64,000 nucleotides of DNA, taken from contig JARVJZ010000004.1 of the NCBI GenBank assembly GCA_029775855.1, positions 1 through 64,000 on the forward strand, written 5' to 3'. The position numbers and the translations under genes are program-made. The notes below the pieces were generated by a model. That model had not been told where the DNA came from. It saw only the letters and a list, made by a program, of their open reading frames with translations, and did not search any database. Of the stretch, positions 1 through 64,000 are shown piece by piece; positions within the stretch are counted from its first letter, which is position 1, and each line of letters opens with the position of its first letter. The DNA is from Nitrososphaeria archaeon (lineage in GTDB: Archaea; Thermoproteota; Nitrososphaeria; Nitrososphaerales; JAAOZN01).

Positions 1-2
1 AT

Positions 3-887
3 TTTAAGTCTGCTCAAGCCCGTTTATATCATTTAGTTTGGGATGTGTTGAGGAATGTCTCGAGTTTAAGGCCTGTAAAATCTTTGTTTGGTAAGAGGCT
101 TCCATCATATCAAGCTTGTGATTGGAAATCGCTCTTTAATTGTGTGAAGAAGTTTGTTAGTGCGGTGTCTTGGGGTCCCGTAATTCTTTTAGCTGAGGCT
201 GTTGAGGTCTTGTCGTCCATTGATTTAGAGCGTCTTAGGCGTGAGTTGAGTAGGTTTTCTTATCTATGCGACTGTGAGGATCTTGTTAGGTTTGATGATG
301 GTGTGCTGAGCTACCTTTATAGCCCTAGCTTTAACGCAGCGCTTGTTTTGGGTTTGGCTGATGTTATTAAGCGGCTTGATCTTAGGTTTGAGCGTTTTGA
401 TGGGGGGTTTAGGGGCGCTGATTTAGAGCGTACTGCTGAGATTCTTTTAAGCGGTGTGGCTAATACTCTCTTTGAGCACGAGTGGAGTCAGCTTAAAGAT
501 AGGTTGGAGTTGGCAAGGGTGCTTAGTTTAGATGTGGGAAGGTGGGTGAGGTATAATGCTTTTATCAAGCTTGGGGAGATAAGGTTTCAGAATAAGCCTC
601 TGCTTCAAATGCTGCGTAATGTGAGGAGGGGTAAGTGTATGTTAGATTTTAATGCCGTTAAAAGGGACAGTGCTTCTTCAATAGAGGCGGCTTTGGCTGA
701 AGGTGAAGCTGTTGAGGAAGTTGATAAGAGAAATTTTGTAGCTCACGCTGGGCTTGAGAAGAATGTTACGCTGGTCTGCGAGAAGAATCACGATGTGTAT
801 GTGAAGTATGATGAAAGGTTAAGAGAGAGGGTAAATAGGATATTGGCTGAACTATTTATGTCCAGCTACCAAGATTCGAGACGATGA
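3..887 (+). CDS. csx1: CRISPR-associated CARF/HEPN ribonuclease Csx1 family, 5'-truncated by the window edge
   Basis: Frame is open from base 3. C-terminal HEPN RxxxxH motif (RNFVAHAG) typical of archaeal Csx1. Directly adjacent to a CRISPR array. Confidence 0.8.
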   Translation, partial: FKSAQARLYHLVWDVLRNVSSLRPVKSLFGKRLPSYQACDWKSLFNCVKKFVSAVSWGPVILLAEAVEVLSSIDLERLRRELSRFSYLCDCEDLVRFDDGVLSYLYSPSFNAALVLGLADVIKRLDLRFERFDGGFRGADLERTAEILLSGVANTLFEHEWSQLKDRLELARVLSLDVGRWVRYNAFIKLGEIRFQNKPLLQMLRNVRRGKCMLDFNAVKRDSASSIEAALAEGEAVEEVDKRNFVAHAGLEKNVTLVCEKNHDVYVKYDERLRERVNRILAELFMSSYQDSRR

Positions 888-967
888 AGCGCTTCATCAG
901 AAGGCTTCGTCCAGCGGTCAAGCGGTAAACACTAACAAAACACGCCACTCCTTAGAAACTCTACCTG

Positions 968-2752
968 TTTTCAAATTCTCTATATAAGATTCAAATTAGA
1001 CACAAAGGACGAAAAAAGAGAACAATAATTCTTTCAATTCTCTATGTGAGATTCTGTAATAGAGAGAAACTACGGAGACTTAGGAATCTACGCTCTTTCA
1101 ATTCTCTATGTGAGATTCACACCATCTACATCTATGCCACTTCATATGTGATACTACTTTCAATTCTCTATGTGAGATTCAAAACTACCAATAAAACCAC
1201 CAATATCAGAAGAAATAAACTTTCAATTCTCTATGTGAGATTCCTCTGTTAAGGAGCAGAAAAAATGGCTGTTAAATGGGTCTTTCAATTCTCTATGTGA
1301 GATTCTGGTATATAATCATAAACGATGTAGAATACAGTCTTCACTTTCAATTCTCTATGTGAGATTCTGAAATGGGCAAAAGAACACGGCTTCACATGTT
1401 CACATCTTTCAATTCTCTATGTGAGATTCTCATAAAACACATGCCATTTTAAATATACGCATAAATTCTTTCAATTCTCTATGTGAGATTCCCGCTTCTT
1501 CCTTTGTTAGATACTCATATTTGATCAGACTTTCAATTCTCTATGTGAGATTCCTTAACACATTTTGATTTTGTAAAGTGATAAAGTAGTTTCTCTTTCA
1601 ATTCTCTATGTGAGATTCTTCATCTCGACTATGCCGATACTGTAACAAACCAAAACTTTCAATTCTCTATGTGAGATTCTAGAAGTGCTGTGGTGGTTGT
1701 GGATGGTGTGCGTTACTTTCAATTCTCTATGTGAGATTCAGCAGCTGTAAGCACAATATCTTGTAAAGTGATATCATAACTTTCAATTCTCTATGTGAGA
1801 TTCTTTTGTCCTTCAGCCATTTATTTTTACCACCATAGCTACTTTCAATTCTCTATGTGAGATTCCCAGTAGAAGTATGCATACTTGGAATGAAGGAAGT
1901 AATGACTTTCAATTCTCTATGTGAGATTCAAGTTTTTGATGCTACTGATAAGGATAAAGACAGAAGGCTTCTTTCAATTCTCTATGTGAGATTCCTGTTA
2001 CCCTATGGGGAACGCCAATAATTCCTATAATCCACGCTTTCAATTCTCTATGTGAGATTCCTGAAACTTCTCGGGTAGAAGCGCAAGTGCCTCCTGAAAT
2101 CTTTCAATTCTCTATGTGAGATTCTGGTGTAGCAATAGAAGGATTGTAATTTCTCGAAATCCAACTTTCAATTCTCTATGTGAGATTCTAAAATGCTTCA
2201 CACTATGCTTCACAAAAGATGAAATCTTTCAATTCTCTATGTGAGATTCTCGGCTTGACAACGCAGACTTGTTTAGTGCTGGAGTGAACTTTCAATTCTC
2301 TATGTGAGATTCCCAATAACAGCAGCTAATACTGCACTATCAATCTTTAACTTTCAATTCTCTATGTGAGATTCAAGACGCCTGTTAAAGCGTAGTCGAA
2401 GTTATCTAATGTACTTTCAATTCTCTATGTGAGATTCACTGAAGAAACCCGAGGTTGAAGCGGTTGGAGAAAAGGTCTTTCAATTCTCTATGTGAGATTC
2501 TGCTAGGTCTAAGGGGCTTGACGCTCCGAGGATTTGGGATCTTTCAATTCTCTATGTGAGATTCTTAACTTCGGCTACGCTATAAGGTTGCGATGGGTAT
2601 CTTTCAATTCTCTATGTGAGATTCCAAAAAATCAAAATAGTTTCGTGGAAGGAGAGAGACAGCTTTCAATTCTCTATGTGAGATTCGAAGCACCAGAAGT
2701 GCCTGCTGCACAACTTGAAGCGGAAATGCTTTCAATTCTCTATGTGAGATTC
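968..2752 (-). CRISPR. CRISPR array: 28 identical 24-bp repeats (GAATCTCACATAGAGAATTGAAAG on the minus strand) plus one degenerate terminal repeat at 968-992; 28 spacers of 36-42 bp
   Basis: CTTTCAATTCTCTATGTGAGATTC recurs from 1031 to 2752 at ~60-66 bp period. The degenerate copy at the left end and the ATTGAAAG 3' handle give minus-strand orientation. Confidence 0.99.
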
Positions 2753-2892
2753 CGACTCTTTTTCTCGCCTCTTTATATGGTTTTGGGTTTGATTTAAGGC
2801 TTTCTGCTGTTGGTTGTGGTGCTACCCCCCATCTTGCACCACACTATATAAAGGGGTAGCGGAAAACCTACCCTAAAGTAAGTTGATTAGAG
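2753..2892 (-). promoter_or_regulatory. CRISPR leader
   Basis: Non-coding, next to the non-degenerate end of the array. Minus-strand BRE/TATA-like AAAGCCTTAAAT lies ~40 nt from the first repeat, and TTTATATA lies near 2850. Confidence 0.7.
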
Positions 2893-4311
2893 CTAACTTC
2901 TCTGTCTACCTCTTCTTGCCAAGTGTATAGCTTCTCCTAAAGCGTCTAACACAGCTTCCTTAAAGGCTTCGGAGAGAGTTGGGTGTGGATGTATAGTCTT
3001 GGCCACATCACTGAGGGTTGCACCCATCTTCATAGCTAAAGCAGCCTCTGGAATAAGGTCTGAAGCCCTCGGTCCAAATATGTGTACACCTATTATCCGC
3101 TTACTCTCCTTTTCAGCCAAGACCTTTACCACACCCTCAGTCTCACCTAATGTAAGAGCTCTGCCGCTAGCCGTTAAAGGAAATCTGCCTGAAACAAAGT
3201 TGATCTTCTGCTCCCTCGCCTGCTGAGTGGTCAAGCCTACAGCAGCAACCTCAGGCATAGTATATATGCACCTAGGTACAACCCTACCATCATAAGTCGA
3301 ATTCAACCCCATCGCGTTCTCAGCAGCAACCACACCTTGCTCCGAAGCCACATGCGCTAAACTCACAGTCACAACATCCCCAACGGCGTAAATACCTTTA
3401 ACAGAAGTCTCCATCCTCTCGTTAACCGTTATCCCCTTCTTCGTATATGCAACGCCAACCTCATCTAAACCGAGACCTTCAACATTAGGTACATGCCCAG
3501 CTGCAAGAAGCACCCTTTCAACCGAGACTCTAGTCTCACCGCCATCTGAGCTGATAACAGCTTCAACAGCACCATCCTTCGCTCTCACGCTCTTAACCAC
3601 GCTCTTAGTGTAAACTGAGACACCAAATGCTGACAAAGCTCTCTCAAGCCTAACACCCATCTCCTCATCCTCTAAAGGCAGCAGTGTGCTCATCATCTCA
3701 ACCAAAACAACCTTAGAGCCTAAGTTAGAGTAGATCGTTGCGAATTCAACACCCTCTGGGCCACCGCCGATTATCAGAAGGGATTCGGGTATCTTCTTAG
3801 GTGATAGAGCATCGTGCTCATTCGTCATAACATCTACATCACTCAACCCAAGGATAGGGATCAGACGGGTCTTAGAGCCGGTAGCCAGAATAATAGACTT
3901 ACCTTCAACCTCGGTCTTCGACCCGTCAGCACCGCTGACTACAACCGTGTTGGGGTTCTTCAACCTCCCTCTGCCACGAATCAAAGACACACCGTATGAG
4001 TCAAGCAGATACTTTATCCCATCCCTCAACTTCGACACAACATCATCCTTACGCTTAACAATCACCTCTAAGCTGAAGTCAATAGAACCTAAAATAACAC
4101 CAAACTCCCTAGCCCTTCGAGCCTCAACCAGACACTCAACACTTCGAAGAAGCGCTTTAGTAGGTATACAACCCCAGTTGGTGCAGGTGCCGCCTAAATC
4201 AGCAGCTTCAACAAGCGCCACTTTACCCCCTAGCTGCGCAGCCCTTATAGCAGCAACATAACCCCCAGGACCGCCACCAACAACTACAACATCATATTTA
4301 CCGTTAGACAT
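2893..4311 (-). CDS. lpdA: dihydrolipoamide dehydrogenase
   Basis: GGGPGG FAD motif, GGTCTNWGCIP redox disulfide, C-terminal HPHPTLSEA. Confidence 0.95.
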   Translation of the reverse strand: MSNGKYDVVVVGGGPGGYVAAIRAAQLGGKVALVEAADLGGTCTNWGCIPTKALLRSVECLVEARRAREFGVILGSIDFSLEVIVKRKDDVVSKLRDGIKYLLDSYGVSLIRGRGRLKNPNTVVVSGADGSKTEVEGKSIILATGSKTRLIPILGLSDVDVMTNEHDALSPKKIPESLLIIGGGPEGVEFATIYSNLGSKVVLVEMMSTLLPLEDEEMGVRLERALSAFGVSVYTKSVVKSVRAKDGAVEAVISSDGGETRVSVERVLLAAGHVPNVEGLGLDEVGVAYTKKGITVNERMETSVKGIYAVGDVVTVSLAHVASEQGVVAAENAMGLNSTYDGRVVPRCIYTMPEVAAVGLTTQQAREQKINFVSGRFPLTASGRALTLGETEGVVKVLAEKESKRIIGVHIFGPRASDLIPEAALAMKMGATLSDVAKTIHPHPTLSEAFKEAVLDALGEAIHLARRGRQRS

Positions 4312-4347
4312 CAGATAGAGCCTTTCACATGTCGTATTTTTGGTTTA

Positions 4348-5001
4348 CTAGACTGATATCCTACTATCTTCTCTAGGGATGGCTTCAAACGGAACTTCAG
4401 GAAACTTCGCTCTAAGCTCTTCTTCAGCAACCCTAGTAGCCTCCTCTATAATCTGCTCAGCATCTGCGTTCGCGGTCTTAACATCGAGTTGGAAGCCTTC
4501 GTGTGTCGCAGCGTCAACAAGTATGCCGTTAAGCAGAGTAGAGATCTCTGAAAAGCCCTCCTCAGCCTGAGGCATAACCTCGCTAACTATGTCTTGAACA
4601 CTCCTAACAGCCGCAGCAGCTGGAGCGAGTATAGCAGCCACATCACCAGCATCGGTTATCGTATTAATTCTAATACAGATCCTCTCTAAAGCAAGTTTGG
4701 CGAATATCACTTGTTTAATCAGCTTCCTAACTTGGGTCAGCTCGTTGGCGTAGATGCTCGCCTTCCGCTTATTCCTCAGTTTGATACACTTGATCACCTC
4801 ACCGAATATATGCTTATCACGCTCCTTAAGACGCAGCAGCAAAGTATCTAAAGAGATGATCTGCGCTTGAATAGACTTTACCGCCTCCTCCAGCTTTTTC
4901 TTCGTAATATTTGGATTTCGCAGCCTCTTAACGATCTTCTTACCCAAGAATTTCTTATCTGATTTATCCCATTTAGATGTAAAGTGCGACATGTTGAGCA
5001 T
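4348..5001 (-). CDS. ESCRT-III / Snf7-family CdvB-like protein (true start may be ATG at 4992)
   Basis: Helical Snf7 pattern (KASIYANELTQVRK...LALERI.IRINTITDAGD...AEQIIEEA...AKFPEVP) characteristic of TACK CdvB paralogues. Confidence 0.85.
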   Translation of the reverse strand: MLNMSHFTSKWDKSDKKFLGKKIVKRLRNPNITKKKLEEAVKSIQAQIISLDTLLLRLKERDKHIFGEVIKCIKLRNKRKASIYANELTQVRKLIKQVIFAKLALERICIRINTITDAGDVAAILAPAAAAVRSVQDIVSEVMPQAEEGFSEISTLLNGILVDAATHEGFQLDVKTANADAEQIIEEATRVAEEELRAKFPEVPFEAIPREDSRISV

Positions 5002-5145
5002 AGTTATCTTCCAGTAGCCCTCTATAACATCAAGTTCAAAAGCATCGACAATCTGCTTAAAATGTGTGAACCTCTACTGCCGCAAATTTGTCTATTTAGT
5101 CGATAATTCTTCACATACTCTATCTTTGCCTAAGCCAACCCAAAT

Positions 5146-5709
5146 ATGCTAAAGGTGAACACCTTGCCCGACATAATAATAATTACATTGGTAGGCATGG
5201 TCACAATCGCCTCAATCGTGCTCGCAAGTTCCTACAAGAGGCTGTGGAAGGGCACCCTCAAGAGCGTAAACACAATAGGCTTGATAGAATCAGCTCAACC
5301 ATTCACACCACCAACAACTAACGAAGAAACACAGACCAAAGAAACATCAGTATGCAGCGAACCTACAGCAGCACCTATAGTAGAAGAGCAAAACAAGCCA
5401 CTAGAACAAATAACAAACATCGAATCACACACCACACCAGTAGTCGAAGCACCACAACCCATCACTACTATTGAATCACGAAATGAAGCACAGCTACAAC
5501 CACCAACACCAGCAGAACCCTCTATAGGCTCGCCAACAGAGGCAGCGCCACAACCACCAGCATCAATAGAGCCGCCCAAAGATACAGCAACAAAGACAAC
5601 AAGCAGAACATCTAGAAGAAAGAGAAGCACAACAACCACCAGAGCCAAAAGAAGATCTAAGAAAGCAGCGGAAGCAAAACAGAATACTGAGACGCAGCCG
5701 ACTAGCTAA
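5146..5709 (+). CDS. membrane-anchored Pro/Thr/Glu-rich protein with basic C-terminal tail
   Basis: N-terminal hydrophobic helix, low-complexity PTE linker, Arg/Lys/Thr-rich tail. Fills the gap between flanking genes. Confidence 0.7.
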   Translation: MLKVNTLPDIIIITLVGMVTIASIVLASSYKRLWKGTLKSVNTIGLIESAQPFTPPTTNEETQTKETSVCSEPTAAPIVEEQNKPLEQITNIESHTTPVVEAPQPITTIESRNEAQLQPPTPAEPSIGSPTEAAPQPPASIEPPKDTATKTTSRTSRRKRSTTTTRAKRRSKKAAEAKQNTETQPTS

Positions 5710-6704
5710 CCCAAAGGTCTAACACGAACAACATCTGGGTTAGCTAAATGTAGCGGAAGCCTTCCTGTAAGCACAGCTACCAAGTTCTCGGCTGCGAGCT
5801 CAGCCATCCTCTTTCTTGTCTCTATAGTTGCACTACCTATATGAGGGGTTAGCAGAACATTCTCAAATTGAAGAAGTGGGCTGTCTTTAGGTAATGGTTC
5901 AACACTATATACATCCAAGGCAACTCCTTTAATCCACCTCTCCCTAAGAGCCTTGATCAAGGCTGCCTCATCTATTATTGCACCTCTTGATGTATTGACC
6001 AAGTATGCAGTAGGCTTCATCAAACGCAATCGCGCTTCATTTATCAAACCCCTAGTCTGTTCTGTTAAAGGTAGATGAATGGTCACGAAATCAGACTCTG
6101 AGAGAAGCTCATCCAATGCAGAATATCTTGCACCAACATCCTTCTCTCTATCTTCAGCGAGCCTATGCCTCTGATAATATAAGATACGCATGTCAAAGCC
6201 TCTAGCCCTTTTAGCTACAGCATACCCTATCCTACCCATACCTACTATCCCCAGAGTCTTACCATAAACGTCAGAGCCTAAGAAAAAGTTAGGCGACCAC
6301 GCAACCCTCCATAATCCACCTCGAAGAAAACGCTCAGCCTCAGAGACCCTCCTCGCTATGCCGAGCAGAAGAGCCCAAGTCAGATCCGCAGTCGCATCGG
6401 TTAAAACATCAGGAGTATAGGTCACATAAATGCCCCGCCTTGTTGCAGCATCGAGGTCAATGTGATCTAAACCCACACTCATAGAACTTATAACCTTAAG
6501 CCTTTTAGCCTTCTCTAATAGATCTAAGTCAAACTTATCAGATAACATACAGAGCACACCATCAGCATCACCTATATTTACCTCAAGCCACTCACTACCA
6601 GGAGGCTCATCACTATCATACAACCTCACCTTAAACCTACTCGAAAGCAAGTTTAAAGCAGACTCGGCTATACGCCTAGTCACAACAACAGTCTCCTTTA
6701 CCAA
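5706..6704 (-). CDS. gyaR: glyoxylate reductase / D-2-hydroxyacid dehydrogenase
   Basis: SVGLDHID, GIVGMGRIG, NTSRGAIIDE, LDVYSVEP and TPHIGSAT motifs. Confidence 0.9.
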   Translation of the reverse strand: MVKETVVVTRRIAESALNLLSSRFKVRLYDSDEPPGSEWLEVNIGDADGVLCMLSDKFDLDLLEKAKRLKVISSMSVGLDHIDLDAATRRGIYVTYTPDVLTDATADLTWALLLGIARRVSEAERFLRGGLWRVAWSPNFFLGSDVYGKTLGIVGMGRIGYAVAKRARGFDMRILYYQRHRLAEDREKDVGARYSALDELLSESDFVTIHLPLTEQTRGLINEARLRLMKPTAYLVNTSRGAIIDEAALIKALRERWIKGVALDVYSVEPLPKDSPLLQFENVLLTPHIGSATIETRKRMAELAAENLVAVLTGRLPLHLANPDVVRVRPLG

Positions 6705-6777
6705 CTACAGCACCACAAACCTAACCAAACACCCATAGGAAAACTTTTAACACCTAACTTTACTAACACCCTTAGAA

Positions 6778-9456
6778 ATGTATTCTGAATCAACCAGAAG
6801 AGCTGGAAGATGGATTACTCTACTCGCCGCACTTCTTATAATTCTAATAGTATTCGCTAGCATAGGTGGACAGATACTATGGTTCTGGCTTAACATAGCA
6901 GAGTTCAACGAACTCTACCTCAAACCAATCTATTACGAGCTCTACGCTGGAATAATATTAGCAGCGATAGCGCTCTTCAGAATAGACTTCAAGAACAGAA
7001 GATCAATCGTATGGTGGCTCATACCTCTAATCCTTAGAATCATAAGGGAAAGGGGCTACCTAGAAGCTGTCCCGAGAAGATATTATGATTTTAAAAACTT
7101 CAAAATGCCCATCGTAAAGTTCCTTATGTGGCAGATCACCAAGGTTCTTTTAGGCATCATCTTCTTCAGAAACCTCTTCTTCGGTATGGCTCTCTCAACT
7201 GTTCAACAAGAAGAGCTAAGCATCAGTATAGGAAAACTACCTAAGCTTATAACACTACCTTTTATAACACCACCCCTTAACGACCTTACCTACGCTACAG
7301 AAATTGTTGTACCACTCATGCCCCTTCTTACATTATTCGTAACTCCTATCTTAAGCGCCTTAGGCACAAGACTCACACTCTTAGTAGGTCTCACACAAAT
7401 CCTTAAGATCACTACACCTACAACCGAAGAAATTTCCATGGGAAGCATCCGCATAGGTTGGCGAATAGCTGTAGTAGAGGGTCTAATAGCATTAGCATTA
7501 TTCTGGACCTTGATTAACACCCTTTTCCCCTCTAATATAGACTACAACACACGCTACTACATAGGTGGATTGGCTGCAGGCACCCTAATCTTCACAGCCT
7601 TAGCACTAATAGATAGAAGAGGAAGAACCATATTCACATCCAGAACACTAGCCCTAAGAATAGTACCCATACTCATACTACTTCTAACCGTAGGCTCACT
7701 TATGGCAATAAACAACAGCATAGCAGACGCTAGAAAGGTAGAATGGCTCGGACCATACACCACACAGCAGATAGCTGTCAACCGATACCTAGCCCAACTA
7801 GACGAAATAAAAGAATACAGATACAACTTTAGCGTACCAAATATCGGACTATCAGACATACCAAACCTAATTGAAAGAAACAGAGAACTACTAAGCAAAG
7901 TCAGACTCTGGGACCCCCAAGCAGCATTCGCCAAGCTCAAACCAGACATCGGACTCATACCTTACGTTGACTTTGCTGACGCCGACATCCTAAGGTTTAA
8001 CGGCACACTCTACTGGAGCGCCTCCATGAAACCCATCCTACCAAAGACCGTCAGAGCAGAAGACAGATGGTTCTCAGAGCACCTATACTACACAAACGTC
8101 CCAAACGGTTTTCTTATGCTCGAAGGACACAGCGGCAGAAGCGTAGACTCAAGCACATTCTTCAAGCAGCGAACCATCTACTATGGAGAATCAGGCCTCT
8201 TCACAGAAACGTGGGCTGCTAAACCAGTAAACGCAGCTATACTGCAGCCAGAAGTTGGCGGCGGCTCTTATAAGGGTAAAGGAGGCGTAGTTATAGACCC
8301 ACCTATAAGCTGGCTCTTCGACGTCAACTTCTTCTGGGCTTACCGAGATACACCTATTCAAGTTCTTAGGTATAGAGATGTTATCTCAAGGGTTGACCTG
8401 CTCTTACCCTACTTCCAATACTATTGGGGTGAAAAGACAGTGGACATATTCCCAGTCACTGATGGTGTAGATACATACTATATGGTGCCTTTGATCGTGG
8501 CTTTAGACACCAGACACGTTCCTTGGAGTGTTAGCAACCCATATGTGAGACTAGTAGGATACGCCTTCATAGACGTATATGACGGCACGCTCCACATCTA
8601 CGTGATAGGTGAAGACTTCTTAAGCAGGATCTTCAAAGATGCGTATCAGGAATACATCATACCCGCGTTACCAGATGTAATCAAGCGCCAACTACGCTAC
8701 CCAGAAGAACTCTTTGAGTGGAGGATAAGTATGTATAACTTCTACCATGTAAAAGATGCTGAAACATTTATAGTGGCAAGAGAATTCTTCGAGGTCCCTC
8801 AAGGATTAGATACATACTTCGTGATAGCGAAGCCACCCACTTTCAACCAAACCGAGTTCGTAGGCTTACTTTCGCTAGAGCTAAAAGGAGCTGGTGGCAG
8901 AAACTTAGCCGGATACATGGTGGTTAGAAACGACCCTCCACATCTAGGTGAAATGATATTCTACGCTGTGCCTATAGATTCGCCTACGAAGCTTCTTGGC
9001 CCTACCGCAGTCCTCGAAGCGCTACAAAAGAACCCAGAATTTGCCCAACTAAGAACACTCTGGGGGAACAAATCAAGGATAGGGGATACAATCTTCTACC
9101 AGATAGACGAACAAGACATCTACATAATACCCGTCTACACAGCTGGAGCGGGCGGGGTTGTCACAGAACTAGGCGTTATAGCAGCAATAGGCGCAGCTTT
9201 CACAGGAGAATACTATGTTGGGCTAGGTAGCAATGTATATGAAGCATACAGAAGCTTCTTAATCAGAGTCGCAAATGTAACAACAGCTCCTCCTCCATCT
9301 GAACTTACACTACAGGAACTTATACAGCAAGCCAATAGGCTCCTACAATCTTATCTAGAAGCTTGGTCCAAAGGTAGATATGAGGAGGCTGGTAGAAACC
9401 TAGAAGCCTTCCTAGATACTTGGAGGATGATCGTTGAGCGTAGTGGCGGAGGTTAG
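6778..9456 (+). CDS. UPF0182 family integral membrane protein
   Basis: Multi-TM N-terminal half; KVRLWDP, RTIYYGE, IDVYDGT and QLRYPEELF motifs. Confidence 0.85.
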   Translation: MYSESTRRAGRWITLLAALLIILIVFASIGGQILWFWLNIAEFNELYLKPIYYELYAGIILAAIALFRIDFKNRRSIVWWLIPLILRIIRERGYLEAVPRRYYDFKNFKMPIVKFLMWQITKVLLGIIFFRNLFFGMALSTVQQEELSISIGKLPKLITLPFITPPLNDLTYATEIVVPLMPLLTLFVTPILSALGTRLTLLVGLTQILKITTPTTEEISMGSIRIGWRIAVVEGLIALALFWTLINTLFPSNIDYNTRYYIGGLAAGTLIFTALALIDRRGRTIFTSRTLALRIVPILILLLTVGSLMAINNSIADARKVEWLGPYTTQQIAVNRYLAQLDEIKEYRYNFSVPNIGLSDIPNLIERNRELLSKVRLWDPQAAFAKLKPDIGLIPYVDFADADILRFNGTLYWSASMKPILPKTVRAEDRWFSEHLYYTNVPNGFLMLEGHSGRSVDSSTFFKQRTIYYGESGLFTETWAAKPVNAAILQPEVGGGSYKGKGGVVIDPPISWLFDVNFFWAYRDTPIQVLRYRDVISRVDLLLPYFQYYWGEKTVDIFPVTDGVDTYYMVPLIVALDTRHVPWSVSNPYVRLVGYAFIDVYDGTLHIYVIGEDFLSRIFKDAYQEYIIPALPDVIKRQLRYPEELFEWRISMYNFYHVKDAETFIVAREFFEVPQGLDTYFVIAKPPTFNQTEFVGLLSLELKGAGGRNLAGYMVVRNDPPHLGEMIFYAVPIDSPTKLLGPTAVLEALQKNPEFAQLRTLWGNKSRIGDTIFYQIDEQDIYIIPVYTAGAGGVVTELGVIAAIGAAFTGEYYVGLGSNVYEAYRSFLIRVANVTTAPPPSELTLQELIQQANRLLQSYLEAWSKGRYEEAGRNLEAFLDTWRMIVERSGGG

Positions 9457-9462
9457 CCGTGT

Positions 9463-9942
9463 ATGAGTGCAAGAAGAAAAGATAGTTATAGAGAGGACGC
9501 GCTAAAGACATCAACAATAGCATTAGCGCTTATAGCTCTAGCACTTGTCCTTTTGGTCACGATTAGGATACAAAGGGGGCTGATAGGGTTTGTGCTCGCA
9601 GGACTAGCTGTTGCGCTTGTGATCTACTGGCTCAGGGAACTTTACAGCGCGGCTAGGAAGGAGATGACCCCCAGCGTTGCGAAGCAGAAGAAGTGGTTCT
9701 ATGACATTATAGACGAGAAGGAAAGTATAACGATAGTAGCTGAGGTGCCGGGACCTGAAGAGTTAGTTAAAGCTGAAGTCATAGGTAGAACGATAAAGAT
9801 CTATGGAGGTCAAGACTTTGCCAAGGAGGTTAAACTTTCCAAAGACTGTGAACTTATTCACACAAGCTACATTAATGGAGTGCTAAATGTAAAGCTAAGG
9901 AAGAAGATCAACGACAAATTAAGCGAAACAAAGAGCAGCTAG
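9463..9942 (+). CDS. Hsp20/alpha-crystallin domain protein with two N-terminal TM helices
   Basis: ITIVAEVPG...YINGVLNVKLRK alpha-crystallin signature after a hydrophobic hairpin. Confidence 0.8.
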   Translation: MSARRKDSYREDALKTSTIALALIALALVLLVTIRIQRGLIGFVLAGLAVALVIYWLRELYSAARKEMTPSVAKQKKWFYDIIDEKESITIVAEVPGPEELVKAEVIGRTIKIYGGQDFAKEVKLSKDCELIHTSYINGVLNVKLRKKINDKLSETKSS

Positions 9943-9949
9943 ACCTATC

Positions 9950-11188
9950 TTGCTTAGCAGAGTAACGAAAATAGAGGTCAAAGACACACTGCTGATAAAG
10001 GGTCCAGCTACCCTTAAACTCCAAGATGGTGAAGTTGAAGCCATAGGTATGCGCCTCACATACGAAGAACCCATGATAGTTAGAAGAAACAAGATTGTAC
10101 CTCTTGAACCTATAACTAAACCCGCATATATCATAGCAACCTTCGGACCTAACGGAGAAATCGTCCGCAAGCAAGGTAAATGCGGCACAAAGATCTGGAT
10201 AAAGGCTGCAGAACTACTATCAGCCAACACCCCACATATTAGGAAGATTTTAGTTATTGGTGCATCAGACTCAGGCAAATCCACCTTCACAACTTACCTA
10301 ACTAATCTTGCTATAACAAAGGGTTACAAAGTCGGAATCGTCGACGCAGATATAGGTCAAAGCGACTTAGCGCCACCAGGATGCGTAAGCGGAGCTATAC
10401 TATGTAAGCAGCTAATCGATCTTCGAGATGTTAAAGGAGATGTTATAAAGTTTGTAGGCTCTACTTCACCGATGGGTCTTGAGGATATCGTTATCGAAGC
10501 TGTTAAAGATGTAACGAAGCAGGTTGAAGCCATACACCCCACTTTAATAATAGTTAACACAGATGGCTACATCGATGGTGAAGGTGTTAGATATAAGCTC
10601 AGGTTGATCGAAGCCCTCTCCCCAGACCAAATAGTATACATAGCGTCTGAGCCTCGAAGCCAACTTAAGGAAAGATTGGTAAATACCCTTAGCGAGGAAA
10701 AAGTTCTAACGCTCGAAGGCGTTGAAGGGATAATAAAGAGTCCTAGTGAAAGAATGGAAAGGAGGATGAGCCAGTTCTACCGCTTCCTAAAAAATGGTAG
10801 AGTTCAGCGCTGCAACTTAAAAGATTGTAAAGTGTTTCTCCTGAATAGACAATATACACTTGGTTCAGCGGCTTTTGGAGATATTGGTCAATTGGAGATA
10901 TCTGACATAGCAGACAACACCATCCTCGTGTCTGAAAGCAAGCTTCTTTTACCTAGACTTGCACTAGAAGGGATGTTTGTCGGTTTAGGAGCCAACGGAG
11001 TCAAGGGCTTCGGATGCATCCTGAGCCATAAAGGAAGCGATTCTTTAAATGTCTGGACACCTCTCCAGACCTTCAACACTCTCTATCTAAGTTTCATAAA
11101 ACTGAACAATAGGATATCGAGGGATGAGCGTTTACCCTTCAGATACCTAAACACATATACACCACACCTAGCTAAAGATGATGCGTGA
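9950..11188 (+). CDS. Clp1/Nol9-family polynucleotide 5'-hydroxyl kinase
   Basis: GASDSGKST P-loop, DADIGQSDLAPPG, NTDGYI and ERMERR lid motif. Confidence 0.9.
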   Translation: MLSRVTKIEVKDTLLIKGPATLKLQDGEVEAIGMRLTYEEPMIVRRNKIVPLEPITKPAYIIATFGPNGEIVRKQGKCGTKIWIKAAELLSANTPHIRKILVIGASDSGKSTFTTYLTNLAITKGYKVGIVDADIGQSDLAPPGCVSGAILCKQLIDLRDVKGDVIKFVGSTSPMGLEDIVIEAVKDVTKQVEAIHPTLIIVNTDGYIDGEGVRYKLRLIEALSPDQIVYIASEPRSQLKERLVNTLSEEKVLTLEGVEGIIKSPSERMERRMSQFYRFLKNGRVQRCNLKDCKVFLLNRQYTLGSAAFGDIGQLEISDIADNTILVSESKLLLPRLALEGMFVGLGANGVKGFGCILSHKGSDSLNVWTPLQTFNTLYLSFIKLNNRISRDERLPFRYLNTYTPHLAKDDA

Positions 11189-11520
11189 TAATAGAAGAAG
11201 AATTCAATACTAACTTAAGAACATTCAGAATAAGGCTCTTAAAATATACAAATGGCTGTATACTTTCAGTCTCAGAGGGAAGTGAAGATCGAATAGGGGG
11301 GATCTACCTCATACTAAAGCAGGAGAAAAACATAAGCTCCACAACTATAATACCTGAAAGGTATGGTGGTGTTTTATTAGAAGTCTTAGCGCAAAGCACA
11401 GCCAGATACACAAAAGGTATAATTCTGACAACACTTTATCTGAAGAACACGCTAACATCAGAAGAAGCGTCAACAGTATTAAATAAACTCGAAAACATAT
11501 TATCCAAACTCACTCCTTAA
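11185..11520 (+). CDS. small conserved archaeal protein, possibly proteasome-assembly-chaperone (PAC4)-like
   Basis: 4-bp overlap with the clp1-like gene; NGCILSVSE..RIG pattern. The functional call is tentative. Confidence 0.5.
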   Translation: MIIEEEFNTNLRTFRIRLLKYTNGCILSVSEGSEDRIGGIYLILKQEKNISSTTIIPERYGGVLLEVLAQSTARYTKGIILTTLYLKNTLTSEEASTVLNKLENILSKLTP

Positions 11521-11545
11521 TGCAGAACACTGGTATCGAAAGATG

Positions 11546-12160
11546 TCACATTAGTCCGATCTTCTCTTTTATCGCCCTTATCTCAGCTTCTAGCCTTTCA
11601 AATCTTCTATCTATATAGCTTCTTAAATCGTCTCTTAAAGCCCTAATCTCAAATATGGTCTCATCTTGCTTCTTCAAAACGGTTTTTATGTCTCCTTTCA
11701 TCTCCTTTATGTCTCCTTTCATCTCCTTTATGTCTCCTTTCATCTCCTTTATGTCTCCTTTCATCTCCTTTATGTCTCCTTTCATCTCCTTTATGTCCTC
11801 TCTCATCCCTTTGATGTCGCTCCACATCCCTTTCGCATATTTTATAGCCGCAACCATCCTTTCGCTTAACTCCTCCTCTAACGGACCATATTTCACCTCA
11901 AAATATTGGTACTCGCCTGTTGGTGGTGAAGTCTTTGTCACCTCTATTGATTCTACTTTAAGCAGATCTTCTTTAACATCTATAGCCTTCATAAATTCTT
12001 TAACAACCTCTTCTTCGGCTTCGCAAAGGATCTTGACGCTTCCATCTCTCAGGTTTTCCACATATCCTCTGACTCCAAGCCTTCGAGCCTCGTCTTGAAC
12101 TAAGTCTCTGTAGCCTACTCTCTGCACAGAGCCTCTAACTATGATTTCTGCTCTGATCAC
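11546..12160 (-). CDS. acylphosphatase domain fused to a heptad-repeat coiled coil
   Basis: GSVQRVGYR...GYVENLRDGSV acylphosphatase motifs, followed by (DIKEMKG)n. Confidence 0.9.
   Translation of the reverse strand: MIRAEIIVRGSVQRVGYRDLVQDEARRLGVRGYVENLRDGSVKILCEAEEEVVKEFMKAIDVKEDLLKVESIEVTKTSPPTGEYQYFEVKYGPLEEELSERMVAAIKYAKGMWSDIKGMREDIKEMKGDIKEMKGDIKEMKGDIKEMKGDIKEMKGDIKTVLKKQDETIFEIRALRDDLRSYIDRRFERLEAEIRAIKEKIGLM
11685..11810. repeat. 21-bp tandem repeat, 5 perfect copies plus a degenerate copy
   Basis: TTTATGTCTCCTTTCATCTCC x5 at 11685-11789, encoding DIKEMKG heptads on the minus strand. Confidence 0.97.
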
Positions 12161-12429
12161 ATTAATGATGTTTAAAGGGGTTAGAGTTAAATGTTTCGAA
12201 GCAATATATTAGGCTATTTACTTGCAAAATCTGGAATACTGGAGGCAGTGGTCTGTTATATGTGTCCTGCTTGATTCTGTATGGTAAGTGGGATTCGTGC
12301 TTAAAAAGAGGAAGAGTTATCTTTTACCGCTTATGTTATCAATCGCCGCCTCTATCGCCCATAATAGAAAGTTTCGCGAAGCGATATGAAGGTAACACAT
12401 TTAAGAAAGCTTGATAAAGACGTGGTACA

Positions 12430-13071
12430 TTGCTTGACCAAATTTTGTTCGGCTTTGCGGCTGTAGTAGCATTCATACTATCTTGCTCTATTTTGGTTGC
12501 CGTTCTCAAAAATTTATGTATTCACAGGGTGTTATGGCTCTTATCGTTTATTCTGCTCTTTGTCCTAACAACATTGATTTCTCTAAGTGGGTTAGATGTG
12601 ATTAGCGCACCGTTTGTCTATCTTCTGGCATCTCTTATACCAAGTTTCCTAGCTTGTGGCTTGATTTATGCTACGCTTGGATCGCGGTGGGGCAAGTATT
12701 ATCTGACCTATACGCTATTGCTCTTCATAGTATTTACTTACGCTTCAATAGTTGGCGGTATACCAAAAACTCCTCTGATACTGCTCCTTCATGTGCCAAG
12801 TGGTTTTATCATAGTCATTTTACCGTTCGTGGCGGTTGTTCTTAGAATAAGTGAGTTAACAGCTTTGTTTGTCAGTATTGGCGGTCTGTTAATAGGTGTT
12901 GGAGGGGTTGCTTTGGCTACTATCCAATTTGGTGCACCTCTCTTACCGCAAGAGTTAGTAAATATGGTATTTGCTCCTCTTTTCTTAATTGTCACTATTA
13001 TGTTTGCAGCTGGGATGCTCTTAACTAAGAACTGGGGTCGACCAAAAGGGCTTAATGATCTAAGGAGATAG
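12430..13071 (+). CDS. hypothetical polytopic membrane protein (~7 TM)
   Basis: 213-aa ORF, almost entirely hydrophobic segments. Confidence 0.75.
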   Translation: MLDQILFGFAAVVAFILSCSILVAVLKNLCIHRVLWLLSFILLFVLTTLISLSGLDVISAPFVYLLASLIPSFLACGLIYATLGSRWGKYYLTYTLLLFIVFTYASIVGGIPKTPLILLLHVPSGFIIVILPFVAVVLRISELTALFVSIGGLLIGVGGVALATIQFGAPLLPQELVNMVFAPLFLIVTIMFAAGMLLTKNWGRPKGLNDLRR

Positions 13072-13099
13072 TGGTAATCTTTAATAATTTATTGCTATT

Positions 13100-13795
13100 T
13101 TGGTTATAGGCTTGATTAAGGTAGAGGTGCTCTTCACATCGTCAGCTATAGGTACTCAGATTTTACTCAAAGGTGAGGAAGAAGACATTCTTGTAGATGC
13201 AGGAGATGGTGTGCTGAGGGATCTTGTATCAAGAAACTATGACTTCTCCAGGTTAAGTGGTATTTTAATAACACATGAGCATATAGATCACTACTGCGGT
13301 CTTCTCCCCTTATGCTACTTTATGGCTCAGCTTGAGCACACTAAACCACTTAGAATAGTTGCACCTAGTGGGGGTGGGAAAGTGTCTGGTCTAGTTTCTC
13401 TTTCCACTTTGCTCCCTCTCTTAGAGGTAGAACGAGCTAAACCAAACTGTACAATCGTCATCGGTTCATTTACTATTGAGCCGTTCAAGGTTGACCATAC
13501 TGTAGATGCTGTTGGATACGCTGTATCTGACAAAGGGGGCTACAAAGTGGTTGTTAGCGGGGATACAAGAGTGTGTCCTGAACTGGAAAAGCAGTTATCT
13601 AAAGCTAATGTAGCAGTTCTCGATGCAACATTCCCAGATTGTATGGAGTCTGATGCATACCTACACGGGCACATGACCGAGGGACAAGCGTTAAAGATTG
13701 CCGCTTCTGTGGAAGTAAAGATATTCATTCATAAAATGGATCTTAACTACTATAAGAAGATGAGCTGCAGAAAGCGTTCCCCTCTTGAAATCTAG
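13100..13795 (+). CDS. MBL-fold metallo-hydrolase (RNase Z/PhnP-like)
   Basis: LVDAGDG, THEHIDH, VDH, SGDT and GHMT metal-binding motifs. Confidence 0.85.
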   Translation: MVIGLIKVEVLFTSSAIGTQILLKGEEEDILVDAGDGVLRDLVSRNYDFSRLSGILITHEHIDHYCGLLPLCYFMAQLEHTKPLRIVAPSGGGKVSGLVSLSTLLPLLEVERAKPNCTIVIGSFTIEPFKVDHTVDAVGYAVSDKGGYKVVVSGDTRVCPELEKQLSKANVAVLDATFPDCMESDAYLHGHMTEGQALKIAASVEVKIFIHKMDLNYYKKMSCRKRSPLEI

Positions 13796-14501
13796 TCTTT
13801 TTGTGGGCTAAGATGGTGATAGTGTAGAAATTGTAGTTGCTGAGCTTTTTCCAAAGCGCTTTACTCACAACTTTTGCTGAAAGACCGCTTAGATTTATTG
13901 CTTTAAAGTAAGAGTTTTGTGTGATAGCACCTGAGAGGCATCTTGACCATAAAGCTGAGTCCTTCTTATACTCTCTTGGTAAACGTTTGTCGGTAACTAT
14001 ATCAGAAATGACCACTACTCCGCTTCTTTTTAGGATTCTACTCAATTCGCTAAAGACTTTAGATTTAGATTTCGTTAAGTTAATTACACAATTAGAGATT
14101 GCTGCATCTATACAGGAATCTCTTATCGGTAAGTAGGCTATATCTCCCAGAATAAACTCAATCCCTTGCAATCCTCGTTTCTTGCATATTTCTTGTGCTT
14201 CAACCAACATTTTTTCTGTCATATCTACACCTATAACAAGGCTAGATGAGTCAAGTTTCTCTGCGACTTTAGCTAAGTCGTAGCCAGCACCGCACCCTAA
14301 ATCCAATATTCTAATATTTGATGTCGAAGTCATCCCTAGGTTTAGTGTTGGATCACCACAACCGAATGATAAGTTGCTAGTAGAGCTACAGCACGTCTTT
14401 TTTGAGACTAGCGATTCATAAGCAGTTCTTACTGCTAACCTTATGTCTGAACTGTCTGATTGTTTACAGCATCGAGTCAAAGTCAAGATTCTTCTCACCA
14501 T
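13743..14501 (-). CDS. arsM: arsenite S-adenosylmethionine methyltransferase
   Basis: N-terminal CC, SFGCGDP, LDLGCGAG, GVDMT, ISNCVINL and WSRCLSGA, covering all conserved As-binding Cys positions of ArsM/AS3MT. Confidence 0.85.
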   Translation of the reverse strand: MVRRILTLTRCCKQSDSSDIRLAVRTAYESLVSKKTCCSSTSNLSFGCGDPTLNLGMTSTSNIRILDLGCGAGYDLAKVAEKLDSSSLVIGVDMTEKMLVEAQEICKKRGLQGIEFILGDIAYLPIRDSCIDAAISNCVINLTKSKSKVFSELSRILKRSGVVVISDIVTDKRLPREYKKDSALWSRCLSGAITQNSYFKAINLSGLSAKVVSKALWKKLSNYNFYTITILAHKKTRFQEGNAFCSSSSYSS

Positions 14502-15216
14502 ATTTAGCCCTAGACTTCATATATGAGTCAATTATCAACCTATACTTACTCATATCTGGGGTATAGCACGGGTATCTAAATCCAACTTGCATAGATGTTG
14601 AAACAGCGGTTTTAAATACAGATGCTATCACCTGTGTCACCTCAGAGCTTGTAGCACCATTTTTTAAAGCCCGCTCGCTAAAGACTTGGATGCCGTGTTT
14701 CCAGCCTTTAACAGCACTTACGGCTAAGCAGAGTAAGTTTTGCAGCCGTTCTTCCAGCGATGTTTTCTGAAATATGATTTTGATTGTTGTTAAAAAATCT
14801 TGGAACCATTTCGGATCGAAATCGAGGAAAGCGAGCATTTTTGCCGGCAAATTAATCTGGTTCGTGTATCCAAAAGACTTCGCATGATCTTGATATTCGA
14901 AGTTAAGTTGCTGAAGTGTATAATCCAAATCAGCTAAGCCAATGATCAAAGAAGATATTCTGATAGCATCATTTATCTCCGCTTCATTAGCTCCTGCACT
15001 AAGAGCTTGATCTACGTGGATCAAGACCCCTGGTTCCCAGAGGTATGCTACTGCTTTACCTAGCCCGATTAGATGCTTTTCCTTAGCTGTAAGTGTGCAA
15101 GAGTGAGGCCAATTTAGAACAGACATTATGTAGGCGTTTACCCATTCGGAGTCATCTATCAAACCTTTAGCCCAAAGATAAGGGGGCACAGGCATCCCAA
15201 TTTTTCTGCTACGCAA
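14464..15216 (-). CDS. tandem carboxymuconolactone decarboxylase/AhpD-like domain protein
   Basis: Two repeats (LTAKEKHLIGL...HVDQALSAGANEAEI and LEERLQNLLCLAVSA...ERALKNGATSSEV). No CxxC. Confidence 0.75.
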   Translation of the reverse strand: MRSRKIGMPVPPYLWAKGLIDDSEWVNAYIMSVLNWPHSCTLTAKEKHLIGLGKAVAYLWEPGVLIHVDQALSAGANEAEINDAIRISSLIIGLADLDYTLQQLNFEYQDHAKSFGYTNQINLPAKMLAFLDFDPKWFQDFLTTIKIIFQKTSLEERLQNLLCLAVSAVKGWKHGIQVFSERALKNGATSSEVTQVIASVFKTAVSTSMQVGFRYPCYTPDMSKYRLIIDSYMKSRAKYGEKNLDFDSML

Positions 15217-15237
15217 TGGACTCTACATCATTATCCT

Positions 15238-16644
15238 CTACTGTTTTTTATTTAATGTTTTCCAGAACTTGTCTTCTAACCAAGTATTCTTGAAACCTAG
15301 GGTTGTAAGTAAAACCGTCAGAGCCCATAGAATAAGAGTCCTAATGAAGCCTTTTTTCTCAAAGCGTCTAGCTGACACAATAACAGGCGCTTTCACTGTA
15401 ATAAGCCTACCGACCTTCTTAAGTTTTTGTGAAAGTGCTACTCCTTCTTCCATACAATTTTCGTCGAACCCTCCTAGTTGATAAAATAGATGTCTCCTAA
15501 CACAAAAGGCCGCACCAACTCCATGGAGATTAAATATCTTGCTTATCATAAGTCTAACGCTTTTAACAAAATTGTATCGTGTTCTAGGTGGATCATAAAA
15601 TACATCTAGGCTTCCGGCAACTACTGCCTTATCCTGAAAGGACTTAATGACCTCTTCTACTGCTCTCTTTTGTAGCACCATGTCTGCGTGGAGGAATAGG
15701 AGTATTTTACCTCTCGCACCAAAGGCACCTATGTTTTCTTGCATCTTTCTTGAGGCTTTCCCTAAAACAACAACTTTGTCCACAAGATTGGCGGCGGCTT
15801 GTAGCGTATTATCTTCGCTCCCTCCGTCAACTAATATCACCTCAACCTCGTGGTTATCCTTATCTATAGACTTCAAAGCACTTCTAACCCAAAATTCTTC
15901 GTTTAAAGTCGGTATAATTATAGAAAGAGCGTACTTATTGGTAGAAGGAGGCGTTGGGTAAGACATTAGAAAGCGCTCGGTAGCAGTGTTAAGTTTCTTT
16001 CTTCTAAGAGAAACACGTAACAGATCGTCCACATCATCAATATCCATTTTTACATCCAAAATCTTAAACGGTAAAGCGTGAGTGCGCGCATATTCAATCA
16101 AATTGAAACAAACTCGATAAGAATCGTCTAAATTGCTTATACAATTTAGGTCTGTATACCTATTCAGTCCGATCAAATATGCTCCACCATCATGAGTTGG
16201 GCCGATTACGAGCTGCGGTCTTCTGAGATTGGAAGCTGAGACTAAACAATCAAGTGCCATACTTAATGTGGATGCATCTAAATCATCGTGATCTCCAGGT
16301 ATGAGGATAACGGAATCATATCCTTGGTCTATAACCTGTTGGAATGCGTTGCGCACCCGCTCAGTGATATCTGAGCCTACTTGCTCCATAAAAGTTGAAT
16401 AAAAAGACAGGGAACCCAAGGCTTCTTTAAGATTTTTCTGTTTCTCCTTAGGAGTATAGCATATATAGGTAGAGCTGCCCCTTTTTCTGATCACAGCTTG
16501 TATAACAGATGCAGTATCTCTTAGTAGGTGATTATAGAGTTGGTAAGCGTCAATTGCCGTGAATATACCCCAATACTTGGAGATTCTGGTTTTCACTGCA
16601 CCCACTTCGGGAACTTTGGTGAAGAGTATGATAGCTTCTTTCAC
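15238..16644 (-). CDS. fusion of DUF2064/TIGR04282-like (CofC-like) and TIGR04283-like (GT2) arsenosugar-associated glycosyltransferases
   Basis: N-half: FTKVPEVGAVKTRI...EQVGSDITERV...IGPTHDGGAYLIG...DIDDVDDL. C-half: SIIIPTLNEE...VDGGSEDNT...LFLHAD...VSARRFEKKG. Confidence 0.85.
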   Translation of the reverse strand: MKEAIILFTKVPEVGAVKTRISKYWGIFTAIDAYQLYNHLLRDTASVIQAVIRKRGSSTYICYTPKEKQKNLKEALGSLSFYSTFMEQVGSDITERVRNAFQQVIDQGYDSVILIPGDHDDLDASTLSMALDCLVSASNLRRPQLVIGPTHDGGAYLIGLNRYTDLNCISNLDDSYRVCFNLIEYARTHALPFKILDVKMDIDDVDDLLRVSLRRKKLNTATERFLMSYPTPPSTNKYALSIIIPTLNEEFWVRSALKSIDKDNHEVEVILVDGGSEDNTLQAAANLVDKVVVLGKASRKMQENIGAFGARGKILLFLHADMVLQKRAVEEVIKSFQDKAVVAGSLDVFYDPPRTRYNFVKSVRLMISKIFNLHGVGAAFCVRRHLFYQLGGFDENCMEEGVALSQKLKKVGRLITVKAPVIVSARRFEKKGFIRTLILWALTVLLTTLGFKNTWLEDKFWKTLNKKQ

Positions 16645-16700
16645 TCTGGCACCATTCAGTTTGCTGACTAAGAATTTATTTAAGTGTTAATTTCGGCGAT

Positions 16701-18020
16701 ATGTTATTGAATATTCAGAAGTATTCGCAAGAGCTGCTAATTCTTAACTGGGGCGTTGTTATCGAGATAGCGCTACTTTTATTTAGATTTTTTACCAGAA
16801 TGGATAGGACTAACCCTTTAACTACGATTTTATTTTATGTGCCGTTTGTACTGTTTTGTTTGGCCTACATTCATCTTACTAAAATGAAAATAATGAGATT
16901 TAAGCTATCATCAGCACTGATACTATTTTTTAGTTTTCTTTTTTCTATTACACACATACTTGATGCGCCGAATTTATCTGATGACCTCTACCGCTACTAC
17001 TGGGATGGTAAAGTCTCCTTTAGTGGTATTAACCCGTATAGTTTTGCTCCTGATTCACCTAATCTCTCCCATTTACGTGATGATTATTGGCTGTTCATAA
17101 ACAATAAGGATTTAACAACACCCTATCCACCTTTCATTATAGCGCTCTGTGCTTTACTCTATTTGCTCTCACCTAGCATCTACAGCTTTAAGGTTCTATC
17201 CGTAGTCAGCTACTTTCTGTCTTCCGTGATTCTTATCTTAATGTTAAGAAGATATAGTCGGAGTCCGTACTACTCCCTTATTTATACATGGAATCCGCTT
17301 ATGGCGATAGAATTTGGGCATAGTGGTCATAATGATTCTGTCGCTGTATTCTTTATGCTTCTTAGCACATTCTTTCTCTCCGCTAAACAGTACAAATATT
17401 CAGCGCTGACGCTTGGAGTTGCTACTTTATCGAAGATCTTCCCAGCTTTATTAACACCATTCTATATAATAAAGTGGAGGCTAAAAGGTATGATCGTCTA
17501 TATATCAGTAGTTATTCTGCCCTATATTCCACTAAGTCTAATAGGCTCCGTACAAACAAGTCTTGTTACTTACTTTGAGAGAATCGCATTTAACGCTGGC
17601 TTCTACTACCTTCTAGAAGCAATAATTTCTTATTTTATTAAAGAAAATGCGGCGCTCTACGCGCGTATCACCATCACTATATTATTTAGTGTATGTCTGG
17701 TCTATATGACCTATAAGTTCAGAGAAAAAGACTTTCTATTTAACGCGTATCTAATAATAGCTGTTTATCTACTTCTCACACCTACCGTGCACCCTTGGTA
17801 TCTTTCTTGGATTCTTCCTTTTGCTGCATTATATGCACCAGAACCTTGGTTGTATTTCTCAGGTGCTATCTTCTTATCCTATTATACATATTCTCTACCA
17901 GAGATATCACCTGGTTTCTGGCCGGAGCAAGTTTGGGTAAGAGCGGTTGAATACATACCGTTTATGCTCTTACTTTTACTTTCATTAAGAAAAGAATTAT
18001 CTGGAGCTAATCGCGGTTAA
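16701..18020 (+). CDS. GT-C fold glycosyltransferase family 87 (DUF2029-like)
   Basis: LSDDLYRYYWDG, INPY, PYPP, WNPL..E...SGHND and PTVHPWY motifs; multi-TM. Confidence 0.9.
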   Translation: MLLNIQKYSQELLILNWGVVIEIALLLFRFFTRMDRTNPLTTILFYVPFVLFCLAYIHLTKMKIMRFKLSSALILFFSFLFSITHILDAPNLSDDLYRYYWDGKVSFSGINPYSFAPDSPNLSHLRDDYWLFINNKDLTTPYPPFIIALCALLYLLSPSIYSFKVLSVVSYFLSSVILILMLRRYSRSPYYSLIYTWNPLMAIEFGHSGHNDSVAVFFMLLSTFFLSAKQYKYSALTLGVATLSKIFPALLTPFYIIKWRLKGMIVYISVVILPYIPLSLIGSVQTSLVTYFERIAFNAGFYYLLEAIISYFIKENAALYARITITILFSVCLVYMTYKFREKDFLFNAYLIIAVYLLLTPTVHPWYLSWILPFAALYAPEPWLYFSGAIFLSYYTYSLPEISPGFWPEQVWVRAVEYIPFMLLLLLSLRKELSGANRG

Positions 18021-18025
18021 GAATC

Positions 18026-19570
18026 TCATTTTTCCTTTCCGCTTTGGATAAATGTAAATATGTTGACAAATGTATATGCAGTGGTATACCAAGCAAGTAT
18101 AGGTATGATTCCAAAGTTTTCTGTTATGAAAGCTATGTAAGAGCTTGTTATGCCAAGAGCTATATAAGCCCATTCTATTAGAACCCTTTTATCAACGGGC
18201 ACATGGTATTTCTTATCTCTCCATTTATCTCCTTTTGACTTCACCGAGTATTTGGGTGTCCTTTTAAACTCCCACCTTCGTTTTAATATTAGACCTTTTA
18301 AAACCTCAATGGTGTTGCTTATACTGATACCGTATCCTATTAAGCCCAAAAGAAGTAGGTTAGGTATATTCCTCAATAAACTCAGTTTTTGTGCGCGCAA
18401 GGCTTCTACATAATAAACCCAAGTAGCGGCTGTACAAAGAATTATGGTAGATGCTAGTAGCATTATGGCTATCTGCTGGATATTTATGGAGCTCACGGTA
18501 GATACAAACTGCTCTGGGCTAGACAGCCCTATTTCACTTATTTGTCTAATAGTTGGTAGAGATATGCTTGTGACACCAGATATACTCGCTATTGATGCGA
18601 GTAAAAAGGCTAGAAACATAAGGAAATGGACGGTATAGTAGGTTAAATGTATGAATCCTTGTATCTTCTGCTTCAGATCTAACATTGGGTTGGATAAGAG
18701 TTTCGGCAAGAGTTTCCGAGCTGTCTGTATGGAGCCGCACGCCCATCTTGCCTGCTGTCTCTTAAAGCTGGTTAAGGTAGGAGTAACTTCACCGTCGACA
18801 CTAAAATCTCTCAAATATAACACCTTATATCCCTTAAGTTGTATCCTATAGCTAGCATCAAGATCCTCTGCTAATGTGTCGCTGTGCCATCCCCCTGCTT
18901 CCAAAAGAGCAGATCGCCTGATTACCCCTGCACTGCCATTAAAATTTAGCAAGCATCCCGAGGCATATCTTCCGGGTTGCTCTATGTAGAAGTGAGCATC
19001 CATTCCGATGGAAACAGATTTGGTAATTGGATTGTAATGCCTGTTTATATGCCCCCATCTACACTGTACAAGACCTATCTTTTCATTTTGGACCATGTAT
19101 GATATAGTTCTGTTGAGAAAATCTTTTGGAGGTGTGAAATCTGCATCGAATATTGCAATAAACTCTTCATCTGTTTTGGAGAGAGCTTCTTGTAGTGCCC
19201 CTGCTTTATACCCTGTTCTATCCTTTCTTCTCAATACTTCGATATTGAAACCATCTCTGGCATATCTTGCTATAAGTGAGTCAACGATCTCTTTGGTCTC
19301 ATCATCAGAGTCGTCAAGAACCATGATTCTAACCAATTGTTTACCATATTGTTCAGCCATAGCGGTGCAGCAGGTAAGGAGCCTACATATCACATACCTC
19401 TCATTATAAATTGGCAGATGTATTGCCACGCGCGGCCTTGAAGATAAACCACTATTGAACGGCATTGAATATTTTCTTGATGCCTTAAGCAGATAGAAGC
19501 AGTTATAACCATAAAAGAAGAATGAGAATGTTACCATTAGAGATGCAATTAACAAGATTCTATCGAACAT
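18026..19570 (-). CDS. cellulose-synthase-like GT2 glycosyltransferase
   Basis: LPIYNE, DDS, GYKAGAL, FDADF, TLAEDLD and QQARW (D,D,D,QxxRW); C-terminal TMs and FKRTPKY. Confidence 0.92.
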   Translation of the reverse strand: MFDRILLIASLMVTFSFFFYGYNCFYLLKASRKYSMPFNSGLSSRPRVAIHLPIYNERYVICRLLTCCTAMAEQYGKQLVRIMVLDDSDDETKEIVDSLIARYARDGFNIEVLRRKDRTGYKAGALQEALSKTDEEFIAIFDADFTPPKDFLNRTISYMVQNEKIGLVQCRWGHINRHYNPITKSVSIGMDAHFYIEQPGRYASGCLLNFNGSAGVIRRSALLEAGGWHSDTLAEDLDASYRIQLKGYKVLYLRDFSVDGEVTPTLTSFKRQQARWACGSIQTARKLLPKLLSNPMLDLKQKIQGFIHLTYYTVHFLMFLAFLLASIASISGVTSISLPTIRQISEIGLSSPEQFVSTVSSINIQQIAIMLLASTIILCTAATWVYYVEALRAQKLSLLRNIPNLLLLGLIGYGISISNTIEVLKGLILKRRWEFKRTPKYSVKSKGDKWRDKKYHVPVDKRVLIEWAYIALGITSSYIAFITENFGIIPILAWYTTAYTFVNIFTFIQSGKEK

Positions 19571-19589
19571 CTAGAATACCTCACAAATA

Positions 19590-20990
19590 TTACCATCTTC
19601 TTGATTGAATTAATTGATAAAACATCATAATCAACCCGGTTAAAAACCCAATCAGCATCAGGAAAATACCAAGCTGGATATACGGCATAGCAAAACTACT
19701 ATGCGGCTCAGGATCCAAGAATATATAGAATACGGTGGCTCCAGTCAAAAGAATATAACCAGCAGTCATGAGTGAACCAACGATCTTAATAGAGTGGCCA
19801 ATATTGTTTATTCTTAATAAGGCTAGTAGAAAGAGAGCAACAGCGGTTAGAGTAGCTAAAGCATGCTCATGTCCCAAGATGAACGGAATCTCATTTTTTA
19901 AACCTACAAATTTGTCCAGATGTAAAGCTACATATATGCCAGGTAATGTAACCGCGATGTTTACCCAAAAGAATGTGAAGAGGAGACCAAAAGAAGCGGG
20001 ATCTTTGAATAGATTCTTTATTGGGTGAGCGTGGCTGTTTTCTAACGCTATATCCGCCATAACAGCGTACATAATGAATAGTGAACCTTGTAGTATTATA
20101 GCGCCGCTTGGTGTTATAACGTTATGTGCAGCGACACCTAAGGGAATAGTGGCGTACGTTGATATAGAGACTGCGGGGATGCTTAAAGCTACCATATAAA
20201 GGCCTATATCACCAAATAACCCTCTTGTGCCTTTAAAAGATTGAATATTGAAATGCTTAGAAGCCAAAAATACTACTGCGGCGGCTACAACAGTTACGAT
20301 AGCGTGCCTATGTGCTGCAACTATAATCCTGAATCTTTCGAGTTCTTCCAAGGCTCCCCATTGACTACTCCCAGTACTTGCGTAAAATCCTATTAGTGAA
20401 GTAGATAATACGAAAAAGATGGCGAGCCAGATTCCTATCTTTATGGCCCTCTCCTTTTTCATCGCGTAGATACTTTCTGCTCTAACATTATATCTACTGA
20501 TTGCTAATAGAAGTGATGCTCCTGCTAAGAAAGATAGTGAAAGACCAAAATAAAGTACAGCGTGTGCGATAGGGTTCCATCTTAACATTATGATAGTCCA
20601 GGCGCCCGCCGACGCAGACACGTAACCAATCGTTGCGTTGATTATAGCGTAATCTGCAGCTCTTCCAGTTAAGTTTAGGATATCAATAGAGACATATACC
20701 AAAACGGCTACGAAAGATACAGCCAAAGCGTGATAGAATAGGCTCTCGTAGGTAATCAGCTGTATCAAAGGTATCCTAAGAAGAGCAGTTTGACTAAAAG
20801 GTGGTGAGAAAGAGATCAGTGCTAGAATCTGCGCGAAGATCCATGTTGATGTGATGAAGGTTAGTGCTGTTAGCAGCCCACGCATAGCCAGAATAAGTTT
20901 GTATTCATTAAAAAAGTTTGTTTTGATGAGGCTATTTTGAGCGTGGCTAGGTTGGTGGTTGGGAGAGTATCCTAAGCTGAGGTTGTCCAC
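19590..20990 (-). CDS. hypothetical ~12-TM membrane protein with intramembrane His motifs
   Basis: Long hydrophobic ORF containing FYHAL, IAHAV, AHRHAI, AAHNV and GHEHAL. Confidence 0.8.
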   Translation of the reverse strand: MDNLSLGYSPNHQPSHAQNSLIKTNFFNEYKLILAMRGLLTALTFITSTWIFAQILALISFSPPFSQTALLRIPLIQLITYESLFYHALAVSFVAVLVYVSIDILNLTGRAADYAIINATIGYVSASAGAWTIIMLRWNPIAHAVLYFGLSLSFLAGASLLLAISRYNVRAESIYAMKKERAIKIGIWLAIFFVLSTSLIGFYASTGSSQWGALEELERFRIIVAAHRHAIVTVVAAAVVFLASKHFNIQSFKGTRGLFGDIGLYMVALSIPAVSISTYATIPLGVAAHNVITPSGAIILQGSLFIMYAVMADIALENSHAHPIKNLFKDPASFGLLFTFFWVNIAVTLPGIYVALHLDKFVGLKNEIPFILGHEHALATLTAVALFLLALLRINNIGHSIKIVGSLMTAGYILLTGATVFYIFLDPEPHSSFAMPYIQLGIFLMLIGFLTGLIMMFYQLIQSRRW

Positions 20991-21055
20991 ATCTTCTGTC
21001 TTATTCGTAAACTATATTTGTGTCTGTGTGCTGTTTTGGTTTGGTGCTGTTTTAG

Positions 21056-22186
21056 GTGGGTTTTGTACGTTCGCTTTTAGCTCTGTTTCTCGCTTTGCTT
21101 GTGAGTGGGGTCTCTACTTCAGCGGTTTTAATTCTTCCTCCTCCTACGCCTCAAGACCCTTTGGCGCCTAAGATTCTTTCTTCTAAGGGGCAGAGTTTAG
21201 ATCCTGTTTTCAGCCCAGACGGTAAGTTCATAGCCTACTCCTCAAATCTTTACGGAGACTTCGACATATGGCTTATGACTGTTGATGGTAGGAATCAAGT
21301 TAGGTTAACTTGCTTAGAAGGAGATGAGAAGAAACCCCAGTTCAGCCCAGATGGAATGAAAATTGCCTTTATACATTCATCTAACTTCGGTGAAGACATT
21401 TGGGTAGTGAATAGAGATGGCTCAAACCCCGTTAAGATAACAAACAATCATACACCAAAAAACAAGTTTGAATGGTCGCCCAATGGGTACCTTATAATCT
21501 ACGACACAATTGTAAACGATAAATGGCAGGTTTGGCTAACTTCTTTGAACAAAGGTATCAATATTTTTGTTGGGGATTCTGAAGAAAGATACGCGCCTTC
21601 TTGGAGCCGCAACGGTAAGTTTGCTATATGTGTAAATAAAGGCGTCAAAGGGTATAGTTTGGAGTTAATAGATGTTTCGACTAATTCGGTTGAAAAAATT
21701 TACACAACATCTGCAGTTATAAAGTATCCAAGTTTCTTTAGTGCTGATGAAAAGATTCTCTTTTTAAGAGGAAACGGTGATTGGAGCGTATATACTTTCA
21801 ACATAGGTAATTCACGCATCACAAATCTATTTGCAGACCCACTAAGGTATTATGCGGGCATACCTTGGACACCCATTTTAGAATCGGAAGTACCTTACGC
21901 TACGAGAACTAAGGCTTCAGAGCTTCTTTTCGTCGGCTACTCTAAACAAGGCGCTGAATTGTTCATATTGTATGATGATATAGAGATAGACTTTAAGGAA
22001 AGAGGTGTAGGTGTTATAAAAGGTTCAATAATTGAGAGATTATTTACAATAGGGCATACAAGAATAAATAGCCTAAGTTGGAGCCAAGATGGTCATAGCA
22101 TCTTACTGTCGTTTACCGAAGGAGGTTATAATATATTATCCTTACTAGTTCTAGAAAAAAAGAAAGTTTCACCTTATGAAAAATAA
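21056..22186 (+). CDS. exported TolB-like (PD40) beta-propeller protein
   Basis: Signal/anchor helix; repeated P.FSPDG.KIA, WSPNG and WSQDG units. Confidence 0.85.
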   Translation: MGFVRSLLALFLALLVSGVSTSAVLILPPPTPQDPLAPKILSSKGQSLDPVFSPDGKFIAYSSNLYGDFDIWLMTVDGRNQVRLTCLEGDEKKPQFSPDGMKIAFIHSSNFGEDIWVVNRDGSNPVKITNNHTPKNKFEWSPNGYLIIYDTIVNDKWQVWLTSLNKGINIFVGDSEERYAPSWSRNGKFAICVNKGVKGYSLELIDVSTNSVEKIYTTSAVIKYPSFFSADEKILFLRGNGDWSVYTFNIGNSRITNLFADPLRYYAGIPWTPILESEVPYATRTKASELLFVGYSKQGAELFILYDDIEIDFKERGVGVIKGSIIERLFTIGHTRINSLSWSQDGHSILLSFTEGGYNILSLLVLEKKKVSPYEK

Positions 22187-22205
22187 AAAATAGTGGGAAT
22201 AGAGC

Positions 22206-22964
22206 TTACCCATTGTCGTCTCTAGTTAATTCCATAAGTTCCTCTATATTCTTAGGCTTCAGAATCAGCTTATCCTTTAATCTAATTCCCATTGGTATTT
22301 CCTTTATATCATTTAGCGATTTGAAGATTGGTGGGAGAGGCTCTCTCGACCCTAAAAGTAGTAAGGCTTTATCCTCATCGTACGGGATTATCTTCTTCTT
22401 TTCACCCTTTGGTTTGAATACAACTGATGGGTTAGTTAAGCTTGGGTTTGGTAAGTCCTTTAGTTGTTTGACAGAACCATACTTTTTGACTAGATTCTCC
22501 ATTGTATCAAAGTCTAGAGCTCTCATCGGGCAAGCTAAGACGCATACAGGCTTAAGACCTTCTTCAAGTCTATCGATGCACATTGTACATTTATTAGCCT
22601 TAACGTCATTAGCTAACCTATCGCTCTCGTATGTTATGGCTCCATATGGGCAAGCTCGTTGGCAAAGTCTGTAACCTTTGCATTTTTCTTGATCTATCAG
22701 AACCGCGCCGTATTTCTCTTCTTTATATATTGCACCGTTAGGACACGCATCTATACAGACGGGATTACTACAATGGAAGCAGGTTACCCAGCGTATATGA
22801 GTTTTGATATTGGGATAATATCCCTCCTCATATTCGTAGATTCGAAGATATTTTATTGGCCCCGGTTTCAAGTCATACCAATCCTTACAAGCAACTACAC
22901 ACGCCTTGCAGTTAATGCATCTATCTTCGTTAAAGTAGAAGCCATATTGGACCATATCGCTCAC
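22206..22964 (-). CDS. DmsB-like 4Fe-4S dicluster subunit (15 Cys)
   Basis: Four Cys groups, with group III CKGYRLCQRACP missing its second Cys. 4-bp overlap with the upstream molybdoenzyme gene. Confidence 0.92.
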   Translation of the reverse strand: MSDMVQYGFYFNEDRCINCKACVVACKDWYDLKPGPIKYLRIYEYEEGYYPNIKTHIRWVTCFHCSNPVCIDACPNGAIYKEEKYGAVLIDQEKCKGYRLCQRACPYGAITYESDRLANDVKANKCTMCIDRLEEGLKPVCVLACPMRALDFDTMENLVKKYGSVKQLKDLPNPSLTNPSVVFKPKGEKKKIIPYDEDKALLLLGSREPLPPIFKSLNDIKEIPMGIRLKDKLILKPKNIEELMELTRDDNG

Positions 22965-25636
22965 CTCAACTTTTGTACCTCAACAACACTTGTTACTGGG
23001 AATGAACCAGATGGGCTCATCGAATCATATGTCAACACATTACAAGCACCTCTGCTATCCATGCCAGCTGGGTTTGGTGTAAACCAAGCACCGTGCCAAA
23101 CTGCTACGACGCCAGGCATAATCTTTGCAGTCACATAAGCCGGCAGTATTATTTCACCGCAATCGTTGAATACTCTAACCAAATCACCATCCTTGATACC
23201 TCTAGCTTTTGCGTCAGAGACACTTATCCATACTGAGTGTCGATACGCCTCCTCATCTAGCATAGGGTTGGTATCGTATGCTGTGTGAGATCTGTAGCGG
23301 CTATGCGGTGTTATCATTGTTAATGGATACTTATTTGCCAATGGGCTGAACATCATGTGCTCTGGTGGAATATATTTTGGAATAGGTGGTACATATCCAC
23401 CGTATTTTGTTTTAGTGAGATCAGTTTTAGCCAAATACTCTGAATATATCTCGATCTTTTTAGATGAGGTATTTGCGAAAGGTTTTCCTTCTTTGACTTC
23501 AACGCCATATGAATAAAGTGGTTCTGGAAAATCAAAGTGGTAAACCACTTGCTTCTTGAAGTCTTCCCAGCTAGGTAGGGTTCGCCCAATATTTGCTAGA
23601 CTTTTTGCTCTTGCTTCCCACGCTGCTTTAAGAAGCCTATCTTTAGTTTCTTCCCATTTGGAGTCATCTGTGTAATTGGGGTTGAATTCTTTGAGGAAGC
23701 CCATCTTCTCCGCTAGCTTTGTAAATATCCAATCTGGTTCTTTTGCCTCTCCTTGAGGTTCAACACATTTAGGAGAGTAGACCCACCAGCAACCCGATAT
23801 ATTCCCCCAAGGTGAATCTATAGTTGTAGTTTCAAATGGTGTTTCGACTACTGGTAATATAACATCAGAATACAGTGCAGTAGGTGTCATATGTATTGCG
23901 AAGTTAACGACATAATCAACCTTCTCAAGCGCCTTTACACCCTTTAGAATGTTCATGTTTCTGTTCAGATATTGACCGATTGCGTTAAAGATCATCTTGA
24001 TATTAGGTAAGGGGTTAGTTGCAGGATTACCTATTATGCTATTGTACTGCTCGGCAGTCAACGATTTACCAACCTCGTCTCTAAGAAGTATGGTATCAGC
24101 CCACTTAAACTGCTTAAAAGCTATAATTGTCTTTTGTTTTCCACTTCCACCCCAGCTAGCGCTTGGTGGACTTGGGGCTCTATCGCTCTCAATAGCCCAA
24201 TTAGTGGTGTTAATGTATCCACCCGGTACACCGATGTTTCCAGTTAAAGCTTGAAGCGCTATTGCAGCTCGAGCAACGTTTTCACCGTATTGATTTCTTG
24301 CTGGAGCCCAGCTTTTGAAGAGGCAGACAGGCTTGCTTCTCGCATATAAACGTGCAAAGCTTCGTATGGTTTCAGCTGGCACACCGCAAATCTTTTCAGC
24401 CCACTCTGGAGTTTTTGGTACACCATCCTCAACTCCTGTGACGTAGTCCTTCCACTTCTTAACCCCTTCTGGTTCAACAAACTTTTCGACATATTCTTTA
24501 TCATATAAGTCTTCAGTAAAGAGCACATATGCAACCGCTAAAGCAAAAGCAATATCTGTACCTGGTCGTATTGGGATCCATTGGTCTGCTAGTATGTCTA
24601 TAGTGTTAGTGTATTTGGGATCTATCGCTATTATTGGAGTGCCTTTCTTTTCTTTGATAAGTTTCATAAGATATAAAGTGTTTGTGCCAAATATTGTGTT
24701 TGCAGGGTCGTGCCCCCATAGAACTATTAGATTTGAATTAATCATGTCTGTTGTCTGATGACCTTTACCATAAGTTATACCCAACATATGGTTCTCGCTA
24801 AAGATCTCTGCCTCAAAAGAGCAAACACCCCAGCTATCGACTGTGTCAACAATGTGACTAAAGAATCTTGAGGCTCCTCTCTGCCATATAGAATATGGCC
24901 CATATTTCTCTTTGACTTCCTTAATCATCTTTGCGACTAAATCTAATGCTTCATCCCAGCTAATTCTTACAAATTTTCCCTCTCCTCTCTTTGTGCCCTC
25001 CACTCTTTTCATTGGGTACTTTATCCGATCTGGATTGTATATCCAATATTTCAGTGCACGCCCCCTTACACAAGGACGCTTTTGGACGATCGCGTTTATT
25101 AGCTTGTGATAATCAAGCAACTCATCTTCAATCGCTACGTTTGAATGGAGTAAGTCGTCTCCTTCGATAGCTGTAATAACACCGTTCTTAATTCTTGCTT
25201 TAAGTAGACAACCTCTGCCACCGCAGTTAATTGTGCAACTACCATAGCTTATGGTTTCTTGTTGGTGTTTTGCTGCTAGTTGCTGTTTTATGGCTTCGAC
25301 TCTTTGTTTGATTTCTGGTGATAGGGGTGGTTTTAGGCTTGGTGGTGGGGGTGGTGTTTGAGTTACGGTTGTGGTTGCTGTTTGAGTTACTGTTGCTGTT
25401 TGTGTTACTGGTGTTGTGACTGTCGTTGTCTGTGTTACTGGTGTTGTTACCGTCGCTGTTTGTGTTGTGGTTCTGGTCTGTGTTACTGTTGCTGTGACTG
25501 TCTTTTCAACCTCTCTGATAGGTGTGAGAAGCCTATCAGCACCAACACCAACCGCAACACCAGCTACAGCAGAAGCAGCTAAAGCGCCAGCCCACTTCAA
25601 CATAGAACGGCGAGAAACCTTAACCTCCTCACCCAA
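22961..25636 (-). CDS. Tat-exported DMSO-reductase-family (DmsA-like, Ser-ligand) molybdoenzyme with Thr-rich stalk, copy 1
   Basis: SRRSMLK Tat motif, CTINCGGRGC...PCVRG FS0 motif, WGVCSFE, IRPGTDIA and C-terminal molydopterin-dinucleotide domain (DAKARGIKDGDLVRVFN). Confidence 0.93.
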   Translation of the reverse strand: MGEEVKVSRRSMLKWAGALAASAVAGVAVGVGADRLLTPIREVEKTVTATVTQTRTTTQTATVTTPVTQTTTVTTPVTQTATVTQTATTTVTQTPPPPPSLKPPLSPEIKQRVEAIKQQLAAKHQQETISYGSCTINCGGRGCLLKARIKNGVITAIEGDDLLHSNVAIEDELLDYHKLINAIVQKRPCVRGRALKYWIYNPDRIKYPMKRVEGTKRGEGKFVRISWDEALDLVAKMIKEVKEKYGPYSIWQRGASRFFSHIVDTVDSWGVCSFEAEIFSENHMLGITYGKGHQTTDMINSNLIVLWGHDPANTIFGTNTLYLMKLIKEKKGTPIIAIDPKYTNTIDILADQWIPIRPGTDIAFALAVAYVLFTEDLYDKEYVEKFVEPEGVKKWKDYVTGVEDGVPKTPEWAEKICGVPAETIRSFARLYARSKPVCLFKSWAPARNQYGENVARAAIALQALTGNIGVPGGYINTTNWAIESDRAPSPPSASWGGSGKQKTIIAFKQFKWADTILLRDEVGKSLTAEQYNSIIGNPATNPLPNIKMIFNAIGQYLNRNMNILKGVKALEKVDYVVNFAIHMTPTALYSDVILPVVETPFETTTIDSPWGNISGCWWVYSPKCVEPQGEAKEPDWIFTKLAEKMGFLKEFNPNYTDDSKWEETKDRLLKAAWEARAKSLANIGRTLPSWEDFKKQVVYHFDFPEPLYSYGVEVKEGKPFANTSSKKIEIYSEYLAKTDLTKTKYGGYVPPIPKYIPPEHMMFSPLANKYPLTMITPHSRYRSHTAYDTNPMLDEEAYRHSVWISVSDAKARGIKDGDLVRVFNDCGEIILPAYVTAKIMPGVVAVWHGAWFTPNPAGMDSRGACNVLTYDSMSPSGSFPVTSVVEVQKLR

Positions 25637-25655
25637 ACAACATCAACTCTTGCTC
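25250..25655 (-). repeat. 406-bp inverted repeat, left copy
   Basis: Exact reverse complement of 32619-33024 when read base by base; identical shadow ORFs in the ORF track. Confidence 0.97.
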
Positions 25656-25671
25656 AGATACACACTATAAG

Positions 25672-25685
25672 TATTTAAATCTTTC
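25672..25685 (-). promoter_or_regulatory. BRE/TATA promoter of molybdoenzyme copy 1
   Basis: Minus-strand GAAAGATTTAAATA, with the TATA starting 24 bp outside the repeat edge. Confidence 0.6.
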
Positions 25686-25837
25686 AAATATATGTATAAA
25701 AATTTTAGATAATATTTTTGAACTTAATCTTAAGTAGAAAGGAATATCTAAGTGTATAACGTTCGCTGTAAACTTGCATTACGCGCAATAGCCAAAACAA
25801 TTATCTAAAAGTGTGAGTAAAATATGGTGTATAAAGA

Positions 25838-27247
25838 TTGATAATAGTGTTGGTTAACCCACCTTTTACACTTAGTGAATGTTTCCGAGGTTTTGCAAGA
25901 GTTGGCAGTATACAGCAGCCGCTTGGTCTTGCTTATGTGGCGGCTGTATTGGAGGAGGCTGGGTATAATGTTAAGATTATCGATTCGCCGGTGTTAGGAC
26001 TGAGTTTACAAGAGACTGTCGAGACTGTCATTAGAATGAGACCAGATGTCGTCGGAATTACTGCCACCACTCCAACTTTCAATAGGGCTATTAGCTTAGC
26101 AGAAAGTCTAAAGAAGGTAGCTGATATACCACTAGTTATCGGTGGGCCGCATTCTACTACACTCCCTGATGAAACCCTAGCCCTTTCCTGCTTTGATATA
26201 GCGATCATAGGCGAAGGTGAATACACAATGCTTGAATTACTTAAATGCTTGCAAAAAGGTACATCTTTATACGAAGTTAAAGGGATAGCGTTTAAAGAAA
26301 GGGGACAGATAGTAAAGACTCCTCCTAGAGCATATATAGACGACCTAGATGCGCTTCCTTTTCCAGCGCGCCACCTCCTTCCACCTTTAAAGTATTATCA
26401 CCCTACTCCTTCTGCTTATCGCTCATTACCACAGGCTACAATGATTACAAGTAGAGGTTGCCCCTACCAATGCACCTTCTGCGACCGTTCAGTATTTGGA
26501 AACAAGTATAGAGCAAGAAGTCCCAAGAATGTAGTTGAAGAAGTTGAAGAACTCGTCTACGAATATAGGGCAAAAGAAGTGAGGTTTTGGGACGACACAT
26601 TTAACATCAACAGAAAAAGAGTTCTAGAGATTTGTAGAGAAATGCGGATGCGAAGACTAGACATAAGCTGGACATGCCTATGTAGGGCAAACTTAGTAGA
26701 TGAAGAAATGTTACGTGAAATGGCCAAGGCTGGGTGTTGGCAAGTAGAATATGGCATAGAATCCGGTAACGAGGAACTTCTTAAAAAGATCGGTAAGGGA
26801 ATTACTCTCCAACAAATTAAGGGCGCAGTAGAAAAAACTAAAGCCGCGGGTATGAAGGCCCGAGGTTTCTTTATGCTGGGCTTACCTGGTGAAACTGAGC
26901 AGACTCTCAGACAGACTATAATCTTCGCAAGGTCCTTAAAGCTGGATGCTGCTGTCTTCCACATTACGATCCCCTTTCCAGGAACAGACCTATATCTAAG
27001 CGCTGTCTCCAGTGGCGAACTACGCACTGACTTAAACTACCAATATTATTTGATGTTTGGCTCAGATGAAGTCCCATATATACCAAAAGGGTTAACTAAA
27101 GAAGTACTCTTGAAGTATCGGTCAATAGCATATAAGTCATTTTATCTAAGGCTAAGTTATATGCTAGAACAGTTAGCTTCTGCAAGATCTCTTAAAGATT
27201 TATTTCGATACCTACTTGGTTTTATAACCCTAGCGCGCATCGAGTGA
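25838..27247 (+). CDS. cobalamin-binding (class B) radical SAM protein
   Basis: NPP...PLGLAYVAA B12-binding domain, GGPH, GEGE, TSRGCPYQCTFC, DDTF, GIESG and PFPGT. Confidence 0.93.
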   Translation: MIIVLVNPPFTLSECFRGFARVGSIQQPLGLAYVAAVLEEAGYNVKIIDSPVLGLSLQETVETVIRMRPDVVGITATTPTFNRAISLAESLKKVADIPLVIGGPHSTTLPDETLALSCFDIAIIGEGEYTMLELLKCLQKGTSLYEVKGIAFKERGQIVKTPPRAYIDDLDALPFPARHLLPPLKYYHPTPSAYRSLPQATMITSRGCPYQCTFCDRSVFGNKYRARSPKNVVEEVEELVYEYRAKEVRFWDDTFNINRKRVLEICREMRMRRLDISWTCLCRANLVDEEMLREMAKAGCWQVEYGIESGNEELLKKIGKGITLQQIKGAVEKTKAAGMKARGFFMLGLPGETEQTLRQTIIFARSLKLDAAVFHITIPFPGTDLYLSAVSSGELRTDLNYQYYLMFGSDEVPYIPKGLTKEVLLKYRSIAYKSFYLRLSYMLEQLASARSLKDLFRYLLGFITLARIE

Positions 27248-27254
27248 GCCTAGT

Positions 27255-27944
27255 TTATTTGCTCAACTCATCTATTACAAAAGGTATAAATTCTTGTTCT
27301 ATTTTAATAAATCCATTTAACATTTTTGCAATACCTATGTAAAATTTGTTCGAAGACGCCTCTACAATCTTTCGACAAAGCTCTGGCACCCATTTACTTA
27401 GATGATCGCTTAAGAACTCCATTTGTAGTTTCAAGTATCCCTTTGAGTACTCAACGTTATTTGCGTCAAGGCTTCGCTTCGTCAAGTCTACCAGCTTTGC
27501 CATAAACTCTAGTTCCACAGCTAAATGGTCTTCAGGTTCTTTAAAATCAGGGGTTTTCTCAAAGCCTAATATTCTATATGCATCCAAGACCTCAAAATAT
27601 GGTTCTTCATATAACGTATGGTGCTTTCCAAGGTACACCGATTCAACTAAATAGACTGGTTTAGGGCCGACATTCAAGAAAAGTGATGCGTATTCTGAAG
27701 CAAGATCCGTAAGTAAGTTATTCCTTTCTGGAGTTTCTTTAAAGTTTTTAAAGAAATCGGATATGATTATGCAACCTTTCTTTAGTTCCTCATTATCTGC
27801 TGATTCAGACAATTGGATAAAAAGTTCTTCTAGTTCTTCTATAAGTTTGAGAAATGCTTCATCGACTTCCTTTGCAAAACTTCTTGATAAGAAGCTATAG
27901 AGAACGTACCTTGTCTGCATAACATCTTTATAATTATTTAACAA
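27255..27944 (-). CDS. dmsD: TorD/DmsD family molybdoenzyme maturation chaperone
   Basis: YASLF...ESVYL and EPEDHLAVELEFM motifs; last gene of the A-B-C-D operon. Confidence 0.88.
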   Translation of the reverse strand: MLNNYKDVMQTRYVLYSFLSRSFAKEVDEAFLKLIEELEELFIQLSESADNEELKKGCIIISDFFKNFKETPERNNLLTDLASEYASLFLNVGPKPVYLVESVYLGKHHTLYEEPYFEVLDAYRILGFEKTPDFKEPEDHLAVELEFMAKLVDLTKRSLDANNVEYSKGYLKLQMEFLSDHLSKWVPELCRKIVEASSNKFYIGIAKMLNGFIKIEQEFIPFVIDELSK

Positions 27945-27962
27945 CCTGATCTAACTTCCTTC

Positions 27963-29204
27963 TTATTGGTTAATATTCTTTTCCGTCCTCCATATAGGAA
28001 ATATCCAATATGCTATAGTAGTTATAAGAGCAATTATACCAAATAAAGCAGCGCCTATCGTTAATTCTATCCACGTAGGAAAGTACACACCATACACACC
28101 AAATGAAGATAAGCCGACACTGTATTCTCCTTTTGCTATGCCAGGTGGTAATAATATAGGCGGATATATATAGCCTGGGACTACAAGTTCAACTCTGTAG
28201 GATAATACGCCGGTAAGCACAAGTAAGGCTGCCAATCCAAGTATCTTCGGGTTCATTCTAAGTCTTGGATGTAATAGTAAGATGAATGGTAATATGGCCC
28301 CCGGGATCCACTCGTATACGAAGAATGGTAAGAAGGGGCCGGTAAATATTAGCGTTAGAGGTAGTGTCTCTGATGGTGCGGCAGACCATAACCTTATGAC
28401 GAATTCATTTCCTATAAGGAATAGATCTATTGGGATGATGACTGCAAGCAACTTACCGAGTGTATTAATTGTTTTAACCTCTACTCTTATTCGGCTGCGC
28501 CACTGCATGATTAGAACTGTCAATATGACTAATGAGAGCCCTGAGATCATAGCTGAGGCTAAGAAGATAGGGGCAATCAAAGCGCTGTACCACCAGCTTC
28601 TACTTATTTGTGTTCCGAATATCCACGCTGTTACTGTGTGTAGCATTACTGCTGTGGGCAGAGCTATAAACGAGATCACTTTGACTATTCTCTCGTCTTT
28701 AGCAACCGCTTTTGGCGAAACATCATTAAATCCGAAGGTGAGACGGCTGCCTTTCCTAGCTAACTCCGCACGCATCATAAACCAAAGATCAACTATACAC
28801 AAGACCAAATAGACAACTATTACAGTAAAGTCCCATATCAGCGGCGAAAGTGGATTGCCATATAATATAAGGTAGGCTATACGCTCAGGTCTACCCAAAT
28901 CTGGGATAATAGATAGAGCTGCAACAGCAACACAAGCAGCTGCCAGCGTGGTAGCCACTTTAGCTATCGGTTTAAACTCTTCTACTCCAAACACATGTGC
29001 AGAAGATGAGACGATAAGACCACCTGCGCTTATGCCTACGAAGAAGGCAAATAATGTGATGTAGATTCCCCAGCTTACAACATTTCTCATTCCAGTTACT
29101 ATCAACCCGTTTTGTAGCTGGATAATCCACGCACCCAAGCCTCCGCCGATGAGCAGAAGTAAAAATATTAACCAGCCGTAGAATAATGGCGAATGTTTAG
29201 CCAC
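27963..29204 (-). CDS. dmsC: NrfD/PsrC-family membrane anchor subunit
   Basis: VSWGIYI..F.FFVGISAG, DLGRPER, SPLIWD and LHTVTAWIF; ~10 TM. Confidence 0.88.
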   Translation of the reverse strand: MAKHSPLFYGWLIFLLLLIGGGLGAWIIQLQNGLIVTGMRNVVSWGIYITLFAFFVGISAGGLIVSSSAHVFGVEEFKPIAKVATTLAAACVAVAALSIIPDLGRPERIAYLILYGNPLSPLIWDFTVIVVYLVLCIVDLWFMMRAELARKGSRLTFGFNDVSPKAVAKDERIVKVISFIALPTAVMLHTVTAWIFGTQISRSWWYSALIAPIFLASAMISGLSLVILTVLIMQWRSRIRVEVKTINTLGKLLAVIIPIDLFLIGNEFVIRLWSAAPSETLPLTLIFTGPFLPFFVYEWIPGAILPFILLLHPRLRMNPKILGLAALLVLTGVLSYRVELVVPGYIYPPILLPPGIAKGEYSVGLSSFGVYGVYFPTWIELTIGAALFGIIALITTIAYWIFPIWRTEKNINQ

Positions 29205-30006
29205 GCTGCAACACCCTCTTCAAAGTGGCTGAAGCGATAGCCTTTAGAGAAATATCACTTGATGTTGATATGATGGATGTTAATGTAGATTCGACATGCT
29301 TGACAAAAGCTTCATATAAGTTAGTAAACGACTGTTTACCACGTTTAGGTGGAAGATAGTAGGTCTTCGGTTGTGTCCCTAATTCTTCAAGCAATCTTAC
29401 ACCACTCCGCTCTTTAACCAGTTTTGACACTTTGCTATTGGGATCATCCAGATCTCCGAAGAATCTTGCTCTCGCGGGGCACATAGCTACGCAGAAGGGC
29501 TCTTGCCCATCTGTGATACGATGTATACATAGTGTGCATTTTTCTACGACACCCTTAGGTCTCTCCGGAGAATATATTATCCAACCCTCATCCTTTACTA
29601 CACCTTGATAACCTGTTCCATGCTCAGGCAAATGCTTTGGTTCTGCCCAGTTGAAGACGCGAACGCCATAAGGACAAGCGGCCATACAATATCTGCATCC
29701 TACACACCTCTCAATTCTTAGCTGTACAGTTCCATCTTCTTCACGCCTATAGGTGCCTGAAACAGGGCAAGCTTTTACACACGGTGCGTTATCACAATGT
29801 TGACATGTAATTGGAAGATAGAATATAGATGTATTTGGGTAGCTTCCTGAGCTTGTGTCAATCATAGACCCGCCGACGGTAAGCACTCGATTCCACCAAT
29901 TTCCTAAGCTCACATTATTCTCAAGTTTGCAAGCGATTGCGCAGGTTTGGCAGCCAATGCATCGATCCAAATCTATAACAAGCCCATATCTTACCAACCT
30001 AATCAC
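29197..30006 (-). CDS. dmsB: 4Fe-4S dicluster electron-transfer subunit (16 Cys)
   Basis: Complete four Cys groups: CIGCQTCAIAC, CQHCDNAPCVKACP, CVGCRYCMAACP and CTLC...CVAMCP. Confidence 0.92.
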   Translation of the reverse strand: MIRLVRYGLVIDLDRCIGCQTCAIACKLENNVSLGNWWNRVLTVGGSMIDTSSGSYPNTSIFYLPITCQHCDNAPCVKACPVSGTYRREEDGTVQLRIERCVGCRYCMAACPYGVRVFNWAEPKHLPEHGTGYQGVVKDEGWIIYSPERPKGVVEKCTLCIHRITDGQEPFCVAMCPARARFFGDLDDPNSKVSKLVKERSGVRLLEELGTQPKTYYLPPKRGKQSFTNLYEAFVKHVESTLTSIISTSSDISLKAIASATLKRVLQRG

Positions 30007-30009
30007 ATC

Positions 30010-32526
30010 CTATGCTTTTTGAACCTCAACTAATGTGTCAAAGAAGGAGCAGTTTAGAGTTATTGGATTCTTGTGTGCTGGTGTCAACTCATTATAGCTA
30101 CCTGCTGCGAACTGCCTTTTTTGCCATCCTTTATCCATGTTAATCAAGCCCGGTCTTAAACTTGGATTTAATTTGGCTCTCGCTCTTACCCAGCCTCTAT
30201 CGTTAAACACGTTAACGACATCGCCATTCTTAATTCCTCTGGCTTCAGCGTCCCTCGGGTTCATTTCGACAAATGGTTCTGGATCTAGTTCCCTTAACCA
30301 AGGAACTTCATACCACTGGGAGTGAACACGCCACTTCGAATGCTGCTGTATAAGCGTCAATGGATACTTCTTAGTTAAAGGGTTTTCGACCCAAGCTTCT
30401 TTAGGTGATTCAAAGTATGGAAGCGGATTAACACCCATAGTTACAGATATACCAAGAGCTGGATATGCCCAAGGATAGTTTAAAATCACCCTCTCAGAAT
30501 AAAACTCAAGACGCCCAGTTTGAGTAGGGTATTTACCGTCTTCATAGCCTATATAAGGCTCTTTAGAAAGTCTTACTACTCCCTCTTCTTTGAATCTTTT
30601 GATCTTTTCTTCACCGTATACTTCCTTTAACGCAGCAAGTATTCTTTCCCGATGGTCAGCTTCTGAACCTTGAAAGTATTGACCGAATCCCATCTTTTCA
30701 GCTAACATCTTAAAGATGTCCCAATCACTTTTGCATTCATACAACGGTTTGATCGCTCTTTCTTGGATCATTAGGTATGGGTGTAAACCACCCATTAAAT
30801 CGTCGTTCTCAAACCACGTTGTAGCTGGGAGAACAATATCAGCAAACATAGCTGTATCATTCATCTTCTGCTCTATCACTACGATAAATTCTAAGTTTTC
30901 TTCGGAAAACAGCTTTTCAATCCACTTTTGATTAGGGTAGCTGTTAACAAAGTTAGTACAAGATATTACTGCAGCTTTGATGGTGTATGGTGTTGGGATG
31001 GGGTCTTTGCTTATAGTTCCTTTTAAGGGGTCAGCCGGATCGCTAGGCACATACCTTTCAACATAACCATAAGCTATTGCGTCGTAAGCTAGGAGCGGAT
31101 TCAGGGTGTGAGCTTCTGTCCCAGATGGGGTAACCCACCTCCAAGACTCACTTAAAGCTGCTATTAGAGCTGAACCACCGTATGGTCCTCCAACCATCGC
31201 GCCAGGCCTACCTATGTTTCCAGTTAGTGCTGCTAGTGTAGCTAACGCTCTACCAGTAAGATAGCCATTATCCCATCTATCTACACCGAACCCTGCGAGA
31301 ATGCAGGCTGGTTTTCTTGTTGCATAGAGCCTTGCTACTTCTTGAACTTCGTTTGCAGGAACTTCGGTTAGCGCTTCAGCGTTTTCGGGTTTATATTTTG
31401 AGGCTTCTTCCCAAAGTAGCTGTAGAGCTGTTTTACAAAGTATACCATTAATTACGTATTTTCCAAAAAGAGCTGGAGGCATAGCTTTCTCGAAAACCGT
31501 TGGAGCGTCGGTGGCTTCATCATAGACTACATAATTGTTACTACCGTTTTCTTTGATGTCTTTTTCTCTTAAAAATAGACCATTATCTAATCTAACCAGA
31601 AATGGTGCGACTGTGCGCTCTAGAACAAACTTTCTATCATATAGCTCTTCATTCAATATGGTGTAGATCATTGAGAGGGCTAGCGCCGGATCTGAGCCTG
31701 GTCTTGGTTTTAGCCATATATCTGATTTGGCGGCTACAACACTCATTCTAGGATCGATGGAAACCATTTTTGCCCCGTTTTCCAGAGCATCTGCTACGAA
31801 ATGCCAGTTTTGAATCTGGCTTTCAGTGAAGTTAGACCCCCACATTATGATAAGCCTAGTATTATCTGCTATATCCACTGCTTCGTTAGCGCCAAAGAAA
31901 GCTGAGCTACCTCCTGGGATGTTTGCAATAACTTGGCTAAGTCCAAGTGGGAGGGCTGAGTCGACTCCTCCTTCTACTACCGTACCTTGAAATATATTGG
32001 CAAATAGCTTCATGGCGCCACAGAAGCTACCATTCACTAAACCATAATTCCCAGAGAGTGTAGCGAACATTACAGCACTTGAGCCATACTTCTCTTTGAC
32101 TTTTAAGAGTTTTTGTGCAATAGTGTTAATGGCTTCATCCCAGCTTATCCTTACCCACTTACCCTCACCCCTCTTCCCCACTCTTTTCAAAGGATACTTT
32201 AGTCTATTTGGATCATAAACACGTTGAACATGAGATAAACCTCTAAGGCATATCCGATCATACCTTCTATTGGGCATAGGTGCCATCTCAGTTTTAACAA
32301 GCTTATCCTCAAATACGTGGACATAAAGCCTGCAGCTCTGCCAGCAGTTAGGAGCGCAAGCGCTACGAAATACTTTAGTTGTCTTCTCCATCTTTTCGAT
32401 TGAAGCAGAAGCGCGAGATGGTATAAGCAAATTGCAACCAAGTGAGGATAAAGCTGCAATAGAAGTTGTTAAGGCAAGGCCTTTCAGGAAGGAACGACGC
32501 GATAGAACCATTGTAGGCTTATCCAC
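30010..32526 (-). CDS. dmsA: Tat-exported DMSO-reductase-family catalytic subunit, haloarchaeal DmsA-like (likely Asp ligand)
   Basis: SRRSFLK Tat motif plus ASA cleavage site, CAPNCWQSC...ICLRGLSHVQRVYDP and GGVDSA; dmsABCD-type gene order. Substrate uncertain. Confidence 0.8.
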   Translation of the reverse strand: MDKPTMVLSRRSFLKGLALTTSIAALSSLGCNLLIPSRASASIEKMEKTTKVFRSACAPNCWQSCRLYVHVFEDKLVKTEMAPMPNRRYDRICLRGLSHVQRVYDPNRLKYPLKRVGKRGEGKWVRISWDEAINTIAQKLLKVKEKYGSSAVMFATLSGNYGLVNGSFCGAMKLFANIFQGTVVEGGVDSALPLGLSQVIANIPGGSSAFFGANEAVDIADNTRLIIMWGSNFTESQIQNWHFVADALENGAKMVSIDPRMSVVAAKSDIWLKPRPGSDPALALSMIYTILNEELYDRKFVLERTVAPFLVRLDNGLFLREKDIKENGSNNYVVYDEATDAPTVFEKAMPPALFGKYVINGILCKTALQLLWEEASKYKPENAEALTEVPANEVQEVARLYATRKPACILAGFGVDRWDNGYLTGRALATLAALTGNIGRPGAMVGGPYGGSALIAALSESWRWVTPSGTEAHTLNPLLAYDAIAYGYVERYVPSDPADPLKGTISKDPIPTPYTIKAAVISCTNFVNSYPNQKWIEKLFSEENLEFIVVIEQKMNDTAMFADIVLPATTWFENDDLMGGLHPYLMIQERAIKPLYECKSDWDIFKMLAEKMGFGQYFQGSEADHRERILAALKEVYGEEKIKRFKEEGVVRLSKEPYIGYEDGKYPTQTGRLEFYSERVILNYPWAYPALGISVTMGVNPLPYFESPKEAWVENPLTKKYPLTLIQQHSKWRVHSQWYEVPWLRELDPEPFVEMNPRDAEARGIKNGDVVNVFNDRGWVRARAKLNPSLRPGLINMDKGWQKRQFAAGSYNELTPAHKNPITLNCSFFDTLVEVQKA

Positions 32527-32585
32527 TACAAGCCTATCTTTTATATTTTTCCTTGGTTGTCGCTAAATTTTTTGTTTATTTTGTT

Positions 32586-32600
32586 TAAATATTTATATAT
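32586..32600 (+). promoter_or_regulatory. TATA promoter of molybdoenzyme copy 2
   Basis: TAAATATTTATATAT, with TTTATATA starting 27 bp outside the repeat edge. Confidence 0.55.
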
Positions 32601-32618
32601 TAGCTCTACTTTGATTTA

Positions 32619-33024
32619 GAGCAAGAGTTGATGTTGTTTGGGTGAGGAGGTTAAGGTTTCTCGCCGTTCTATGTTGAAGTGGGCTGGCGCTTTAGCTGCT
32701 TCTGCTGTAGCTGGTGTTGCGGTTGGTGTTGGTGCTGATAGGCTTCTCACACCTATCAGAGAGGTTGAAAAGACAGTCACAGCAACAGTAACACAGACCA
32801 GAACCACAACACAAACAGCGACGGTAACAACACCAGTAACACAGACAACGACAGTCACAACACCAGTAACACAAACAGCAACAGTAACTCAAACAGCAAC
32901 CACAACCGTAACTCAAACACCACCCCCACCACCAAGCCTAAAACCACCCCTATCACCAGAAATCAAACAAAGAGTCGAAGCCATAAAACAGCAACTAGCA
33001 GCAAAACACCAACAAGAAACCATA
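32619..33024 (+). repeat. 406-bp inverted repeat, right copy
   Basis: Identical to the reverse complement of 25250-25655; covers 19 nt upstream plus codons 1-129. Confidence 0.97.
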
Positions 33025-35328
33025 GTGTACAGTGGGGGGTGTGGAATAAATTGTGGTGGTGGCGGAGGTTGGGATAGTGGGTGCTTCTTTAAAATAAGAC
33101 TTAGGGATGGTGTGATAACAGCTATAGAATCTGATGATACTATTAACACCAATCTGCCTAGGGAAGACGAAGTAAAAGATAACATTGATAAAGTGAGACT
33201 TCAACGCCGACCGTGTGTCCGTGGTAGAGCTTGGCGCAAATATATCTACGGACCAGACCGTATTCTATATCCATTGAAGAGAGTAGGTCAAAGAGGTGAG
33301 GGAAAGTTTGTTCGAATTAGTTGGAATGAGGCTCTAGATACTATTGCAGCTAAAATGAAAGAAATGAAAGAGAAATACGGTCCATACTCAATAGGCACTA
33401 TGTATGAGTACCAAGAGTTTCCTAACATTCTTGCATACTTTGGTTGCGGCGCTACAGGTTGGAGCACAGCGTCTTTTGAAGCTACTAACTTTGCTGGGCT
33501 ACAGATGATGGGTGCTTGGGCTTGGATACCTTACGTTGATCACGAAGCACCAGACATTTTTAACACTAAACTCATAATCATGTGGGGGTGGGACCCAACT
33601 ACATCAGAATGGATGATCTTCACAAAATACTATCTTCTACTAGCAAAAGAAAAGGGTATACCAATTATCGTAATCGAACCTAGATATACGTCATCGGCAG
33701 AAGTTTATGCAGACCAGTGGATACCAATTAGACCCGGCACTGATGTAGCAATGATGTTAGCGATGGCAAACGTTATATTCAAGGAAAAGCTTTACGATCA
33801 AGATTATATCTCGAAATATGTGGATACGAATGGTCTTCAAAAATGGATGGACTATGTCTTAGGTAAGTCTGATGGAGTCGATAAGACGCCTGAGTGGGCA
33901 GAGAAGATATGCGGTGTTCCTGCTGAAACTATACGCGACTTAGCTCGACTATACGCTAAGAGCAAACCTTGCCATCTTAATGTAAGCTGGGCGCAAGCCA
34001 GACAGCCTTGGGGTGAGAATGTCGCTAGAGCAGCAATAGCTTTACACGCCATAACGGGAAACATAGGTGTGCCAGGTGGTGCTTCTTGCTTAGGTGGTGG
34101 ATTTGTGGCAAGAGGTGTTTATGATAGCCCAGTTGTCGATTATAGGCAAAAACCTGTTCCCGTAACAGAAATGTGGGGTGGGACATTACCAGTGCTATAT
34201 TGCAACTGGAAGTGGGCTGATGTAGTTCTGCTAAAAGAGAAGGTTGATAAGGGTGAGATGACTAAAGAAGATTACTACAGCATCATCGGTAACGATGCAA
34301 ATAACCCTATGCCCAATCTACATATGTTATGGATAAATAAGAACATATTTAATCAGACAGTTGATCTTAACAAACAAATCAAGGCTATTATGAAGATGGA
34401 CTTTGTAGTTGCTTGCGGGAGGCATATGACGCCATCAAACAAATATGCTGATATAATATTGCCCCTAACAGATGTCATGTTTGAAGAAAGACACTTTTTC
34501 GGCAACATGTATGCACCAAAGATCATTAACCCCCCAGGAGAAGCAAAAGATTTGTTGTGGATTCAAACTCAACTCGCCAAAAGACTGGGTCTTCTCGACT
34601 TGTATATGCCACTCTACACTACAGATGCTGAATGGGATAACTTGCTGGAAAGGCTCCATAAAGAAGCCTATGAAAAATGGGCGGCTCAACGAGGAATAAA
34701 TGTTTCTTGGGAGGAGTTTAAGAAGAAGCCAATAATACGCAGAGATGTCGTAGGAGAATTGAATTATCCCTTTAAAGCGCAGATTCAGAAAGGTGAGAAA
34801 TTTAACACAAGTACTGGCAAGATCGAAATATATTCTGAATATTTGGCTAAGACTGATCTAAAGAAGACAAGATACGGAGGATATATAGATCCTATGCCAG
34901 TCTACAGACCGCTTTGGGAAGGCTTTTACGATCCAAAAGCAAAAAAGTATCCACTTATGGTTATCACACCCCACGGAAGGTACAGAATCCACTCTGTTCA
35001 AGACTCTAATCCTTGGTTATCTGAAGATGCATATAGGAACTCAGTTTGGATAAGTGTGGTCGACGCTAAAGCAAGAGGCATTAAAGACGGTGACTTAGTC
35101 AGAGTTTACAACGACGTGGGAGAAATGGTGATTCCAGCTTATGTGACTTCGAGGATAGTACCTGGTGTAGTCTGTGTGTATGAGGGTAGATGGTATAGTC
35201 CAAACCCCAAAGGAGTCGATCGTAGAGGATGCAGTGATATAATATGTTATAATGAGAGTGCTGTACAACGATATCCCGGCGCTGGAGCTTGGCCGTTTAC
35301 AGCGCTTGTGGAGGTTGAAAAGTTCTAA
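32638..35328 (+). CDS. Tat-exported DMSO-reductase-family (DmsA-like, Ser-ligand) molybdoenzyme with Thr-rich stalk, copy 2
   Basis: Same N-terminal 129 aa as copy 1; CGINCGGGGGWDSGC...PCVRG, WSTASFE, IRPGTDVA and C-terminal MGD domain. Confidence 0.93.
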   Translation: MGEEVKVSRRSMLKWAGALAASAVAGVAVGVGADRLLTPIREVEKTVTATVTQTRTTTQTATVTTPVTQTTTVTTPVTQTATVTQTATTTVTQTPPPPPSLKPPLSPEIKQRVEAIKQQLAAKHQQETIVYSGGCGINCGGGGGWDSGCFFKIRLRDGVITAIESDDTINTNLPREDEVKDNIDKVRLQRRPCVRGRAWRKYIYGPDRILYPLKRVGQRGEGKFVRISWNEALDTIAAKMKEMKEKYGPYSIGTMYEYQEFPNILAYFGCGATGWSTASFEATNFAGLQMMGAWAWIPYVDHEAPDIFNTKLIIMWGWDPTTSEWMIFTKYYLLLAKEKGIPIIVIEPRYTSSAEVYADQWIPIRPGTDVAMMLAMANVIFKEKLYDQDYISKYVDTNGLQKWMDYVLGKSDGVDKTPEWAEKICGVPAETIRDLARLYAKSKPCHLNVSWAQARQPWGENVARAAIALHAITGNIGVPGGASCLGGGFVARGVYDSPVVDYRQKPVPVTEMWGGTLPVLYCNWKWADVVLLKEKVDKGEMTKEDYYSIIGNDANNPMPNLHMLWINKNIFNQTVDLNKQIKAIMKMDFVVACGRHMTPSNKYADIILPLTDVMFEERHFFGNMYAPKIINPPGEAKDLLWIQTQLAKRLGLLDLYMPLYTTDAEWDNLLERLHKEAYEKWAAQRGINVSWEEFKKKPIIRRDVVGELNYPFKAQIQKGEKFNTSTGKIEIYSEYLAKTDLKKTRYGGYIDPMPVYRPLWEGFYDPKAKKYPLMVITPHGRYRIHSVQDSNPWLSEDAYRNSVWISVVDAKARGIKDGDLVRVYNDVGEMVIPAYVTSRIVPGVVCVYEGRWYSPNPKGVDRRGCSDIICYNESAVQRYPGAGAWPFTALVEVEKF

Positions 35329-35336
35329 GAGGTGGT

Positions 35337-36083
35337 ATGATGGTTCAATATGGATTTTTCTTTGACCAAAGCAGATGCATAGGTTGCAGAGCTTGCGCTG
35401 TAGCTTGCAAGGACTGGAACGATCTGCCTGAAGGACCGGTTAAGTGGCTTCGGATATATGAATATGAAAAGGGTGCTTTCCCAAATGTGAGGGTTCACTA
35501 CCACTTCATTCCTTGTTTCCATTGCGAAAACCCCATATGTATAGACGCATCTAGTGCTCGCGGTATTTATAAGGAAGAAAAGTATGGTGCTGTGTTAATA
35601 GACCCTGATAAGGCTACTAAACTGAGGGATGCAGCCGCTGCTTGCCTATACGGTTCGATAGTCTTTGAAAGTGATGCCTCTGATGCAAAAGCCTCAAAAT
35701 GCACAATGTGCATAGATCGATTAGAAGAGGGGCTACTACCAGTTTGCGTAGCAGCGTGCCCAACTAGAGCTTTGGATTTTGGACCTCTTGAAACATTGCA
35801 AAGAAAGTATGGTACAAACAGGGATCTAGAGGATCTACCACCGTCTACTCTAACAAAGCCTTCCGCAATCTTTAAGCCACACTCTCCGAAGAAGCAGCTA
35901 GTCAGCTACGATGTAAATAAGGCCCTAAAGCTGCTTGCTGAAAGAGGCGATCTACCAAGTATATATAGTACAGCTGAGGATGTATTAAATATACCAGAAG
36001 GGCTGTTAAAGCGCAATAAGTTAGTTCTTAAGCCAAATAGCGTAAAGGACCTTCAAGAACTAACAAGGGACGATAACGCCTAA
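35337..36083 (+). CDS. DmsB-like Fe-S subunit with only 12 cluster Cys
   Basis: Groups I and IV intact; group II ends CIDAS and group III reads ATKLRDAAAACLY. Confidence 0.9.
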   Translation: MMVQYGFFFDQSRCIGCRACAVACKDWNDLPEGPVKWLRIYEYEKGAFPNVRVHYHFIPCFHCENPICIDASSARGIYKEEKYGAVLIDPDKATKLRDAAAACLYGSIVFESDASDAKASKCTMCIDRLEEGLLPVCVAACPTRALDFGPLETLQRKYGTNRDLEDLPPSTLTKPSAIFKPHSPKKQLVSYDVNKALKLLAERGDLPSIYSTAEDVLNIPEGLLKRNKLVLKPNSVKDLQELTRDDNA

Positions 36084-36099
36084 GAATCTCTACAGTTTC

Positions 36100-37218
36100 A
36101 TGACTCTCCTCTCATATTTTTTTAGAATTTTATGGATTTTCCTTTCACTTTCAATTTCTTCAGCAGCAGTATGGTCAGTTTTTTACCTACCAAATCCACA
36201 ATTACCTAGCAACAACAATGTTCTTCAACTTGTTAATAGCGGGGGAATGCCGGCAATAGACTCTCTTGGCGATACTGTCTCCTACATTTCATTAAATGAT
36301 GGATATAGTGAGATATGGTTGATTCGCAGCGATGGAAGAGAAAATAGACTTTTAACACCTATAAAAGGTAATATATCTAAAATTAAGTGGAGTCCAAATG
36401 GATTAGTAATAGCGTTTATTGCTAATCAAGGCTCTGATAAGATCTTCAGGATTTCGAAATATGGTGGAGTTATTACGCCAGTGAGCCGCGCGTTTGATGC
36501 TATCGAACAATTTGTATGGCTAGACGATGAATGGATTTTGCACGACGGCTACGAAAATGGTAAGTGGGGCGTATATCTCTCTAAAACAGACCGCGTGTAC
36601 GTTAGACTTAGCTCTTTCGATATCGACGCAAAGCATCCTAACTTATTAAAAGAAGGATCTCTTGTTGCAATGAGCGCAAAATATAGCGAGGGATACAAAA
36701 TAATCCTTTACAATCTCACATCAGGAAGTTGGACTCCTATAACTTTTGGAAGTGGTGATGATCTTAAACCCGCATTCAGCCCAGACGGCAAGAAGATAGC
36801 ATACCTATCTAATCGAGCAGGCAGGTGGAGCATTTGGCTAAAGAACATTGACACCGATAGTGAAATAGATCTTACGGCACCTTTTTCAGAGAGACGATAC
36901 CCCAGTTGGGCTCCTGATGTAGACCTCAATACAACTTTGATCTGGAAACCAGATTCACAACATCTAATATTCGACGGAAAACGTGGAAATTCCCGCGAGA
37001 TTTATATAATTAACTTAAGTGGTGGAACGGTAACTTTACGTTTCGCCGTTAAAGAATATTTTCCTCTGATACTCAACGTGGTATTTGAAAGCGTTTCGTC
37101 CTACAATCCAGTAATAGATCCAAGAGGTGAAAGTATATACTTTGAGAATAGAGGAGAAGGAGCCAGCAGTGTTTGGCGATTAGATCTTAACGTAAAACGA
37201 GCCTTATCTTATGGTTGA
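36100..37218 (+). CDS. exported TolB-like (PD40) beta-propeller protein
   Basis: Signal helix; WSPNG, PAFSPDGKKIAYLSNR and WKPDS repeats. Confidence 0.85.
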   Translation: MTLLSYFFRILWIFLSLSISSAAVWSVFYLPNPQLPSNNNVLQLVNSGGMPAIDSLGDTVSYISLNDGYSEIWLIRSDGRENRLLTPIKGNISKIKWSPNGLVIAFIANQGSDKIFRISKYGGVITPVSRAFDAIEQFVWLDDEWILHDGYENGKWGVYLSKTDRVYVRLSSFDIDAKHPNLLKEGSLVAMSAKYSEGYKIILYNLTSGSWTPITFGSGDDLKPAFSPDGKKIAYLSNRAGRWSIWLKNIDTDSEIDLTAPFSERRYPSWAPDVDLNTTLIWKPDSQHLIFDGKRGNSREIYIINLSGGTVTLRFAVKEYFPLILNVVFESVSSYNPVIDPRGESIYFENRGEGASSVWRLDLNVKRALSYG

Positions 37219-37292
37219 TACCAGTTACACTCCATTTTTCACCTTGACAACTTACATATTAATAGTACTTATGGAATTAAGATGACGGTCTA

Positions 37293-38156
37293 ATGAACGC
37301 TAAACCTATACTCATTATAATTGCTTTAATTATAGTTTCGTTAGCCGGTGTATTTTCTTATAATCTTCACCAACCTTTAGAGGTTGATAGAGTTGTTGAC
37401 GTGAGGTGGCTTGAAACTAATTGCGGTGGAGTCAAGATTGTAGCGGTTGGAAGCGACCAATCGCTTTTTAAAAGAGGATACATTCCTAGATCCTCTTTTA
37501 TATCTTACCAAGATCTAATAGATAAGAATTCGAGTATTCAAGGGCTGGTCTTGAAGGCTGAGGATTTTGAGAGGTTGATGAGCCATCTTGGAGTCTCAGA
37601 GAAGACCAGCATTCTGCTTTATGATAATCAATCTGGCTTATTTGCTGCACGAGCCTACTGGACACTCTACTATTATGGGCATAAGAGTATCCTGTTCCTG
37701 GATGGTGGAGTATCATCGTGGATAAAGGCTGGGTTACCATTAGAATCAACAACCACATCTAGCATATCTTCACAATACAAAATAGGTCAACTAAACTCTC
37801 AATCTCTAGCTACATTAACATACGTTAAAAGCCATTTGTATGATCCCCATGTTGTGATCATAGATGCTAGATCTGAAAGTGAATACTCTGAAGGCCATAT
37901 TCCGAATGCAATCCACATAGAATGGTCAGCTACGCTCACCTCTGAAGGCTTATTCAAAAATAAAACAGTATTAAAAGAATTATTTGCAAAACAAGGCATC
38001 ACACCTGAGAAGACTATAGTCACATATTGTAGAACTGGTGTGAGAGGGGCGCACATGTGGTTTGTGCTAAGTCAGATACTTAAATACCCTAATGTTATGC
38101 TTTATGACGGCTCTTGGGAAGAGTGGCTGGCAACAAGTCAGCCCATAGAAAGATAG
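37293..38156 (+). CDS. two-domain rhodanese/sulfurtransferase with N-terminal signal/anchor
   Basis: AARAYW, LDGG, DARS.SEY..GHIPNA, active loop YCRTGVR and YDGSWEEW; hydrophobic N-terminus. Confidence 0.92.
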   Translation: MNAKPILIIIALIIVSLAGVFSYNLHQPLEVDRVVDVRWLETNCGGVKIVAVGSDQSLFKRGYIPRSSFISYQDLIDKNSSIQGLVLKAEDFERLMSHLGVSEKTSILLYDNQSGLFAARAYWTLYYYGHKSILFLDGGVSSWIKAGLPLESTTTSSISSQYKIGQLNSQSLATLTYVKSHLYDPHVVIIDARSESEYSEGHIPNAIHIEWSATLTSEGLFKNKTVLKELFAKQGITPEKTIVTYCRTGVRGAHMWFVLSQILKYPNVMLYDGSWEEWLATSQPIER

Positions 38157-38160
38157 ACGA

Positions 38161-39486
38161 CTATCGACGATAAAGGTTATTGTAAACACAGAAAGGAATA
38201 AGTTTATCATCCAGAACCACATGTACGCAGCACTTCATACATCTTTTCAAATCGAAGTTCCAAGCATCCTGAAAAGAATGAACTTGTATACTCATAACAT
38301 TATCTATCAAGTTCGTACTTGCGGAGCAGCAACATCTTATGCTATCTAACACATGCTCTGAACCAGGTGTAGCAGACATACTCCAAAGTTTATCAAGCGC
38401 CGCTGCCACCATCGGATCTTGATGCTTAGGTCTCTCACCATACGCACCAAGATATTCTGAAACGTCGCAATAGCGTGTCAAGGGGATGAGGTGCTCACCA
38501 GTATTGAACGTATATGTTAACGCACTGCAATGGCTGTCTGGACACGGAACAGGTATGAAGTCCGAAGCATGAATCTCTCTGTTTGTATGCTCCACTATCG
38601 TTCTGATAATGTCAGGTGCAGTTATGCGATGTAGAGGATTCAAAAATTCTTTTCTCAATCTACCAACAAAGGCTATCGGTGTAAAGATCAAACCATCAAT
38701 CCGCATCTTCTTAGCAAAATCTAAGATATGCCCTATCTGTAGATCGTTAACCCCTTTTACTACCGTGACACTTAGACTGATTTTTAAGCCGGCACACTTG
38801 GCCGCATCTATTGCTTTTTTCTTCAAAGAGAGAAGGTTTGAGCCGCGCATAAACTGGTATACATCGTCGTTAAGCGAGTCAAAGGAAAGGCTAAGTTCTT
38901 TTAGCCCTGCCTTTGAAAGTTCGTAGGCTAAACCAGGATTTCTAGCCAAGTTCACTCCATTTGAGTTTAAAGTTATGTTTGCGTAGCCGAGCTTATGTGC
39001 TTCAGCAACAAGATCTACAAGATCGGATCTTAATGTAGGTTCTCCACCAGTTATGACAAGACTTGGATTTTCACATTCACAGCTAGAAAGAAACCTTAAC
39101 CTATTTACCAGATCCTCTAATGTAGGTTCCTCACCAGCCATATTTGAAGATGCATAGCAAATTGGGCAGTTTTGGTCACATCTCCCTGAAACCTCCAATA
39201 GTCCAACACAAGTATGCTGTTGATGCTCAGCACAAAGACCACAGTCCCAAGGGCAACCTAAATTTTTAGAAGTAGCGTAGCGTTTTATAAGATACTTCTT
39301 TCCTGTCTGATTATATTTCTCAGCATTACGGTAGAAGTCAGCATCACTACATATAAGAGATTTTAACATCCCATGCTCTGGACATTCTTTGGCCATATAT
39401 ATTTGAGAATCTTCTTGATATATTCTAGCTTTTATTAAAGTGTTGCAAAAAGGGCATAGGCTATAGGTATCGCCTTTTGATTCCAA
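38161..39486 (-). CDS. COG1964-family radical SAM protein (Tes/Mss/TrsS-like)
   Basis: N-terminal CPFC...CPEHG, GCPWDCGLC..H.QHTC, CDQNCPIC and C-terminal FQDAWNFD.KRC.KCCVH...IPFCVYN. Confidence 0.88.
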   Translation of the reverse strand: MESKGDTYSLCPFCNTLIKARIYQEDSQIYMAKECPEHGMLKSLICSDADFYRNAEKYNQTGKKYLIKRYATSKNLGCPWDCGLCAEHQQHTCVGLLEVSGRCDQNCPICYASSNMAGEEPTLEDLVNRLRFLSSCECENPSLVITGGEPTLRSDLVDLVAEAHKLGYANITLNSNGVNLARNPGLAYELSKAGLKELSLSFDSLNDDVYQFMRGSNLLSLKKKAIDAAKCAGLKISLSVTVVKGVNDLQIGHILDFAKKMRIDGLIFTPIAFVGRLRKEFLNPLHRITAPDIIRTIVEHTNREIHASDFIPVPCPDSHCSALTYTFNTGEHLIPLTRYCDVSEYLGAYGERPKHQDPMVAAALDKLWSMSATPGSEHVLDSIRCCCSASTNLIDNVMSIQVHSFQDAWNFDLKRCMKCCVHVVLDDKLIPFCVYNNLYRR

Positions 39487-39599
39487 CTCTAAACACTAAC
39501 TGACTAACTAGACTTAAATGTTACTCTACGAGTTGCATCCCGTCAATCTTCTTCAACCATTATCAGTTAAAGATATTAATTTTCCTCTAGCATTCTATT

Positions 39600-40187
39600 T
39601 TGATGGATAAGATTAGGGTAGATGAGCGTACCGCACTTATAGTGGTTGATGTGCAGAATGACTTCTGCCCAGGAGGCGCTTTACCAGTTCCTGAAGGCGA
39701 CAGAGTTGTGCCTATAATCAACTGTTATATCGACATCTTTAGAGAGGCTGGTGCACCCATCTTCTTCACACGTGATTGGCACCCTAAAGACCACATATCC
39801 TTCAAGGGCTATGGTGGCATATGGCCTCCTCATTGTGTGCAAAATACTTGGGGTGCTGCTTTCCACCCGGCTCTTAAAGTGGGTGAAGAGGATGTGGTTG
39901 TTTCAAAGGGTTTTGAGCGGCTGAAGGAAGCGTACTCTGGCTTTGAGGGTACAGACCTTGATGAGCGTTTGAGAAGACTGTGTGTGGAGAGGCTGCTGGT
40001 CGGCGGGCTAGCTACTGATTACTGTGTTAAGAATACTGTGTTGGACGGTTTGAAAAGAGGGTACCGAGTATTTTTGCTTGAAGATGCTGTGCGTGGTGTA
40101 GATGTTAAGGTAGGGGATAGCATTAGAGCGGTGGAAGAGATGGTTAAGTCGGGAGCGGTGAAGATAACACTTAAAGACCTTTTGTAA
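39600..40187 (+). CDS. pncA: nicotinamidase/pyrazinamidase
   Basis: VDVQNDFCPGGAL, RDWHP, WPPHCV, YSGF and GLATDYCV. Confidence 0.95.
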   Translation: MMDKIRVDERTALIVVDVQNDFCPGGALPVPEGDRVVPIINCYIDIFREAGAPIFFTRDWHPKDHISFKGYGGIWPPHCVQNTWGAAFHPALKVGEEDVVVSKGFERLKEAYSGFEGTDLDERLRRLCVERLLVGGLATDYCVKNTVLDGLKRGYRVFLLEDAVRGVDVKVGDSIRAVEEMVKSGAVKITLKDLL

Positions 40188-40231
40188 GGCAGCACTCTAG
40201 ATGCATCATCACATTTAGAGGAGTATCTTTC

Positions 40232-40552
40232 TTACCGCATTATTGGGCTATTCTCGCTGATCTGCTCGAGAATGTTTAGGTATGCGCGTAAAATGTTGAA
40301 GCCTTTTTGTGTCAACTCGTATCTCCTTCTATTACCAAATTCGAATTCAGCTAAGAAGCCGTTTTCAACAAGGCTCCTAAGGTGTGTCTGGAGAATCGCC
40401 CAAGATATGTTTGCTTTATACATTATTTGTGTTGGTTTCTCTATACCCTCTTTTACGATGCGAAGAATGTCCATCTTAATCTCAAGATGAGAGCGGCGAA
40501 TAAGCTTTTGAGACTTACCAACAACATTCTGTTCGAGTTTCTCCACGTTCAC
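40232..40552 (-). CDS. winged helix-turn-helix transcription regulator
   Basis: RRSHLEIKMDIL...PTQIMYKANISW...YELTQKG archaeal wHTH signature. Confidence 0.9.
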   Translation of the reverse strand: MNVEKLEQNVVGKSQKLIRRSHLEIKMDILRIVKEGIEKPTQIMYKANISWAILQTHLRSLVENGFLAEFEFGNRRRYELTQKGFNILRAYLNILEQISENSPIMR

Positions 40553-40628
40553 ACCTCTTTTTAGAAGTTAAGAAGGAGGAGATATATATGGTTTAGTGTG
40601 TTCAAATCTGTACCGCAAATCTATTAAA

Positions 40629-42356
40629 TTATAGTGGAAATGGCATAAATGCTCTAAGTAAACATACCGCTGTGACGGTCATTACTACGAGAATTAGAGA
40701 ATGTTTGAACCCTTGAGCTACGCTACTTTCACCCATCTTGCCTGCTACAAGCCCTATTATCCAGCTTTGAAATACCGCTGCGGTAAGCAACATGTCTGTC
40801 GTAGACTTTAAGCTGGCTTGTGTGGTAAGTGGGTTGGCGATGTGTGTAGATGCAAGTGGCTGCATTATGAAGAATATAGTGAGGAATAGGCTGACTACCA
40901 TCAATATCGCTGAGAAGTATGTAATAAATACATATGGTTTAAGTGAAGAGCGTTTTGACCGCTCTAACTCATCTACTTTATACGTGAATGTGGCCATCTC
41001 AACAAAGCTTTTTAGCGTTCCGCCTCCAACATCTATCACCTCCATAACAATGCTTCCTATTACCTTAGTGAGCCAGCTGTTGACTTCCGTGTTGAATGTT
41101 GAAATTACTTTTCGTAGCGGAAGCCCCCAGCTAAGTTGATAGCTCATCTTCTTGATGTGCTTCGTCAAATTACCATAATTCCTATCAGCTAGTGACTCTA
41201 TACACTTTTCAGGAGAAAGCCCCATCTTTCTACCCTCAGCAATGCCTTTAAGAAAGAGTGGAAGCATCTTCTCTAAGGCATACCTATTCTTTGCTTCACG
41301 GTATGCTTGAACTCCTGGTAAAGCTACGCAAACCATAAGCGCTACGGCTGTGATCATATAATGTGGTATAAGGTGTGCGGCACTGTATCTGAGCATAAAG
41401 TAGATGAGTCCACCAACTATTGATGAGATAAAAAAGAGCTTGTATGATCTCCAGTCCATAAACGGCTGCTTAAACTGAATCTGATCTAAAATCCAGATGT
41501 AAATAAAGGATATGAGAGGCACACCTAAAAATGAGAATAGAAGTATGCTCTCTAGACCCGTATTCAGGTTTGATAACATAGTCTGCATCTGATATACCGC
41601 AAAAAGGCTAATCCCCAGCACAGCGGTTAGGATGATGTACGATTCAGCTAGCATACTTATTGTGTCTGAGGCTCTTTTGATCCTAGCACTTCTTTCTTCA
41701 TATATTTCGCTTAGTTTTACGTTAAGGTAGTTTACATGGTCCCCGCCCATCTTTAGAGTTGTGGTGTAGCCGTTAAGAAAGTCTGAAAATGTTCTGTTAG
41801 GGTTGTATTTGGCAGCTTTCTCTAACGCTGAGAGTGGGTCTAAGCCGAACACATCTATATCAACCAATATTCTCTTGGCTTCTTTTGAGGACGCAGGGAA
41901 GATGCTGCTCAACTCCGCTATCCTCCTTAAGGCGATTATAGGCGACAAACCGCCACCCGCCATAGCCGCCATAAAGCCTATCAGAAAAGGGATCTCAGTA
42001 TCAAGAGCAGCTGCACGAGAAGACTGACTAAATTTAGGTGCGTTCCACACAAGTAAAAATGCTAGGGGTGGTACTAAAATTAGAAGAGCGGTTGGGGTTA
42101 CGCCTGCGATTATGCCTAAGATACATCCAAGTGTCGCTACAATAACTGATAATGTGGTAACAAGAAGTGCTACGGAAACCAAGCCTTGAGGAGACACATG
42201 TAGATCTGATTTGAGGAGTTCTTCTTTTAATTCTGGCGTTGCTCTTGAAATCGATTCTGCGTAACGTTGGAATATTCTGTACGCAAATCCTGTGAACTTG
42301 TCGAAAAAGCTGAGGTTCATGTCTAAACGTTCTGAATTGAATCTCCTTACATTCAT
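40629..42356 (-). CDS. type IV pilus/T2SS-F membrane platform protein (TadC/ArlJ-like)
   Basis: Two T2SSF-like domains with TM blocks and C-terminal GLVAGKMGE; follows the ATPase gene. Confidence 0.9.
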   Translation of the reverse strand: MNVRRFNSERLDMNLSFFDKFTGFAYRIFQRYAESISRATPELKEELLKSDLHVSPQGLVSVALLVTTLSVIVATLGCILGIIAGVTPTALLILVPPLAFLLVWNAPKFSQSSRAAALDTEIPFLIGFMAAMAGGGLSPIIALRRIAELSSIFPASSKEAKRILVDIDVFGLDPLSALEKAAKYNPNRTFSDFLNGYTTTLKMGGDHVNYLNVKLSEIYEERSARIKRASDTISMLAESYIILTAVLGISLFAVYQMQTMLSNLNTGLESILLFSFLGVPLISFIYIWILDQIQFKQPFMDWRSYKLFFISSIVGGLIYFMLRYSAAHLIPHYMITAVALMVCVALPGVQAYREAKNRYALEKMLPLFLKGIAEGRKMGLSPEKCIESLADRNYGNLTKHIKKMSYQLSWGLPLRKVISTFNTEVNSWLTKVIGSIVMEVIDVGGGTLKSFVEMATFTYKVDELERSKRSSLKPYVFITYFSAILMVVSLFLTIFFIMQPLASTHIANPLTTQASLKSTTDMLLTAAVFQSWIIGLVAGKMGESSVAQGFKHSLILVVMTVTAVCLLRAFMPFPL

Positions 42357-42357
42357 T

Positions 42358-43950
42358 CTAAAACACTTCCGCCTCGATCTCTACATCCATCTTCGGCAGT
42401 TCGGCTGATATCTTAGAAAACATGCTGTTGGGGGATGAGGCGTAATCTTCTAAAATCAGAGAGAGTTCTTTGTAGTTTCTGATGTTCTTTTGCTGAACCC
42501 ATTTCAACACAAGACTTCTCCTTCTTATCTCATCTTCCAATTCTTCTATCGAGAGGCCAAGGTCTCTTGATAACCTTGCGAGCTTTATGCTCTTCTTAAA
42601 GGGTTGAGCGGTAAATGTGTCTGAAATTGGATCCCACTCGAACATCTTGAGGTAGTTTCCAACGTTTATCACTTCTTCGACCGATACTATTCTTCTAATG
42701 ATCTTTGAACTCGATTGAGAGGGCAACGTGATTCTTTTGATCACAAATACGAGGTCGAGAAATGGTATGAAAGAGGGTGCTACATCCATAGGTTTTGATG
42801 TTAGACGCTGTATAGCTGAAGCTGCATCGTCAGCATGTAGGGTACAAAGCCCTCCATGCCCAGTTCCTATTGCTTGAAATAGCACGTAAGCTTCTTCTCC
42901 CCGCACTTCACCTACTACAAGAATGTCTGGTCTCATCCTCATTGCAACCTTTACAAGATCAAACAGACCAACTTCAGTCGATCTTTCACCACCTGTGTAG
43001 TAGATCGGTCTGGAAGTGAGGGCAACCCAGTTTGAATGTGCTATATTTATCTCTCTGACCTCTTCTATTGTGATGAGTTTTGAATTCATGCGGGTTAGTG
43101 TTAGAAGTGCGTTTAGCAGCGTGGTTTTGCCAGAGCCTGTAGTTCCGACTACTACGGCCGTAGCTCTATTCTCCATCAGCAGCCAAGCATATGCTGCTAA
43201 GGTGTGGTTTAGCACGTTTAGGTTGAGCATATCCACTATGGTGATAGGGTCCTCTCTGAACTTTCGTATTGTGAAGGTGCCGCCGTTGGGCGAAATTTCA
43301 CGCTTATATGTCGCTGATAACCTATGCCCCCCTGGTAGGGTGCCTTGGATTATTGGGTAGGCTGTTGATATATGCTTTCCAGACATGTGACATAATCGTG
43401 TTATTAAGTTGTCTACAGATTCTTCTTCCTTTAGTTTGATGTTGGTTGCGAGGCTCTCGTATCTGCGGTGGAATACAAAGACTGGTCTTCCAACACCGTC
43501 TAAAGATATGTCCTCTATGTTTGGATCTCTCATAAGTCCGTCCAGTATGCCGAATCCTACCAAGTCTCTTTCTGCATAGTAGAGTATCTTGTTCCAAGAG
43601 GTTAAGGAGACTTTTCTCTTATATTTTATCAGCACCCTCTTACCCTGCTGCATAAAGTATTCCCTTGGGTTGATCTTATCTCTCGGCACTGTAAGCTCGT
43701 TTTCTAGAATGTTGAGAAGGTGTGTGTATACGCTTGCCTCTATAGGGTTTAGAGGCACCTCGTCCAAGAAGTAGATCTTTGTTGATGAAGAAGGTTCCTG
43801 GGCTATTGTTGCGTAAGCGAATGGTGCGTTTAAAGGGTAGCGCTCCAAGATCTTGTAGGATGCTGGTATAGCTTCGCCAAGCGTGGGGAATCTTAACTGC
43901 TCTTCTTGCTCTCTTGTATTTCTTTTGAGCATCTTAAAGATCTGTACCAA
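42358..43950 (-). CDS. type IV pilus assembly ATPase (TadA/ArlI-like)
   Basis: DPNIEDIS, FTIRKF, GTTGSGKTT, RMRPD..VGEVRG and TGHGG..TLHA. Confidence 0.95.
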   Translation of the reverse strand: MVQIFKMLKRNTREQEEQLRFPTLGEAIPASYKILERYPLNAPFAYATIAQEPSSSTKIYFLDEVPLNPIEASVYTHLLNILENELTVPRDKINPREYFMQQGKRVLIKYKRKVSLTSWNKILYYAERDLVGFGILDGLMRDPNIEDISLDGVGRPVFVFHRRYESLATNIKLKEEESVDNLITRLCHMSGKHISTAYPIIQGTLPGGHRLSATYKREISPNGGTFTIRKFREDPITIVDMLNLNVLNHTLAAYAWLLMENRATAVVVGTTGSGKTTLLNALLTLTRMNSKLITIEEVREINIAHSNWVALTSRPIYYTGGERSTEVGLFDLVKVAMRMRPDILVVGEVRGEEAYVLFQAIGTGHGGLCTLHADDAASAIQRLTSKPMDVAPSFIPFLDLVFVIKRITLPSQSSSKIIRRIVSVEEVINVGNYLKMFEWDPISDTFTAQPFKKSIKLARLSRDLGLSIEELEDEIRRRSLVLKWVQQKNIRNYKELSLILEDYASSPNSMFSKISAELPKMDVEIEAEVF

Positions 43951-43956
43951 AGCTTT

Positions 43957-44961
43957 TCACCCACTGTATAGTGTGGTGACATAAGGTGAATTTTGACCAT
44001 AGTTTGCAGGCGTGCTCCATATTTGACTGTAGTCTACGCCGATCCAGCCGTGAGAGAGTATTAGCACACCAGCTAAGGTGCCAGAAGGTGGAACTTCATC
44101 GCCCGAAAGTGTAACCGGCTGAAATGTGTAAGGTGTTCTTGACGCAAAGACAAGTACTTTTGGCTTATCGTATTCTAGTTCGATGGGTGTGTAGGTGTTT
44201 AATATTGTGTTTGACTGGTTTGAGACTATGTACCAAGTAGCTCTTCTCATGCTTGAACCTACTCCCCAAAACTGAAATATTCTGGTATATCCATCTAGGA
44301 TTATATTCTTCTGGGCTGCGTTAAGATTTGTTACAACAACTGAAAAGGCTGACGAGTATGTGCTGATAAAACTTCTTGGTATTGTGAAGGCTTGACCTTG
44401 ATAATATAATGTTTGGTAGGAGACGCGGTAATACCCATAAGAGTCAAAGTCGAGGTAAAGATCTCCTATAGCTCCACTAGATAGGGCTCTGGCTGCTAAC
44501 TCGTTATTTACAGGAGGGTATGTCGCTGAATATATGTTTCCTCTTTCAGTTAAGAGCTTAACTTGATATTGGGTGGCGCTGCTGTATACTACGTCAGTAT
44601 TTATGGTTTCTGAAGCAAGTGGATTCAAGAAGATAGGTAGCTTTGGAGCTATGGATGTGCTGCTCGTATTATAATATGCAAGTATCTGCCCTTCTTTATT
44701 TCGCACAGTGAGCGCAACTACAGCCGAAGAGATCACACCTTTATTAGTGACCACTACTCTCATTTGATCATTTACAAAGTCCACCATAAGTTCTAACTTT
44801 TCTTTTAATATATCCTGCGCTTGTGCGCTGTTTTCGACATGTGCTCGAACGTAAAGCTTGTTAATCTGATTTACGGCGATTAAGTAAGTAGTTCCTACAG
44901 TAAAGAGCATCGTAAAGAGCATCGCAGCAGCAACAATGCCAGAGACACCCCGCTTTAACAT
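43957..44961 (-). CDS. minor pilin-like protein with C-terminal extension
   Basis: Class III signal peptide KRG|VSGIVAAAML; LLTERGN motif. Confidence 0.75.
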   Translation of the reverse strand: MLKRGVSGIVAAAMLFTMLFTVGTTYLIAVNQINKLYVRAHVENSAQAQDILKEKLELMVDFVNDQMRVVVTNKGVISSAVVALTVRNKEGQILAYYNTSSTSIAPKLPIFLNPLASETINTDVVYSSATQYQVKLLTERGNIYSATYPPVNNELAARALSSGAIGDLYLDFDSYGYYRVSYQTLYYQGQAFTIPRSFISTYSSAFSVVVTNLNAAQKNIILDGYTRIFQFWGVGSSMRRATWYIVSNQSNTILNTYTPIELEYDKPKVLVFASRTPYTFQPVTLSGDEVPPSGTLAGVLILSHGWIGVDYSQIWSTPANYGQNSPYVTTLYSG

Positions 44962-44964
44962 TCT

Positions 44965-45525
44965 TTACCACCTTTGGTAGTATATGAATATGTTTCCGTG
45001 CTTACCTAGTAAATTCACATAGTATGTTCGTCCGTTTACAAAGCCTTGCCATCCTTGAGGTATCAATAATGTGATTGTAGAGGCTTTCCCAGAAGAGAGT
45101 TTGAAGCTGGACAGCCTAGGCACTTCAAGTAAAGGGTTATTGTCTACTAGCACGTAGGTGGTGGGTTCGTTTAGATTTACGACATGAGATGCGTTATATA
45201 AGTAGTATAGCGATCTAGAGTGGTTGTAGACCAAGATTTGGTTGAACTCTAAATCTACTCCTCCACTATTATAGAGCCAGATAGTGACTGAGTTTATAGT
45301 GTAGTTTAAGTCGAGGATAGTAGCTTTCTCGTTAAGAAAGTTAACAACATCTTCCACACTCTTACCGTATAGGTTAACGCTTTCTGTGCTTCGAGCGTTT
45401 ATGTAGTAGAAGATTGCTGAGCCTGAGATGATTGTTATAGTGACTGTGAGAAGAGTAGCCATAAGCTCAGATATTCCAGCTCTCCTACGCATAATACGTG
45501 CAGCACGCATATCTACACGCTTCAC
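44965..45525 (-). CDS. type IV pilin-like protein
   Basis: Class III signal peptide RRRAG|ISELMATLL. Confidence 0.8.
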   Translation of the reverse strand: MKRVDMRAARIMRRRAGISELMATLLTVTITIISGSAIFYYINARSTESVNLYGKSVEDVVNFLNEKATILDLNYTINSVTIWLYNSGGVDLEFNQILVYNHSRSLYYLYNASHVVNLNEPTTYVLVDNNPLLEVPRLSSFKLSSGKASTITLLIPQGWQGFVNGRTYYVNLLGKHGNIFIYYQRW

Positions 45526-45645
45526 AACAACCAGATTTTATATCATTTATGTAGCAATGATATGGATTACTAATATATTTCGAAATAAAAAAATATTCTA
45601 GAAGCGCCACCAGCACCGGCGCTTGACTACGTAGCCCTAACCAGC

Positions 45646-46131
45646 CTATACGAAGGTTCCAACGAAAGGTACTTGGGCACCGTTCGATAGTACAACTGCG
45701 CCTGTGAACTGCTGACCTGAGGTAGGTAGACTACTAAGACCAGTTATATAAATGGTTTGAGTACCGCCAGCTGAGATTGTACCACTACTAGCACTGGCAA
45801 AGTATGTTGAGCCACCATATGTTAGTGAAAGGCCGCTTATGCCTATGCTGCTTGTTCCAGAGTTAACTAATATTATGGTTCCGACATAATTTTGTGGTTC
45901 TTGACCAACTTGGATCACGAATGTTCCTGCTTGTTGCGGAACCGCTATTTGGGCATATGTTACCGAGACTTGTGCTGTTGAGGTTTGTGAGCTGAAGACG
46001 CCGAATATGAATCCGCCTACGGCTACTGCTGCGACGAGTGTGACCGCTACGAGTGTCAGTGTGGCTATGATGGGTGATATCGCTTTCCTCTTGTTTCTAC
46101 ATCTTCCTTGCATAGGCGGATGAAGGTTCAA
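45646..46131 (-). CDS. type IV pilin (probable major pilin)
   Basis: Class III signal peptide KRKA|ISPIIATLTLVAVTLVAAVAVGGF followed by a small beta-rich domain. Confidence 0.88.
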   Translation of the reverse strand: MNLHPPMQGRCRNKRKAISPIIATLTLVAVTLVAAVAVGGFIFGVFSSQTSTAQVSVTYAQIAVPQQAGTFVIQVGQEPQNYVGTIILVNSGTSSIGISGLSLTYGGSTYFASASSGTISAGGTQTIYITGLSSLPTSGQQFTGAVVLSNGAQVPFVGTFV

Positions 46132-46231
46132 CTTAATTTAAAATTCTTGTGGATTCTCGCTTTATCTTCTAAATATGGAATCAGAATACATAAGATTTAA
46201 AATGTGTTACTAGCATCTTTATACCCTTGAT

Positions 46232-46732
46232 ATGGAGCCAGTAACGAAATCGATTATGGACGCATCTATGTTGCGTATAGTGAGGGAGACGCAGAGCACA
46301 CTTGCACAGCTCATAGAGATGCACGATTTACAGACAAACTATACTCTAAGACTCTTGGGTTCATTAAGGTCTCTTCAAGCATTTATCAAAGATACTATTC
46401 CAGTAGACCCGAATAAGCTTGGATGCCCCTATCACAACATCAAAGAAGCATATCTACTACCAGAAGCCCAGATACTAATGATTAGAGAAGATGGCAAAAT
46501 AGCATCCGAATCGCTAACCAGTTTGGAGCCCGCTAAAGTATTAGCAGTACTAGAGGAGTGCCTACCAGCCATCAACCAAATCATAGCAGCGAAGAAGCAG
46601 ATGGTTGAGGAGCGAGTCGAACTGCTTGAGCAGCTGGTAAAGGAGTTCAAGAAGATCAATGAAACACTGAACCCTGTAGATGAAAGTAATTTAGCCGAAG
46701 ATGTTGTTCAAAAGGCGCTTAGTGAAGCATAA
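46232..46732 (+). CDS. hypothetical protein with coiled-coil segments
   Basis: 166-aa ORF divergent from the pilin, with an AT-rich TATA-like upstream region. Confidence 0.75.
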   Translation: MEPVTKSIMDASMLRIVRETQSTLAQLIEMHDLQTNYTLRLLGSLRSLQAFIKDTIPVDPNKLGCPYHNIKEAYLLPEAQILMIREDGKIASESLTSLEPAKVLAVLEECLPAINQIIAAKKQMVEERVELLEQLVKEFKKINETLNPVDESNLAEDVVQKALSEA

Positions 46733-46744
46733 AGAGGAAGACTT

Positions 46745-47227
46745 TTGAACATAAAGCAGGAGAAAGCCCAAGTAATAGATGGGTTGAAGACCTTCTACGA
46801 ATTTGAGGAGCTAAAAGCTTTCGGCAGTGACCTATTAAGATACTATGAAGCGAGAGTGGAGCAATACAGCCAAAGACTAGACACAATGCTTAGGCAACAA
46901 AGTAATGGAAAGGGCGTGGTCAACAAGCCTCAATCTCATATTTCTAGTGGGTGGATTAGAGTCGGAACTTTAGTTGTCAACATGAGTAACCCCGTTCAAG
47001 CGACGACCGAACTCCTCTTTAAGCTGCTTGAAGATGCCAAAGCTAAACTAGATGCGACGAAATCCTTTCTTGAATCGTTAGAGAGTGTCTTAAACATAGG
47101 CGCGAATAAAGAAGTAAACTATCTTCTATGCGTAAGGAATGGTGTCCCAGAGAAAATAATCCTTGAGGAGCGTAAGAGGGGTAAGGAATTTAACTATAAT
47201 GTGAAGCTTCAAGTAGTATCTGATTAG
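46745..47227 (+). CDS. hypothetical protein
   Basis: 160-aa ORF 12 bp downstream of the previous gene, preceded by a GAGG element. Confidence 0.7.
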   Translation: MNIKQEKAQVIDGLKTFYEFEELKAFGSDLLRYYEARVEQYSQRLDTMLRQQSNGKGVVNKPQSHISSGWIRVGTLVVNMSNPVQATTELLFKLLEDAKAKLDATKSFLESLESVLNIGANKEVNYLLCVRNGVPEKIILEERKRGKEFNYNVKLQVVSD

Positions 47228-48885
47228 AAGAGACTAGAAAGTTCAAAGTATGCTCTTACAAAAAACTTCATCATCTGATAGGGCTCCATCAAATCGCAGT
47301 TTACGGTAAAGAACCCACGTATAGATGGATTAGTTATACCTATACCAAGCAGAAGCACGCCAGACCTAGACGTTTTACGTATCTTAAAAACAAGTTCGCG
47401 CTCTATACCTGTATACCCAACAGGATACCCATCGGATATAACCATCAAGATCCTGGGTTCAACAGGAAGGGAGGTTAGGGCTTTGGAGCAAACTGAAATC
47501 GCATCTGGCAGAAAGGTAGAGCCACCTTGTAGTAAACCACCGATACGTGCCTTAACATCCATAGAGTACGGTTCGTTGAAGTCCTTAAGAACAAGAAAGT
47601 TGTTATTAAACGCAAATAGACCCCAGAGGTTGCGCTCAGAGAATAGATCTTTTGCCACCTCAGCCAAACATACTGCCAACTTCCTAACTTCGGGTGCTGT
47701 GGAACCAATGCTTTTACTTGCGTCGAGCAGAATAGCCCAGGCTTCACGTTTAAGCACTTTCTCATCTCTTGTGAAGACATCATTTCTTAAACTCCTTGAA
47801 GCTACAACCTGTATCGCGGTCTGCGTATCCAACTGCCCACTTTCGTCACCGCTTACTTCATCTTCAGCCGTCTTTAGCAACCTAAGTTGATTCCTGATAT
47901 TTGCTATAACCCCTGCCAGATTAGCCCTTATACGAAGAAACATCGCATAGTCACCACGTGGGACCACTAAATCCTCAAGTCTCGTGGCGGCGATGATTTT
48001 TTCAAACCGCTCCTTTAGCTTATTTATTTTAACCTCCGCTGCTTCGAATTCTTGCAAGTTTTCTAGTTTCTCATCTCTCAATTCTTCTGCCTTCAAACCT
48101 AAACTACTGAAGCTTCTACGTAAAAGTTCTTGGGATTCATCTATCGAACTCCCTTTGAAAACATTTGTTCTACCATGTGACTCGGTGTAGGGAAAAGAAG
48201 GAATCTCTGTCAACGACCCTCTTCTATATAGAGCGGAATACATAAGTTGTGCGCCTTCTATAAGTTTGTTCTGTTCACCGCTTTCAACTGCCTCGAGCAC
48301 AAGCTCCCTGAGCTTCTTGGTAGTTTTTATCGCTTCTACATCCAGCGGTGTTAAAGAACGCATACTATTCTCTAACCCCCATGCCGCCAACAAGAGAACT
48401 GTAGCGTATCTAAGAGGCTCATCGTAGAGAAGCATATGCTGATTTAGTCGCAGTGCAGAGAGGTAATTAGAGTATGCTATATCATAAAGGATACCAGGGT
48501 GGTTCTTAGCAGCTCTGTATGTTGCGTGTAGGTCTTCAAGAAGTGTCACACAAAATATTGCAGCCTTTGTATCCTTGCCCTTAGCCCAAGACTTGTAAAC
48601 CTCAAAGTTTGAGTACGCTATGTGAATTGCTGCGTGATACAGTGAAGCCTTGAATGTTCTCCATAAATTTGACCAGCCCTCTACATTAGTTTCATAATAC
48701 TCGCCGTGGAGGGTATAAAGGTCGCTTCTTAAGCGCTTTGGAAGAGGTATTTTGACGACATACCCTGCCTCATCAAATGATAATATCGGGTAAGTTAAAT
48801 GTTCATCTAAGATCAACCTTACTTTATCGAAGTCTTTCTGCGCTATGTCTATAAAGGTGTTCCAAGCAAAGTTAAGTATGTTCAT
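47224..48885 (-). CDS. NorD/CbbO-like vWA domain protein
   Basis: C-terminal vWA MIDAS motif (LLDASKS...GGST...ISDGYP); downstream of a NorQ-type ATPase. Confidence 0.85.
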   Translation of the reverse strand: MNILNFAWNTFIDIAQKDFDKVRLILDEHLTYPILSFDEAGYVVKIPLPKRLRSDLYTLHGEYYETNVEGWSNLWRTFKASLYHAAIHIAYSNFEVYKSWAKGKDTKAAIFCVTLLEDLHATYRAAKNHPGILYDIAYSNYLSALRLNQHMLLYDEPLRYATVLLLAAWGLENSMRSLTPLDVEAIKTTKKLRELVLEAVESGEQNKLIEGAQLMYSALYRRGSLTEIPSFPYTESHGRTNVFKGSSIDESQELLRRSFSSLGLKAEELRDEKLENLQEFEAAEVKINKLKERFEKIIAATRLEDLVVPRGDYAMFLRIRANLAGVIANIRNQLRLLKTAEDEVSGDESGQLDTQTAIQVVASRSLRNDVFTRDEKVLKREAWAILLDASKSIGSTAPEVRKLAVCLAEVAKDLFSERNLWGLFAFNNNFLVLKDFNEPYSMDVKARIGGLLQGGSTFLPDAISVCSKALTSLPVEPRILMVISDGYPVGYTGIERELVFKIRKTSRSGVLLLGIGITNPSIRGFFTVNCDLMEPYQMMKFFVRAYFELSSLF

Positions 48886-48901
48886 AGACAGGGTTGCAAC
48901 T

Positions 48902-49885
48902 CTATTTTTTCTTGCTGAAGATCAGCTGCAGCGTTGTTCTAATGCTGTTCTGCACCTCTGCGTCATCTGATGCCACACCTACAATGGTCTCTTCAGCAGC
49001 CACAAGAGGTGGTAACCCATCTGCTATGAGCGTTGCCCAGTTGATTAGGTCTCCCACAGAAGGTGCGTAGGGTAAGTCTCCACTCTTATATCGTCTTCTT
49101 AATTCAGCAGCAGCCCTTACTATACTCTCGGATAATTCTCTTGAAACCTTTGTTCTTTCGCATACAAGATCTATTTCACGCTCTGAAATGTTTGAACCAA
49201 CGCTTAAATAGTCGAAGTTTATCCATACGCTTAGCCTCCTCCTAAAGGCTACGTTAAGAGGCTTTGTCCCGGCAAATTCGACTGAATATGGGTTCATGCT
49301 AATAATTACGTAACCGTATTTATGTCTGGGTATTACCTCGTTGTCTTTTTCTGCCAAGACAAGATGCCCTCTAGTATCTAGGAGTGGGTTAAGGCGTGTT
49401 GCTACATCTTGCTTCATCATATTAGCCTCATCAAGATAGAGAATCCCACCGTGCCTACACCAAGAAACAATCAAGCCGTCTACCCAGTTCTCCTTACCAA
49501 GACCGACAAACCTCCCGAACAAATCATATACAGATGTCTGAAGACTGCAGTTAATCTCCCAAAGAGGTAAACCCGCAATCTTCGCGACCAAGTAAACTAC
49601 ATGTGTCTTGCCAGTTCCACTCGGTCCTATGAGCGCACACTGCTTAAAGTGATAGAGGGCACGCATAAGTCTTTGAACATACCGCTCAGTGTCTACAAAT
49701 TCAGGGACATCTCTTGGCACAAGGTTCTTTAGTGATTCCGGTAGTACGTAGCCGGCGCTAAGATCATATTGTGACACCTCATATTTTGTCTTAAGCCTCC
49801 CTTCACCAACCTTCTGTGTGATGTCAAGCTTTAGGCGAAGCTTAACATTAGCACCCTCGGCCCTAACTACCTTTTCAACACTCAA
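48902..49885 (-). CDS. CbbQ/NirQ/NorQ-type MoxR AAA+ ATPase
   Basis: GPSGTGKT, WVDG, ILYLDEAN, LNPLLD.R, SMNP and LNVAFRRR. Confidence 0.9.
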   Translation of the reverse strand: MSVEKVVRAEGANVKLRLKLDITQKVGEGRLKTKYEVSQYDLSAGYVLPESLKNLVPRDVPEFVDTERYVQRLMRALYHFKQCALIGPSGTGKTHVVYLVAKIAGLPLWEINCSLQTSVYDLFGRFVGLGKENWVDGLIVSWCRHGGILYLDEANMMKQDVATRLNPLLDTRGHLVLAEKDNEVIPRHKYGYVIISMNPYSVEFAGTKPLNVAFRRRLSVWINFDYLSVGSNISEREIDLVCERTKVSRELSESIVRAAAELRRRYKSGDLPYAPSVGDLINWATLIADGLPPLVAAEETIVGVASDDAEVQNSIRTTLQLIFSKKK

Positions 49886-49990
49886 CTTCTTTCTAGTATT
49901 TGAAAACGCTTTAACAGATTAAACATTTATGAATTTAAGATATGTAGCTGAAATCCGTCTAACTTTTAACTCAAGGCTTTGTAGAAGTGG

Positions 49991-50401
49991 ATGATGGAAA
50001 TCATCGTCCTTTTGACAAGCATCCAAGCTACCAGATTATCAGAGGAGACTGATGAAGACGCTGATGTGGTATTCGAAGTAGATGCATCACTCTCTGAAAC
50101 GCGACGTTCATCGGACAAGATGAACATAAGGTTTAAGATAGACCTAGAGACTCAACCACAGATAGCCAAGGTCTCGCTTTCGGGTCTAACAACGATACAG
50201 GGAGAAGCAGATGAGGTGGAAAGGCTGATACACGTACAAGAAAGAAAACCTCCAAAAATATTCATGAAAATCTACCATAGACTTTACCCAACACTCTATC
50301 TACTATGCTGCGCATTAAAGATACCTTGCCCAGGACCAAAGCTTCTAGTAAACACAAACATAGTAGAAGCACAGGAGGTCCCCCAAAACGTTGAATCTTA
50401 G
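49991..50401 (+). CDS. hypothetical protein, possible SecB-like fold
   Basis: Beta-strand-rich N-part followed by a helix and LKIPCP. The fold call is inference. Confidence 0.65.
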   Translation: MMEIIVLLTSIQATRLSEETDEDADVVFEVDASLSETRRSSDKMNIRFKIDLETQPQIAKVSLSGLTTIQGEADEVERLIHVQERKPPKIFMKIYHRLYPTLYLLCCALKIPCPGPKLLVNTNIVEAQEVPQNVES

Positions 50402-50541
50402 AAAAGATTTGAGCAAAGTTCTTACCTTTAAAGCTAGATTATTACTCAATATTGCTCAAAAAGACTCAAAATTTAGAAGCCAGTTATTAATCTTTAACAC
50501 ACAACTATTATATAATATTCCGTACAAGAATTAGAGGTAGA

Positions 50542-50757
50542 GTGATGATGGACCCGGTTTATGAATGTAGGATTTGCTTGAAGGAGTTTCAAGGTAAAAA
50601 TAATTTAGTTGAGCATTTGAGGACAGAGCATGAAGTTCTTGAGATCGTTTCCTATGCCGCTACGACTATGATAAGTGAGCAAGAACGAGACAAGATCGCT
50701 ATGGAGTATTATAGGCAGCTCGAGCATATCAAGAAGGAGTTAAGAGGACAGGCCTAG
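50542..50757 (+). CDS. small C2H2 zinc-finger protein
   Basis: YECRICLKEF...NLVEHLRTEH; GAGGT element upstream. Confidence 0.8.
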   Translation: MMMDPVYECRICLKEFQGKNNLVEHLRTEHEVLEIVSYAATTMISEQERDKIAMEYYRQLEHIKKELRGQA

Positions 50758-50820
50758 GCCCCAATTATATATTTCGTATTCATAAATCTTATAGTTAACT
50801 CAAACTAGATTCTGATAGAC

Positions 50821-53811
50821 TTGAGAAACTCTTTCAGAAGAAGCATGCTCATTTTATCTCTACTATTACTGCAGGGCACCTTACTTATCACAATGCTGGA
50901 TATGAACGTGACCGCTCAAAACGAAGTGCTCACAACAGCAAGTCGATATAGGCTTGAGCTCACACTACCTATGCCTTATGTGCCAGCAGACGGCAAAACC
51001 TATCCCCTTATCCTACAGGTAGTAAATAATGACGGGCAACCTAGATTTCTCTCAAAAGATATCGTCGTTCAATTATCGTCTTCAAACATCACAGTTGGCT
51101 ACACTGAGCCAACGGCTGTACTGAAAGCTGGGGAATCATCGAGGGTAGTAGCCTTTAAGTCTACCTTCAACATAGGCTACACAAACATCACAGCTTCAGC
51201 GGGTGGTCTATTAAGCAGCACCACAACAGTAAGAACAGTCGGCATAAGCGGTGCTCCTGCAAAGCTCTCGGCGCAAGTTCTACCTAGTAGACCGTTAGCG
51301 AAAGCTGGAACAAAAGCAATAATAGTTGTAGAGATCTTAGATGGAAACGGTCTACCAGCACGCGCCGCTGAAGATCTTAACATATCACTTTTCTCTAGCA
51401 AAACTAGCATAGGGATAACCGATTCAACGCTTACTATACGTAGGAACAGCACATTTGGCACAGCGTATTTCTACCCAACAAACCAACCGGGCGTAACTGA
51501 AGTTAAGGCAGTTGCTTCAGGACTAAAATCCACTTCAATTGAAGTTACAACAGTTGCATATAATCCGAATAGGCTTGCTGTGTATCTGCTTCCGCCAATA
51601 TTACCTAAACAGAGTAAAGGTATTCTAATAGTCCAGATTCAAGACTCGTATGGCAGACCTCAAGTCGCAACCAAAGATGTTAAGGTTATTCTTACCTCTA
51701 ATGACACCAATACCGCGCTACTCGATGCAAACTTTCTAATTATACCTCAAGGGATGAGTTATGGAAGCGCTGAGATTACTACGGGCAATATCAGCGGTGC
51801 AGCCACGATATACGCATCAGCTCAAGGATATCGAAGCTCTAGTTCTACACTTTTGGTTAGAGAGATCCACGAAGCTAGAAATGGGCGGCTTCTACTCTCT
51901 TCTGTACCTAAGCTTATCGCAGATGGACAGGTTCATACCACAGTATCAGTAATCATGATGGACGATAACTTAACAAACCCTGTTAGACCTTCTTACCCTA
52001 CACAAATCTATCTAACTTCAAGCAACACGAAGATAGGTGTAGTTAGTGAAATCGTGTTGAACAAAAACGGATATGTTTACGCTAATTTTACGTGCAACAC
52101 ATCTGGTAACACAACCATCACCGCGACTGCGGACAACTTCGATGGTGATGGAGGTGTGGTATCGGTCGTGGAGAGAGTGAACTTCAAATTAAATATACAA
52201 GTCTGCCCATCCCTTATACCTATAGATTCACCTTACAAACCAATAGTTTTAGTGGAGATGCAGAATGCTCACGGCGAACCCACAGAAGCACCAACAGATG
52301 TTGAAATAAAGCTGTATTCATCAAATACCAAAGTCGGCTACGTTGAAGAATCTCTAACGATCAAGAAGTCTGAAAGCATAGGCATATCCTTCCTAAATTT
52401 ATCTTCAGAGCTCGGCAACACTACATTAACAGCCGCGGCACCTAACTTCATCGCTGCATCAACCAGCATATCAACATTTAGAGCCGGCCCTTCTACAACA
52501 TCTCTAAATATAGAGCCCTCAATCACAATAGCCGACGGCTCAACCATCCAAAATGTGTTCATTATGCTGCAAGATATGTTCGGATACCCTGCTAAAGCGC
52601 TGAACGACATCGAAATTAAGATTTCAACATCCAACGAGGTGATAGGCACCCTGCCAACCTCTTTGACTATACATAAAGACAATACTTGGATCACAACTTG
52701 GTTCACAAAGAGCAACATACAGGGCTCAACACAGATAACGGTACACGCTGAAGGTCTCCAATCCTCCACCAAGACTTTATCCACTATACTGCTTGACTTG
52801 AATCAGACTCTCTTTGCGCAAACGACTAAAATCTATGCAAACGACAAACTCGCCATCTACAGTAGCATACAATTTGAAGGATACCCTGTTAGCGGCGCCG
52901 ATGTTGAATGGTCAACTACAGGAAATCTGTTAGATGTGGTGTCAAAAAGCGATGCTGAAGGCGTTGCAAAGGCGATATTTACTTCACCTATAGAAGGTGA
53001 ATACACAGTGAAGGCCATCGTATCTAAAGCTGGTTTCAAGGTAACCGAAAGCAGTATTAAAGTATTAGTCAAACCGCGTTCACTTTATGTTGAAGTGAAA
53101 GCGCCAACAGAAGTACGCACATTTGAGGAGTCTGAAATCTCTATTAAAGTTTTGGAAGACGGTAGACCTATAGAAGGTACTGCTGTGAACTTTAAGCCTT
53201 CACAAGGCCTTCTAAGGATATTGAATAACATTACAGATGCGCAAGGGCTCGCGAAAGCCATCTTCAGCTGCAGCGAGCCTTTAAATGCAATAATACATTA
53301 TACAGTCAAAAAGACTGGCTACGTGGTTTACAATGGAAGCTTGATCATCAACGTTAAACCTCAACCTCTAACCATAGCATTGAATACCAACGCGTCGGTA
53401 ATTGATGTTAACAACGCACTCGAAGTCACAGCATCTGTAACAAGCAAGGCCGGGGCTGTGGAAGGCGTAAAACTCAATTGGAACGTAATTGGTGGAACCA
53501 TAGTTACCAAGAGTGATGTGACAGATGCACAAGGTAGAGGGAGGCTTATTCTTAGAGGTGAAGATGCAGGTAAAGTGTCGATAGATGTTACTGCAGCGAA
53601 AAAAGGCTACAGTTCAACTATGGCATCTATAAACGTTGAAATTCTTCCTCTACCGCTTTACCAATCTATTGCTACATTCTCATTCTGGCAGAAGAACCCT
53701 TTAGCTGCTTCGATGGTTGCAGTCCTTGCTATAGTCTGCGTCTTTTTAGTTAGAATGTTAAAAAAGAGGGCGGATGCTACAAAGCAGGATGAGTTAGAGC
53801 TTATAGGGTAA
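50821..53811 (+). CDS. large cell-surface protein with tandem Ig-like (Big/invasin-type) repeats and C-terminal TM anchor
   Basis: Signal peptide; ~5 repeats of ADG...IxVxxxDxxGxP...LxSSN..VG; three (T/S)DA(Q/E)G-type domains; C-terminal TM followed by KKR. Confidence 0.88.
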   Translation: MRNSFRRSMLILSLLLLQGTLLITMLDMNVTAQNEVLTTASRYRLELTLPMPYVPADGKTYPLILQVVNNDGQPRFLSKDIVVQLSSSNITVGYTEPTAVLKAGESSRVVAFKSTFNIGYTNITASAGGLLSSTTTVRTVGISGAPAKLSAQVLPSRPLAKAGTKAIIVVEILDGNGLPARAAEDLNISLFSSKTSIGITDSTLTIRRNSTFGTAYFYPTNQPGVTEVKAVASGLKSTSIEVTTVAYNPNRLAVYLLPPILPKQSKGILIVQIQDSYGRPQVATKDVKVILTSNDTNTALLDANFLIIPQGMSYGSAEITTGNISGAATIYASAQGYRSSSSTLLVREIHEARNGRLLLSSVPKLIADGQVHTTVSVIMMDDNLTNPVRPSYPTQIYLTSSNTKIGVVSEIVLNKNGYVYANFTCNTSGNTTITATADNFDGDGGVVSVVERVNFKLNIQVCPSLIPIDSPYKPIVLVEMQNAHGEPTEAPTDVEIKLYSSNTKVGYVEESLTIKKSESIGISFLNLSSELGNTTLTAAAPNFIAASTSISTFRAGPSTTSLNIEPSITIADGSTIQNVFIMLQDMFGYPAKALNDIEIKISTSNEVIGTLPTSLTIHKDNTWITTWFTKSNIQGSTQITVHAEGLQSSTKTLSTILLDLNQTLFAQTTKIYANDKLAIYSSIQFEGYPVSGADVEWSTTGNLLDVVSKSDAEGVAKAIFTSPIEGEYTVKAIVSKAGFKVTESSIKVLVKPRSLYVEVKAPTEVRTFEESEISIKVLEDGRPIEGTAVNFKPSQGLLRILNNITDAQGLAKAIFSCSEPLNAIIHYTVKKTGYVVYNGSLIINVKPQPLTIALNTNASVIDVNNALEVTASVTSKAGAVEGVKLNWNVIGGTIVTKSDVTDAQGRGRLILRGEDAGKVSIDVTAAKKGYSSTMASINVEILPLPLYQSIATFSFWQKNPLAASMVAVLAIVCVFLVRMLKKRADATKQDELELIG

Positions 53812-53854
53812 TATAATTTATTTTCTACTATCTGCGAGTGGGCAAAAGTTATAT

Positions 53855-54214
53855 GTGACCCCTAGCTGTCTAAAGGGTAAATTGGCTGTCTCTAAAAAAA
53901 GTCATATCCGGTTAATATTGGGTTCAGTTGCAATATTTATCGTCGCTTTTCTGTTATTCATTTTGCTCTGGTATTTTATTCTGCTAATGGCGCCAACAAT
54001 CCTTTCAATGTTCACAGGGGTTACAGAAGTCGGTAGACCTACAGGTGGGACTATTGAGATTCTTAAGCTACAGGAGCAGCTAAGTGTGGTTGTTTTACGG
54101 TGGGGACTTATCCCTATATTCATAGGTGGCTTAGGAGATCTAACACCCTACTATGTTGGATATGGTATTATAGTGGCGCTTCTTCTTGTTTGGCGTGCAA
54201 AGAAGAGGTGGTGA
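53855..54214 (+). CDS. small membrane protein
   Basis: Hydrophobic segments; follows the surface-protein gene. Confidence 0.65.
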   Translation: MTPSCLKGKLAVSKKSHIRLILGSVAIFIVAFLLFILLWYFILLMAPTILSMFTGVTEVGRPTGGTIEILKLQEQLSVVVLRWGLIPIFIGGLGDLTPYYVGYGIIVALLLVWRAKKRW

Positions 54215-54438
54215 ACCTGTTGAATGTATCGACGATTCGGAACATATGGGCTGTTTTTGGCGCTATATGGTTCGTAATATTCTTTACATTAACCTTTGTC
54301 AAGGAGCTTATGGAGCCTATGGCGATTATAGCTGCAATCAGCCTCTACGCTGGAATGATTCTAGCAGCCTTCACAGTAGTTTACTTAGCATATACCTTGA
54401 TTAGAAGGTTGTTAAAGGGAAGCAGAAAAGGAGGCTAA
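54211..54438 (+). CDS. small two-TM membrane protein
   Basis: GTGA start/stop overlap with the previous ORF; two hydrophobic helices and a basic tail. It is the 3' part of ORF 54100-54438. Confidence 0.6.
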   Translation: MNLLNVSTIRNIWAVFGAIWFVIFFTLTFVKELMEPMAIIAAISLYAGMILAAFTVVYLAYTLIRRLLKGSRKGG

Positions 54439-54920
54439 GTTATCACAACTACAGCTGGCGCCTGTGAACCAGACTCTATTGCTTCATTGTAGTTGGGTAT
54501 GTAGTAAGCCACTAAACCTTGAGAAGGCTTATTCCCTTTGATAAGCAGAATCTGAAAGTCTTCGCCTACTTCAAACGAAGAGATCGTGCTTGTCACAACT
54601 CTTGCGTCAATAAGTAGGCTATTTTGGTTTAGAAACTTGTAGCCGCCCGTAAATATAAACGACACCTCATATTCTTGCCACACCCCGCGGATAAGGTATG
54701 ATGCTTTGTGGAAACCACTCCCCTTTGCAACTCCGTCATGTATTAATCCCGAGCCTTGCCAAGTGTTAAAGGCAACTCCTCCGCCTGGTATGCCAAATGT
54801 ATGTCGAGCTGAAAATAGGAAGCTATGCTGGTTTTGCTGCGCAACAACCTGAGCTAAGGGCAGCATCAAAAATAAGAGTGAAATAGTTACCGTGGTAAAC
54901 AAGAAGTATCGACTCATCAA
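54435..54920 (-). CDS. secreted hypothetical protein
   Basis: Signal peptide ending LAQVVA; beta-rich mature part; GAGAGG upstream. Confidence 0.7.
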   Translation of the reverse strand: MMSRYFLFTTVTISLLFLMLPLAQVVAQQNQHSFLFSARHTFGIPGGGVAFNTWQGSGLIHDGVAKGSGFHKASYLIRGVWQEYEVSFIFTGGYKFLNQNSLLIDARVVTSTISSFEVGEDFQILLIKGNKPSQGLVAYYIPNYNEAIESGSQAPAVVVIT

Positions 54921-55004
54921 TAATATTATCCTCTCTCTTTCATTTAAGCTTTGAAGAGTGGCTACTTATCTTACTATTCTTATTAGTAATAAGAGAGCGA
55001 ATAA

Positions 55005-55036
55005 GTATACATCTTGTTCATTTGCAAGATGTATAC
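55005..55036. repeat. perfect 12-8-12 inverted repeat GTATACATCTTG-N8-CAAGATGTATAC
   Basis: Read directly in the intergenic sequence. Confidence 0.9.
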
Positions 55037-55507
55037 AAAAAGTTTGAGCCTTGACTTTTATGATTAAGCACCTTAAAGGGTTTGGGAATAAACCTAGATC
55101 TACAAAGGTTTTTAACCCCTTTTTATATTCGACGATGTACTTTGTCTTTCTGGTAAGTTTAGCTACTGCTTATTTAGCTTCAGATGCACATAAATCTAGG
55201 TCCATTATGTTTAGGCTATTGATGGTGATAGTTTATTATAGCTGTTTGCTTGATGGTAATCTTTGGTTGTGGCACCAACCTCTTTTGCGCCTAATGGTAG
55301 TAGGTGATATTAATCTATACATTAGGAGGGAGGGGTTAGTCCTCAGAGGTGTTTATGCTAATTTATCACTGGATGACAACTCTGCTTACCCTTCTTAGTT
55401 AAGTAATTTTGAGGCTTGTAGGAGCATGGTCTAGCTAAAGAAATACCTAACTACTAATTGACGATACTTTTAATAAGTTTAGTATGGTATTAGGGGAAGG
55501 AGGGTAG

Positions 55508-56764
55508 GTGATGACTTCTTCTTTTGAAAATATCTCCCCTTCGTCTGATTCTTCTCTGCTTACGATTGAGGACCTTGACTTAAGTGGTAAGACGGTTGTT
55601 CTAAGGGTAGATATAAACACGCCTATAGACCCAAAGACGCTGAAGCTACTTGAGCTAAATAGAATAATGGAAGCAGCGGTTACGATAAAAGATCTTTCAA
55701 ATTCTAAGGTAGTAGTTATGTCTCATCAAGGGCGAGTTGGTCGATATGATTACATACCCTTAGAGCAGCACGCAGAGGCTCTATCTAAAGTGCTTGGCAA
55801 AGAGGTTAAATTCGTAGACGATGTATTTGGTCCAGCTGCGCGTGAGGCAATATCATCTCTCCAAGATAACCAAGTGCTGCTGCTTGATAATCTAAGGTTT
55901 ACCGCTGAGGAGAATGTGGAGTATACACCTGAGGCCGCGGCAAATACTTATCTTGTTAGAAAGTTAGCGCCTTTGTTTGATGCATGTGTGCTGGATGCTT
56001 TTCCAACAGCCCACAGATCAAGCCCTTCAATAGTAGGTTTTGCTGAAGTTTTACCTACTTGCGGGGGTAGGCTTATTGTGAAAGAGCTTAAGACGCTTAA
56101 TAGAATTCTTAAAGTCGCAAAGGGCCCATATGTCGCTGTTCTAGGGGGGGCTAAAGTATCTGACCGAATCGAAGCTGTAGAGACGTTAATCAGCAATAAA
56201 AGAGCGGATAAGGTTCTTTTATGCGGATTATTAGCGAACGTCTTTTTACGTGCAGTAGGCAAGCTCCGTATGCCGCTGGGGATAGATAAGGAGGAGCAGT
56301 ATGTAAAGAAGGCCCATACTCTCCTCGACGAATACCCTGATGTATTTGAGTTCCCCTCTGATGTTGCTGTTGAGAGGAGCGGTGAAAGAGTTGAAGTTCG
56401 ACTAGAAGATCTTAGGGAAGATGAAGCTGTTTACGATATAGGGCATAAAACTGTTGAAAACTACTCTAAGATTATACGCGGTGCAGGAACAGTATTCATG
56501 AGCGGGCCCCCAGGCTTTTTCGAGAAAGAAGGGTTCGGCTACGGTACCGAGTCGCTCCTTAGGTCTATGGCTTCATCCTTTGCTACGACTATTGTGAGCG
56601 GTGGTCATCTGAGCGCAGCGCTGCAAAAGTTTGGTATTAAGGAGTGGATTGACCACGTCAGTACGGCTGGTGGTGCGCTGGTGCTTTATTTGGCTGGTAA
56701 AAGGTTGCCCTTGATAGAAGCCTTATATAAGGCTGCGAGGCGTTGGCAGGCTAGTAGTAGGTAG
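55508..56764 (+). CDS. pgk: phosphoglycerate kinase
   Basis: LRVDINTP, SHQGR, LLDNLRF, DAFPTAHR, LGGAKVSD and HVSTAGGA. Confidence 0.97.
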   Translation: MMTSSFENISPSSDSSLLTIEDLDLSGKTVVLRVDINTPIDPKTLKLLELNRIMEAAVTIKDLSNSKVVVMSHQGRVGRYDYIPLEQHAEALSKVLGKEVKFVDDVFGPAAREAISSLQDNQVLLLDNLRFTAEENVEYTPEAAANTYLVRKLAPLFDACVLDAFPTAHRSSPSIVGFAEVLPTCGGRLIVKELKTLNRILKVAKGPYVAVLGGAKVSDRIEAVETLISNKRADKVLLCGLLANVFLRAVGKLRMPLGIDKEEQYVKKAHTLLDEYPDVFEFPSDVAVERSGERVEVRLEDLREDEAVYDIGHKTVENYSKIIRGAGTVFMSGPPGFFEKEGFGYGTESLLRSMASSFATTIVSGGHLSAALQKFGIKEWIDHVSTAGGALVLYLAGKRLPLIEALYKAARRWQASSR

Positions 56765-56769
56765 AAGGG

Positions 56770-57801
56770 TTGGGTATGAAGGTTAAGGTTGCTATTAACG
56801 GGTATGGTGTGATAGGGCGTAGAGTTGCAGACGCGGTAGCAAAGCAGGATGATATGGAGCTTGTAGGTGTATGTAAGGTAAGTCCAGACTATAAGGCGCT
56901 CTTCGCTTTGAATAAAGGCTATAAGGTCTTTGCCGCGGATGAGAAGGGTATAGAGAAGTTCCGCAAGATGGGTATAAGTGTTGCTGGTACAGTATCAGAT
57001 ATGGTAAGAGAAGCAGATATTATAGTAGATGCTACACCCGGAGATGTAGGACCGCAGAATAAGGAGATGTACGCTAAATCTTCTAAGAAAGCTATCTTTC
57101 AAGGCGGTGAAGAGCATGAGTTAACAGGCTTCTCATTTGTTGCGCAGTGCAACTATAATCAAGCTTTGGGTAGGCAGTTTGTCAGAGTTGTCTCGTGCAA
57201 CACAACGGGGTTATGTAGGGCCTTAAACGCTCTTGACAATGGTTTTGGTGTTGAGAAGGCTAGGGTTGTTATAGCTAGGAGAGCTGCTGATCCTGATGAG
57301 ATTGGGCGTGGACCTATAGATGCGGTTGTGCTTGACCCTGTGACTCTACCTTCCCACCACGGCCCAGATGTGAAGACTGTTCTTCCACACATAAACATAA
57401 CCACAATGGCATTGAAGGTGCCTACTACTCACATGCATCTGCACAGCCTTATTGTGCAGCTAAAGGATAAGAGCGTTTCTGTTGATAAGGTTAAAGAAGT
57501 CTTCCGGCGTACACCTAGAATTCTGCTTGTTAGCAGTAAGTTGGGAATAAAGTCTACGGCACACGCATATGATGTTGGGCGAGAGATTGGGCGTGAGAGA
57601 AGTGACCTATTTGAAAACATAATCTGGGAGGATTCAATTACTGTAGAGGATTCTGACCTCTACTTATTTATGGGTGTGCATCAAGAAGCTATCGTTGTGC
57701 CAGAAAATATAGATGCTATAAGGGCTATGTTCAACCTTGAATCAGCTGAAAAATCTATAGAGAAGACTAACAAGACTTTGGGAGTGAAGTCATCCATCTA
57801 A
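56770..57801 (+). CDS. gap: archaeal type II glyceraldehyde-3-phosphate dehydrogenase
   Basis: INGYGVIGRRVADA, FQGGE, VVSCNTTGL and HQEAIVVPENIDAIRAM. Confidence 0.97.
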   Translation: MGMKVKVAINGYGVIGRRVADAVAKQDDMELVGVCKVSPDYKALFALNKGYKVFAADEKGIEKFRKMGISVAGTVSDMVREADIIVDATPGDVGPQNKEMYAKSSKKAIFQGGEEHELTGFSFVAQCNYNQALGRQFVRVVSCNTTGLCRALNALDNGFGVEKARVVIARRAADPDEIGRGPIDAVVLDPVTLPSHHGPDVKTVLPHINITTMALKVPTTHMHLHSLIVQLKDKSVSVDKVKEVFRRTPRILLVSSKLGIKSTAHAYDVGREIGRERSDLFENIIWEDSITVEDSDLYLFMGVHQEAIVVPENIDAIRAMFNLESAEKSIEKTNKTLGVKSSI

Positions 57802-57901
57802 TAGCGCTAACCTTCAAACCGCATAGTTAATTCACAGCTCCAAATAGGCTAGAGCGGGAAAGTTTTATAAGAGAAAACGGTGGAGGCTGCTCAATAGAGC
57901 A

Positions 57902-58753
57902 ATGAGTAGAGAAGTGTTTGAAGTATACAAAGGTTCAAGCGACTATGTAGCCTCTGAGTCTCTCAAAAACGCTGTAAACGCTGCAATAACCTTAGGACGA
58001 CCCTTACTTGTGCGCGGAGAGCCTGGTACTGGCAAAACATTGCTAGCACACAGCATAGCAAGAGCGCTCGGTAAGCGACTAATAGTCTTTAACGTTAAGT
58101 CTACAACCAAAGCACAAGAGGCGCTATATGTCTATGATACTGTCAGAAGGTTAAATGATGCTAGGTTTGGCGATAGGGATGTGTCTGACATTAAGCAGTA
58201 TATCAAGTTAGGTAAGTTAGGTGAGGCGTTTGCTTCACCCGAGCAAGTTGTGCTCTTAATAGATGAAATAGATAAAGCTGACCCAGAGTTCCCTAACGAT
58301 CTCCTTAACGAATTGGACGAAATGTCTTTTTACATACCCGAAACTGGTGAAACTATTAGGGCTAAGCATCGCCCTATAGTTATTATAACTAGTAACGCTG
58401 AAAAAGAGCTTCCAGATGCTTTCTTGAGGCGATGCATATTCCACTACATAGAGTTTCCAGACCCAGAAACTATGGAGAAGATCGTCAAGGTTCATTATCC
58501 AAATCTTCGTGAAGACTTGCTTAAAGAAGCAATCAAAACCTTCTATAAGATTAGGAGTATTGATGATTTGAAGAAGAAGCCGTCTACAAGCGAGCTGCTT
58601 GACTGGATTTACGTTCTTTTACGGGCTGATGTAAGTCCTGATAAGATATCGAAAGAAGTCCCGTTTATCAATGTGTTATTGAAGAAAGAGACAGACTTCC
58701 ACTACTTTGTGAATAACTATTTGGGTAAAGGTAGCGGGTTGCTAAGGCGTTAA
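57902..58753 (+). CDS. MoxR-family AAA+ ATPase
   Basis: RPLLVRGEPGTGKT, LIDEIDKAD.EFPNDLL, TSNAEKELPDAFLRRC and KKPSTSEL. Confidence 0.95.
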   Translation: MSREVFEVYKGSSDYVASESLKNAVNAAITLGRPLLVRGEPGTGKTLLAHSIARALGKRLIVFNVKSTTKAQEALYVYDTVRRLNDARFGDRDVSDIKQYIKLGKLGEAFASPEQVVLLIDEIDKADPEFPNDLLNELDEMSFYIPETGETIRAKHRPIVIITSNAEKELPDAFLRRCIFHYIEFPDPETMEKIVKVHYPNLREDLLKEAIKTFYKIRSIDDLKKKPSTSELLDWIYVLLRADVSPDKISKEVPFINVLLKKETDFHYFVNNYLGKGSGLLRR

Positions 58754-58755
58754 GT

Positions 58756-59928
58756 TTGTTCACAGGCTTCTTTTACACACTTAGGAAGCATAAGGTTCCG
58801 GTCAGTCTAACGGAATGGATGACTTTGATGGATGCGTTATCTAAAGGTCTTGCTCAATCTAGTCTGGAAAATTTCTACTACTTGGCTAGAGCGATATTAG
58901 TTAAGAGTGAGGCCTTATACGATGCATACGACCAAGCTTTTCAAGAATACTTTAAAGGGCTTGAAGGTACCGCTGAGATTAGAGACGAGATCTGGGAGTG
59001 GCTACAGAATCCTCTTGTAAAAGAACTATTCACCCCAGAAGAAATCGATGCTATGAGCAATATGAGTCTAGGGGAATTAATGCGTGAGTTTGAGAAGAGG
59101 CTTAGAGAGCAGAGGTCAAGACACGACGGAGGCTCATACTGGATAGGGACAGGAGGAACCAGCCCATTTGGACACTCAGGCTATCATCCAGCAGGCATCA
59201 GAGTAGGCGGTGAGTCTAGAAGTCTAAGAGCGGTAAAAGTAGCTGGAGAAAGGCGCTTCAAAAACTTGAGGAGAGACGTTATCTTAGATGTAAGACAGAT
59301 GGAGATAGCCCTCAAATCTCTAAGAATTCTAAGTAGAGTAGGCCCAGAAGACGAGCTTGACCTAGAAGGCACGATAGATGCTACAGCGAAGAATGCTGGT
59401 GAGCTTGAGTTAAGGTGGAGGCGTAGTAGACGCAACACCGTAAAACTCCTCTTACTTATGGATGTAGGTGGTTCAATGGATCCCTACGCTGGGCTCTGTA
59501 GTAGGCTGTTTACCGCAGCTAACGCGGCGACGCATTTTAAAGACTTCAAATACTTTTACTTCCATAACTGCATATATGATAAACTCTATACCGACATGGA
59601 GCGTCAAGAGTGGGTTAACACAAAATGGGTTCTACAATCATTGGATTCTGAATACAAGGTGATAATTGTTGGGGACGCTATGATGGCTACAACTGAACTT
59701 GTATCACCCTATGGCGCTATAAATTACAGCGACTTTAACGAGACACCTGGAATAGTTTGGTTAAGGGAGGTTGCTGAACACTTTCCATACTCTATTTGGC
59801 TTAACCCGGTTGAGCCCTATTACTGGGACCATACCACTATAAGTATGATAAGAAGGATATTCCCAATGTATCATCTTACTTTAGACGGGTTGACTGAAGG
59901 GATTAAAAGGTTAGTAGCGCGGCGATAA
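58756..59928 (+). CDS. vWA-containing CoxE-like protein
   Basis: WIGTGGTSPFGH, MDVGGSMDP, YFHNC, VGDAMM and WLNP. Confidence 0.92.
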   Translation: MFTGFFYTLRKHKVPVSLTEWMTLMDALSKGLAQSSLENFYYLARAILVKSEALYDAYDQAFQEYFKGLEGTAEIRDEIWEWLQNPLVKELFTPEEIDAMSNMSLGELMREFEKRLREQRSRHDGGSYWIGTGGTSPFGHSGYHPAGIRVGGESRSLRAVKVAGERRFKNLRRDVILDVRQMEIALKSLRILSRVGPEDELDLEGTIDATAKNAGELELRWRRSRRNTVKLLLLMDVGGSMDPYAGLCSRLFTAANAATHFKDFKYFYFHNCIYDKLYTDMERQEWVNTKWVLQSLDSEYKVIIVGDAMMATTELVSPYGAINYSDFNETPGIVWLREVAEHFPYSIWLNPVEPYYWDHTTISMIRRIFPMYHLTLDGLTEGIKRLVARR

Positions 59929-59999
59929 ATTAAAGCACTTTTAATATTAGAGGCAAACAATATATCGAACTTAAATTTATCAAAAAAGATGTGGAGTAG

Positions 60000-60479
60000 T
60001 TGGTTATAGTGAAAGATGAGTTAAGTAAGAAGATAGAAGAGCTGATACTAATGGAGGAGATGCAGTCTCAGCAGCTTTCTGTAGGTGTCAAAACCCTTGG
60101 ATCCGTTATGGTCAAAGAGATCCTAAATGGTGTAGCGCTAGACTCTAAAGAGCATGCAGGCTTCTATAGAGCCATTAAAACTCTGCTTACAGAGGAAAGC
60201 TCGCCTCTAATAGAGGATGAGTATATGAAAATGGAGAACATAATTAGAACACATATTCAAGTTGAGGATAGAATGAAGCGAGCCGCTGCAGAACTCCTCG
60301 CAAAAGTAGAGGATTCGAGAGTGAAGCATCTCTTAAAGGAGATCCTTCAAGATGAGATAAGGCATCACAAGCTGATGCAGAACCTCTTAGAAAGTATAGT
60401 TAAGAGGACCATTATGGAGGAGGATGTTTGGGATATGATTTGGAAAGATGTTCCTGGGCATGGTGCTCCAATAGGATAA
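60000..60479 (+). CDS. ferritin-like/rubrerythrin-fold diiron protein
   Basis: EE...DSKEH and E...DEIRHH carboxylate-His pattern. Confidence 0.8.
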   Translation: MVIVKDELSKKIEELILMEEMQSQQLSVGVKTLGSVMVKEILNGVALDSKEHAGFYRAIKTLLTEESSPLIEDEYMKMENIIRTHIQVEDRMKRAAAELLAKVEDSRVKHLLKEILQDEIRHHKLMQNLLESIVKRTIMEEDVWDMIWKDVPGHGAPIG

Positions 60480-60481
60480 GC

Positions 60482-60928
60482 CTAATCTTGCTGAGATTCA
60501 CTTTCGTAGTCAAGTATATGCTTTTCTTCTTCGGATAGTTTCTTGCCTATATGGCTATAGACGCCAATTTTCAACGCCTTATAGGGTAGAAGGGCGCATT
60601 TAATTCTGACGGGGTTGAGCCCGAGCGTCTCTATCCCTAATGCTTCAAGTAGATCTTTTTTAGAGAAGGATAGTAGATCATCAAGTTTCTTACCTTTTAG
60701 GAGCTCTGTCATCAAGGAGGCTGATGCAACACTTATCGCGCAACCTCTGCCTTTGAACTTTATATCTTTAACATTCTTCTCTTCATCGAACTTTATATAG
60801 AGTTCGATGTCGTCACCGCAAAGCGGGTTAGATTCCTGAACCTTTATTTCAGCATCTTCTATGCTACCATAGTTTCTTGGATGCCGGTAGTAGTCTAGTA
60901 TCATGTCTCGATAGATTTCTGAGCTCAT
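60482..60928 (-). CDS. sufU: SufU/IscU Fe-S scaffold
   Basis: YRDMILDYY, NPLCGD, GCAIS.ASAS and RIKCALL. Confidence 0.93.
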   Translation of the reverse strand: MSSEIYRDMILDYYRHPRNYGSIEDAEIKVQESNPLCGDDIELYIKFDEEKNVKDIKFKGRGCAISVASASLMTELLKGKKLDDLLSFSKKDLLEALGIETLGLNPVRIKCALLPYKALKIGVYSHIGKKLSEEEKHILDYESESQQD

Positions 60929-62160
60929 AGCTTAAATATGCGCCTCGCTTTATTTAGCCCTTCCACCAACGCGTCTACGTCGCTTTCAGCATTGTAGAGG
61001 TAGAAGCTTGCTCTTGCTGTTGCTGCTACACCGAGCTTATTCATTAGTGGCATAGCGCAGTGATGACCAGCTCTTAGGGCGATGCCCTCTTCGTCGAGTA
61101 TTGTTGCCAAGTCATGGGGGTGTATGTTTGCCAGATTAAATGATATGACAGCACCACGCTGCTCTAAATTATTGGTTCCATAGATCTTTAAGTCTGATAT
61201 TTCACTTAATGTTTCAAGAGCATATTTTGTGAGTTTAATCTCATGCTTCCTAATTCTACTAATCCCTATTGAATTAAGATAATCTACTGCAGCGCCTAAA
61301 CCTATAACATCGGCTATGGATGATGTGCCAGCCTCAAACTTCCAAGGTAGTTCATTCCATTCTGAGTTCTCTAACCAAACTCTGCTTATCATGTCTCCGC
61401 CACCTAAGAAGGGATTCATATCTTCAAGCAGATCTCTTTTGCCGTAAAGCACCCCAACACCTAAAGGGCCAAGGGCTTTATGACCAGAAAAGGCTAGGAA
61501 GTCACAGCCGATTTCTTGAACATCTACCTGCATATGAGGGACAGATTGGGCAGCATCAACTACAGTGATCGCACCAATTTTATGCGCATGCTCTACTATT
61601 TTCTTAACGTTGTTTATTGTTCCAAGCACATTTGAAACATGCGTTATGCTAACGATCTTAGGTCTTTTTTCCATAAGCCTATCTACTTCATCATCCACAA
61701 GCAGCCCCTCTTTATCTATAGAAATGTAGTCGATCTTGGCTTTAGTATACTTTGATATAAGCTGCCAAGGCACGATGTTGCTGTGATGCTCCATTTCCGT
61801 TAGTAGTATGTGATCTCCTTCTCTTAAGTTATTTAGTCCCCAGCTGTATGCTACCAAGTTTAGGGCTTCGGTTGCGTTCTTTGTGAAGATTATTTCAGAT
61901 TCTTTTGCGTTGATAAACTTAGCAACTTTCTTTCTGGCGTTTTCGAAGGCTTCTGTCGCCTCTACACTTAGTCTATAGACACCTCTATGGATGTTCGCGT
62001 TGTAATCTTGATAAAATTCACGCATCGCTTCTATGACTTGGCGCGGCTTCTGAGTTGTGGCTGCATTGTCCAGATATATCAGCCGTTTACCGTAGACTCT
62101 TCTTTTAAAGATCGGAAAATCTTGCTTTATTATTTCTGGGTCTAGCAGGTCTGGGCACAT
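60925..62160 (-). CDS. sufS: SufS cysteine desulfurase
   Basis: YLDNAATTQKP, MEHHSNIVPWQ, SGHK, FEAGT and RAGHHCAMPL. Confidence 0.96.
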   Translation of the reverse strand: MCPDLLDPEIIKQDFPIFKRRVYGKRLIYLDNAATTQKPRQVIEAMREFYQDYNANIHRGVYRLSVEATEAFENARKKVAKFINAKESEIIFTKNATEALNLVAYSWGLNNLREGDHILLTEMEHHSNIVPWQLISKYTKAKIDYISIDKEGLLVDDEVDRLMEKRPKIVSITHVSNVLGTINNVKKIVEHAHKIGAITVVDAAQSVPHMQVDVQEIGCDFLAFSGHKALGPLGVGVLYGKRDLLEDMNPFLGGGDMISRVWLENSEWNELPWKFEAGTSSIADVIGLGAAVDYLNSIGISRIRKHEIKLTKYALETLSEISDLKIYGTNNLEQRGAVISFNLANIHPHDLATILDEEGIALRAGHHCAMPLMNKLGVAATARASFYLYNAESDVDALVEGLNKARRIFKL

Positions 62161-62289
62161 TTCGCTACACTCCGTTGGGTAACGTAGGTTTTATCTGTTT
62201 ATGTAAAGTTGTTATTGGTGTGCTTCTTCGCTTCATGTCTTCTTCTAATATGTTTTTCATAACAATGTTATATAAGCTTTCATAACTAC

Positions 62290-62961
62290 TTAGCGAGCAA
62301 GCCTGCTTGCATCTCGAAAGACATTTATCCACATACTCCAAGTAAGCCTACCTGTCTGAGTGTTCTGGCGGCTAGGATGATAAGAGTCAACTAGAATACG
62401 GCTGTGCCCATCAAATCTGATTATTTGACCGTGCTTGAATGGTCTGCTTACCAATCCTGACACCCTGAGGTAGGTGTTGTGCGCCAACCTACCAAGAGCC
62501 AAAACAACCTTAACGTCTCTGAGAATATCAAGCTCAGCCTTAAGATATCTTGAGCAGTTTTCAACTTCGCTTGTTAAAGGTTTGTTCGCAGGCGGCACGC
62601 ACCTAACTACTGCAGACACATATACACCATTTAAGACCAACCCGTCACTGCGTGAGACGCTCATAGGCATATTTGCACAGCCAATCTCGTAAAGAGCTTT
62701 AACAAGCCATGCTCCTGAACTGTCTCCTGTAAACATGCGTCCGGTTCGGTTTCCACCGTGAGCTGCTGGTGCGAGTCCTAAAATGAGTAGCTTTGCGTAT
62801 GGATCTCCGAATCCCGGCAGTGGTTTAGCCCAGTATTCTTCGTCTCTGTATCTTTTTGGTGGGTTAAGAGCTACTTTCACTCTATGTTGAACGAGTCTAG
62901 GGCAGAGGTTGCAGCCTATAATTTGTGCAGAGAGAGCGTTAAGAGCTTCGATTCGGTTCAA
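62290..62961 (-). CDS. udgB: family 5 uracil-DNA glycosylase
   Basis: CxxCPRL, GLAPAAHGGNRTGRMFTGD and YHPSRQNTQTG. Confidence 0.93.
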   Translation of the reverse strand: MNRIEALNALSAQIIGCNLCPRLVQHRVKVALNPPKRYRDEEYWAKPLPGFGDPYAKLLILGLAPAAHGGNRTGRMFTGDSSGAWLVKALYEIGCANMPMSVSRSDGLVLNGVYVSAVVRCVPPANKPLTSEVENCSRYLKAELDILRDVKVVLALGRLAHNTYLRVSGLVSRPFKHGQIIRFDGHSRILVDSYHPSRQNTQTGRLTWSMWINVFRDASRLAR

Positions 62962-63998
62962 TTCTCAATTTCGCCTTGCACCATCTTTTGTAGCTGAGTT
63001 AGAGGCACTTCTGTTTCCTCCGAGATCTTTTCTAGATCTTTAAATTCTGGTTTCACTCTAATCAGCTTTCCTTCCGGTGTCTCTGAGACCTTAACTCTAA
63101 CCTTATACTTTTTACCCTTTATATTCAGAATCTTAGTTTCCATCCGTCTTCTTGCTAAATATCTTGGTATTGTAAGAGTTCTTACACCAAGCGTGCCTGT
63201 CTCAAGCATGAGAATGTTGCTGAGCTTAAACGCTTCTTCCTGCCTACAAAGAACTTTGATAACCCATCCTGGTCTTCCCTTCTTCAAGTATGCTGGTGTC
63301 GTAGCTACATCGAGCGCCCCTTGTTTCATTAATATTTCAGATGTTCTGCTTATTACTTCACCAGTCACATCATCGACATTAGTTTCTAGTTGAACTATTG
63401 TGTCTTGGGTGTCTTCTGCAGTTTTACTCCCTAAGATTATGCGTAGTATGTTTGGTAGAGCATCTATTTCTTTTAAGCCGCCGCCGAAGCCTATCTTTAT
63501 TGGGGTGATCTGTGGGTAGAATCTTGTGGGCTTAGGATTTAGGGCTGCTAATAGCGATGCACCAGTAGGTGTTGTGAGCTCCATCTCAACAGGTCCTCCG
63601 TGGAAGGGTATTTCGCTTATGGTGAGTATGCTTAGGGCTGCTGGAGATGGAGATGGTGTTATCCCGTGTGAGAATTTTATAAGGCCGCCTCCTACCGCTA
63701 CTGGAGTCGCATATATTTGTGCGTCAAGCAGATCTAGTTGCTCTAAGGCAACTGCAGCACCAATAGCTTCTGCTAATGTATCTGCTCCAGCTGTCTCGTG
63801 TAAGTGTAGGTTATCTATAGTTTTATTGTGAAGATGTGCTTCGGTGTCGATTAACATCTTTACAGCTCTATAGGCGTATTCAGCTGCCTTCTTTGTGTGT
63901 GTAGTAATTTTTGCGGCTGTCTTTACAGCTTCTAGTATCTCGGTTGGTGTATAGCTTGTTTCTCTCTGTTTATATTTGGCTTTTATTAGTTTGCATCT
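62958..63998 (-). CDS. larC: nickel-pincer cofactor biosynthesis protein LarC, 5'-truncated by the window edge
   Basis: HLHETAGAD, HGITPSPSPA, ELTTPTGA, LETNVDD, KKGRPG, ETGTLGVR and KPEFKD. Frame stays open to the window end. Confidence 0.92.
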   Translation of the reverse strand, partial: RCKLIKAKYKQRETSYTPTEILEAVKTAAKITTHTKKAAEYAYRAVKMLIDTEAHLHNKTIDNLHLHETAGADTLAEAIGAAVALEQLDLLDAQIYATPVAVGGGLIKFSHGITPSPSPAALSILTISEIPFHGGPVEMELTTPTGASLLAALNPKPTRFYPQITPIKIGFGGGLKEIDALPNILRIILGSKTAEDTQDTIVQLETNVDDVTGEVISRTSEILMKQGALDVATTPAYLKKGRPGWVIKVLCRQEEAFKLSNILMLETGTLGVRTLTIPRYLARRRMETKILNIKGKKYKVRVKVSETPEGKLIRVKPEFKDLEKISEETEVPLTQLQKMVQGEIEN

Positions 63999-64000
63999 GA

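Follow-up and report, generated by a model that had tools for sequence, protein, structure and literature searches.

The window, a 64,000-nucleotide stretch of DNA from a hot-spring archaeon, carries five neighbouring genes that we confirmed as open reading frames. They encode a two-domain transferase fusion, a tandem CMD/AhpD-fold protein, an ArsM-like methyltransferase, a GT87-like membrane glycosyltransferase and a QxxRW-type GT2 synthase (Table 1). The first three are tightly packed on the minus strand. The gap between the fusion and CMD genes is 21 nt and the CMD and methyltransferase genes overlap by 38 nt, so the three form one transcription-type unit. The fusion gene and the GT87-like gene diverge across 56 nt, and the GT2 synthase gene flanks the set. 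A first-pass annotation had described both this layout and the operon, and both are present as it described them.

Table 1. Features of the window considered in this analysis
Feature	Coordinates	Strand	Remarks
Polytopic membrane protein	12430..13071	+	213 aa, about 7-8 hydrophobic segments
MBL-fold metallo-hydrolase, RNase Z-like short form	13100..13795	+	231 aa, HEHIDH motif
Divergent ArsM-family SAM methyltransferase	13743..14501	-	252 aa
Tandem CMD/AhpD-fold protein	14464..15216	-	250 aa, two CMD stretches
DUF2064 (TIGR04282-like, MobA/CofC-type GT-A) + GT2 (TIGR04283-like) fusion	15238..16644	-	468 aa
GT87-like polytopic membrane glycosyltransferase, GT-C type	16701..18020	+	9 hydrophobic segments
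Processive-type membrane GT2 synthase, cellulose/PNAG/chitin-synthase kind	18026..19570	-	514 aa
11-segment membrane protein, upstream of GT2 synthase	19590..20990	-	same strand as GT2
B12-binding radical SAM enzyme	25838..27247	+	469 aa, CPYQCTFC at residue 208
Tes/TrsS-like radical SAM enzyme	38161..39486	-	441 aa, zinc ribbon, two CxxxCxxC motifs

The N-terminal domain of the fusion protein matches Pfam DUF2064 (65.8 bits) and, below its cut-off, TIGR04282 (112.5 bits). The C-terminal GT2 domain matches TIGR04283, also below its cut-off (156.8 bits), and a single hydrophobic segment (residues 433-451) ends the protein. An AlphaFold2 model (pLDDT 91.9) contains two GT-A domains, with 3CGX as its top PDB match (TM by target 0.82); the polyprenyl-phosphate-sugar synthase DPMS (5MLZ) is among the PDB profile matches of the protein (E 1.6e-11). 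The archaeal clade of the fusion protein has about 40 members.

The tandem CMD protein matches Pfam CMD in its two stretches (45.1 bits) and TIGR04169 below the cut-off (34.4 against 120 bits). The first-pass annotation called it AhpD-like, which is right for the fold, but the protein has no CxxC motif. Three cysteines, C40, C163 and C217, are invariant among seven cluster-linked homologues. The family is rare, with 11 representatives at E<=1e-30 among 1.84 billion. One protein, P0140, is a natural fusion of a true ArsS (373 bits, cut-off 300) with a tandem CMD that matches the window's CMD family profile (E 2.5e-33). This fusion ties the window's CMD family to ArsS-type chemistry. Another protein, P0225, fuses MBL and CMD.

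For the methyltransferase, annotated as ArsM, the best NCBIfam match is indeed arsenite methyltransferase (NF008823, 176.8 bits, below the cut-off of 263). Weaker matches are NF038099 (78.5 bits, below 400) and the DVU_1556 family (81.4 bits). Its five best PDB matches are all arsenic or arsenite methyltransferases, and C37, C38, C48, C138 and C188 are invariant across nine aligned ArsM-type proteins. The same genome encodes a canonical ArsM and Acr3 elsewhere, however, and the cluster methyltransferase is a divergent extra copy (paralogue) beside that ArsM. In the tree it lies on a long branch with only seven close relatives. The ArsM-like genes of L098 and L019 best match the genome's canonical ArsM rather than the window copy, and the cluster-linked ArsM-like proteins are not united in one supported clade of the tree.

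The GT87-like protein is a borderline match to Pfam GT87 (26.1 bits, cut-off 25) and has DDLYRY at residue 94. The GT2 synthase has DSD at residue 87, DAD at 142 and QQARW at 272; it matches Glyco_trans_2_3 (79.4 bits) and, far below the model's cut-off, the CelA catalytic model (145.6 bits). The MBL protein matches Lactamase_B_2 (Pfam, 74.2 bits) and RNase Z models at 114.7 bits, far below the cut-off of 292.95. It is a candidate for the phosphodiesterase of the gene set: orthologues lie in the cluster in the L083, L086 and L094 groups, with a reciprocal best hit from L098. Two further membrane proteins have no Pfam or NCBIfam match. The one encoded upstream of the MBL gene possibly belongs to the set; homologues in that position (54-57% identity) are confined to the close relatives L083-L085. 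Membership of the 11-segment protein, which has homologues in just two close relatives (L083 and L084), is uncertain, and the adjacent Dms unit may be its home. An Atlas structure lead, to be taken only as such, gives it a COX1-like fold (TM 0.75).

Two radical SAM genes lie 9 kb (B12) and 21.5 kb (TrsS-like) from the fusion gene. The B12 enzyme best matches HpnJ among NCBIfam models (244.4 bits, cut-off 577.6), followed by BchE (203.2). Its orthologues (41-55% identity) adjoin fusion, GT87 or CMD genes in L020, L021, the L094 group, L095, L096, L114 and G613. The TrsS-like enzyme scores 348.7 bits against TrsS, below the cut-off of 490, which places it in a sister clade of TrsS. Its orthologues (47-50%) are found in the cluster in the L094 group, where the gene directly follows the ArsM-like gene, and in L095, L096 and L114; G061 and G613 also have one.

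The arrangement of these genes is more than chance, because the same neighbours surround relatives of the fusion protein, 34-43% identical, in other archaeal lineages. We counted neighbours in 13 dereplicated archaeal lineages, leaving out the window, and in 25 archaeal-clade loci in all. The partners of the fusion gene are GT87-like (6/13, following the fusion), tandem CMD (5/13), B12 radical SAM (5/13), GT2 synthase (4/13), and ArsM-like, MBL and TrsS-like genes (3/13 each). Orthologues of the GT2 synthase, 50% identical, are in the cluster in L021, L090 and L096. Loci of the L094/L098 type have the order fusion, GT87, B12 radical SAM, CMD, MBL, ArsM-like, TrsS-like, with the last two genes 35 nt apart. 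Reciprocal best hits were obtained for the B12 radical SAM, TrsS-like, CMD, MBL, GT87 and GT2 proteins. In a sample of 401 genomes of the phylum, the module occurs in one, the source genome itself (G000). The window holds the central part of an archaeal gene module that is rare and patchy in its distribution. Since the ArsM-like gene is a less frequent partner than GT87, CMD and B12 radical SAM genes, it may be accessory.

These frequencies bear on an explanation that involves no arsenic. The module could serve envelope glycosylation. The fusion would make a sugar linked to a carrier, and transfer of that sugar outside the cell would fall to the GT87-like GT-C enzyme. The sugar would end up on the polysaccharide of the QxxRW synthase, or on exported proteins, for example the membrane-tethered molybdoenzymes encoded nearby, and the ArsM-like and CMD proteins would be lineage-specific add-ons. 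GT87, CMD and GT2 synthase genes are the commonest fusion partners, with ArsM-like genes in 3/13, and the cluster adjoins exported DmsAB-type enzymes (in the window and L083/L084) and a Psr-like operon (L088). Pairing a GT-A with a GT-C enzyme is also the standard two-step logic of polyprenyl-phosphate-sugar pathways, and the GT2 domain with a terminal helix beside a GT87-like protein resembles such pairs (DPMS/Ppm1 with GT87-type, PimE-like enzymes). The likeness is limited by the borderline GT87 match and by the extra DUF2064 domain, which has no counterpart there. Glycosylation gives no account of the two recurring radical SAM enzymes, of the MBL protein, of an ArsM-type enzyme whose metalloid cysteines are intact, of the fusion of ArsS with a tandem CMD or of the alternation of ArsS and TrsS-like genes (below), and we consider it somewhat unlikely.

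Other neighbours of the module point to other chemistries, namely Moco/molybdoenzyme genes and TsuA/YeeE-type sulfur/selenium transporters (L071, L096, L098). A second arsenic-free explanation builds on the former: the DUF2064 domain, which is MobA/CofC-like, would act with the B12 radical SAM enzyme and the TrsS-like enzyme, itself distantly MoaA-like, to modify a pterin cofactor or mature particular Mo-bisPGD enzymes. In the window the B12 radical SAM gene is flanked by DmsA and TorD; elsewhere it adjoins MobB-MobA-MobB (L095, L114) or a MobA-like gene (L021). In L088 the fusion gene is divergent from the Psr-like operon, and Chloroflexi have an operon in which TrsS, a Mo-oxidoreductase and DUF2064 show translational coupling. 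Such a system has no place for a GT-C transferase, a processive polysaccharide synthase or a membrane-anchored GT2 domain, and leaves the ArsM-type enzyme and the links to ArsS unexplained. A molybdo- or tungsto-enzyme role for the module is improbable.

The closest relatives of the gene set are the bacterial and cyanobacterial ArsM-ArsS clusters, which share DUF2064 and GT2 transferases, an AhpD-fold protein, an ArsM-family methyltransferase and a hydrolase. Arsenosugar clusters carry TIGR04282, TIGR04283 and TIGR04169 accessories and a phosphoesterase; in the window the hydrolase is the MBL protein. The claimed co-occurrence in bacteria was borne out for DUF2064-type genes, with ArsS near them in 17 of 56 bacterial loci and ArsM in nine of them. 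The module is related to the accessory set of these bacterial clusters. It differs from them in that ArsS is missing, model scores fall below cut-offs, the two transferases are fused and the AhpD-fold protein has a tandem form that lacks CxxC. It also adds the GT87-like protein, the QxxRW synthase and the B12 and Tes/TrsS-like radical SAM enzymes.

ArsS (TIGR04167), a radical SAM enzyme, is the defining enzyme of the arsenosugar pathway. It was not found in the source genome, which is 98.4% complete (best score 51.2 bits, cut-off 300), nor around the fusion gene in the 13 other lineages or in any of the 25 archaeal-clade loci. The archaeal survey proposed in the first-pass annotation returns relatives of the cluster in 13 further lineages, but none with ArsS at the locus. 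Likewise, TIGR04282, TIGR04283, TIGR04169 and ArsM models all match, but all four score below their cut-offs. The arsenosugar-type reading keeps its real family resemblances and the conserved ArsM cysteines; the missing ArsS, the low scores, the divergent ArsM copy and the CMD protein without CxxC mean that this is not a classical arsenosugar cluster. In the classical pathway ArsM yields DMAs(III), which is adenosylated by ArsS and then completed to an arsenoribose glycoside by the transferases. Besides the family resemblances, its case includes true ArsS above the cut-off in 7 of 301 Bathyarchaeia-class genomes, two of them with the fusion clade. For the source genome it is refuted unless ArsS lies in the unassembled ~1.6%, and we regard it as very improbable.

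What stands where ArsS would be is suggested by an alternation among just five genomes, most of them incomplete MAGs, in which the fusion gene is intact. Three of them (G000, G061, G613) have a TrsS-like orthologue (48-50% identity) and no ArsS, two (G062, G063) have ArsS and no TrsS-like orthologue, and none has both. Among the 301 Bathyarchaeia-class genomes, a TrsS-like orthologue at 50% identity occurs only in the fusion-bearing G613. We propose that the TrsS-like enzyme is a stand-in for ArsS. A comparable pairing is the TrsS cassette of anaerobic bacteria (NF045646 with neighbours NF045663 and NF045667; listed in a table of PMC13188914), in which a radical SAM enzyme of Tes-like type and a methyltransferase related to ArsM occur together near molybdenum oxidoreductases. 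The DVU_1556 match of the window's methyltransferase and the Chloroflexi operon noted above are further points of likeness; the window's glycosyltransferases, tandem CMD and MBL protein lie outside the cassette as described.

The radical SAM enzymes also raise the possibility of arsenic-free membrane-lipid tailoring. In analogy to Tes, Hgm, Cds and HpnJ, the Tes-like and B12 enzymes would modify tetraether or diether chains or head groups; the glycosyltransferases would attach sugar head groups or alter them. The roles of Cds, HpnI/J, Tes and Hgm are described in PMC13459092 and bioRxiv 10.1101/2023.10.20.563219. The closest characterised radical SAM relatives act on lipids (Tes, 330.5 bits; HpnJ, 244.4 bits), and the module has many membrane proteins. 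Like Tes (GDGT-MAS), the TrsS-like enzyme has the zinc ribbon, the two CxxxCxxC motifs, C320, C419 and C433. However, it scores 318-330 bits against Tes (cut-off 450), and the archaeal orthologues have extra cysteines. C93 and C420 are specific to the five archaeal TrsS-like orthologues and C315 is common also to Chloroflexi TrsS; all three are absent from the genome's own two Tes. The hopanoid side-chain pathway (HpnH-HpnG-HpnI-HpnK-HpnJ; PMC13459092) offers an analogy only, combining a radical SAM carbon-bond step, a GT2 and a sugar-remodelling B12-type radical SAM enzyme. The window's B12 enzyme best matches HpnJ (244 against a cut-off of 578) and its GT2 weakly matches HpnI (40 against 310), but hopanoid genes are absent and the organism is an archaeon.

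Mycobacterial GT87 enzymes act on glycolipids, which also counts for lipid tailoring. Against it, two true Tes genes (732 and 655 bits) are already present in the genome, the radical SAM scores are far below family cut-offs, and a core lipid function would not be expected of a module that occurs in one of 401 genomes. It also leaves the ArsM cysteines, the ArsS-CMD fusion and the alternation with ArsS unexplained. We think it unlikely.

We tentatively favour an ArsS-independent pathway to a putative organo-metalloid glycoconjugate at the membrane, with arsenic as the best candidate element. Several findings count against this reading: the family scores below cut-off, the ArsM-like gene in only 3/13 lineages, the lack of one supported clade of cluster-linked ArsM-like proteins, the molybdenum and sulfur/selenium neighbours, the distance of the two radical SAM genes from the fusion gene in the window, and the five genomes behind the alternation. 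Acr3 and canonical ArsM in the genome suggest that the organism is exposed to arsenic. The divergent ArsM-type enzyme, which has the cysteines and fold family for it, would bind a trivalent metalloid, its putative substrate, on the conserved cysteines and methylate it. The TrsS-like and B12 radical SAM enzymes would then perform a radical carbon-metalloid or carbon-carbon step, as ArsS does in bacteria. The MBL hydrolase and the nucleotidyltransferase-like DUF2064 domain may trim and activate a phospho-sugar intermediate, which the fused GT2 domain would load onto a membrane carrier or acceptor. Final attachment, as the first-pass annotation had suggested for the GT87 and GT2 proteins, would be outer-face transfer by the GT87-like GT-C enzyme to a lipid or to the glycan of the QxxRW synthase. 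The tandem CMD, with three conserved cysteines and no CxxC, would be a carrier or helper of the metalloid step rather than a peroxidase.

The cluster is a relative of arsenosugar clusters in which the place of ArsS is taken by other radical SAM enzymes. Given the missing ArsS and the two radical enzymes present instead, its product is probably a different, arsenic-type surface or lipid compound.

The genes between 13743 and 19570 are laid out as the first-pass annotation had described: ORF coordinates and family and motif scans confirmed every item (see table). By their coordinates, the three genes of the minus-strand unit are separated by a 21-nt gap (fusion/CMD) and a 38-nt overlap (CMD/ArsM-like). 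The GT87-like gene diverges from the fusion gene, with 56 nt between them. Its product passes the Pfam PF09594 gathering cut-off narrowly (26.1 against 25 bits) and is polytopic, so both score and membrane topology are those of GT87; homologues at loci L020 and L021 score higher (36.5 and 37.6 bits). The 514-aa GT2 has the features of a processive synthase of the cellulose/chitin/PNAG type: DSD at residue 87, DAD at 142, QQARW at 272 and hydrophobic segments that begin at residue 306, after the catalytic domain. It scores 79.4 bits with Glyco_trans_2_3, and the NCBIfam scan reached no specific equivalog model at cut-off. An Rfam gathering scan of 9000–41000 found no RNA family. For the adjoining 466-aa membrane protein, an Atlas structure search returned a heme-copper-oxidase-subunit-I (COX1)-like fold (TM 0.75), which we treat as a lead only; rather than with the GT2, the protein may be partnered in the membrane with the DmsAB unit next to it.

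Genes of the cluster and related genes of the same genome (G000), with the number of lineages, out of 13, in which each accompanies an archaeal-clade fusion gene (counts are minima; many contigs are short)
Gene	Coordinates	Strand	Description	Lineages
MBL hydrolase	13100-13795	+	convergent with the minus-strand unit	3
ArsM-like methyltransferase	13743-14501	-	252 aa; top NCBIfam match NF008823, arsenite methyltransferase	3
Tandem CMD protein	14464-15216	-	250 aa; two CMD stretches	5
Fusion	15238-16644	-	468 aa; DUF2064 + GT2	
GT87-like	16701-18020	+	nine hydrophobic segments	6
QxxRW GT2	18026-19570	-	514 aa; QQARW, DSD, DAD	4
466-aa membrane protein	19590-20990	-	11 membrane segments; no family	
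B12 radical SAM	25838-27247	+	about 42-55% identity to in-cluster copies; reciprocal best hits	5
Tes/TrsS-like radical SAM	38161-39486	-	47-50% identity to in-cluster copies; reciprocal best hits	3
Tes (L135)	contig 4, 125245-126696			
Tes (L136)	contig 3, 119182-120603			
ArsS				0

The label of arsenosugar-type cluster that the annotation attached to these genes is not earned. The defining enzyme, ArsS, was not found: the best of six TIGR04167 matches in the 1.51-Mb genome, which is 98.44% complete, scores 51.2 bits against a cut-off of 300. The proposed matches to TIGR04282, TIGR04283 and TIGR04169 did appear, but every score falls under its curated cut-off. The fusion protein scores 112.5 bits across the full TIGR04282 model (cut-off 134) and 156.8 bits over positions 1–217 of the 221 of TIGR04283 (cut-off 182), and the tandem CMD protein 34.4 bits with TIGR04169 (cut-off 120). 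A fourth model, NF038099 for the arsenosugar-type ArsM, gives the ArsM-like protein 78.5 bits (cut-off 400). The cluster fits best as a variant of the arsenosugar-type accessory system, with other radical SAM enzymes standing in for ArsS. Ordinary arsenic detoxification is encoded outside it, as an Acr3 pump (430.6 bits) and a canonical ArsM on contig 3 (NF008823, 290.3 bits against a cut-off of 263) lie elsewhere in the genome. The surroundings of the canonical ArsM (locus L141, 4498–7389 and 8039–8794) contain no ars operon and none of the cluster genes; it adjoins genes for a 963-aa Eco57I/MmeI-type restriction-modification methylase and a HerA-like ATPase.

Judged by its sequence, the methyltransferase of the cluster is a true ArsM-type protein, in a copy that is a fast-evolving offshoot. 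It scores 176.8 bits with NF008823, under the cut-off of 263, and its top five PDB matches are all arsenic or arsenite methyltransferases. C37, C38, C48, C138 and C188 are invariant in a nine-sequence alignment that took in the genome's own canonical ArsM and bacterial ArsMs, and they align with the ArsM structures 5evj and 4kw7. We take these to be the CC pair, the GCG-type Cys, the SNCVINL Cys and the C-x-GA Cys, with roles as in CmArsM. The As(III)-binding cysteines and the SAM motif of an ArsM are both present. Four close relatives share 58–60% identity, after which scores drop from 309 to 160 bits at proteins named arsenite methyltransferase. In a 51-row tree, the window copy lies within a starred clade of 8 with a stem length of 1.38; other cluster-linked ArsM-like proteins sit on long branches and form no single supported clade. 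A complex prediction for the ArsM-like and tandem CMD proteins gave no answer (score 0.00) and carries no weight either way.

The fusion protein belongs to an archaeal clade of about 40 proteins (468–489 aa, 33–61% identity), one of which carries a Nitrososphaerota name. Bacterial DUF2064-GT2 fusions come next at about 30% identity. Modelled with AlphaFold2 (pLDDT 91.9), it shows two GT-A domains plus a terminal helix. The GT-A fold of the DUF2064 half agrees with a Pfam DUF2064 score of 65.8 bits and with 3CGX, which ranks first among its structural matches (TM by target 0.82); for the GT2 half the matches are generic GT-A enzymes, and DPMS is among the PDB profile matches of the protein. The distribution of the gene is very patchy. 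No full-length copy was found in the 60 nearest relatives, which include three species of the same genus, or in 400 further genomes sampled from the phylum, where the lone hit was a partial GT2 match (in G257) with only a generic methyltransferase alongside. Among 301 sampled genomes of the class Bathyarchaeia, four have a high-scoring member of the clade (G062, G063, G613 and, as a broken copy, G536), and about 21 more have the halves as separate, lower-scoring genes. In the Bathyarchaeota MAG locus L021, the B12 radical SAM and fusion genes (6037–7438 and 10001–11410) are each split over two or three frames, probably by assembly indels rather than as pseudogenes.

Genome and metagenome contigs were scanned for the archaeal clade, and the 25 loci obtained group into 13 lineages when clustered at 90% nucleotide identity. 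We left out L104, L114, L125 and L131, which are partial matches, and L105, a duplicate of the bacterial locus L022. A tblastn search with an archaeal ArsS query found ArsS in none of the 25. The partner counts in the table place the ArsM-like gene among the least constant members. The full row is seen in the type represented by loci L094 and L098: fusion, GT87, B12 radical SAM, CMD, MBL, ArsM-like and TrsS-like genes, the last two 35 nt apart. An archaeal module that combines GT87, tandem CMD, B12 radical SAM and Tes-like radical SAM genes is new here.

Both radical SAM enzymes score under the cut-offs of the named families they match. The TrsS-like protein scores 348.7 bits with TrsS (NF045646, cut-off 490) and 330.5 bits with Tes (NF045702, cut-off 450), and the B12 radical SAM protein 244.4 bits with HpnJ (TIGR03471, cut-off 577.6). 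As true Tes genes lie at two other places in the genome (732.4 and 654.8 bits), we rejected the lipid synthase as an identity for the TrsS-like gene. Its C93 and C420 are common to five archaeal orthologues (window, L098, L096, L114 and L143) and absent from the organism's own Tes; C315 occurs also in a Chloroflexi TrsS and is absent from both own Tes proteins. Among the H-GDGT enzymes, which we also weighed, Hbs is an AhbD-like SPASM enzyme and not Tes-like (bioRxiv 10.1101/2023.10.20.563219).

ArsS and the TrsS-like enzyme alternate among fusion-bearing genomes. Of the five genomes whose fusion-clade gene is intact, three (G000, G061 and G613) have a TrsS-like orthologue (48–50% identity, 475–491 bits) and no ArsS, whereas two (G062 and G063) have ArsS (406–411 bits) and only Tes-level matches for TrsS-like. 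This pattern is suggestive and not proof, since five genomes are few, are kin and are MAGs. In the Bathyarchaeia sample, an orthologue of the TrsS-like enzyme at 50% identity occurs in 1 of 301 genomes, the fusion-bearing G613, whose contigs repeat the order fusion, GT87, B12 radical SAM. ArsS was found in eight of the same 301 (G062, G063, G498, G545, G553, G563, G628 and G730; seven over cut-off), so the enzyme itself is present in archaea. In bacteria, ArsS lies within 17 of 56 DUF2064 loci and in 3 further metagenome loci.

Natural fusions link the CMD family and its MBL partner to ArsS-type chemistry. A word-based search found only 7 relatives of the tandem CMD protein and a profile search was needed; run against 1.84 billion representatives, this returned only 11 proteins at E ≤ 1e-30. 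Among the matches that come next, a protein of 598 aa (P0140) joins radical SAM, DUF3641 and tandem CMD and is, in its N-terminal portion, a true ArsS (TIGR04167, 373 bits). Another (P0142, 423 aa), probably cut N-terminally, joins DUF3641 and tandem CMD, and a third (P0225, 565 aa) joins MBL and CMD. Seven cluster-linked tandem CMD homologues share C40, C163 and C217 without exception, and of these cysteines the ArsS-fused proteins keep C163 alone. Neither the window protein nor the seven homologues have a CxxC motif.

Other neighbours point to other chemistries. The molybdoenzyme neighbours in the window are DmsAB, TorD and a Psr-like complex. Three molybdopterin oxidoreductase units lie within 22206–36083; two are of the DmsAB type, and the third is Psr/Phs-like with DsrO/DsrP-like subunits. 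The same region encodes a TorD chaperone, a tandem rhodanese and two beta-propeller proteins. At locus L088, a Psr-like operon is divergent from the fusion gene. MobB-MobA-MobB directly follows the orthologous B12 radical SAM gene at L095 (3210–4993) and L114 (2973–4720), as does a MobA-like fragment at L021 (7588–7908); at L095 an FmdE-like gene comes after the Mob genes. Chloroflexi of the Anaerolineales type have a coupled TrsS/Mo-oxidoreductase/DUF2064 operon at eight genome loci (L030, L031, L043, L044, L068, L069, L075 and L076) and in the metagenome locus L112. At L112 this long operon runs from a PhsA-like Mo-oxidoreductase through an FeS subunit, two unknown genes and an HdrD-like dicluster protein to TrsS, another Mo-oxidoreductase and DUF2064; genes of this final trio overlap or are 7 nt apart. 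In three archaeal lineages that are unrelated to one another, the module is flanked by TsuA/YeeE-type (Sulf_transp) transporters (L071 8143–9216, L096 5951–6988 and L098 18540–19592). Because of the molybdoenzyme and Moco neighbours, these transporters and the inconstant ArsM-like gene, we give an arsenic role for the module somewhat less than an even chance and keep three arsenic-free rivals.

If the module does act on arsenic, the Tes/TrsS-like enzyme would act directly after a dedicated ArsM paralogue. Together with the B12 radical SAM enzyme it would forge a carbon-arsenic bond on a sugar or isoprenoid lipid chain, and the DUF2064-GT2 fusion, the GT87-like transferase and the polysaccharide synthase would put the product into the envelope. 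We consider this full ArsS-independent archaeal organoarsenical route unlikely. Three studies have hot-spring metagenome runs with near-identical DNA, and one of them may be the source. In one metatranscriptome library (run X8), four contigs of about 200 nt lie on the MBL, ArsM-like, CMD and 466-aa genes; we do not count them as expression because DNA carry-over is possible, and the uncovered stretches carry no information.

Full-text literature searches yielded neither an account of an arsenosugar-type cluster in archaea nor one of what these families do, and no archaeal organoarsenical pathway past simple methylation. To our knowledge, ArsS and ArsL are the only carbon-arsenic bond-forming enzymes described to date, and the origin of the arsenic-carbon bond of arsenolipids is, as far as we know, an open question. 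The same searches turned up TrsS only as a table row among selenoprotein families, in the accessible portion of PMC13188914.

The module offers, in thermophilic archaea, a defined group of about eight genes that can be put to the test, and the alternation of ArsS with the Tes-like radical SAM enzyme suggests the first gene to test. If the proposed route is true, an archaeal arsenolipid or arsenoglycan would be made in hot springs. Should the product contain no arsenic, the module would still define an unknown envelope or lipid pathway, common to Thermoproteota, Bathyarchaeia and Geothermarchaeota lineages and tied to respiratory molybdoenzymes.

What the first reader, a model, noticed from the sequence alone, without database searches (positions are those of the whole stretch)
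25250..33024. Perfect 406-bp inverted repeat could flip a 7-kb segment and swap promoters between two molybdoenzymes
Seen: 25250-25655 and 32619-33024 are identical inverted copies, including synonymous sites, while the rest of the two genes is strongly diverged. Identity begins 24-27 bp downstream of each gene's distinct TATA box, near the expected TSS. It ends just before the first FS0 cysteine motif. The enclosed 25656-32618 segment carries both promoters, dmsABCD and a B12 radical SAM. Inference: crossover within the repeats inverts the segment, leaves both ORFs intact and exchanges their promoters, so a different catalytic head becomes divergently paired with dmsABCD. This would be a phase-variable respiratory switch. 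No site-specific recombinase is in the window, so it would rely on homologous recombination or a trans-acting enzyme. Recent gene conversion or assembler collapse of near-identical copies are alternatives.
Basis: partly seen in the sequence, partly recalled or inferred. Interest (0 to 1): 0.88.

Follow-up and report, generated by a model that had tools for sequence, protein, structure and literature searches.

The report
Shared leader module on archaeal molybdoenzymes
Two diverged respiratory molybdenum-enzyme genes of a hot-spring archaeon carry a letter-perfect shared front end that recombination keeps identical, which makes flipping of the 7-kb stretch between them possible but not shown.

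Summary
Bases 25250-25655 and 32619-33024 are a 406-nt, 100% inverted repeat. It is the longest repeat in the 1.5-Mb genome. It is present at twice the flanking depth in the probable source run, so it is not an assembly artefact.

Each arm holds 19 nt of leader plus codons 1-129 of a DmsA-like gene. These codons encode a Tat signal, a hydrophobic stretch, a Thr-rich linker and a helix. The rest of the two genes is about 60% identical in DNA.

The best reading is concerted evolution by gene conversion:
- A sister lineage has its own version of the module, again identical on the A-, B- and a third C-type enzyme. Modules are 100% alike within a lineage and 83-88% between lineages. Bodies group by type.
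- Another strain carries a 30-nt deletion at double depth, so in both arms.

Inversion by homologous recombination is mechanically plausible but was not observed. No tyrosine or serine recombinase was found in the genome. In the sister lineage the repeat includes the TATA box, so core promoters would not be swapped there. One metagenome contig (L019) shows the flipped topology, but its join runs through the repeat.

A programmed phase switch is unlikely, at about 0.1. Interest is moderate.

The parts
25250..25655 (-). Left arm of the repeat: 19-nt leader plus codons 1-129 of gene A (Tat signal SRRSMLK, hydrophobic stretch, Thr/Gln/Val-rich linker with 30-nt periodicity, PPPPP, helix SPEIKQRVEAIKQQLAAKHQQET)
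32619..33024 (+). Right arm of the repeat: the same 19-nt leader plus codons 1-129, on gene B
   Evidence: Unitig depth is 76.2 against about 40 in the flanks
22961..25249 (-). Body of gene A: DMSO-reductase-family Mo-bisPGD catalytic subunit (PF00384 + PF01568), best NCBIfam match dmsA_ynfE but below its cut-off
   Evidence: It is 87-88% identical to A' of the sister lineage
33025..35328 (+). Body of gene B: paralogous Mo-bisPGD catalytic subunit, 53% identical to the body of A
22206..22964 (-). DmsB-like 4Fe-4S subunit of the A cassette
35337..36083 (+). DmsB-like 4Fe-4S subunit of the B cassette
25656..25837 (.). Intergenic region with the promoter of gene A (TATA-like box 25672-25679, minus strand), divergent from the radical SAM gene
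   Evidence: The promoter is read from the sequence, not mapped
25838..27247 (+). B12-binding radical SAM gene
27255..27944 (-). NarJ/DmsD-family chaperone. It is the only member of PF02613 over the cut-off in the genome, and a model places it on the shared Tat leader
27963..29204 (-). NrfD/PsrC-type membrane subunit
29197..30006 (-). 4Fe-4S subunit of the enclosed operon
30010..32526 (-). Third Mo-oxidoreductase (PF04879 + PF00384 + PF01568) with its own, different Tat signal
32527..32618 (.). 92-nt intergenic region with the promoter of gene B (TATA-like boxes 32584-32599), back to back with the enclosed operon
   Evidence: The promoter is read from the sequence, not mapped

Best explanation
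The repeat is a shared 5' module: a short leader, a Tat signal, a hydrophobic stretch, a Thr-rich stalk and a helix. It sits on two, and in the wider population three, otherwise diverged DmsA-like catalytic genes. Repeated gene conversion between the copies keeps it letter-identical within a genome. This is concerted evolution driven by RadA-dependent homologous recombination. The converted tract stops on the outer side where the catalytic domain begins, because the bodies are only about 60% alike. On the inner side it stops near the promoter, at a point that differs between lineages. The module is probably kept common because all the heads use the same export, anchoring and maturation route, including the single NarJ/DmsD-type chaperone encoded between them. 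This last step is inferred. Because the two copies are inverted, the same recombination must now and then resolve as a crossover. That would flip the 7-kb segment and exchange what lies upstream of the repeat. I regard this as an occasional by-product on evolutionary time scales, as in the yeast flip/flop region or Salmonella tufA/tufB, and not as a programmed switch. The module also appears to serve as one homology anchor for replacing whole catalytic cassettes between strains.
For: Shown:
(1) 406/406 nt are identical, synonymous sites included, inside genes that are 41-78% identical per 60-column bin elsewhere.
(2) There are two real copies. Unitig depth is 76.2 against 40.1, 39.4 and 30.1.
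(3) Run X2 holds a strain whose enclosed segment differs at 55 of 7015 places. Its repeat has no substitution but a 30-nt deletion, at depth 44.4 of 51.2, against 21 for the enclosed contig. So both arms carry the same deletion.
(4) In the sister lineage, P0001 (B type), P0005 (A type) and the C-type gene of L019 have modules 100% identical to each other (103/103 aa) but only 83-85% identical to the window's. P0004 (C type) carries the window's version (46/46). Bodies group by type: A-A' 87-88%, B-B' 90%, C-C' 70%, and 48-59% between types.
(5) In L020 both arms are seen as DNA: 1-99 against 8041-8139, 100%.
(6) RadA is present at 304 bits. No PF00589 or PF00239 recombinase was found.
(7) Cassette exchange: L019 and L020 are 99.77% identical over 7286 nt up to the last codons of the module, and then carry different bodies, C' and B'. 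In X1 a contig leaves the repeat at 33007 into the C-type sequence of P0004, and the B body has depth 30.1 against 40.1 for A.

Inferred:
(8) There is one NarJ/DmsD gene over the cut-off in the genome, and it lies inside the segment. The complex model of this chaperone with leader residues 1-49 scores 0.77, with the best of 3 controls at 0.05. That mark was reached by 58 of 80 solved complexes and 2 of 110 mismatched pairs. The runs agree in at least 55% of their contacts, and the partner's pLDDT is at least 63. Chaperones binding Tat leaders is a textbook pairing, so this pass may reflect family likeness.
Against: No read or contig that spans a whole arm was available, so neither conversion tracts nor crossovers were seen directly. 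That P0001, P0005 and L019 belong to one lineage or genome is inferred from sequence identity, not from a closed genome. Parallel replication slippage in the 30-nt-periodic linker could in principle make the same deletion twice. Strong purifying selection alone could explain identical protein, though not identical synonymous sites. The chaperone most naturally serves the catalytic subunit of its own operon, whose leader was not modelled. A close cousin of a true partner can also pass the complex test.
Confidence: 0.75

Rival explanations
1. This is a programmed, reversible phase-variation switch. The 7-kb segment flips frequently within a clonal population to exchange the promoters of genes A and B and so change which catalytic head is expressed.
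For: The geometry allows it. In the window the repeat starts within a few nt of the predicted TSS, so the core promoters would be exchanged. Contig L019 joins the PsrA-like end of the segment, through the module, to a cassette followed by homologues of window genes 21101-22183 and 19623-20885. Those are the left flank, so this is the flipped topology. Both alleles of a SNP at 25629/32645 appear next to both promoters in X1. This is my reading of the unitig ends.
Against: No tyrosine or serine recombinase was found in the genome (0 hits for each of 2 families). The same searches ring in 14 of 14 and 12 of 14 control genomes. A 406-nt arm is not what is typical of invertase sites, which I recall as short. 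In the sister lineage the repeat includes the TATA box and about 7 nt upstream of it, so the core promoter is common to both genes. L020 has the window's orientation. The L019 join runs through the repeat and may be an arbitrary choice by the assembler, and L019 also has odd 750-nt inverted ends. No joints were reported in 4 of 4 runs, but k=31 contigs cannot show them. The SNP pattern is explained equally well by two co-existing strains, each homogenised.
Confidence: 0.1
2. A single, very recent gene conversion or illegitimate recombination copied the 5' end of one gene onto the other, with no long-term maintenance.
For: Perfect identity with sharp edges is what one recent event would give.
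Against: The same tract, with the same outer edge, is identical among paralogues in a second lineage that has its own diverged version. A third gene type carries it too. A strain-specific 30-nt deletion is present in both arms. A more distant set of proteins shows modules 88-94% alike on bodies 45-62% alike.
Confidence: 0.06
3. This is an assembly artefact: two similar but different 5' ends were collapsed to one consensus, or one copy was duplicated by the assembler.
For: The window comes from a metagenome-derived genome in 6 contigs.
Against: The repeat unitig is at twice the depth of the flanks in X1 and X2. Only one polymorphic site was noted in it in X1. Independent assemblies and gene calls from other samples show the same pattern.
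Confidence: 0.02

Closest known systems
Yeast chromosome XIV 'flip/flop' region (Salzberg et al. 2022, PMC9731477; abstract and outline read)
   Same: A gene-bearing segment lies between inverted paralogous genes. The repeat is continually homogenised within each strain or species, and this homogenisation causes recurrent re-inversion. According to a section heading in the paper's outline, orientation is stable on laboratory time scales.
   Different: It is eukaryotic. The arms are 4 kb holding whole genes, and the segment is 24 kb. Both orientations are documented there. Here only a 406-nt 5' module is homogenised, the bodies have diverged into different enzymes, and the two orientations are not demonstrated.
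Salmonella tufA/tufB (Paulsson et al. 2017, PMC5485169; abstract and outline read). That the two genes are inverted and that recombination between them gives inversions is recalled, and was seen only as search terms in the listing
   Same: Duplicate genes co-evolve by RecA-type gene conversion whose tracts are limited by the bounds of homology.
   Different: There the whole gene is homogenised and both copies encode the same protein. Here the tract is one module of two functionally diverged enzymes, in an archaeon.
Invertase-driven invertons and invertible promoters (for example PMC5903667 and bioRxiv 10.1101/2023.03.11.532203; search listing only)
   Same: An inverted repeat flanks a promoter-bearing segment. 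In principle an inversion re-wires expression without breaking ORFs.
   Different: As I recall, those use short repeats and a dedicated tyrosine or serine recombinase. Here the arms are 406 nt and no such recombinase was found in the genome.
Helicobacter pylori babA/babB-type paralogue families, with shared 5' regions and locus-specific promoters (recalled; no paper opened)
   Same: Paralogues share near-identical 5' segments. Recombination moves variable bodies behind different promoters.
   Different: Those are bacterial adhesins involved in host interaction. I made no check of this comparison.
Redox-enzyme maturation proteins that bind Tat leaders (PMC3316669 and PMC4464133; starts of abstracts in the search listing)
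   Same: A NarJ/DmsD-family chaperone recognises the N-terminal Tat signal of its molybdoenzyme. This gives a reason to keep one leader on several heads.
   Different: The listing says that most such chaperones recognise one specific pre-protein. Here one chaperone would serve two or three heads through an identical leader. This is predicted only.

Membership tests
Concerted evolution of paralogues by gene conversion | The tract is identical within a genome, synonymous sites included, while the rest of the genes is diverged | tested here: met
   406/406 nt identical against 41-78% per bin outside the tract
Concerted evolution of paralogues by gene conversion | The tract groups by genome or lineage, while the flanking gene bodies group by gene type | tested here: met
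   Modules are 100% alike within a lineage and 83-88% between lineages. Bodies are 87-90% (A, B) and 70% (C) within a type, and 48-59% between types. Assignment of the metagenome proteins to a lineage is inferred
Concerted evolution of paralogues by gene conversion | A new variant appears in both copies of another strain | tested here: met
   A 30-nt deletion at depth 44.4 of 51.2, where single-copy depth is 21 (X2)
Concerted evolution of paralogues by gene conversion | Homologous recombination machinery is present | tested here: met
   PF08423 RadA at 304 bits at C2:91966-92682
Recombinase-driven inverton (phase variation) | A cognate tyrosine or serine site-specific recombinase | tested here: not met
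   PF00589 gave 0 hits and PF00239 gave 0 hits in 1.507 Mb at 98.4% completeness. Controls ring in 14/14 and 12/14 genomes
Recombinase-driven inverton (phase variation) | Short inverted repeats as recombinase sites (typical length recalled, not from a call) | tested here: not met
   The arms are 406 nt of coding sequence
Recombinase-driven inverton (phase variation) | Both orientations present in one population | not testable with these tools
   Only k=31 contigs were on hand. None spans an arm, and no joints were listed in 4 of 4 runs
Flip-flop inversion by homologous recombination between inverted paralogues | Both orientation isomers are found among strains or species | tested here: inconclusive
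   L020 has the window's orientation. L019 has the flipped topology, but its join runs through the repeat
DMSO reductase (Mo-bisPGD) family, DmsA/YnfE subfamily | Molybdopterin oxidoreductase domain plus dinucleotide-binding domain | tested here: met
   PF00384 at 140 and 143.5 bits, PF01568 at 88.7 and 74 bits
DMSO reductase (Mo-bisPGD) family, DmsA/YnfE subfamily | Score over the TIGR02166 cut-off (777.7 bits) | tested here: not met
   507.3 and 481.2 bits. These are family members, but the subfamily and the substrate are not assigned
Tat-exported protein | Twin-arginine motif followed by a hydrophobic stretch | tested here: inconclusive
   The motif SRRSMLK followed by WAGALAASAVAGVAVGVGA can be read in the sequence. 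PF10518 scores 20.8 and 20.9 bits, below the 22.7 cut-off
NarJ/DmsD redox-enzyme maturation chaperone | PF02613 domain, and binding to the leader of its client | tested here: met
   PF02613 at 108 bits against a cut-off of 22.2. Binding is only modelled: 0.77 against 0.05 for the best control

The most novel reading that the evidence does not exclude
The module is the constant 'handle' of a cassette system run by homologous recombination. Hot-spring archaeal populations keep one leader, Tat signal, stalk and chaperone interface. Behind it they exchange whole catalytic heads (A, B, C and further types) between loci and strains, and they flip the central operon. The respiratory repertoire and its wiring to promoters are thus shuffled without any dedicated recombinase. 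This would be a respiratory counterpart of antigen-type cassette systems.
Probability: 0.25. Interest if true: 0.75.

Novelty: new member of a known kind. Interest (0 to 1): 0.45.

Why it matters
The locus is a clean archaeal example of module-limited concerted evolution. An export, anchor and maturation module stays letter-identical on enzymes whose catalytic parts have diverged to about 50% identity, and this is seen in at least two lineages and on three head types. It suggests how small-genome thermophiles may diversify respiratory enzymes while re-using a single chaperone and a single export and anchoring route. It also marks a natural recombination hot spot, because strain contigs differ exactly at the edge of the module. 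There is a warning for metagenome users too. The orientation of the 7-kb segment, and which head follows which promoter, cannot be trusted in short-read assemblies. If the flip or the cassette exchange proves frequent, it would be a form of respiratory heterogeneity in Archaea that needs no dedicated recombinase. My four literature searches found no description of this. The library holds open-access papers only.

Tried and rejected
Close relatives among GTDB species genomes. 30 relatives were searched with protein B, and 3 of them had a match at E <= 1e-50. The best was 48% identical and lacks the Tat signal and linker. The repeat DNA found only weak Thr-linker matches in 2 of 3 genomes of the same genus. 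These genomes therefore gave no information on orientation.

Reads. All 4 runs laid are Logan contigs, so no joint, start or strand information was available. X3 and X4 are thin (depth 2-10) and gave only fragments. The stretches without cover in X4 (32775-33125) say nothing. The cap on read laying prevented a second look at the C-type junction.

Loose ends of X1 contigs at 25809, 32565 and 32575. I searched each of the three 30-mers in G000 with up to 3 mismatches, and 0 of 3 were found. They are not junctions with G000's own sequence, so they give no evidence for an alternative inversion. They are probably neighbouring sequence from other strains.

The transposase-like ORFs beside the arm in sister-lineage contigs were considered as drivers of rearrangement. 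G000 has no counterpart: they gave no tblastn hit at 1e-20, and the genome has almost no repeats. So they do not explain the window.

Supplementary files of papers were not consulted.
Full report
OBSERVATION

The repeat is real and is exactly as described. The arms are 25250-25655 and 32619-33024, 406 nt, 100% complementary, with 6963 nt between them. The arms are the 5' ends of two genes that point outward. Gene A is 22961-25636 on the minus strand (891 aa). Gene B is 32638-35328 on the plus strand (896 aa). Each arm holds 19 nt upstream of a TTG start codon plus codons 1-129.

In an alignment of the two loci, every full 60-column bin inside the repeat is 60/60. Outside it, identity drops at once to 0.41-0.78. 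The proteins are 129/129 identical in the module and 53% identical in the bodies. Identity stops at ...QQETI, just before the first cysteine motif. On the promoter side it starts 24-27 nt from the 5' end of a TATA-like box in each gene. It therefore starts within a few nucleotides of where an archaeal TSS is expected. This is an inference from the usual TATA-to-TSS spacing, not a mapped TSS.

The window is contig C4:1-64000 of a 1,507,471-base genome in 6 contigs, 98.4% complete. A self-BLAST of the whole genome finds only three repeats of 150 nt or more at 90% identity or more, and this one is the longest. It has exactly two full copies.

WHAT THE GENES ARE

A and B are catalytic subunits of the DMSO reductase (Mo-bisPGD) family, with PF00384 and PF01568. 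Their best NCBIfam match is dmsA_ynfE, at 507 and 481 bits against a cut-off of 777.7. They are therefore family members without a subfamily or substrate assignment. Each is followed by a DmsB-like 4Fe-4S subunit (22206-22964 on the minus strand, 35337-36083 on the plus strand) and flanked by a TolB-like beta-propeller gene.

The shared module reads MGEEVKVSRRSMLKWAGALAASAVAGVAVGVGADRLL..., that is, a twin-arginine signal and a hydrophobic stretch. A Thr/Gln/Val-rich linker follows, whose DNA has a 30-nt period. Then come PPPPP and the helix SPEIKQRVEAIKQQLAAKHQQET.

The enclosed segment carries five genes:
- a B12-radical SAM gene (25838-27247, plus strand);
- a NarJ/DmsD-family chaperone (27255-27944, minus strand);
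- an NrfD membrane subunit (27963-29204, minus strand);
- a 4Fe-4S subunit (29197-30006, minus strand);
- a third Mo-oxidoreductase with a different Tat signal (30010-32526, minus strand).

IS IT AN ARTEFACT?

No. Four runs labelled hot springs metagenome hold the stretch, and I laid all four on 24000-34500. All four are k=31 contigs.

In X1, which may be the source sample, the contigs break at the edges of the repeat. The repeat unitig (32646-33007) has depth 76.2. The A body has 40.1, the enclosed 6979-nt contig has 39.4 and the B body has 30.1. So there are two copies per genome, indistinguishable at k=31.

One polymorphic site lies inside the repeat, at 25629, which corresponds to 32645 in the other arm. 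From where the unitigs end, I infer that both alleles lie next to both promoters. That fits two co-existing strains, each with homogenised arms.

CONCERTED EVOLUTION

Three independent lines of evidence support it.

(i) Run X2 holds a strain whose enclosed segment differs from the window at 55 of 7015 places. Its repeat has no substitution, but it lacks 30 nt (one 10-residue linker unit) at depth 44.4 of 51.2. The single-copy depth there is 21. So both arms carry the same deletion.

(ii) The protein search found P0001 (B type, 88% identical) and P0005 (A type). Their N-terminal modules are identical to each other up to ...HQGET but differ from the window's module. The metagenome contig L019 adds a C-type gene with that same module. 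In turn P0004, a partial C-type protein labelled by its source as from a 'Nitrososphaerales archaeon' MAG, carries the window's version of the module and leaves it at ...QQLAAK|REGESVVYTS. This is exactly the loose end that an X1 contig shows at 33007.

The identity matrix is clear-cut:

| Comparison | Identity |
|---|---|
| Modules, within a lineage, across A, B and C | 100% (123/123, 46/46, 103/103) |
| Modules, between lineages | 83-88% |
| Bodies, A-A' | 87-88% |
| Bodies, B-B' | 90% |
| Bodies, C-C' | 70% |
| Bodies, between types | 48-59% |

(iii) In L020 both arms are visible as DNA: 1-99 against 8041-8139, 100% identical.

A more distant set of metagenome proteins (P0014, P0019, P0020, P0082) shows the same architecture. 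Their modules are 88-94% alike on bodies that are 45-62% alike. I could not see their genomic context.

One caveat applies to this section. That the metagenome proteins and contigs of the sister lineage belong to one genome type is inferred from their mutual identity.

EDGES OF THE TRACT

The outer edge is the same in both lineages: the last codons before the catalytic domain.

The inner edge is not. In the window it lies downstream of two different TATA boxes. In L020 the identity runs upstream through a common TATA-like box (TTTATTTA) and about 7 nt beyond it. There, a flip would not exchange core promoters.

This is what wandering conversion end-points would give. It argues against the promoter boundary being a designed feature.

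INVERSION

A crossover between the arms would invert 25656-32618 and exchange the upstream regions. RadA is present. No tyrosine recombinase (PF00589) and no serine recombinase (PF00239) was found anywhere in the genome, although the same searches ring in 14 of 14 and 12 of 14 control genomes. Any flip must therefore be by homologous recombination.

I could not obtain direct evidence. k=31 contigs cannot link the two sides of a 406-nt repeat, and the junction words are the same in both orientations. No joints were listed in 4 of 4 runs.

Comparative evidence is mixed:
- L020 reads rSAM ... PsrA-like gene - module - B' - FeS - TolB2' - homologues of window 37359-39492. That is the window's orientation.
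- L018 reads module - A' - FeS - TolB1', followed by homologues of window genes lying between 20885 and 15244. That is the left flank.
- L019 is 99.77% identical to L020 over 7286 nt up to the end of the module. It then continues into C' - FeS - TolB1' - the homologue of 19623-20885, which is the left flank. Taken at face value, this is the flipped topology with a C cassette at the A position.

The L019 join runs through the repeat, so the assembler may have chosen the exit arbitrarily. L019 also has 750-nt perfect inverted ends that contain a weak transposase-like ORF. I treat it as a lead, not as proof.

The three other loose ends in X1 (25809, 32565, 32575) lead into sequence that is absent from G000. 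They are not inversion junctions.

CASSETTE EXCHANGE

Several observations suggest that the module is also a breakpoint for swapping heads:
- L019 and L020 diverge exactly at its outer edge.
- L018 and L019 become alike again (94.7%) inside the TolB-like gene beyond the cassette.
- In X1 the B body has depth 30.1 against 40.1 for A, while a contig branches from the repeat into the C-type sequence.
- In X2 the first 586 nt of the B body differ at 29 places. The A body differs at 1 of 1280 places, and the repeat at none.
- L021 lacks the whole B' cassette.

All of this comes from contigs of mixed populations and is suggestive only.

WHY KEEP ONE MODULE?

G000 has a single NarJ/DmsD-family gene over the Pfam cut-off, and it lies inside the segment. 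A second hit scores 19.8 bits, below the cut-off. The genome holds at least six Mo-oxidoreductase loci. Neither the A operon nor the B operon has a chaperone or a membrane subunit of its own.

A complex model of this chaperone with leader residues 1-49 supports binding. The score is 0.77, and the best of 3 controls is 0.05. That mark was reached by 58 of 80 solved complexes and 2 of 110 mismatched pairs. The runs agree in at least 55% of their contacts, and the partner's pLDDT is at least 63. The contacts cover leader residues 8-40.

Chaperone-leader pairs of this family are well known, so the pass may reflect family likeness. I did not model the leader of the enclosed enzyme. Selection for a common chaperone, export and anchoring interface would explain why conversion of this part is tolerated or favoured. 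That is an inference.

COMPARISON WITH KNOWN SYSTEMS

The closest analogue is the yeast flip/flop region. There, inverted paralogues are continually homogenised, and this causes recurrent re-inversion of the segment between them (PMC9731477; abstract and outline read).

The Salmonella tuf genes are the bacterial model for conversion tracts bounded by the limits of homology (PMC5485169; abstract read).

Classical invertons differ in that they need a dedicated recombinase and, as I recall, use short repeats.

Four searches of the paper library turned up no description of a homogenised Tat-leader module on archaeal molybdoenzymes. The library holds open-access papers only.

VERDICT

The thing is a gene-conversion-maintained 5' module shared by paralogous respiratory molybdoenzyme cassettes (confidence 0.75). 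Inversion by homologous recombination is a plausible consequence, but I could not show it. A programmed phase switch is unlikely (about 0.1).

It is a new member of a known kind, namely concerted evolution between inverted paralogues, with an interesting modular and population-level twist. Interest: 0.45.

Noticed in passing
L020:117-1171 and L019:1-750 / 13669-14418: In sister-lineage contigs, a DDE_Tnp_IS240 transposase ORF sits between the left arm and the radical SAM gene (L020). L019 ends in 750-nt perfect inverted copies that hold a weak DUF772-like ORF. Both elements abut the same site 60 nt upstream of the radical SAM start. G000 has no counterpart.
   Followed up: partly
L021:7936-8050 against L020:8519-12688: L021 equals L020 except that the B' body, its FeS gene and the TolB-like gene (4.2 kb) are missing. 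The junction has the 3-nt microhomology TTT. This is either a deletion variant or a chimeric contig.
   Followed up: partly
L020:8911-8913: The B' reading frame changes here in this contig, although the clustered protein P0001 is continuous. This is either a sequencing error or a frameshifted allele.
   Followed up: no
L007:1291-3786 (G003:C81): A homologue in a genome of the same genus (48% identical) starts directly at the helix (MDTELPQEEKIKRIEQIK...). It has no Tat signal and no linker, so it appears to be a cytoplasmic version of the enzyme.
   Followed up: no
whole genome G000: No Phage_integrase-family (PF00589) hit was found at all, although all 14 control genomes, 4 archaea among them, ring. 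This would mean there is no XerA-type recombinase, unless it lies in the unassembled 1.6% of the genome.
   Followed up: no
P0004, P0006, L019:7671-10346: The C-type bodies lack the cysteine motif that follows the module in A and B (for example YTSCYPFWGG, YTGRTPFWSM). They probably lack the FS0 cluster.
   Followed up: no
P0014, P0019, P0020, P0082 (metagenome proteins): This is a more distant set of DmsA-like proteins with N-terminal modules 88-94% alike on bodies 45-62% alike. The search lists the same longest-contig length, 14,034 nt, for both P0019 and P0020.
   Followed up: partly
window 2727-2883; C5:135613-135769; C2:174982-175140: These are the only other repeats of 150 nt or more in the genome (157-159 nt, 95-97% identical). 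No tRNA was found in the window.
   Followed up: no
window 25809, 32565, 32575 (run X1): Contigs of the probable source run leave the window sequence at these three points, close to the two promoters, into sequence that is not in G000. Other strains or loci therefore share the promoter-proximal part with different neighbours.
   Followed up: partly
window 32509-32526: The ORF of the enclosed Mo-enzyme starts at GTG 32526, but an ATG five codons downstream (MVLSRRSFLK) lies about 25 nt from a TATA-like box at 32532-32539. That would fit a leaderless transcript. This is read from the sequence only.
   Followed up: no
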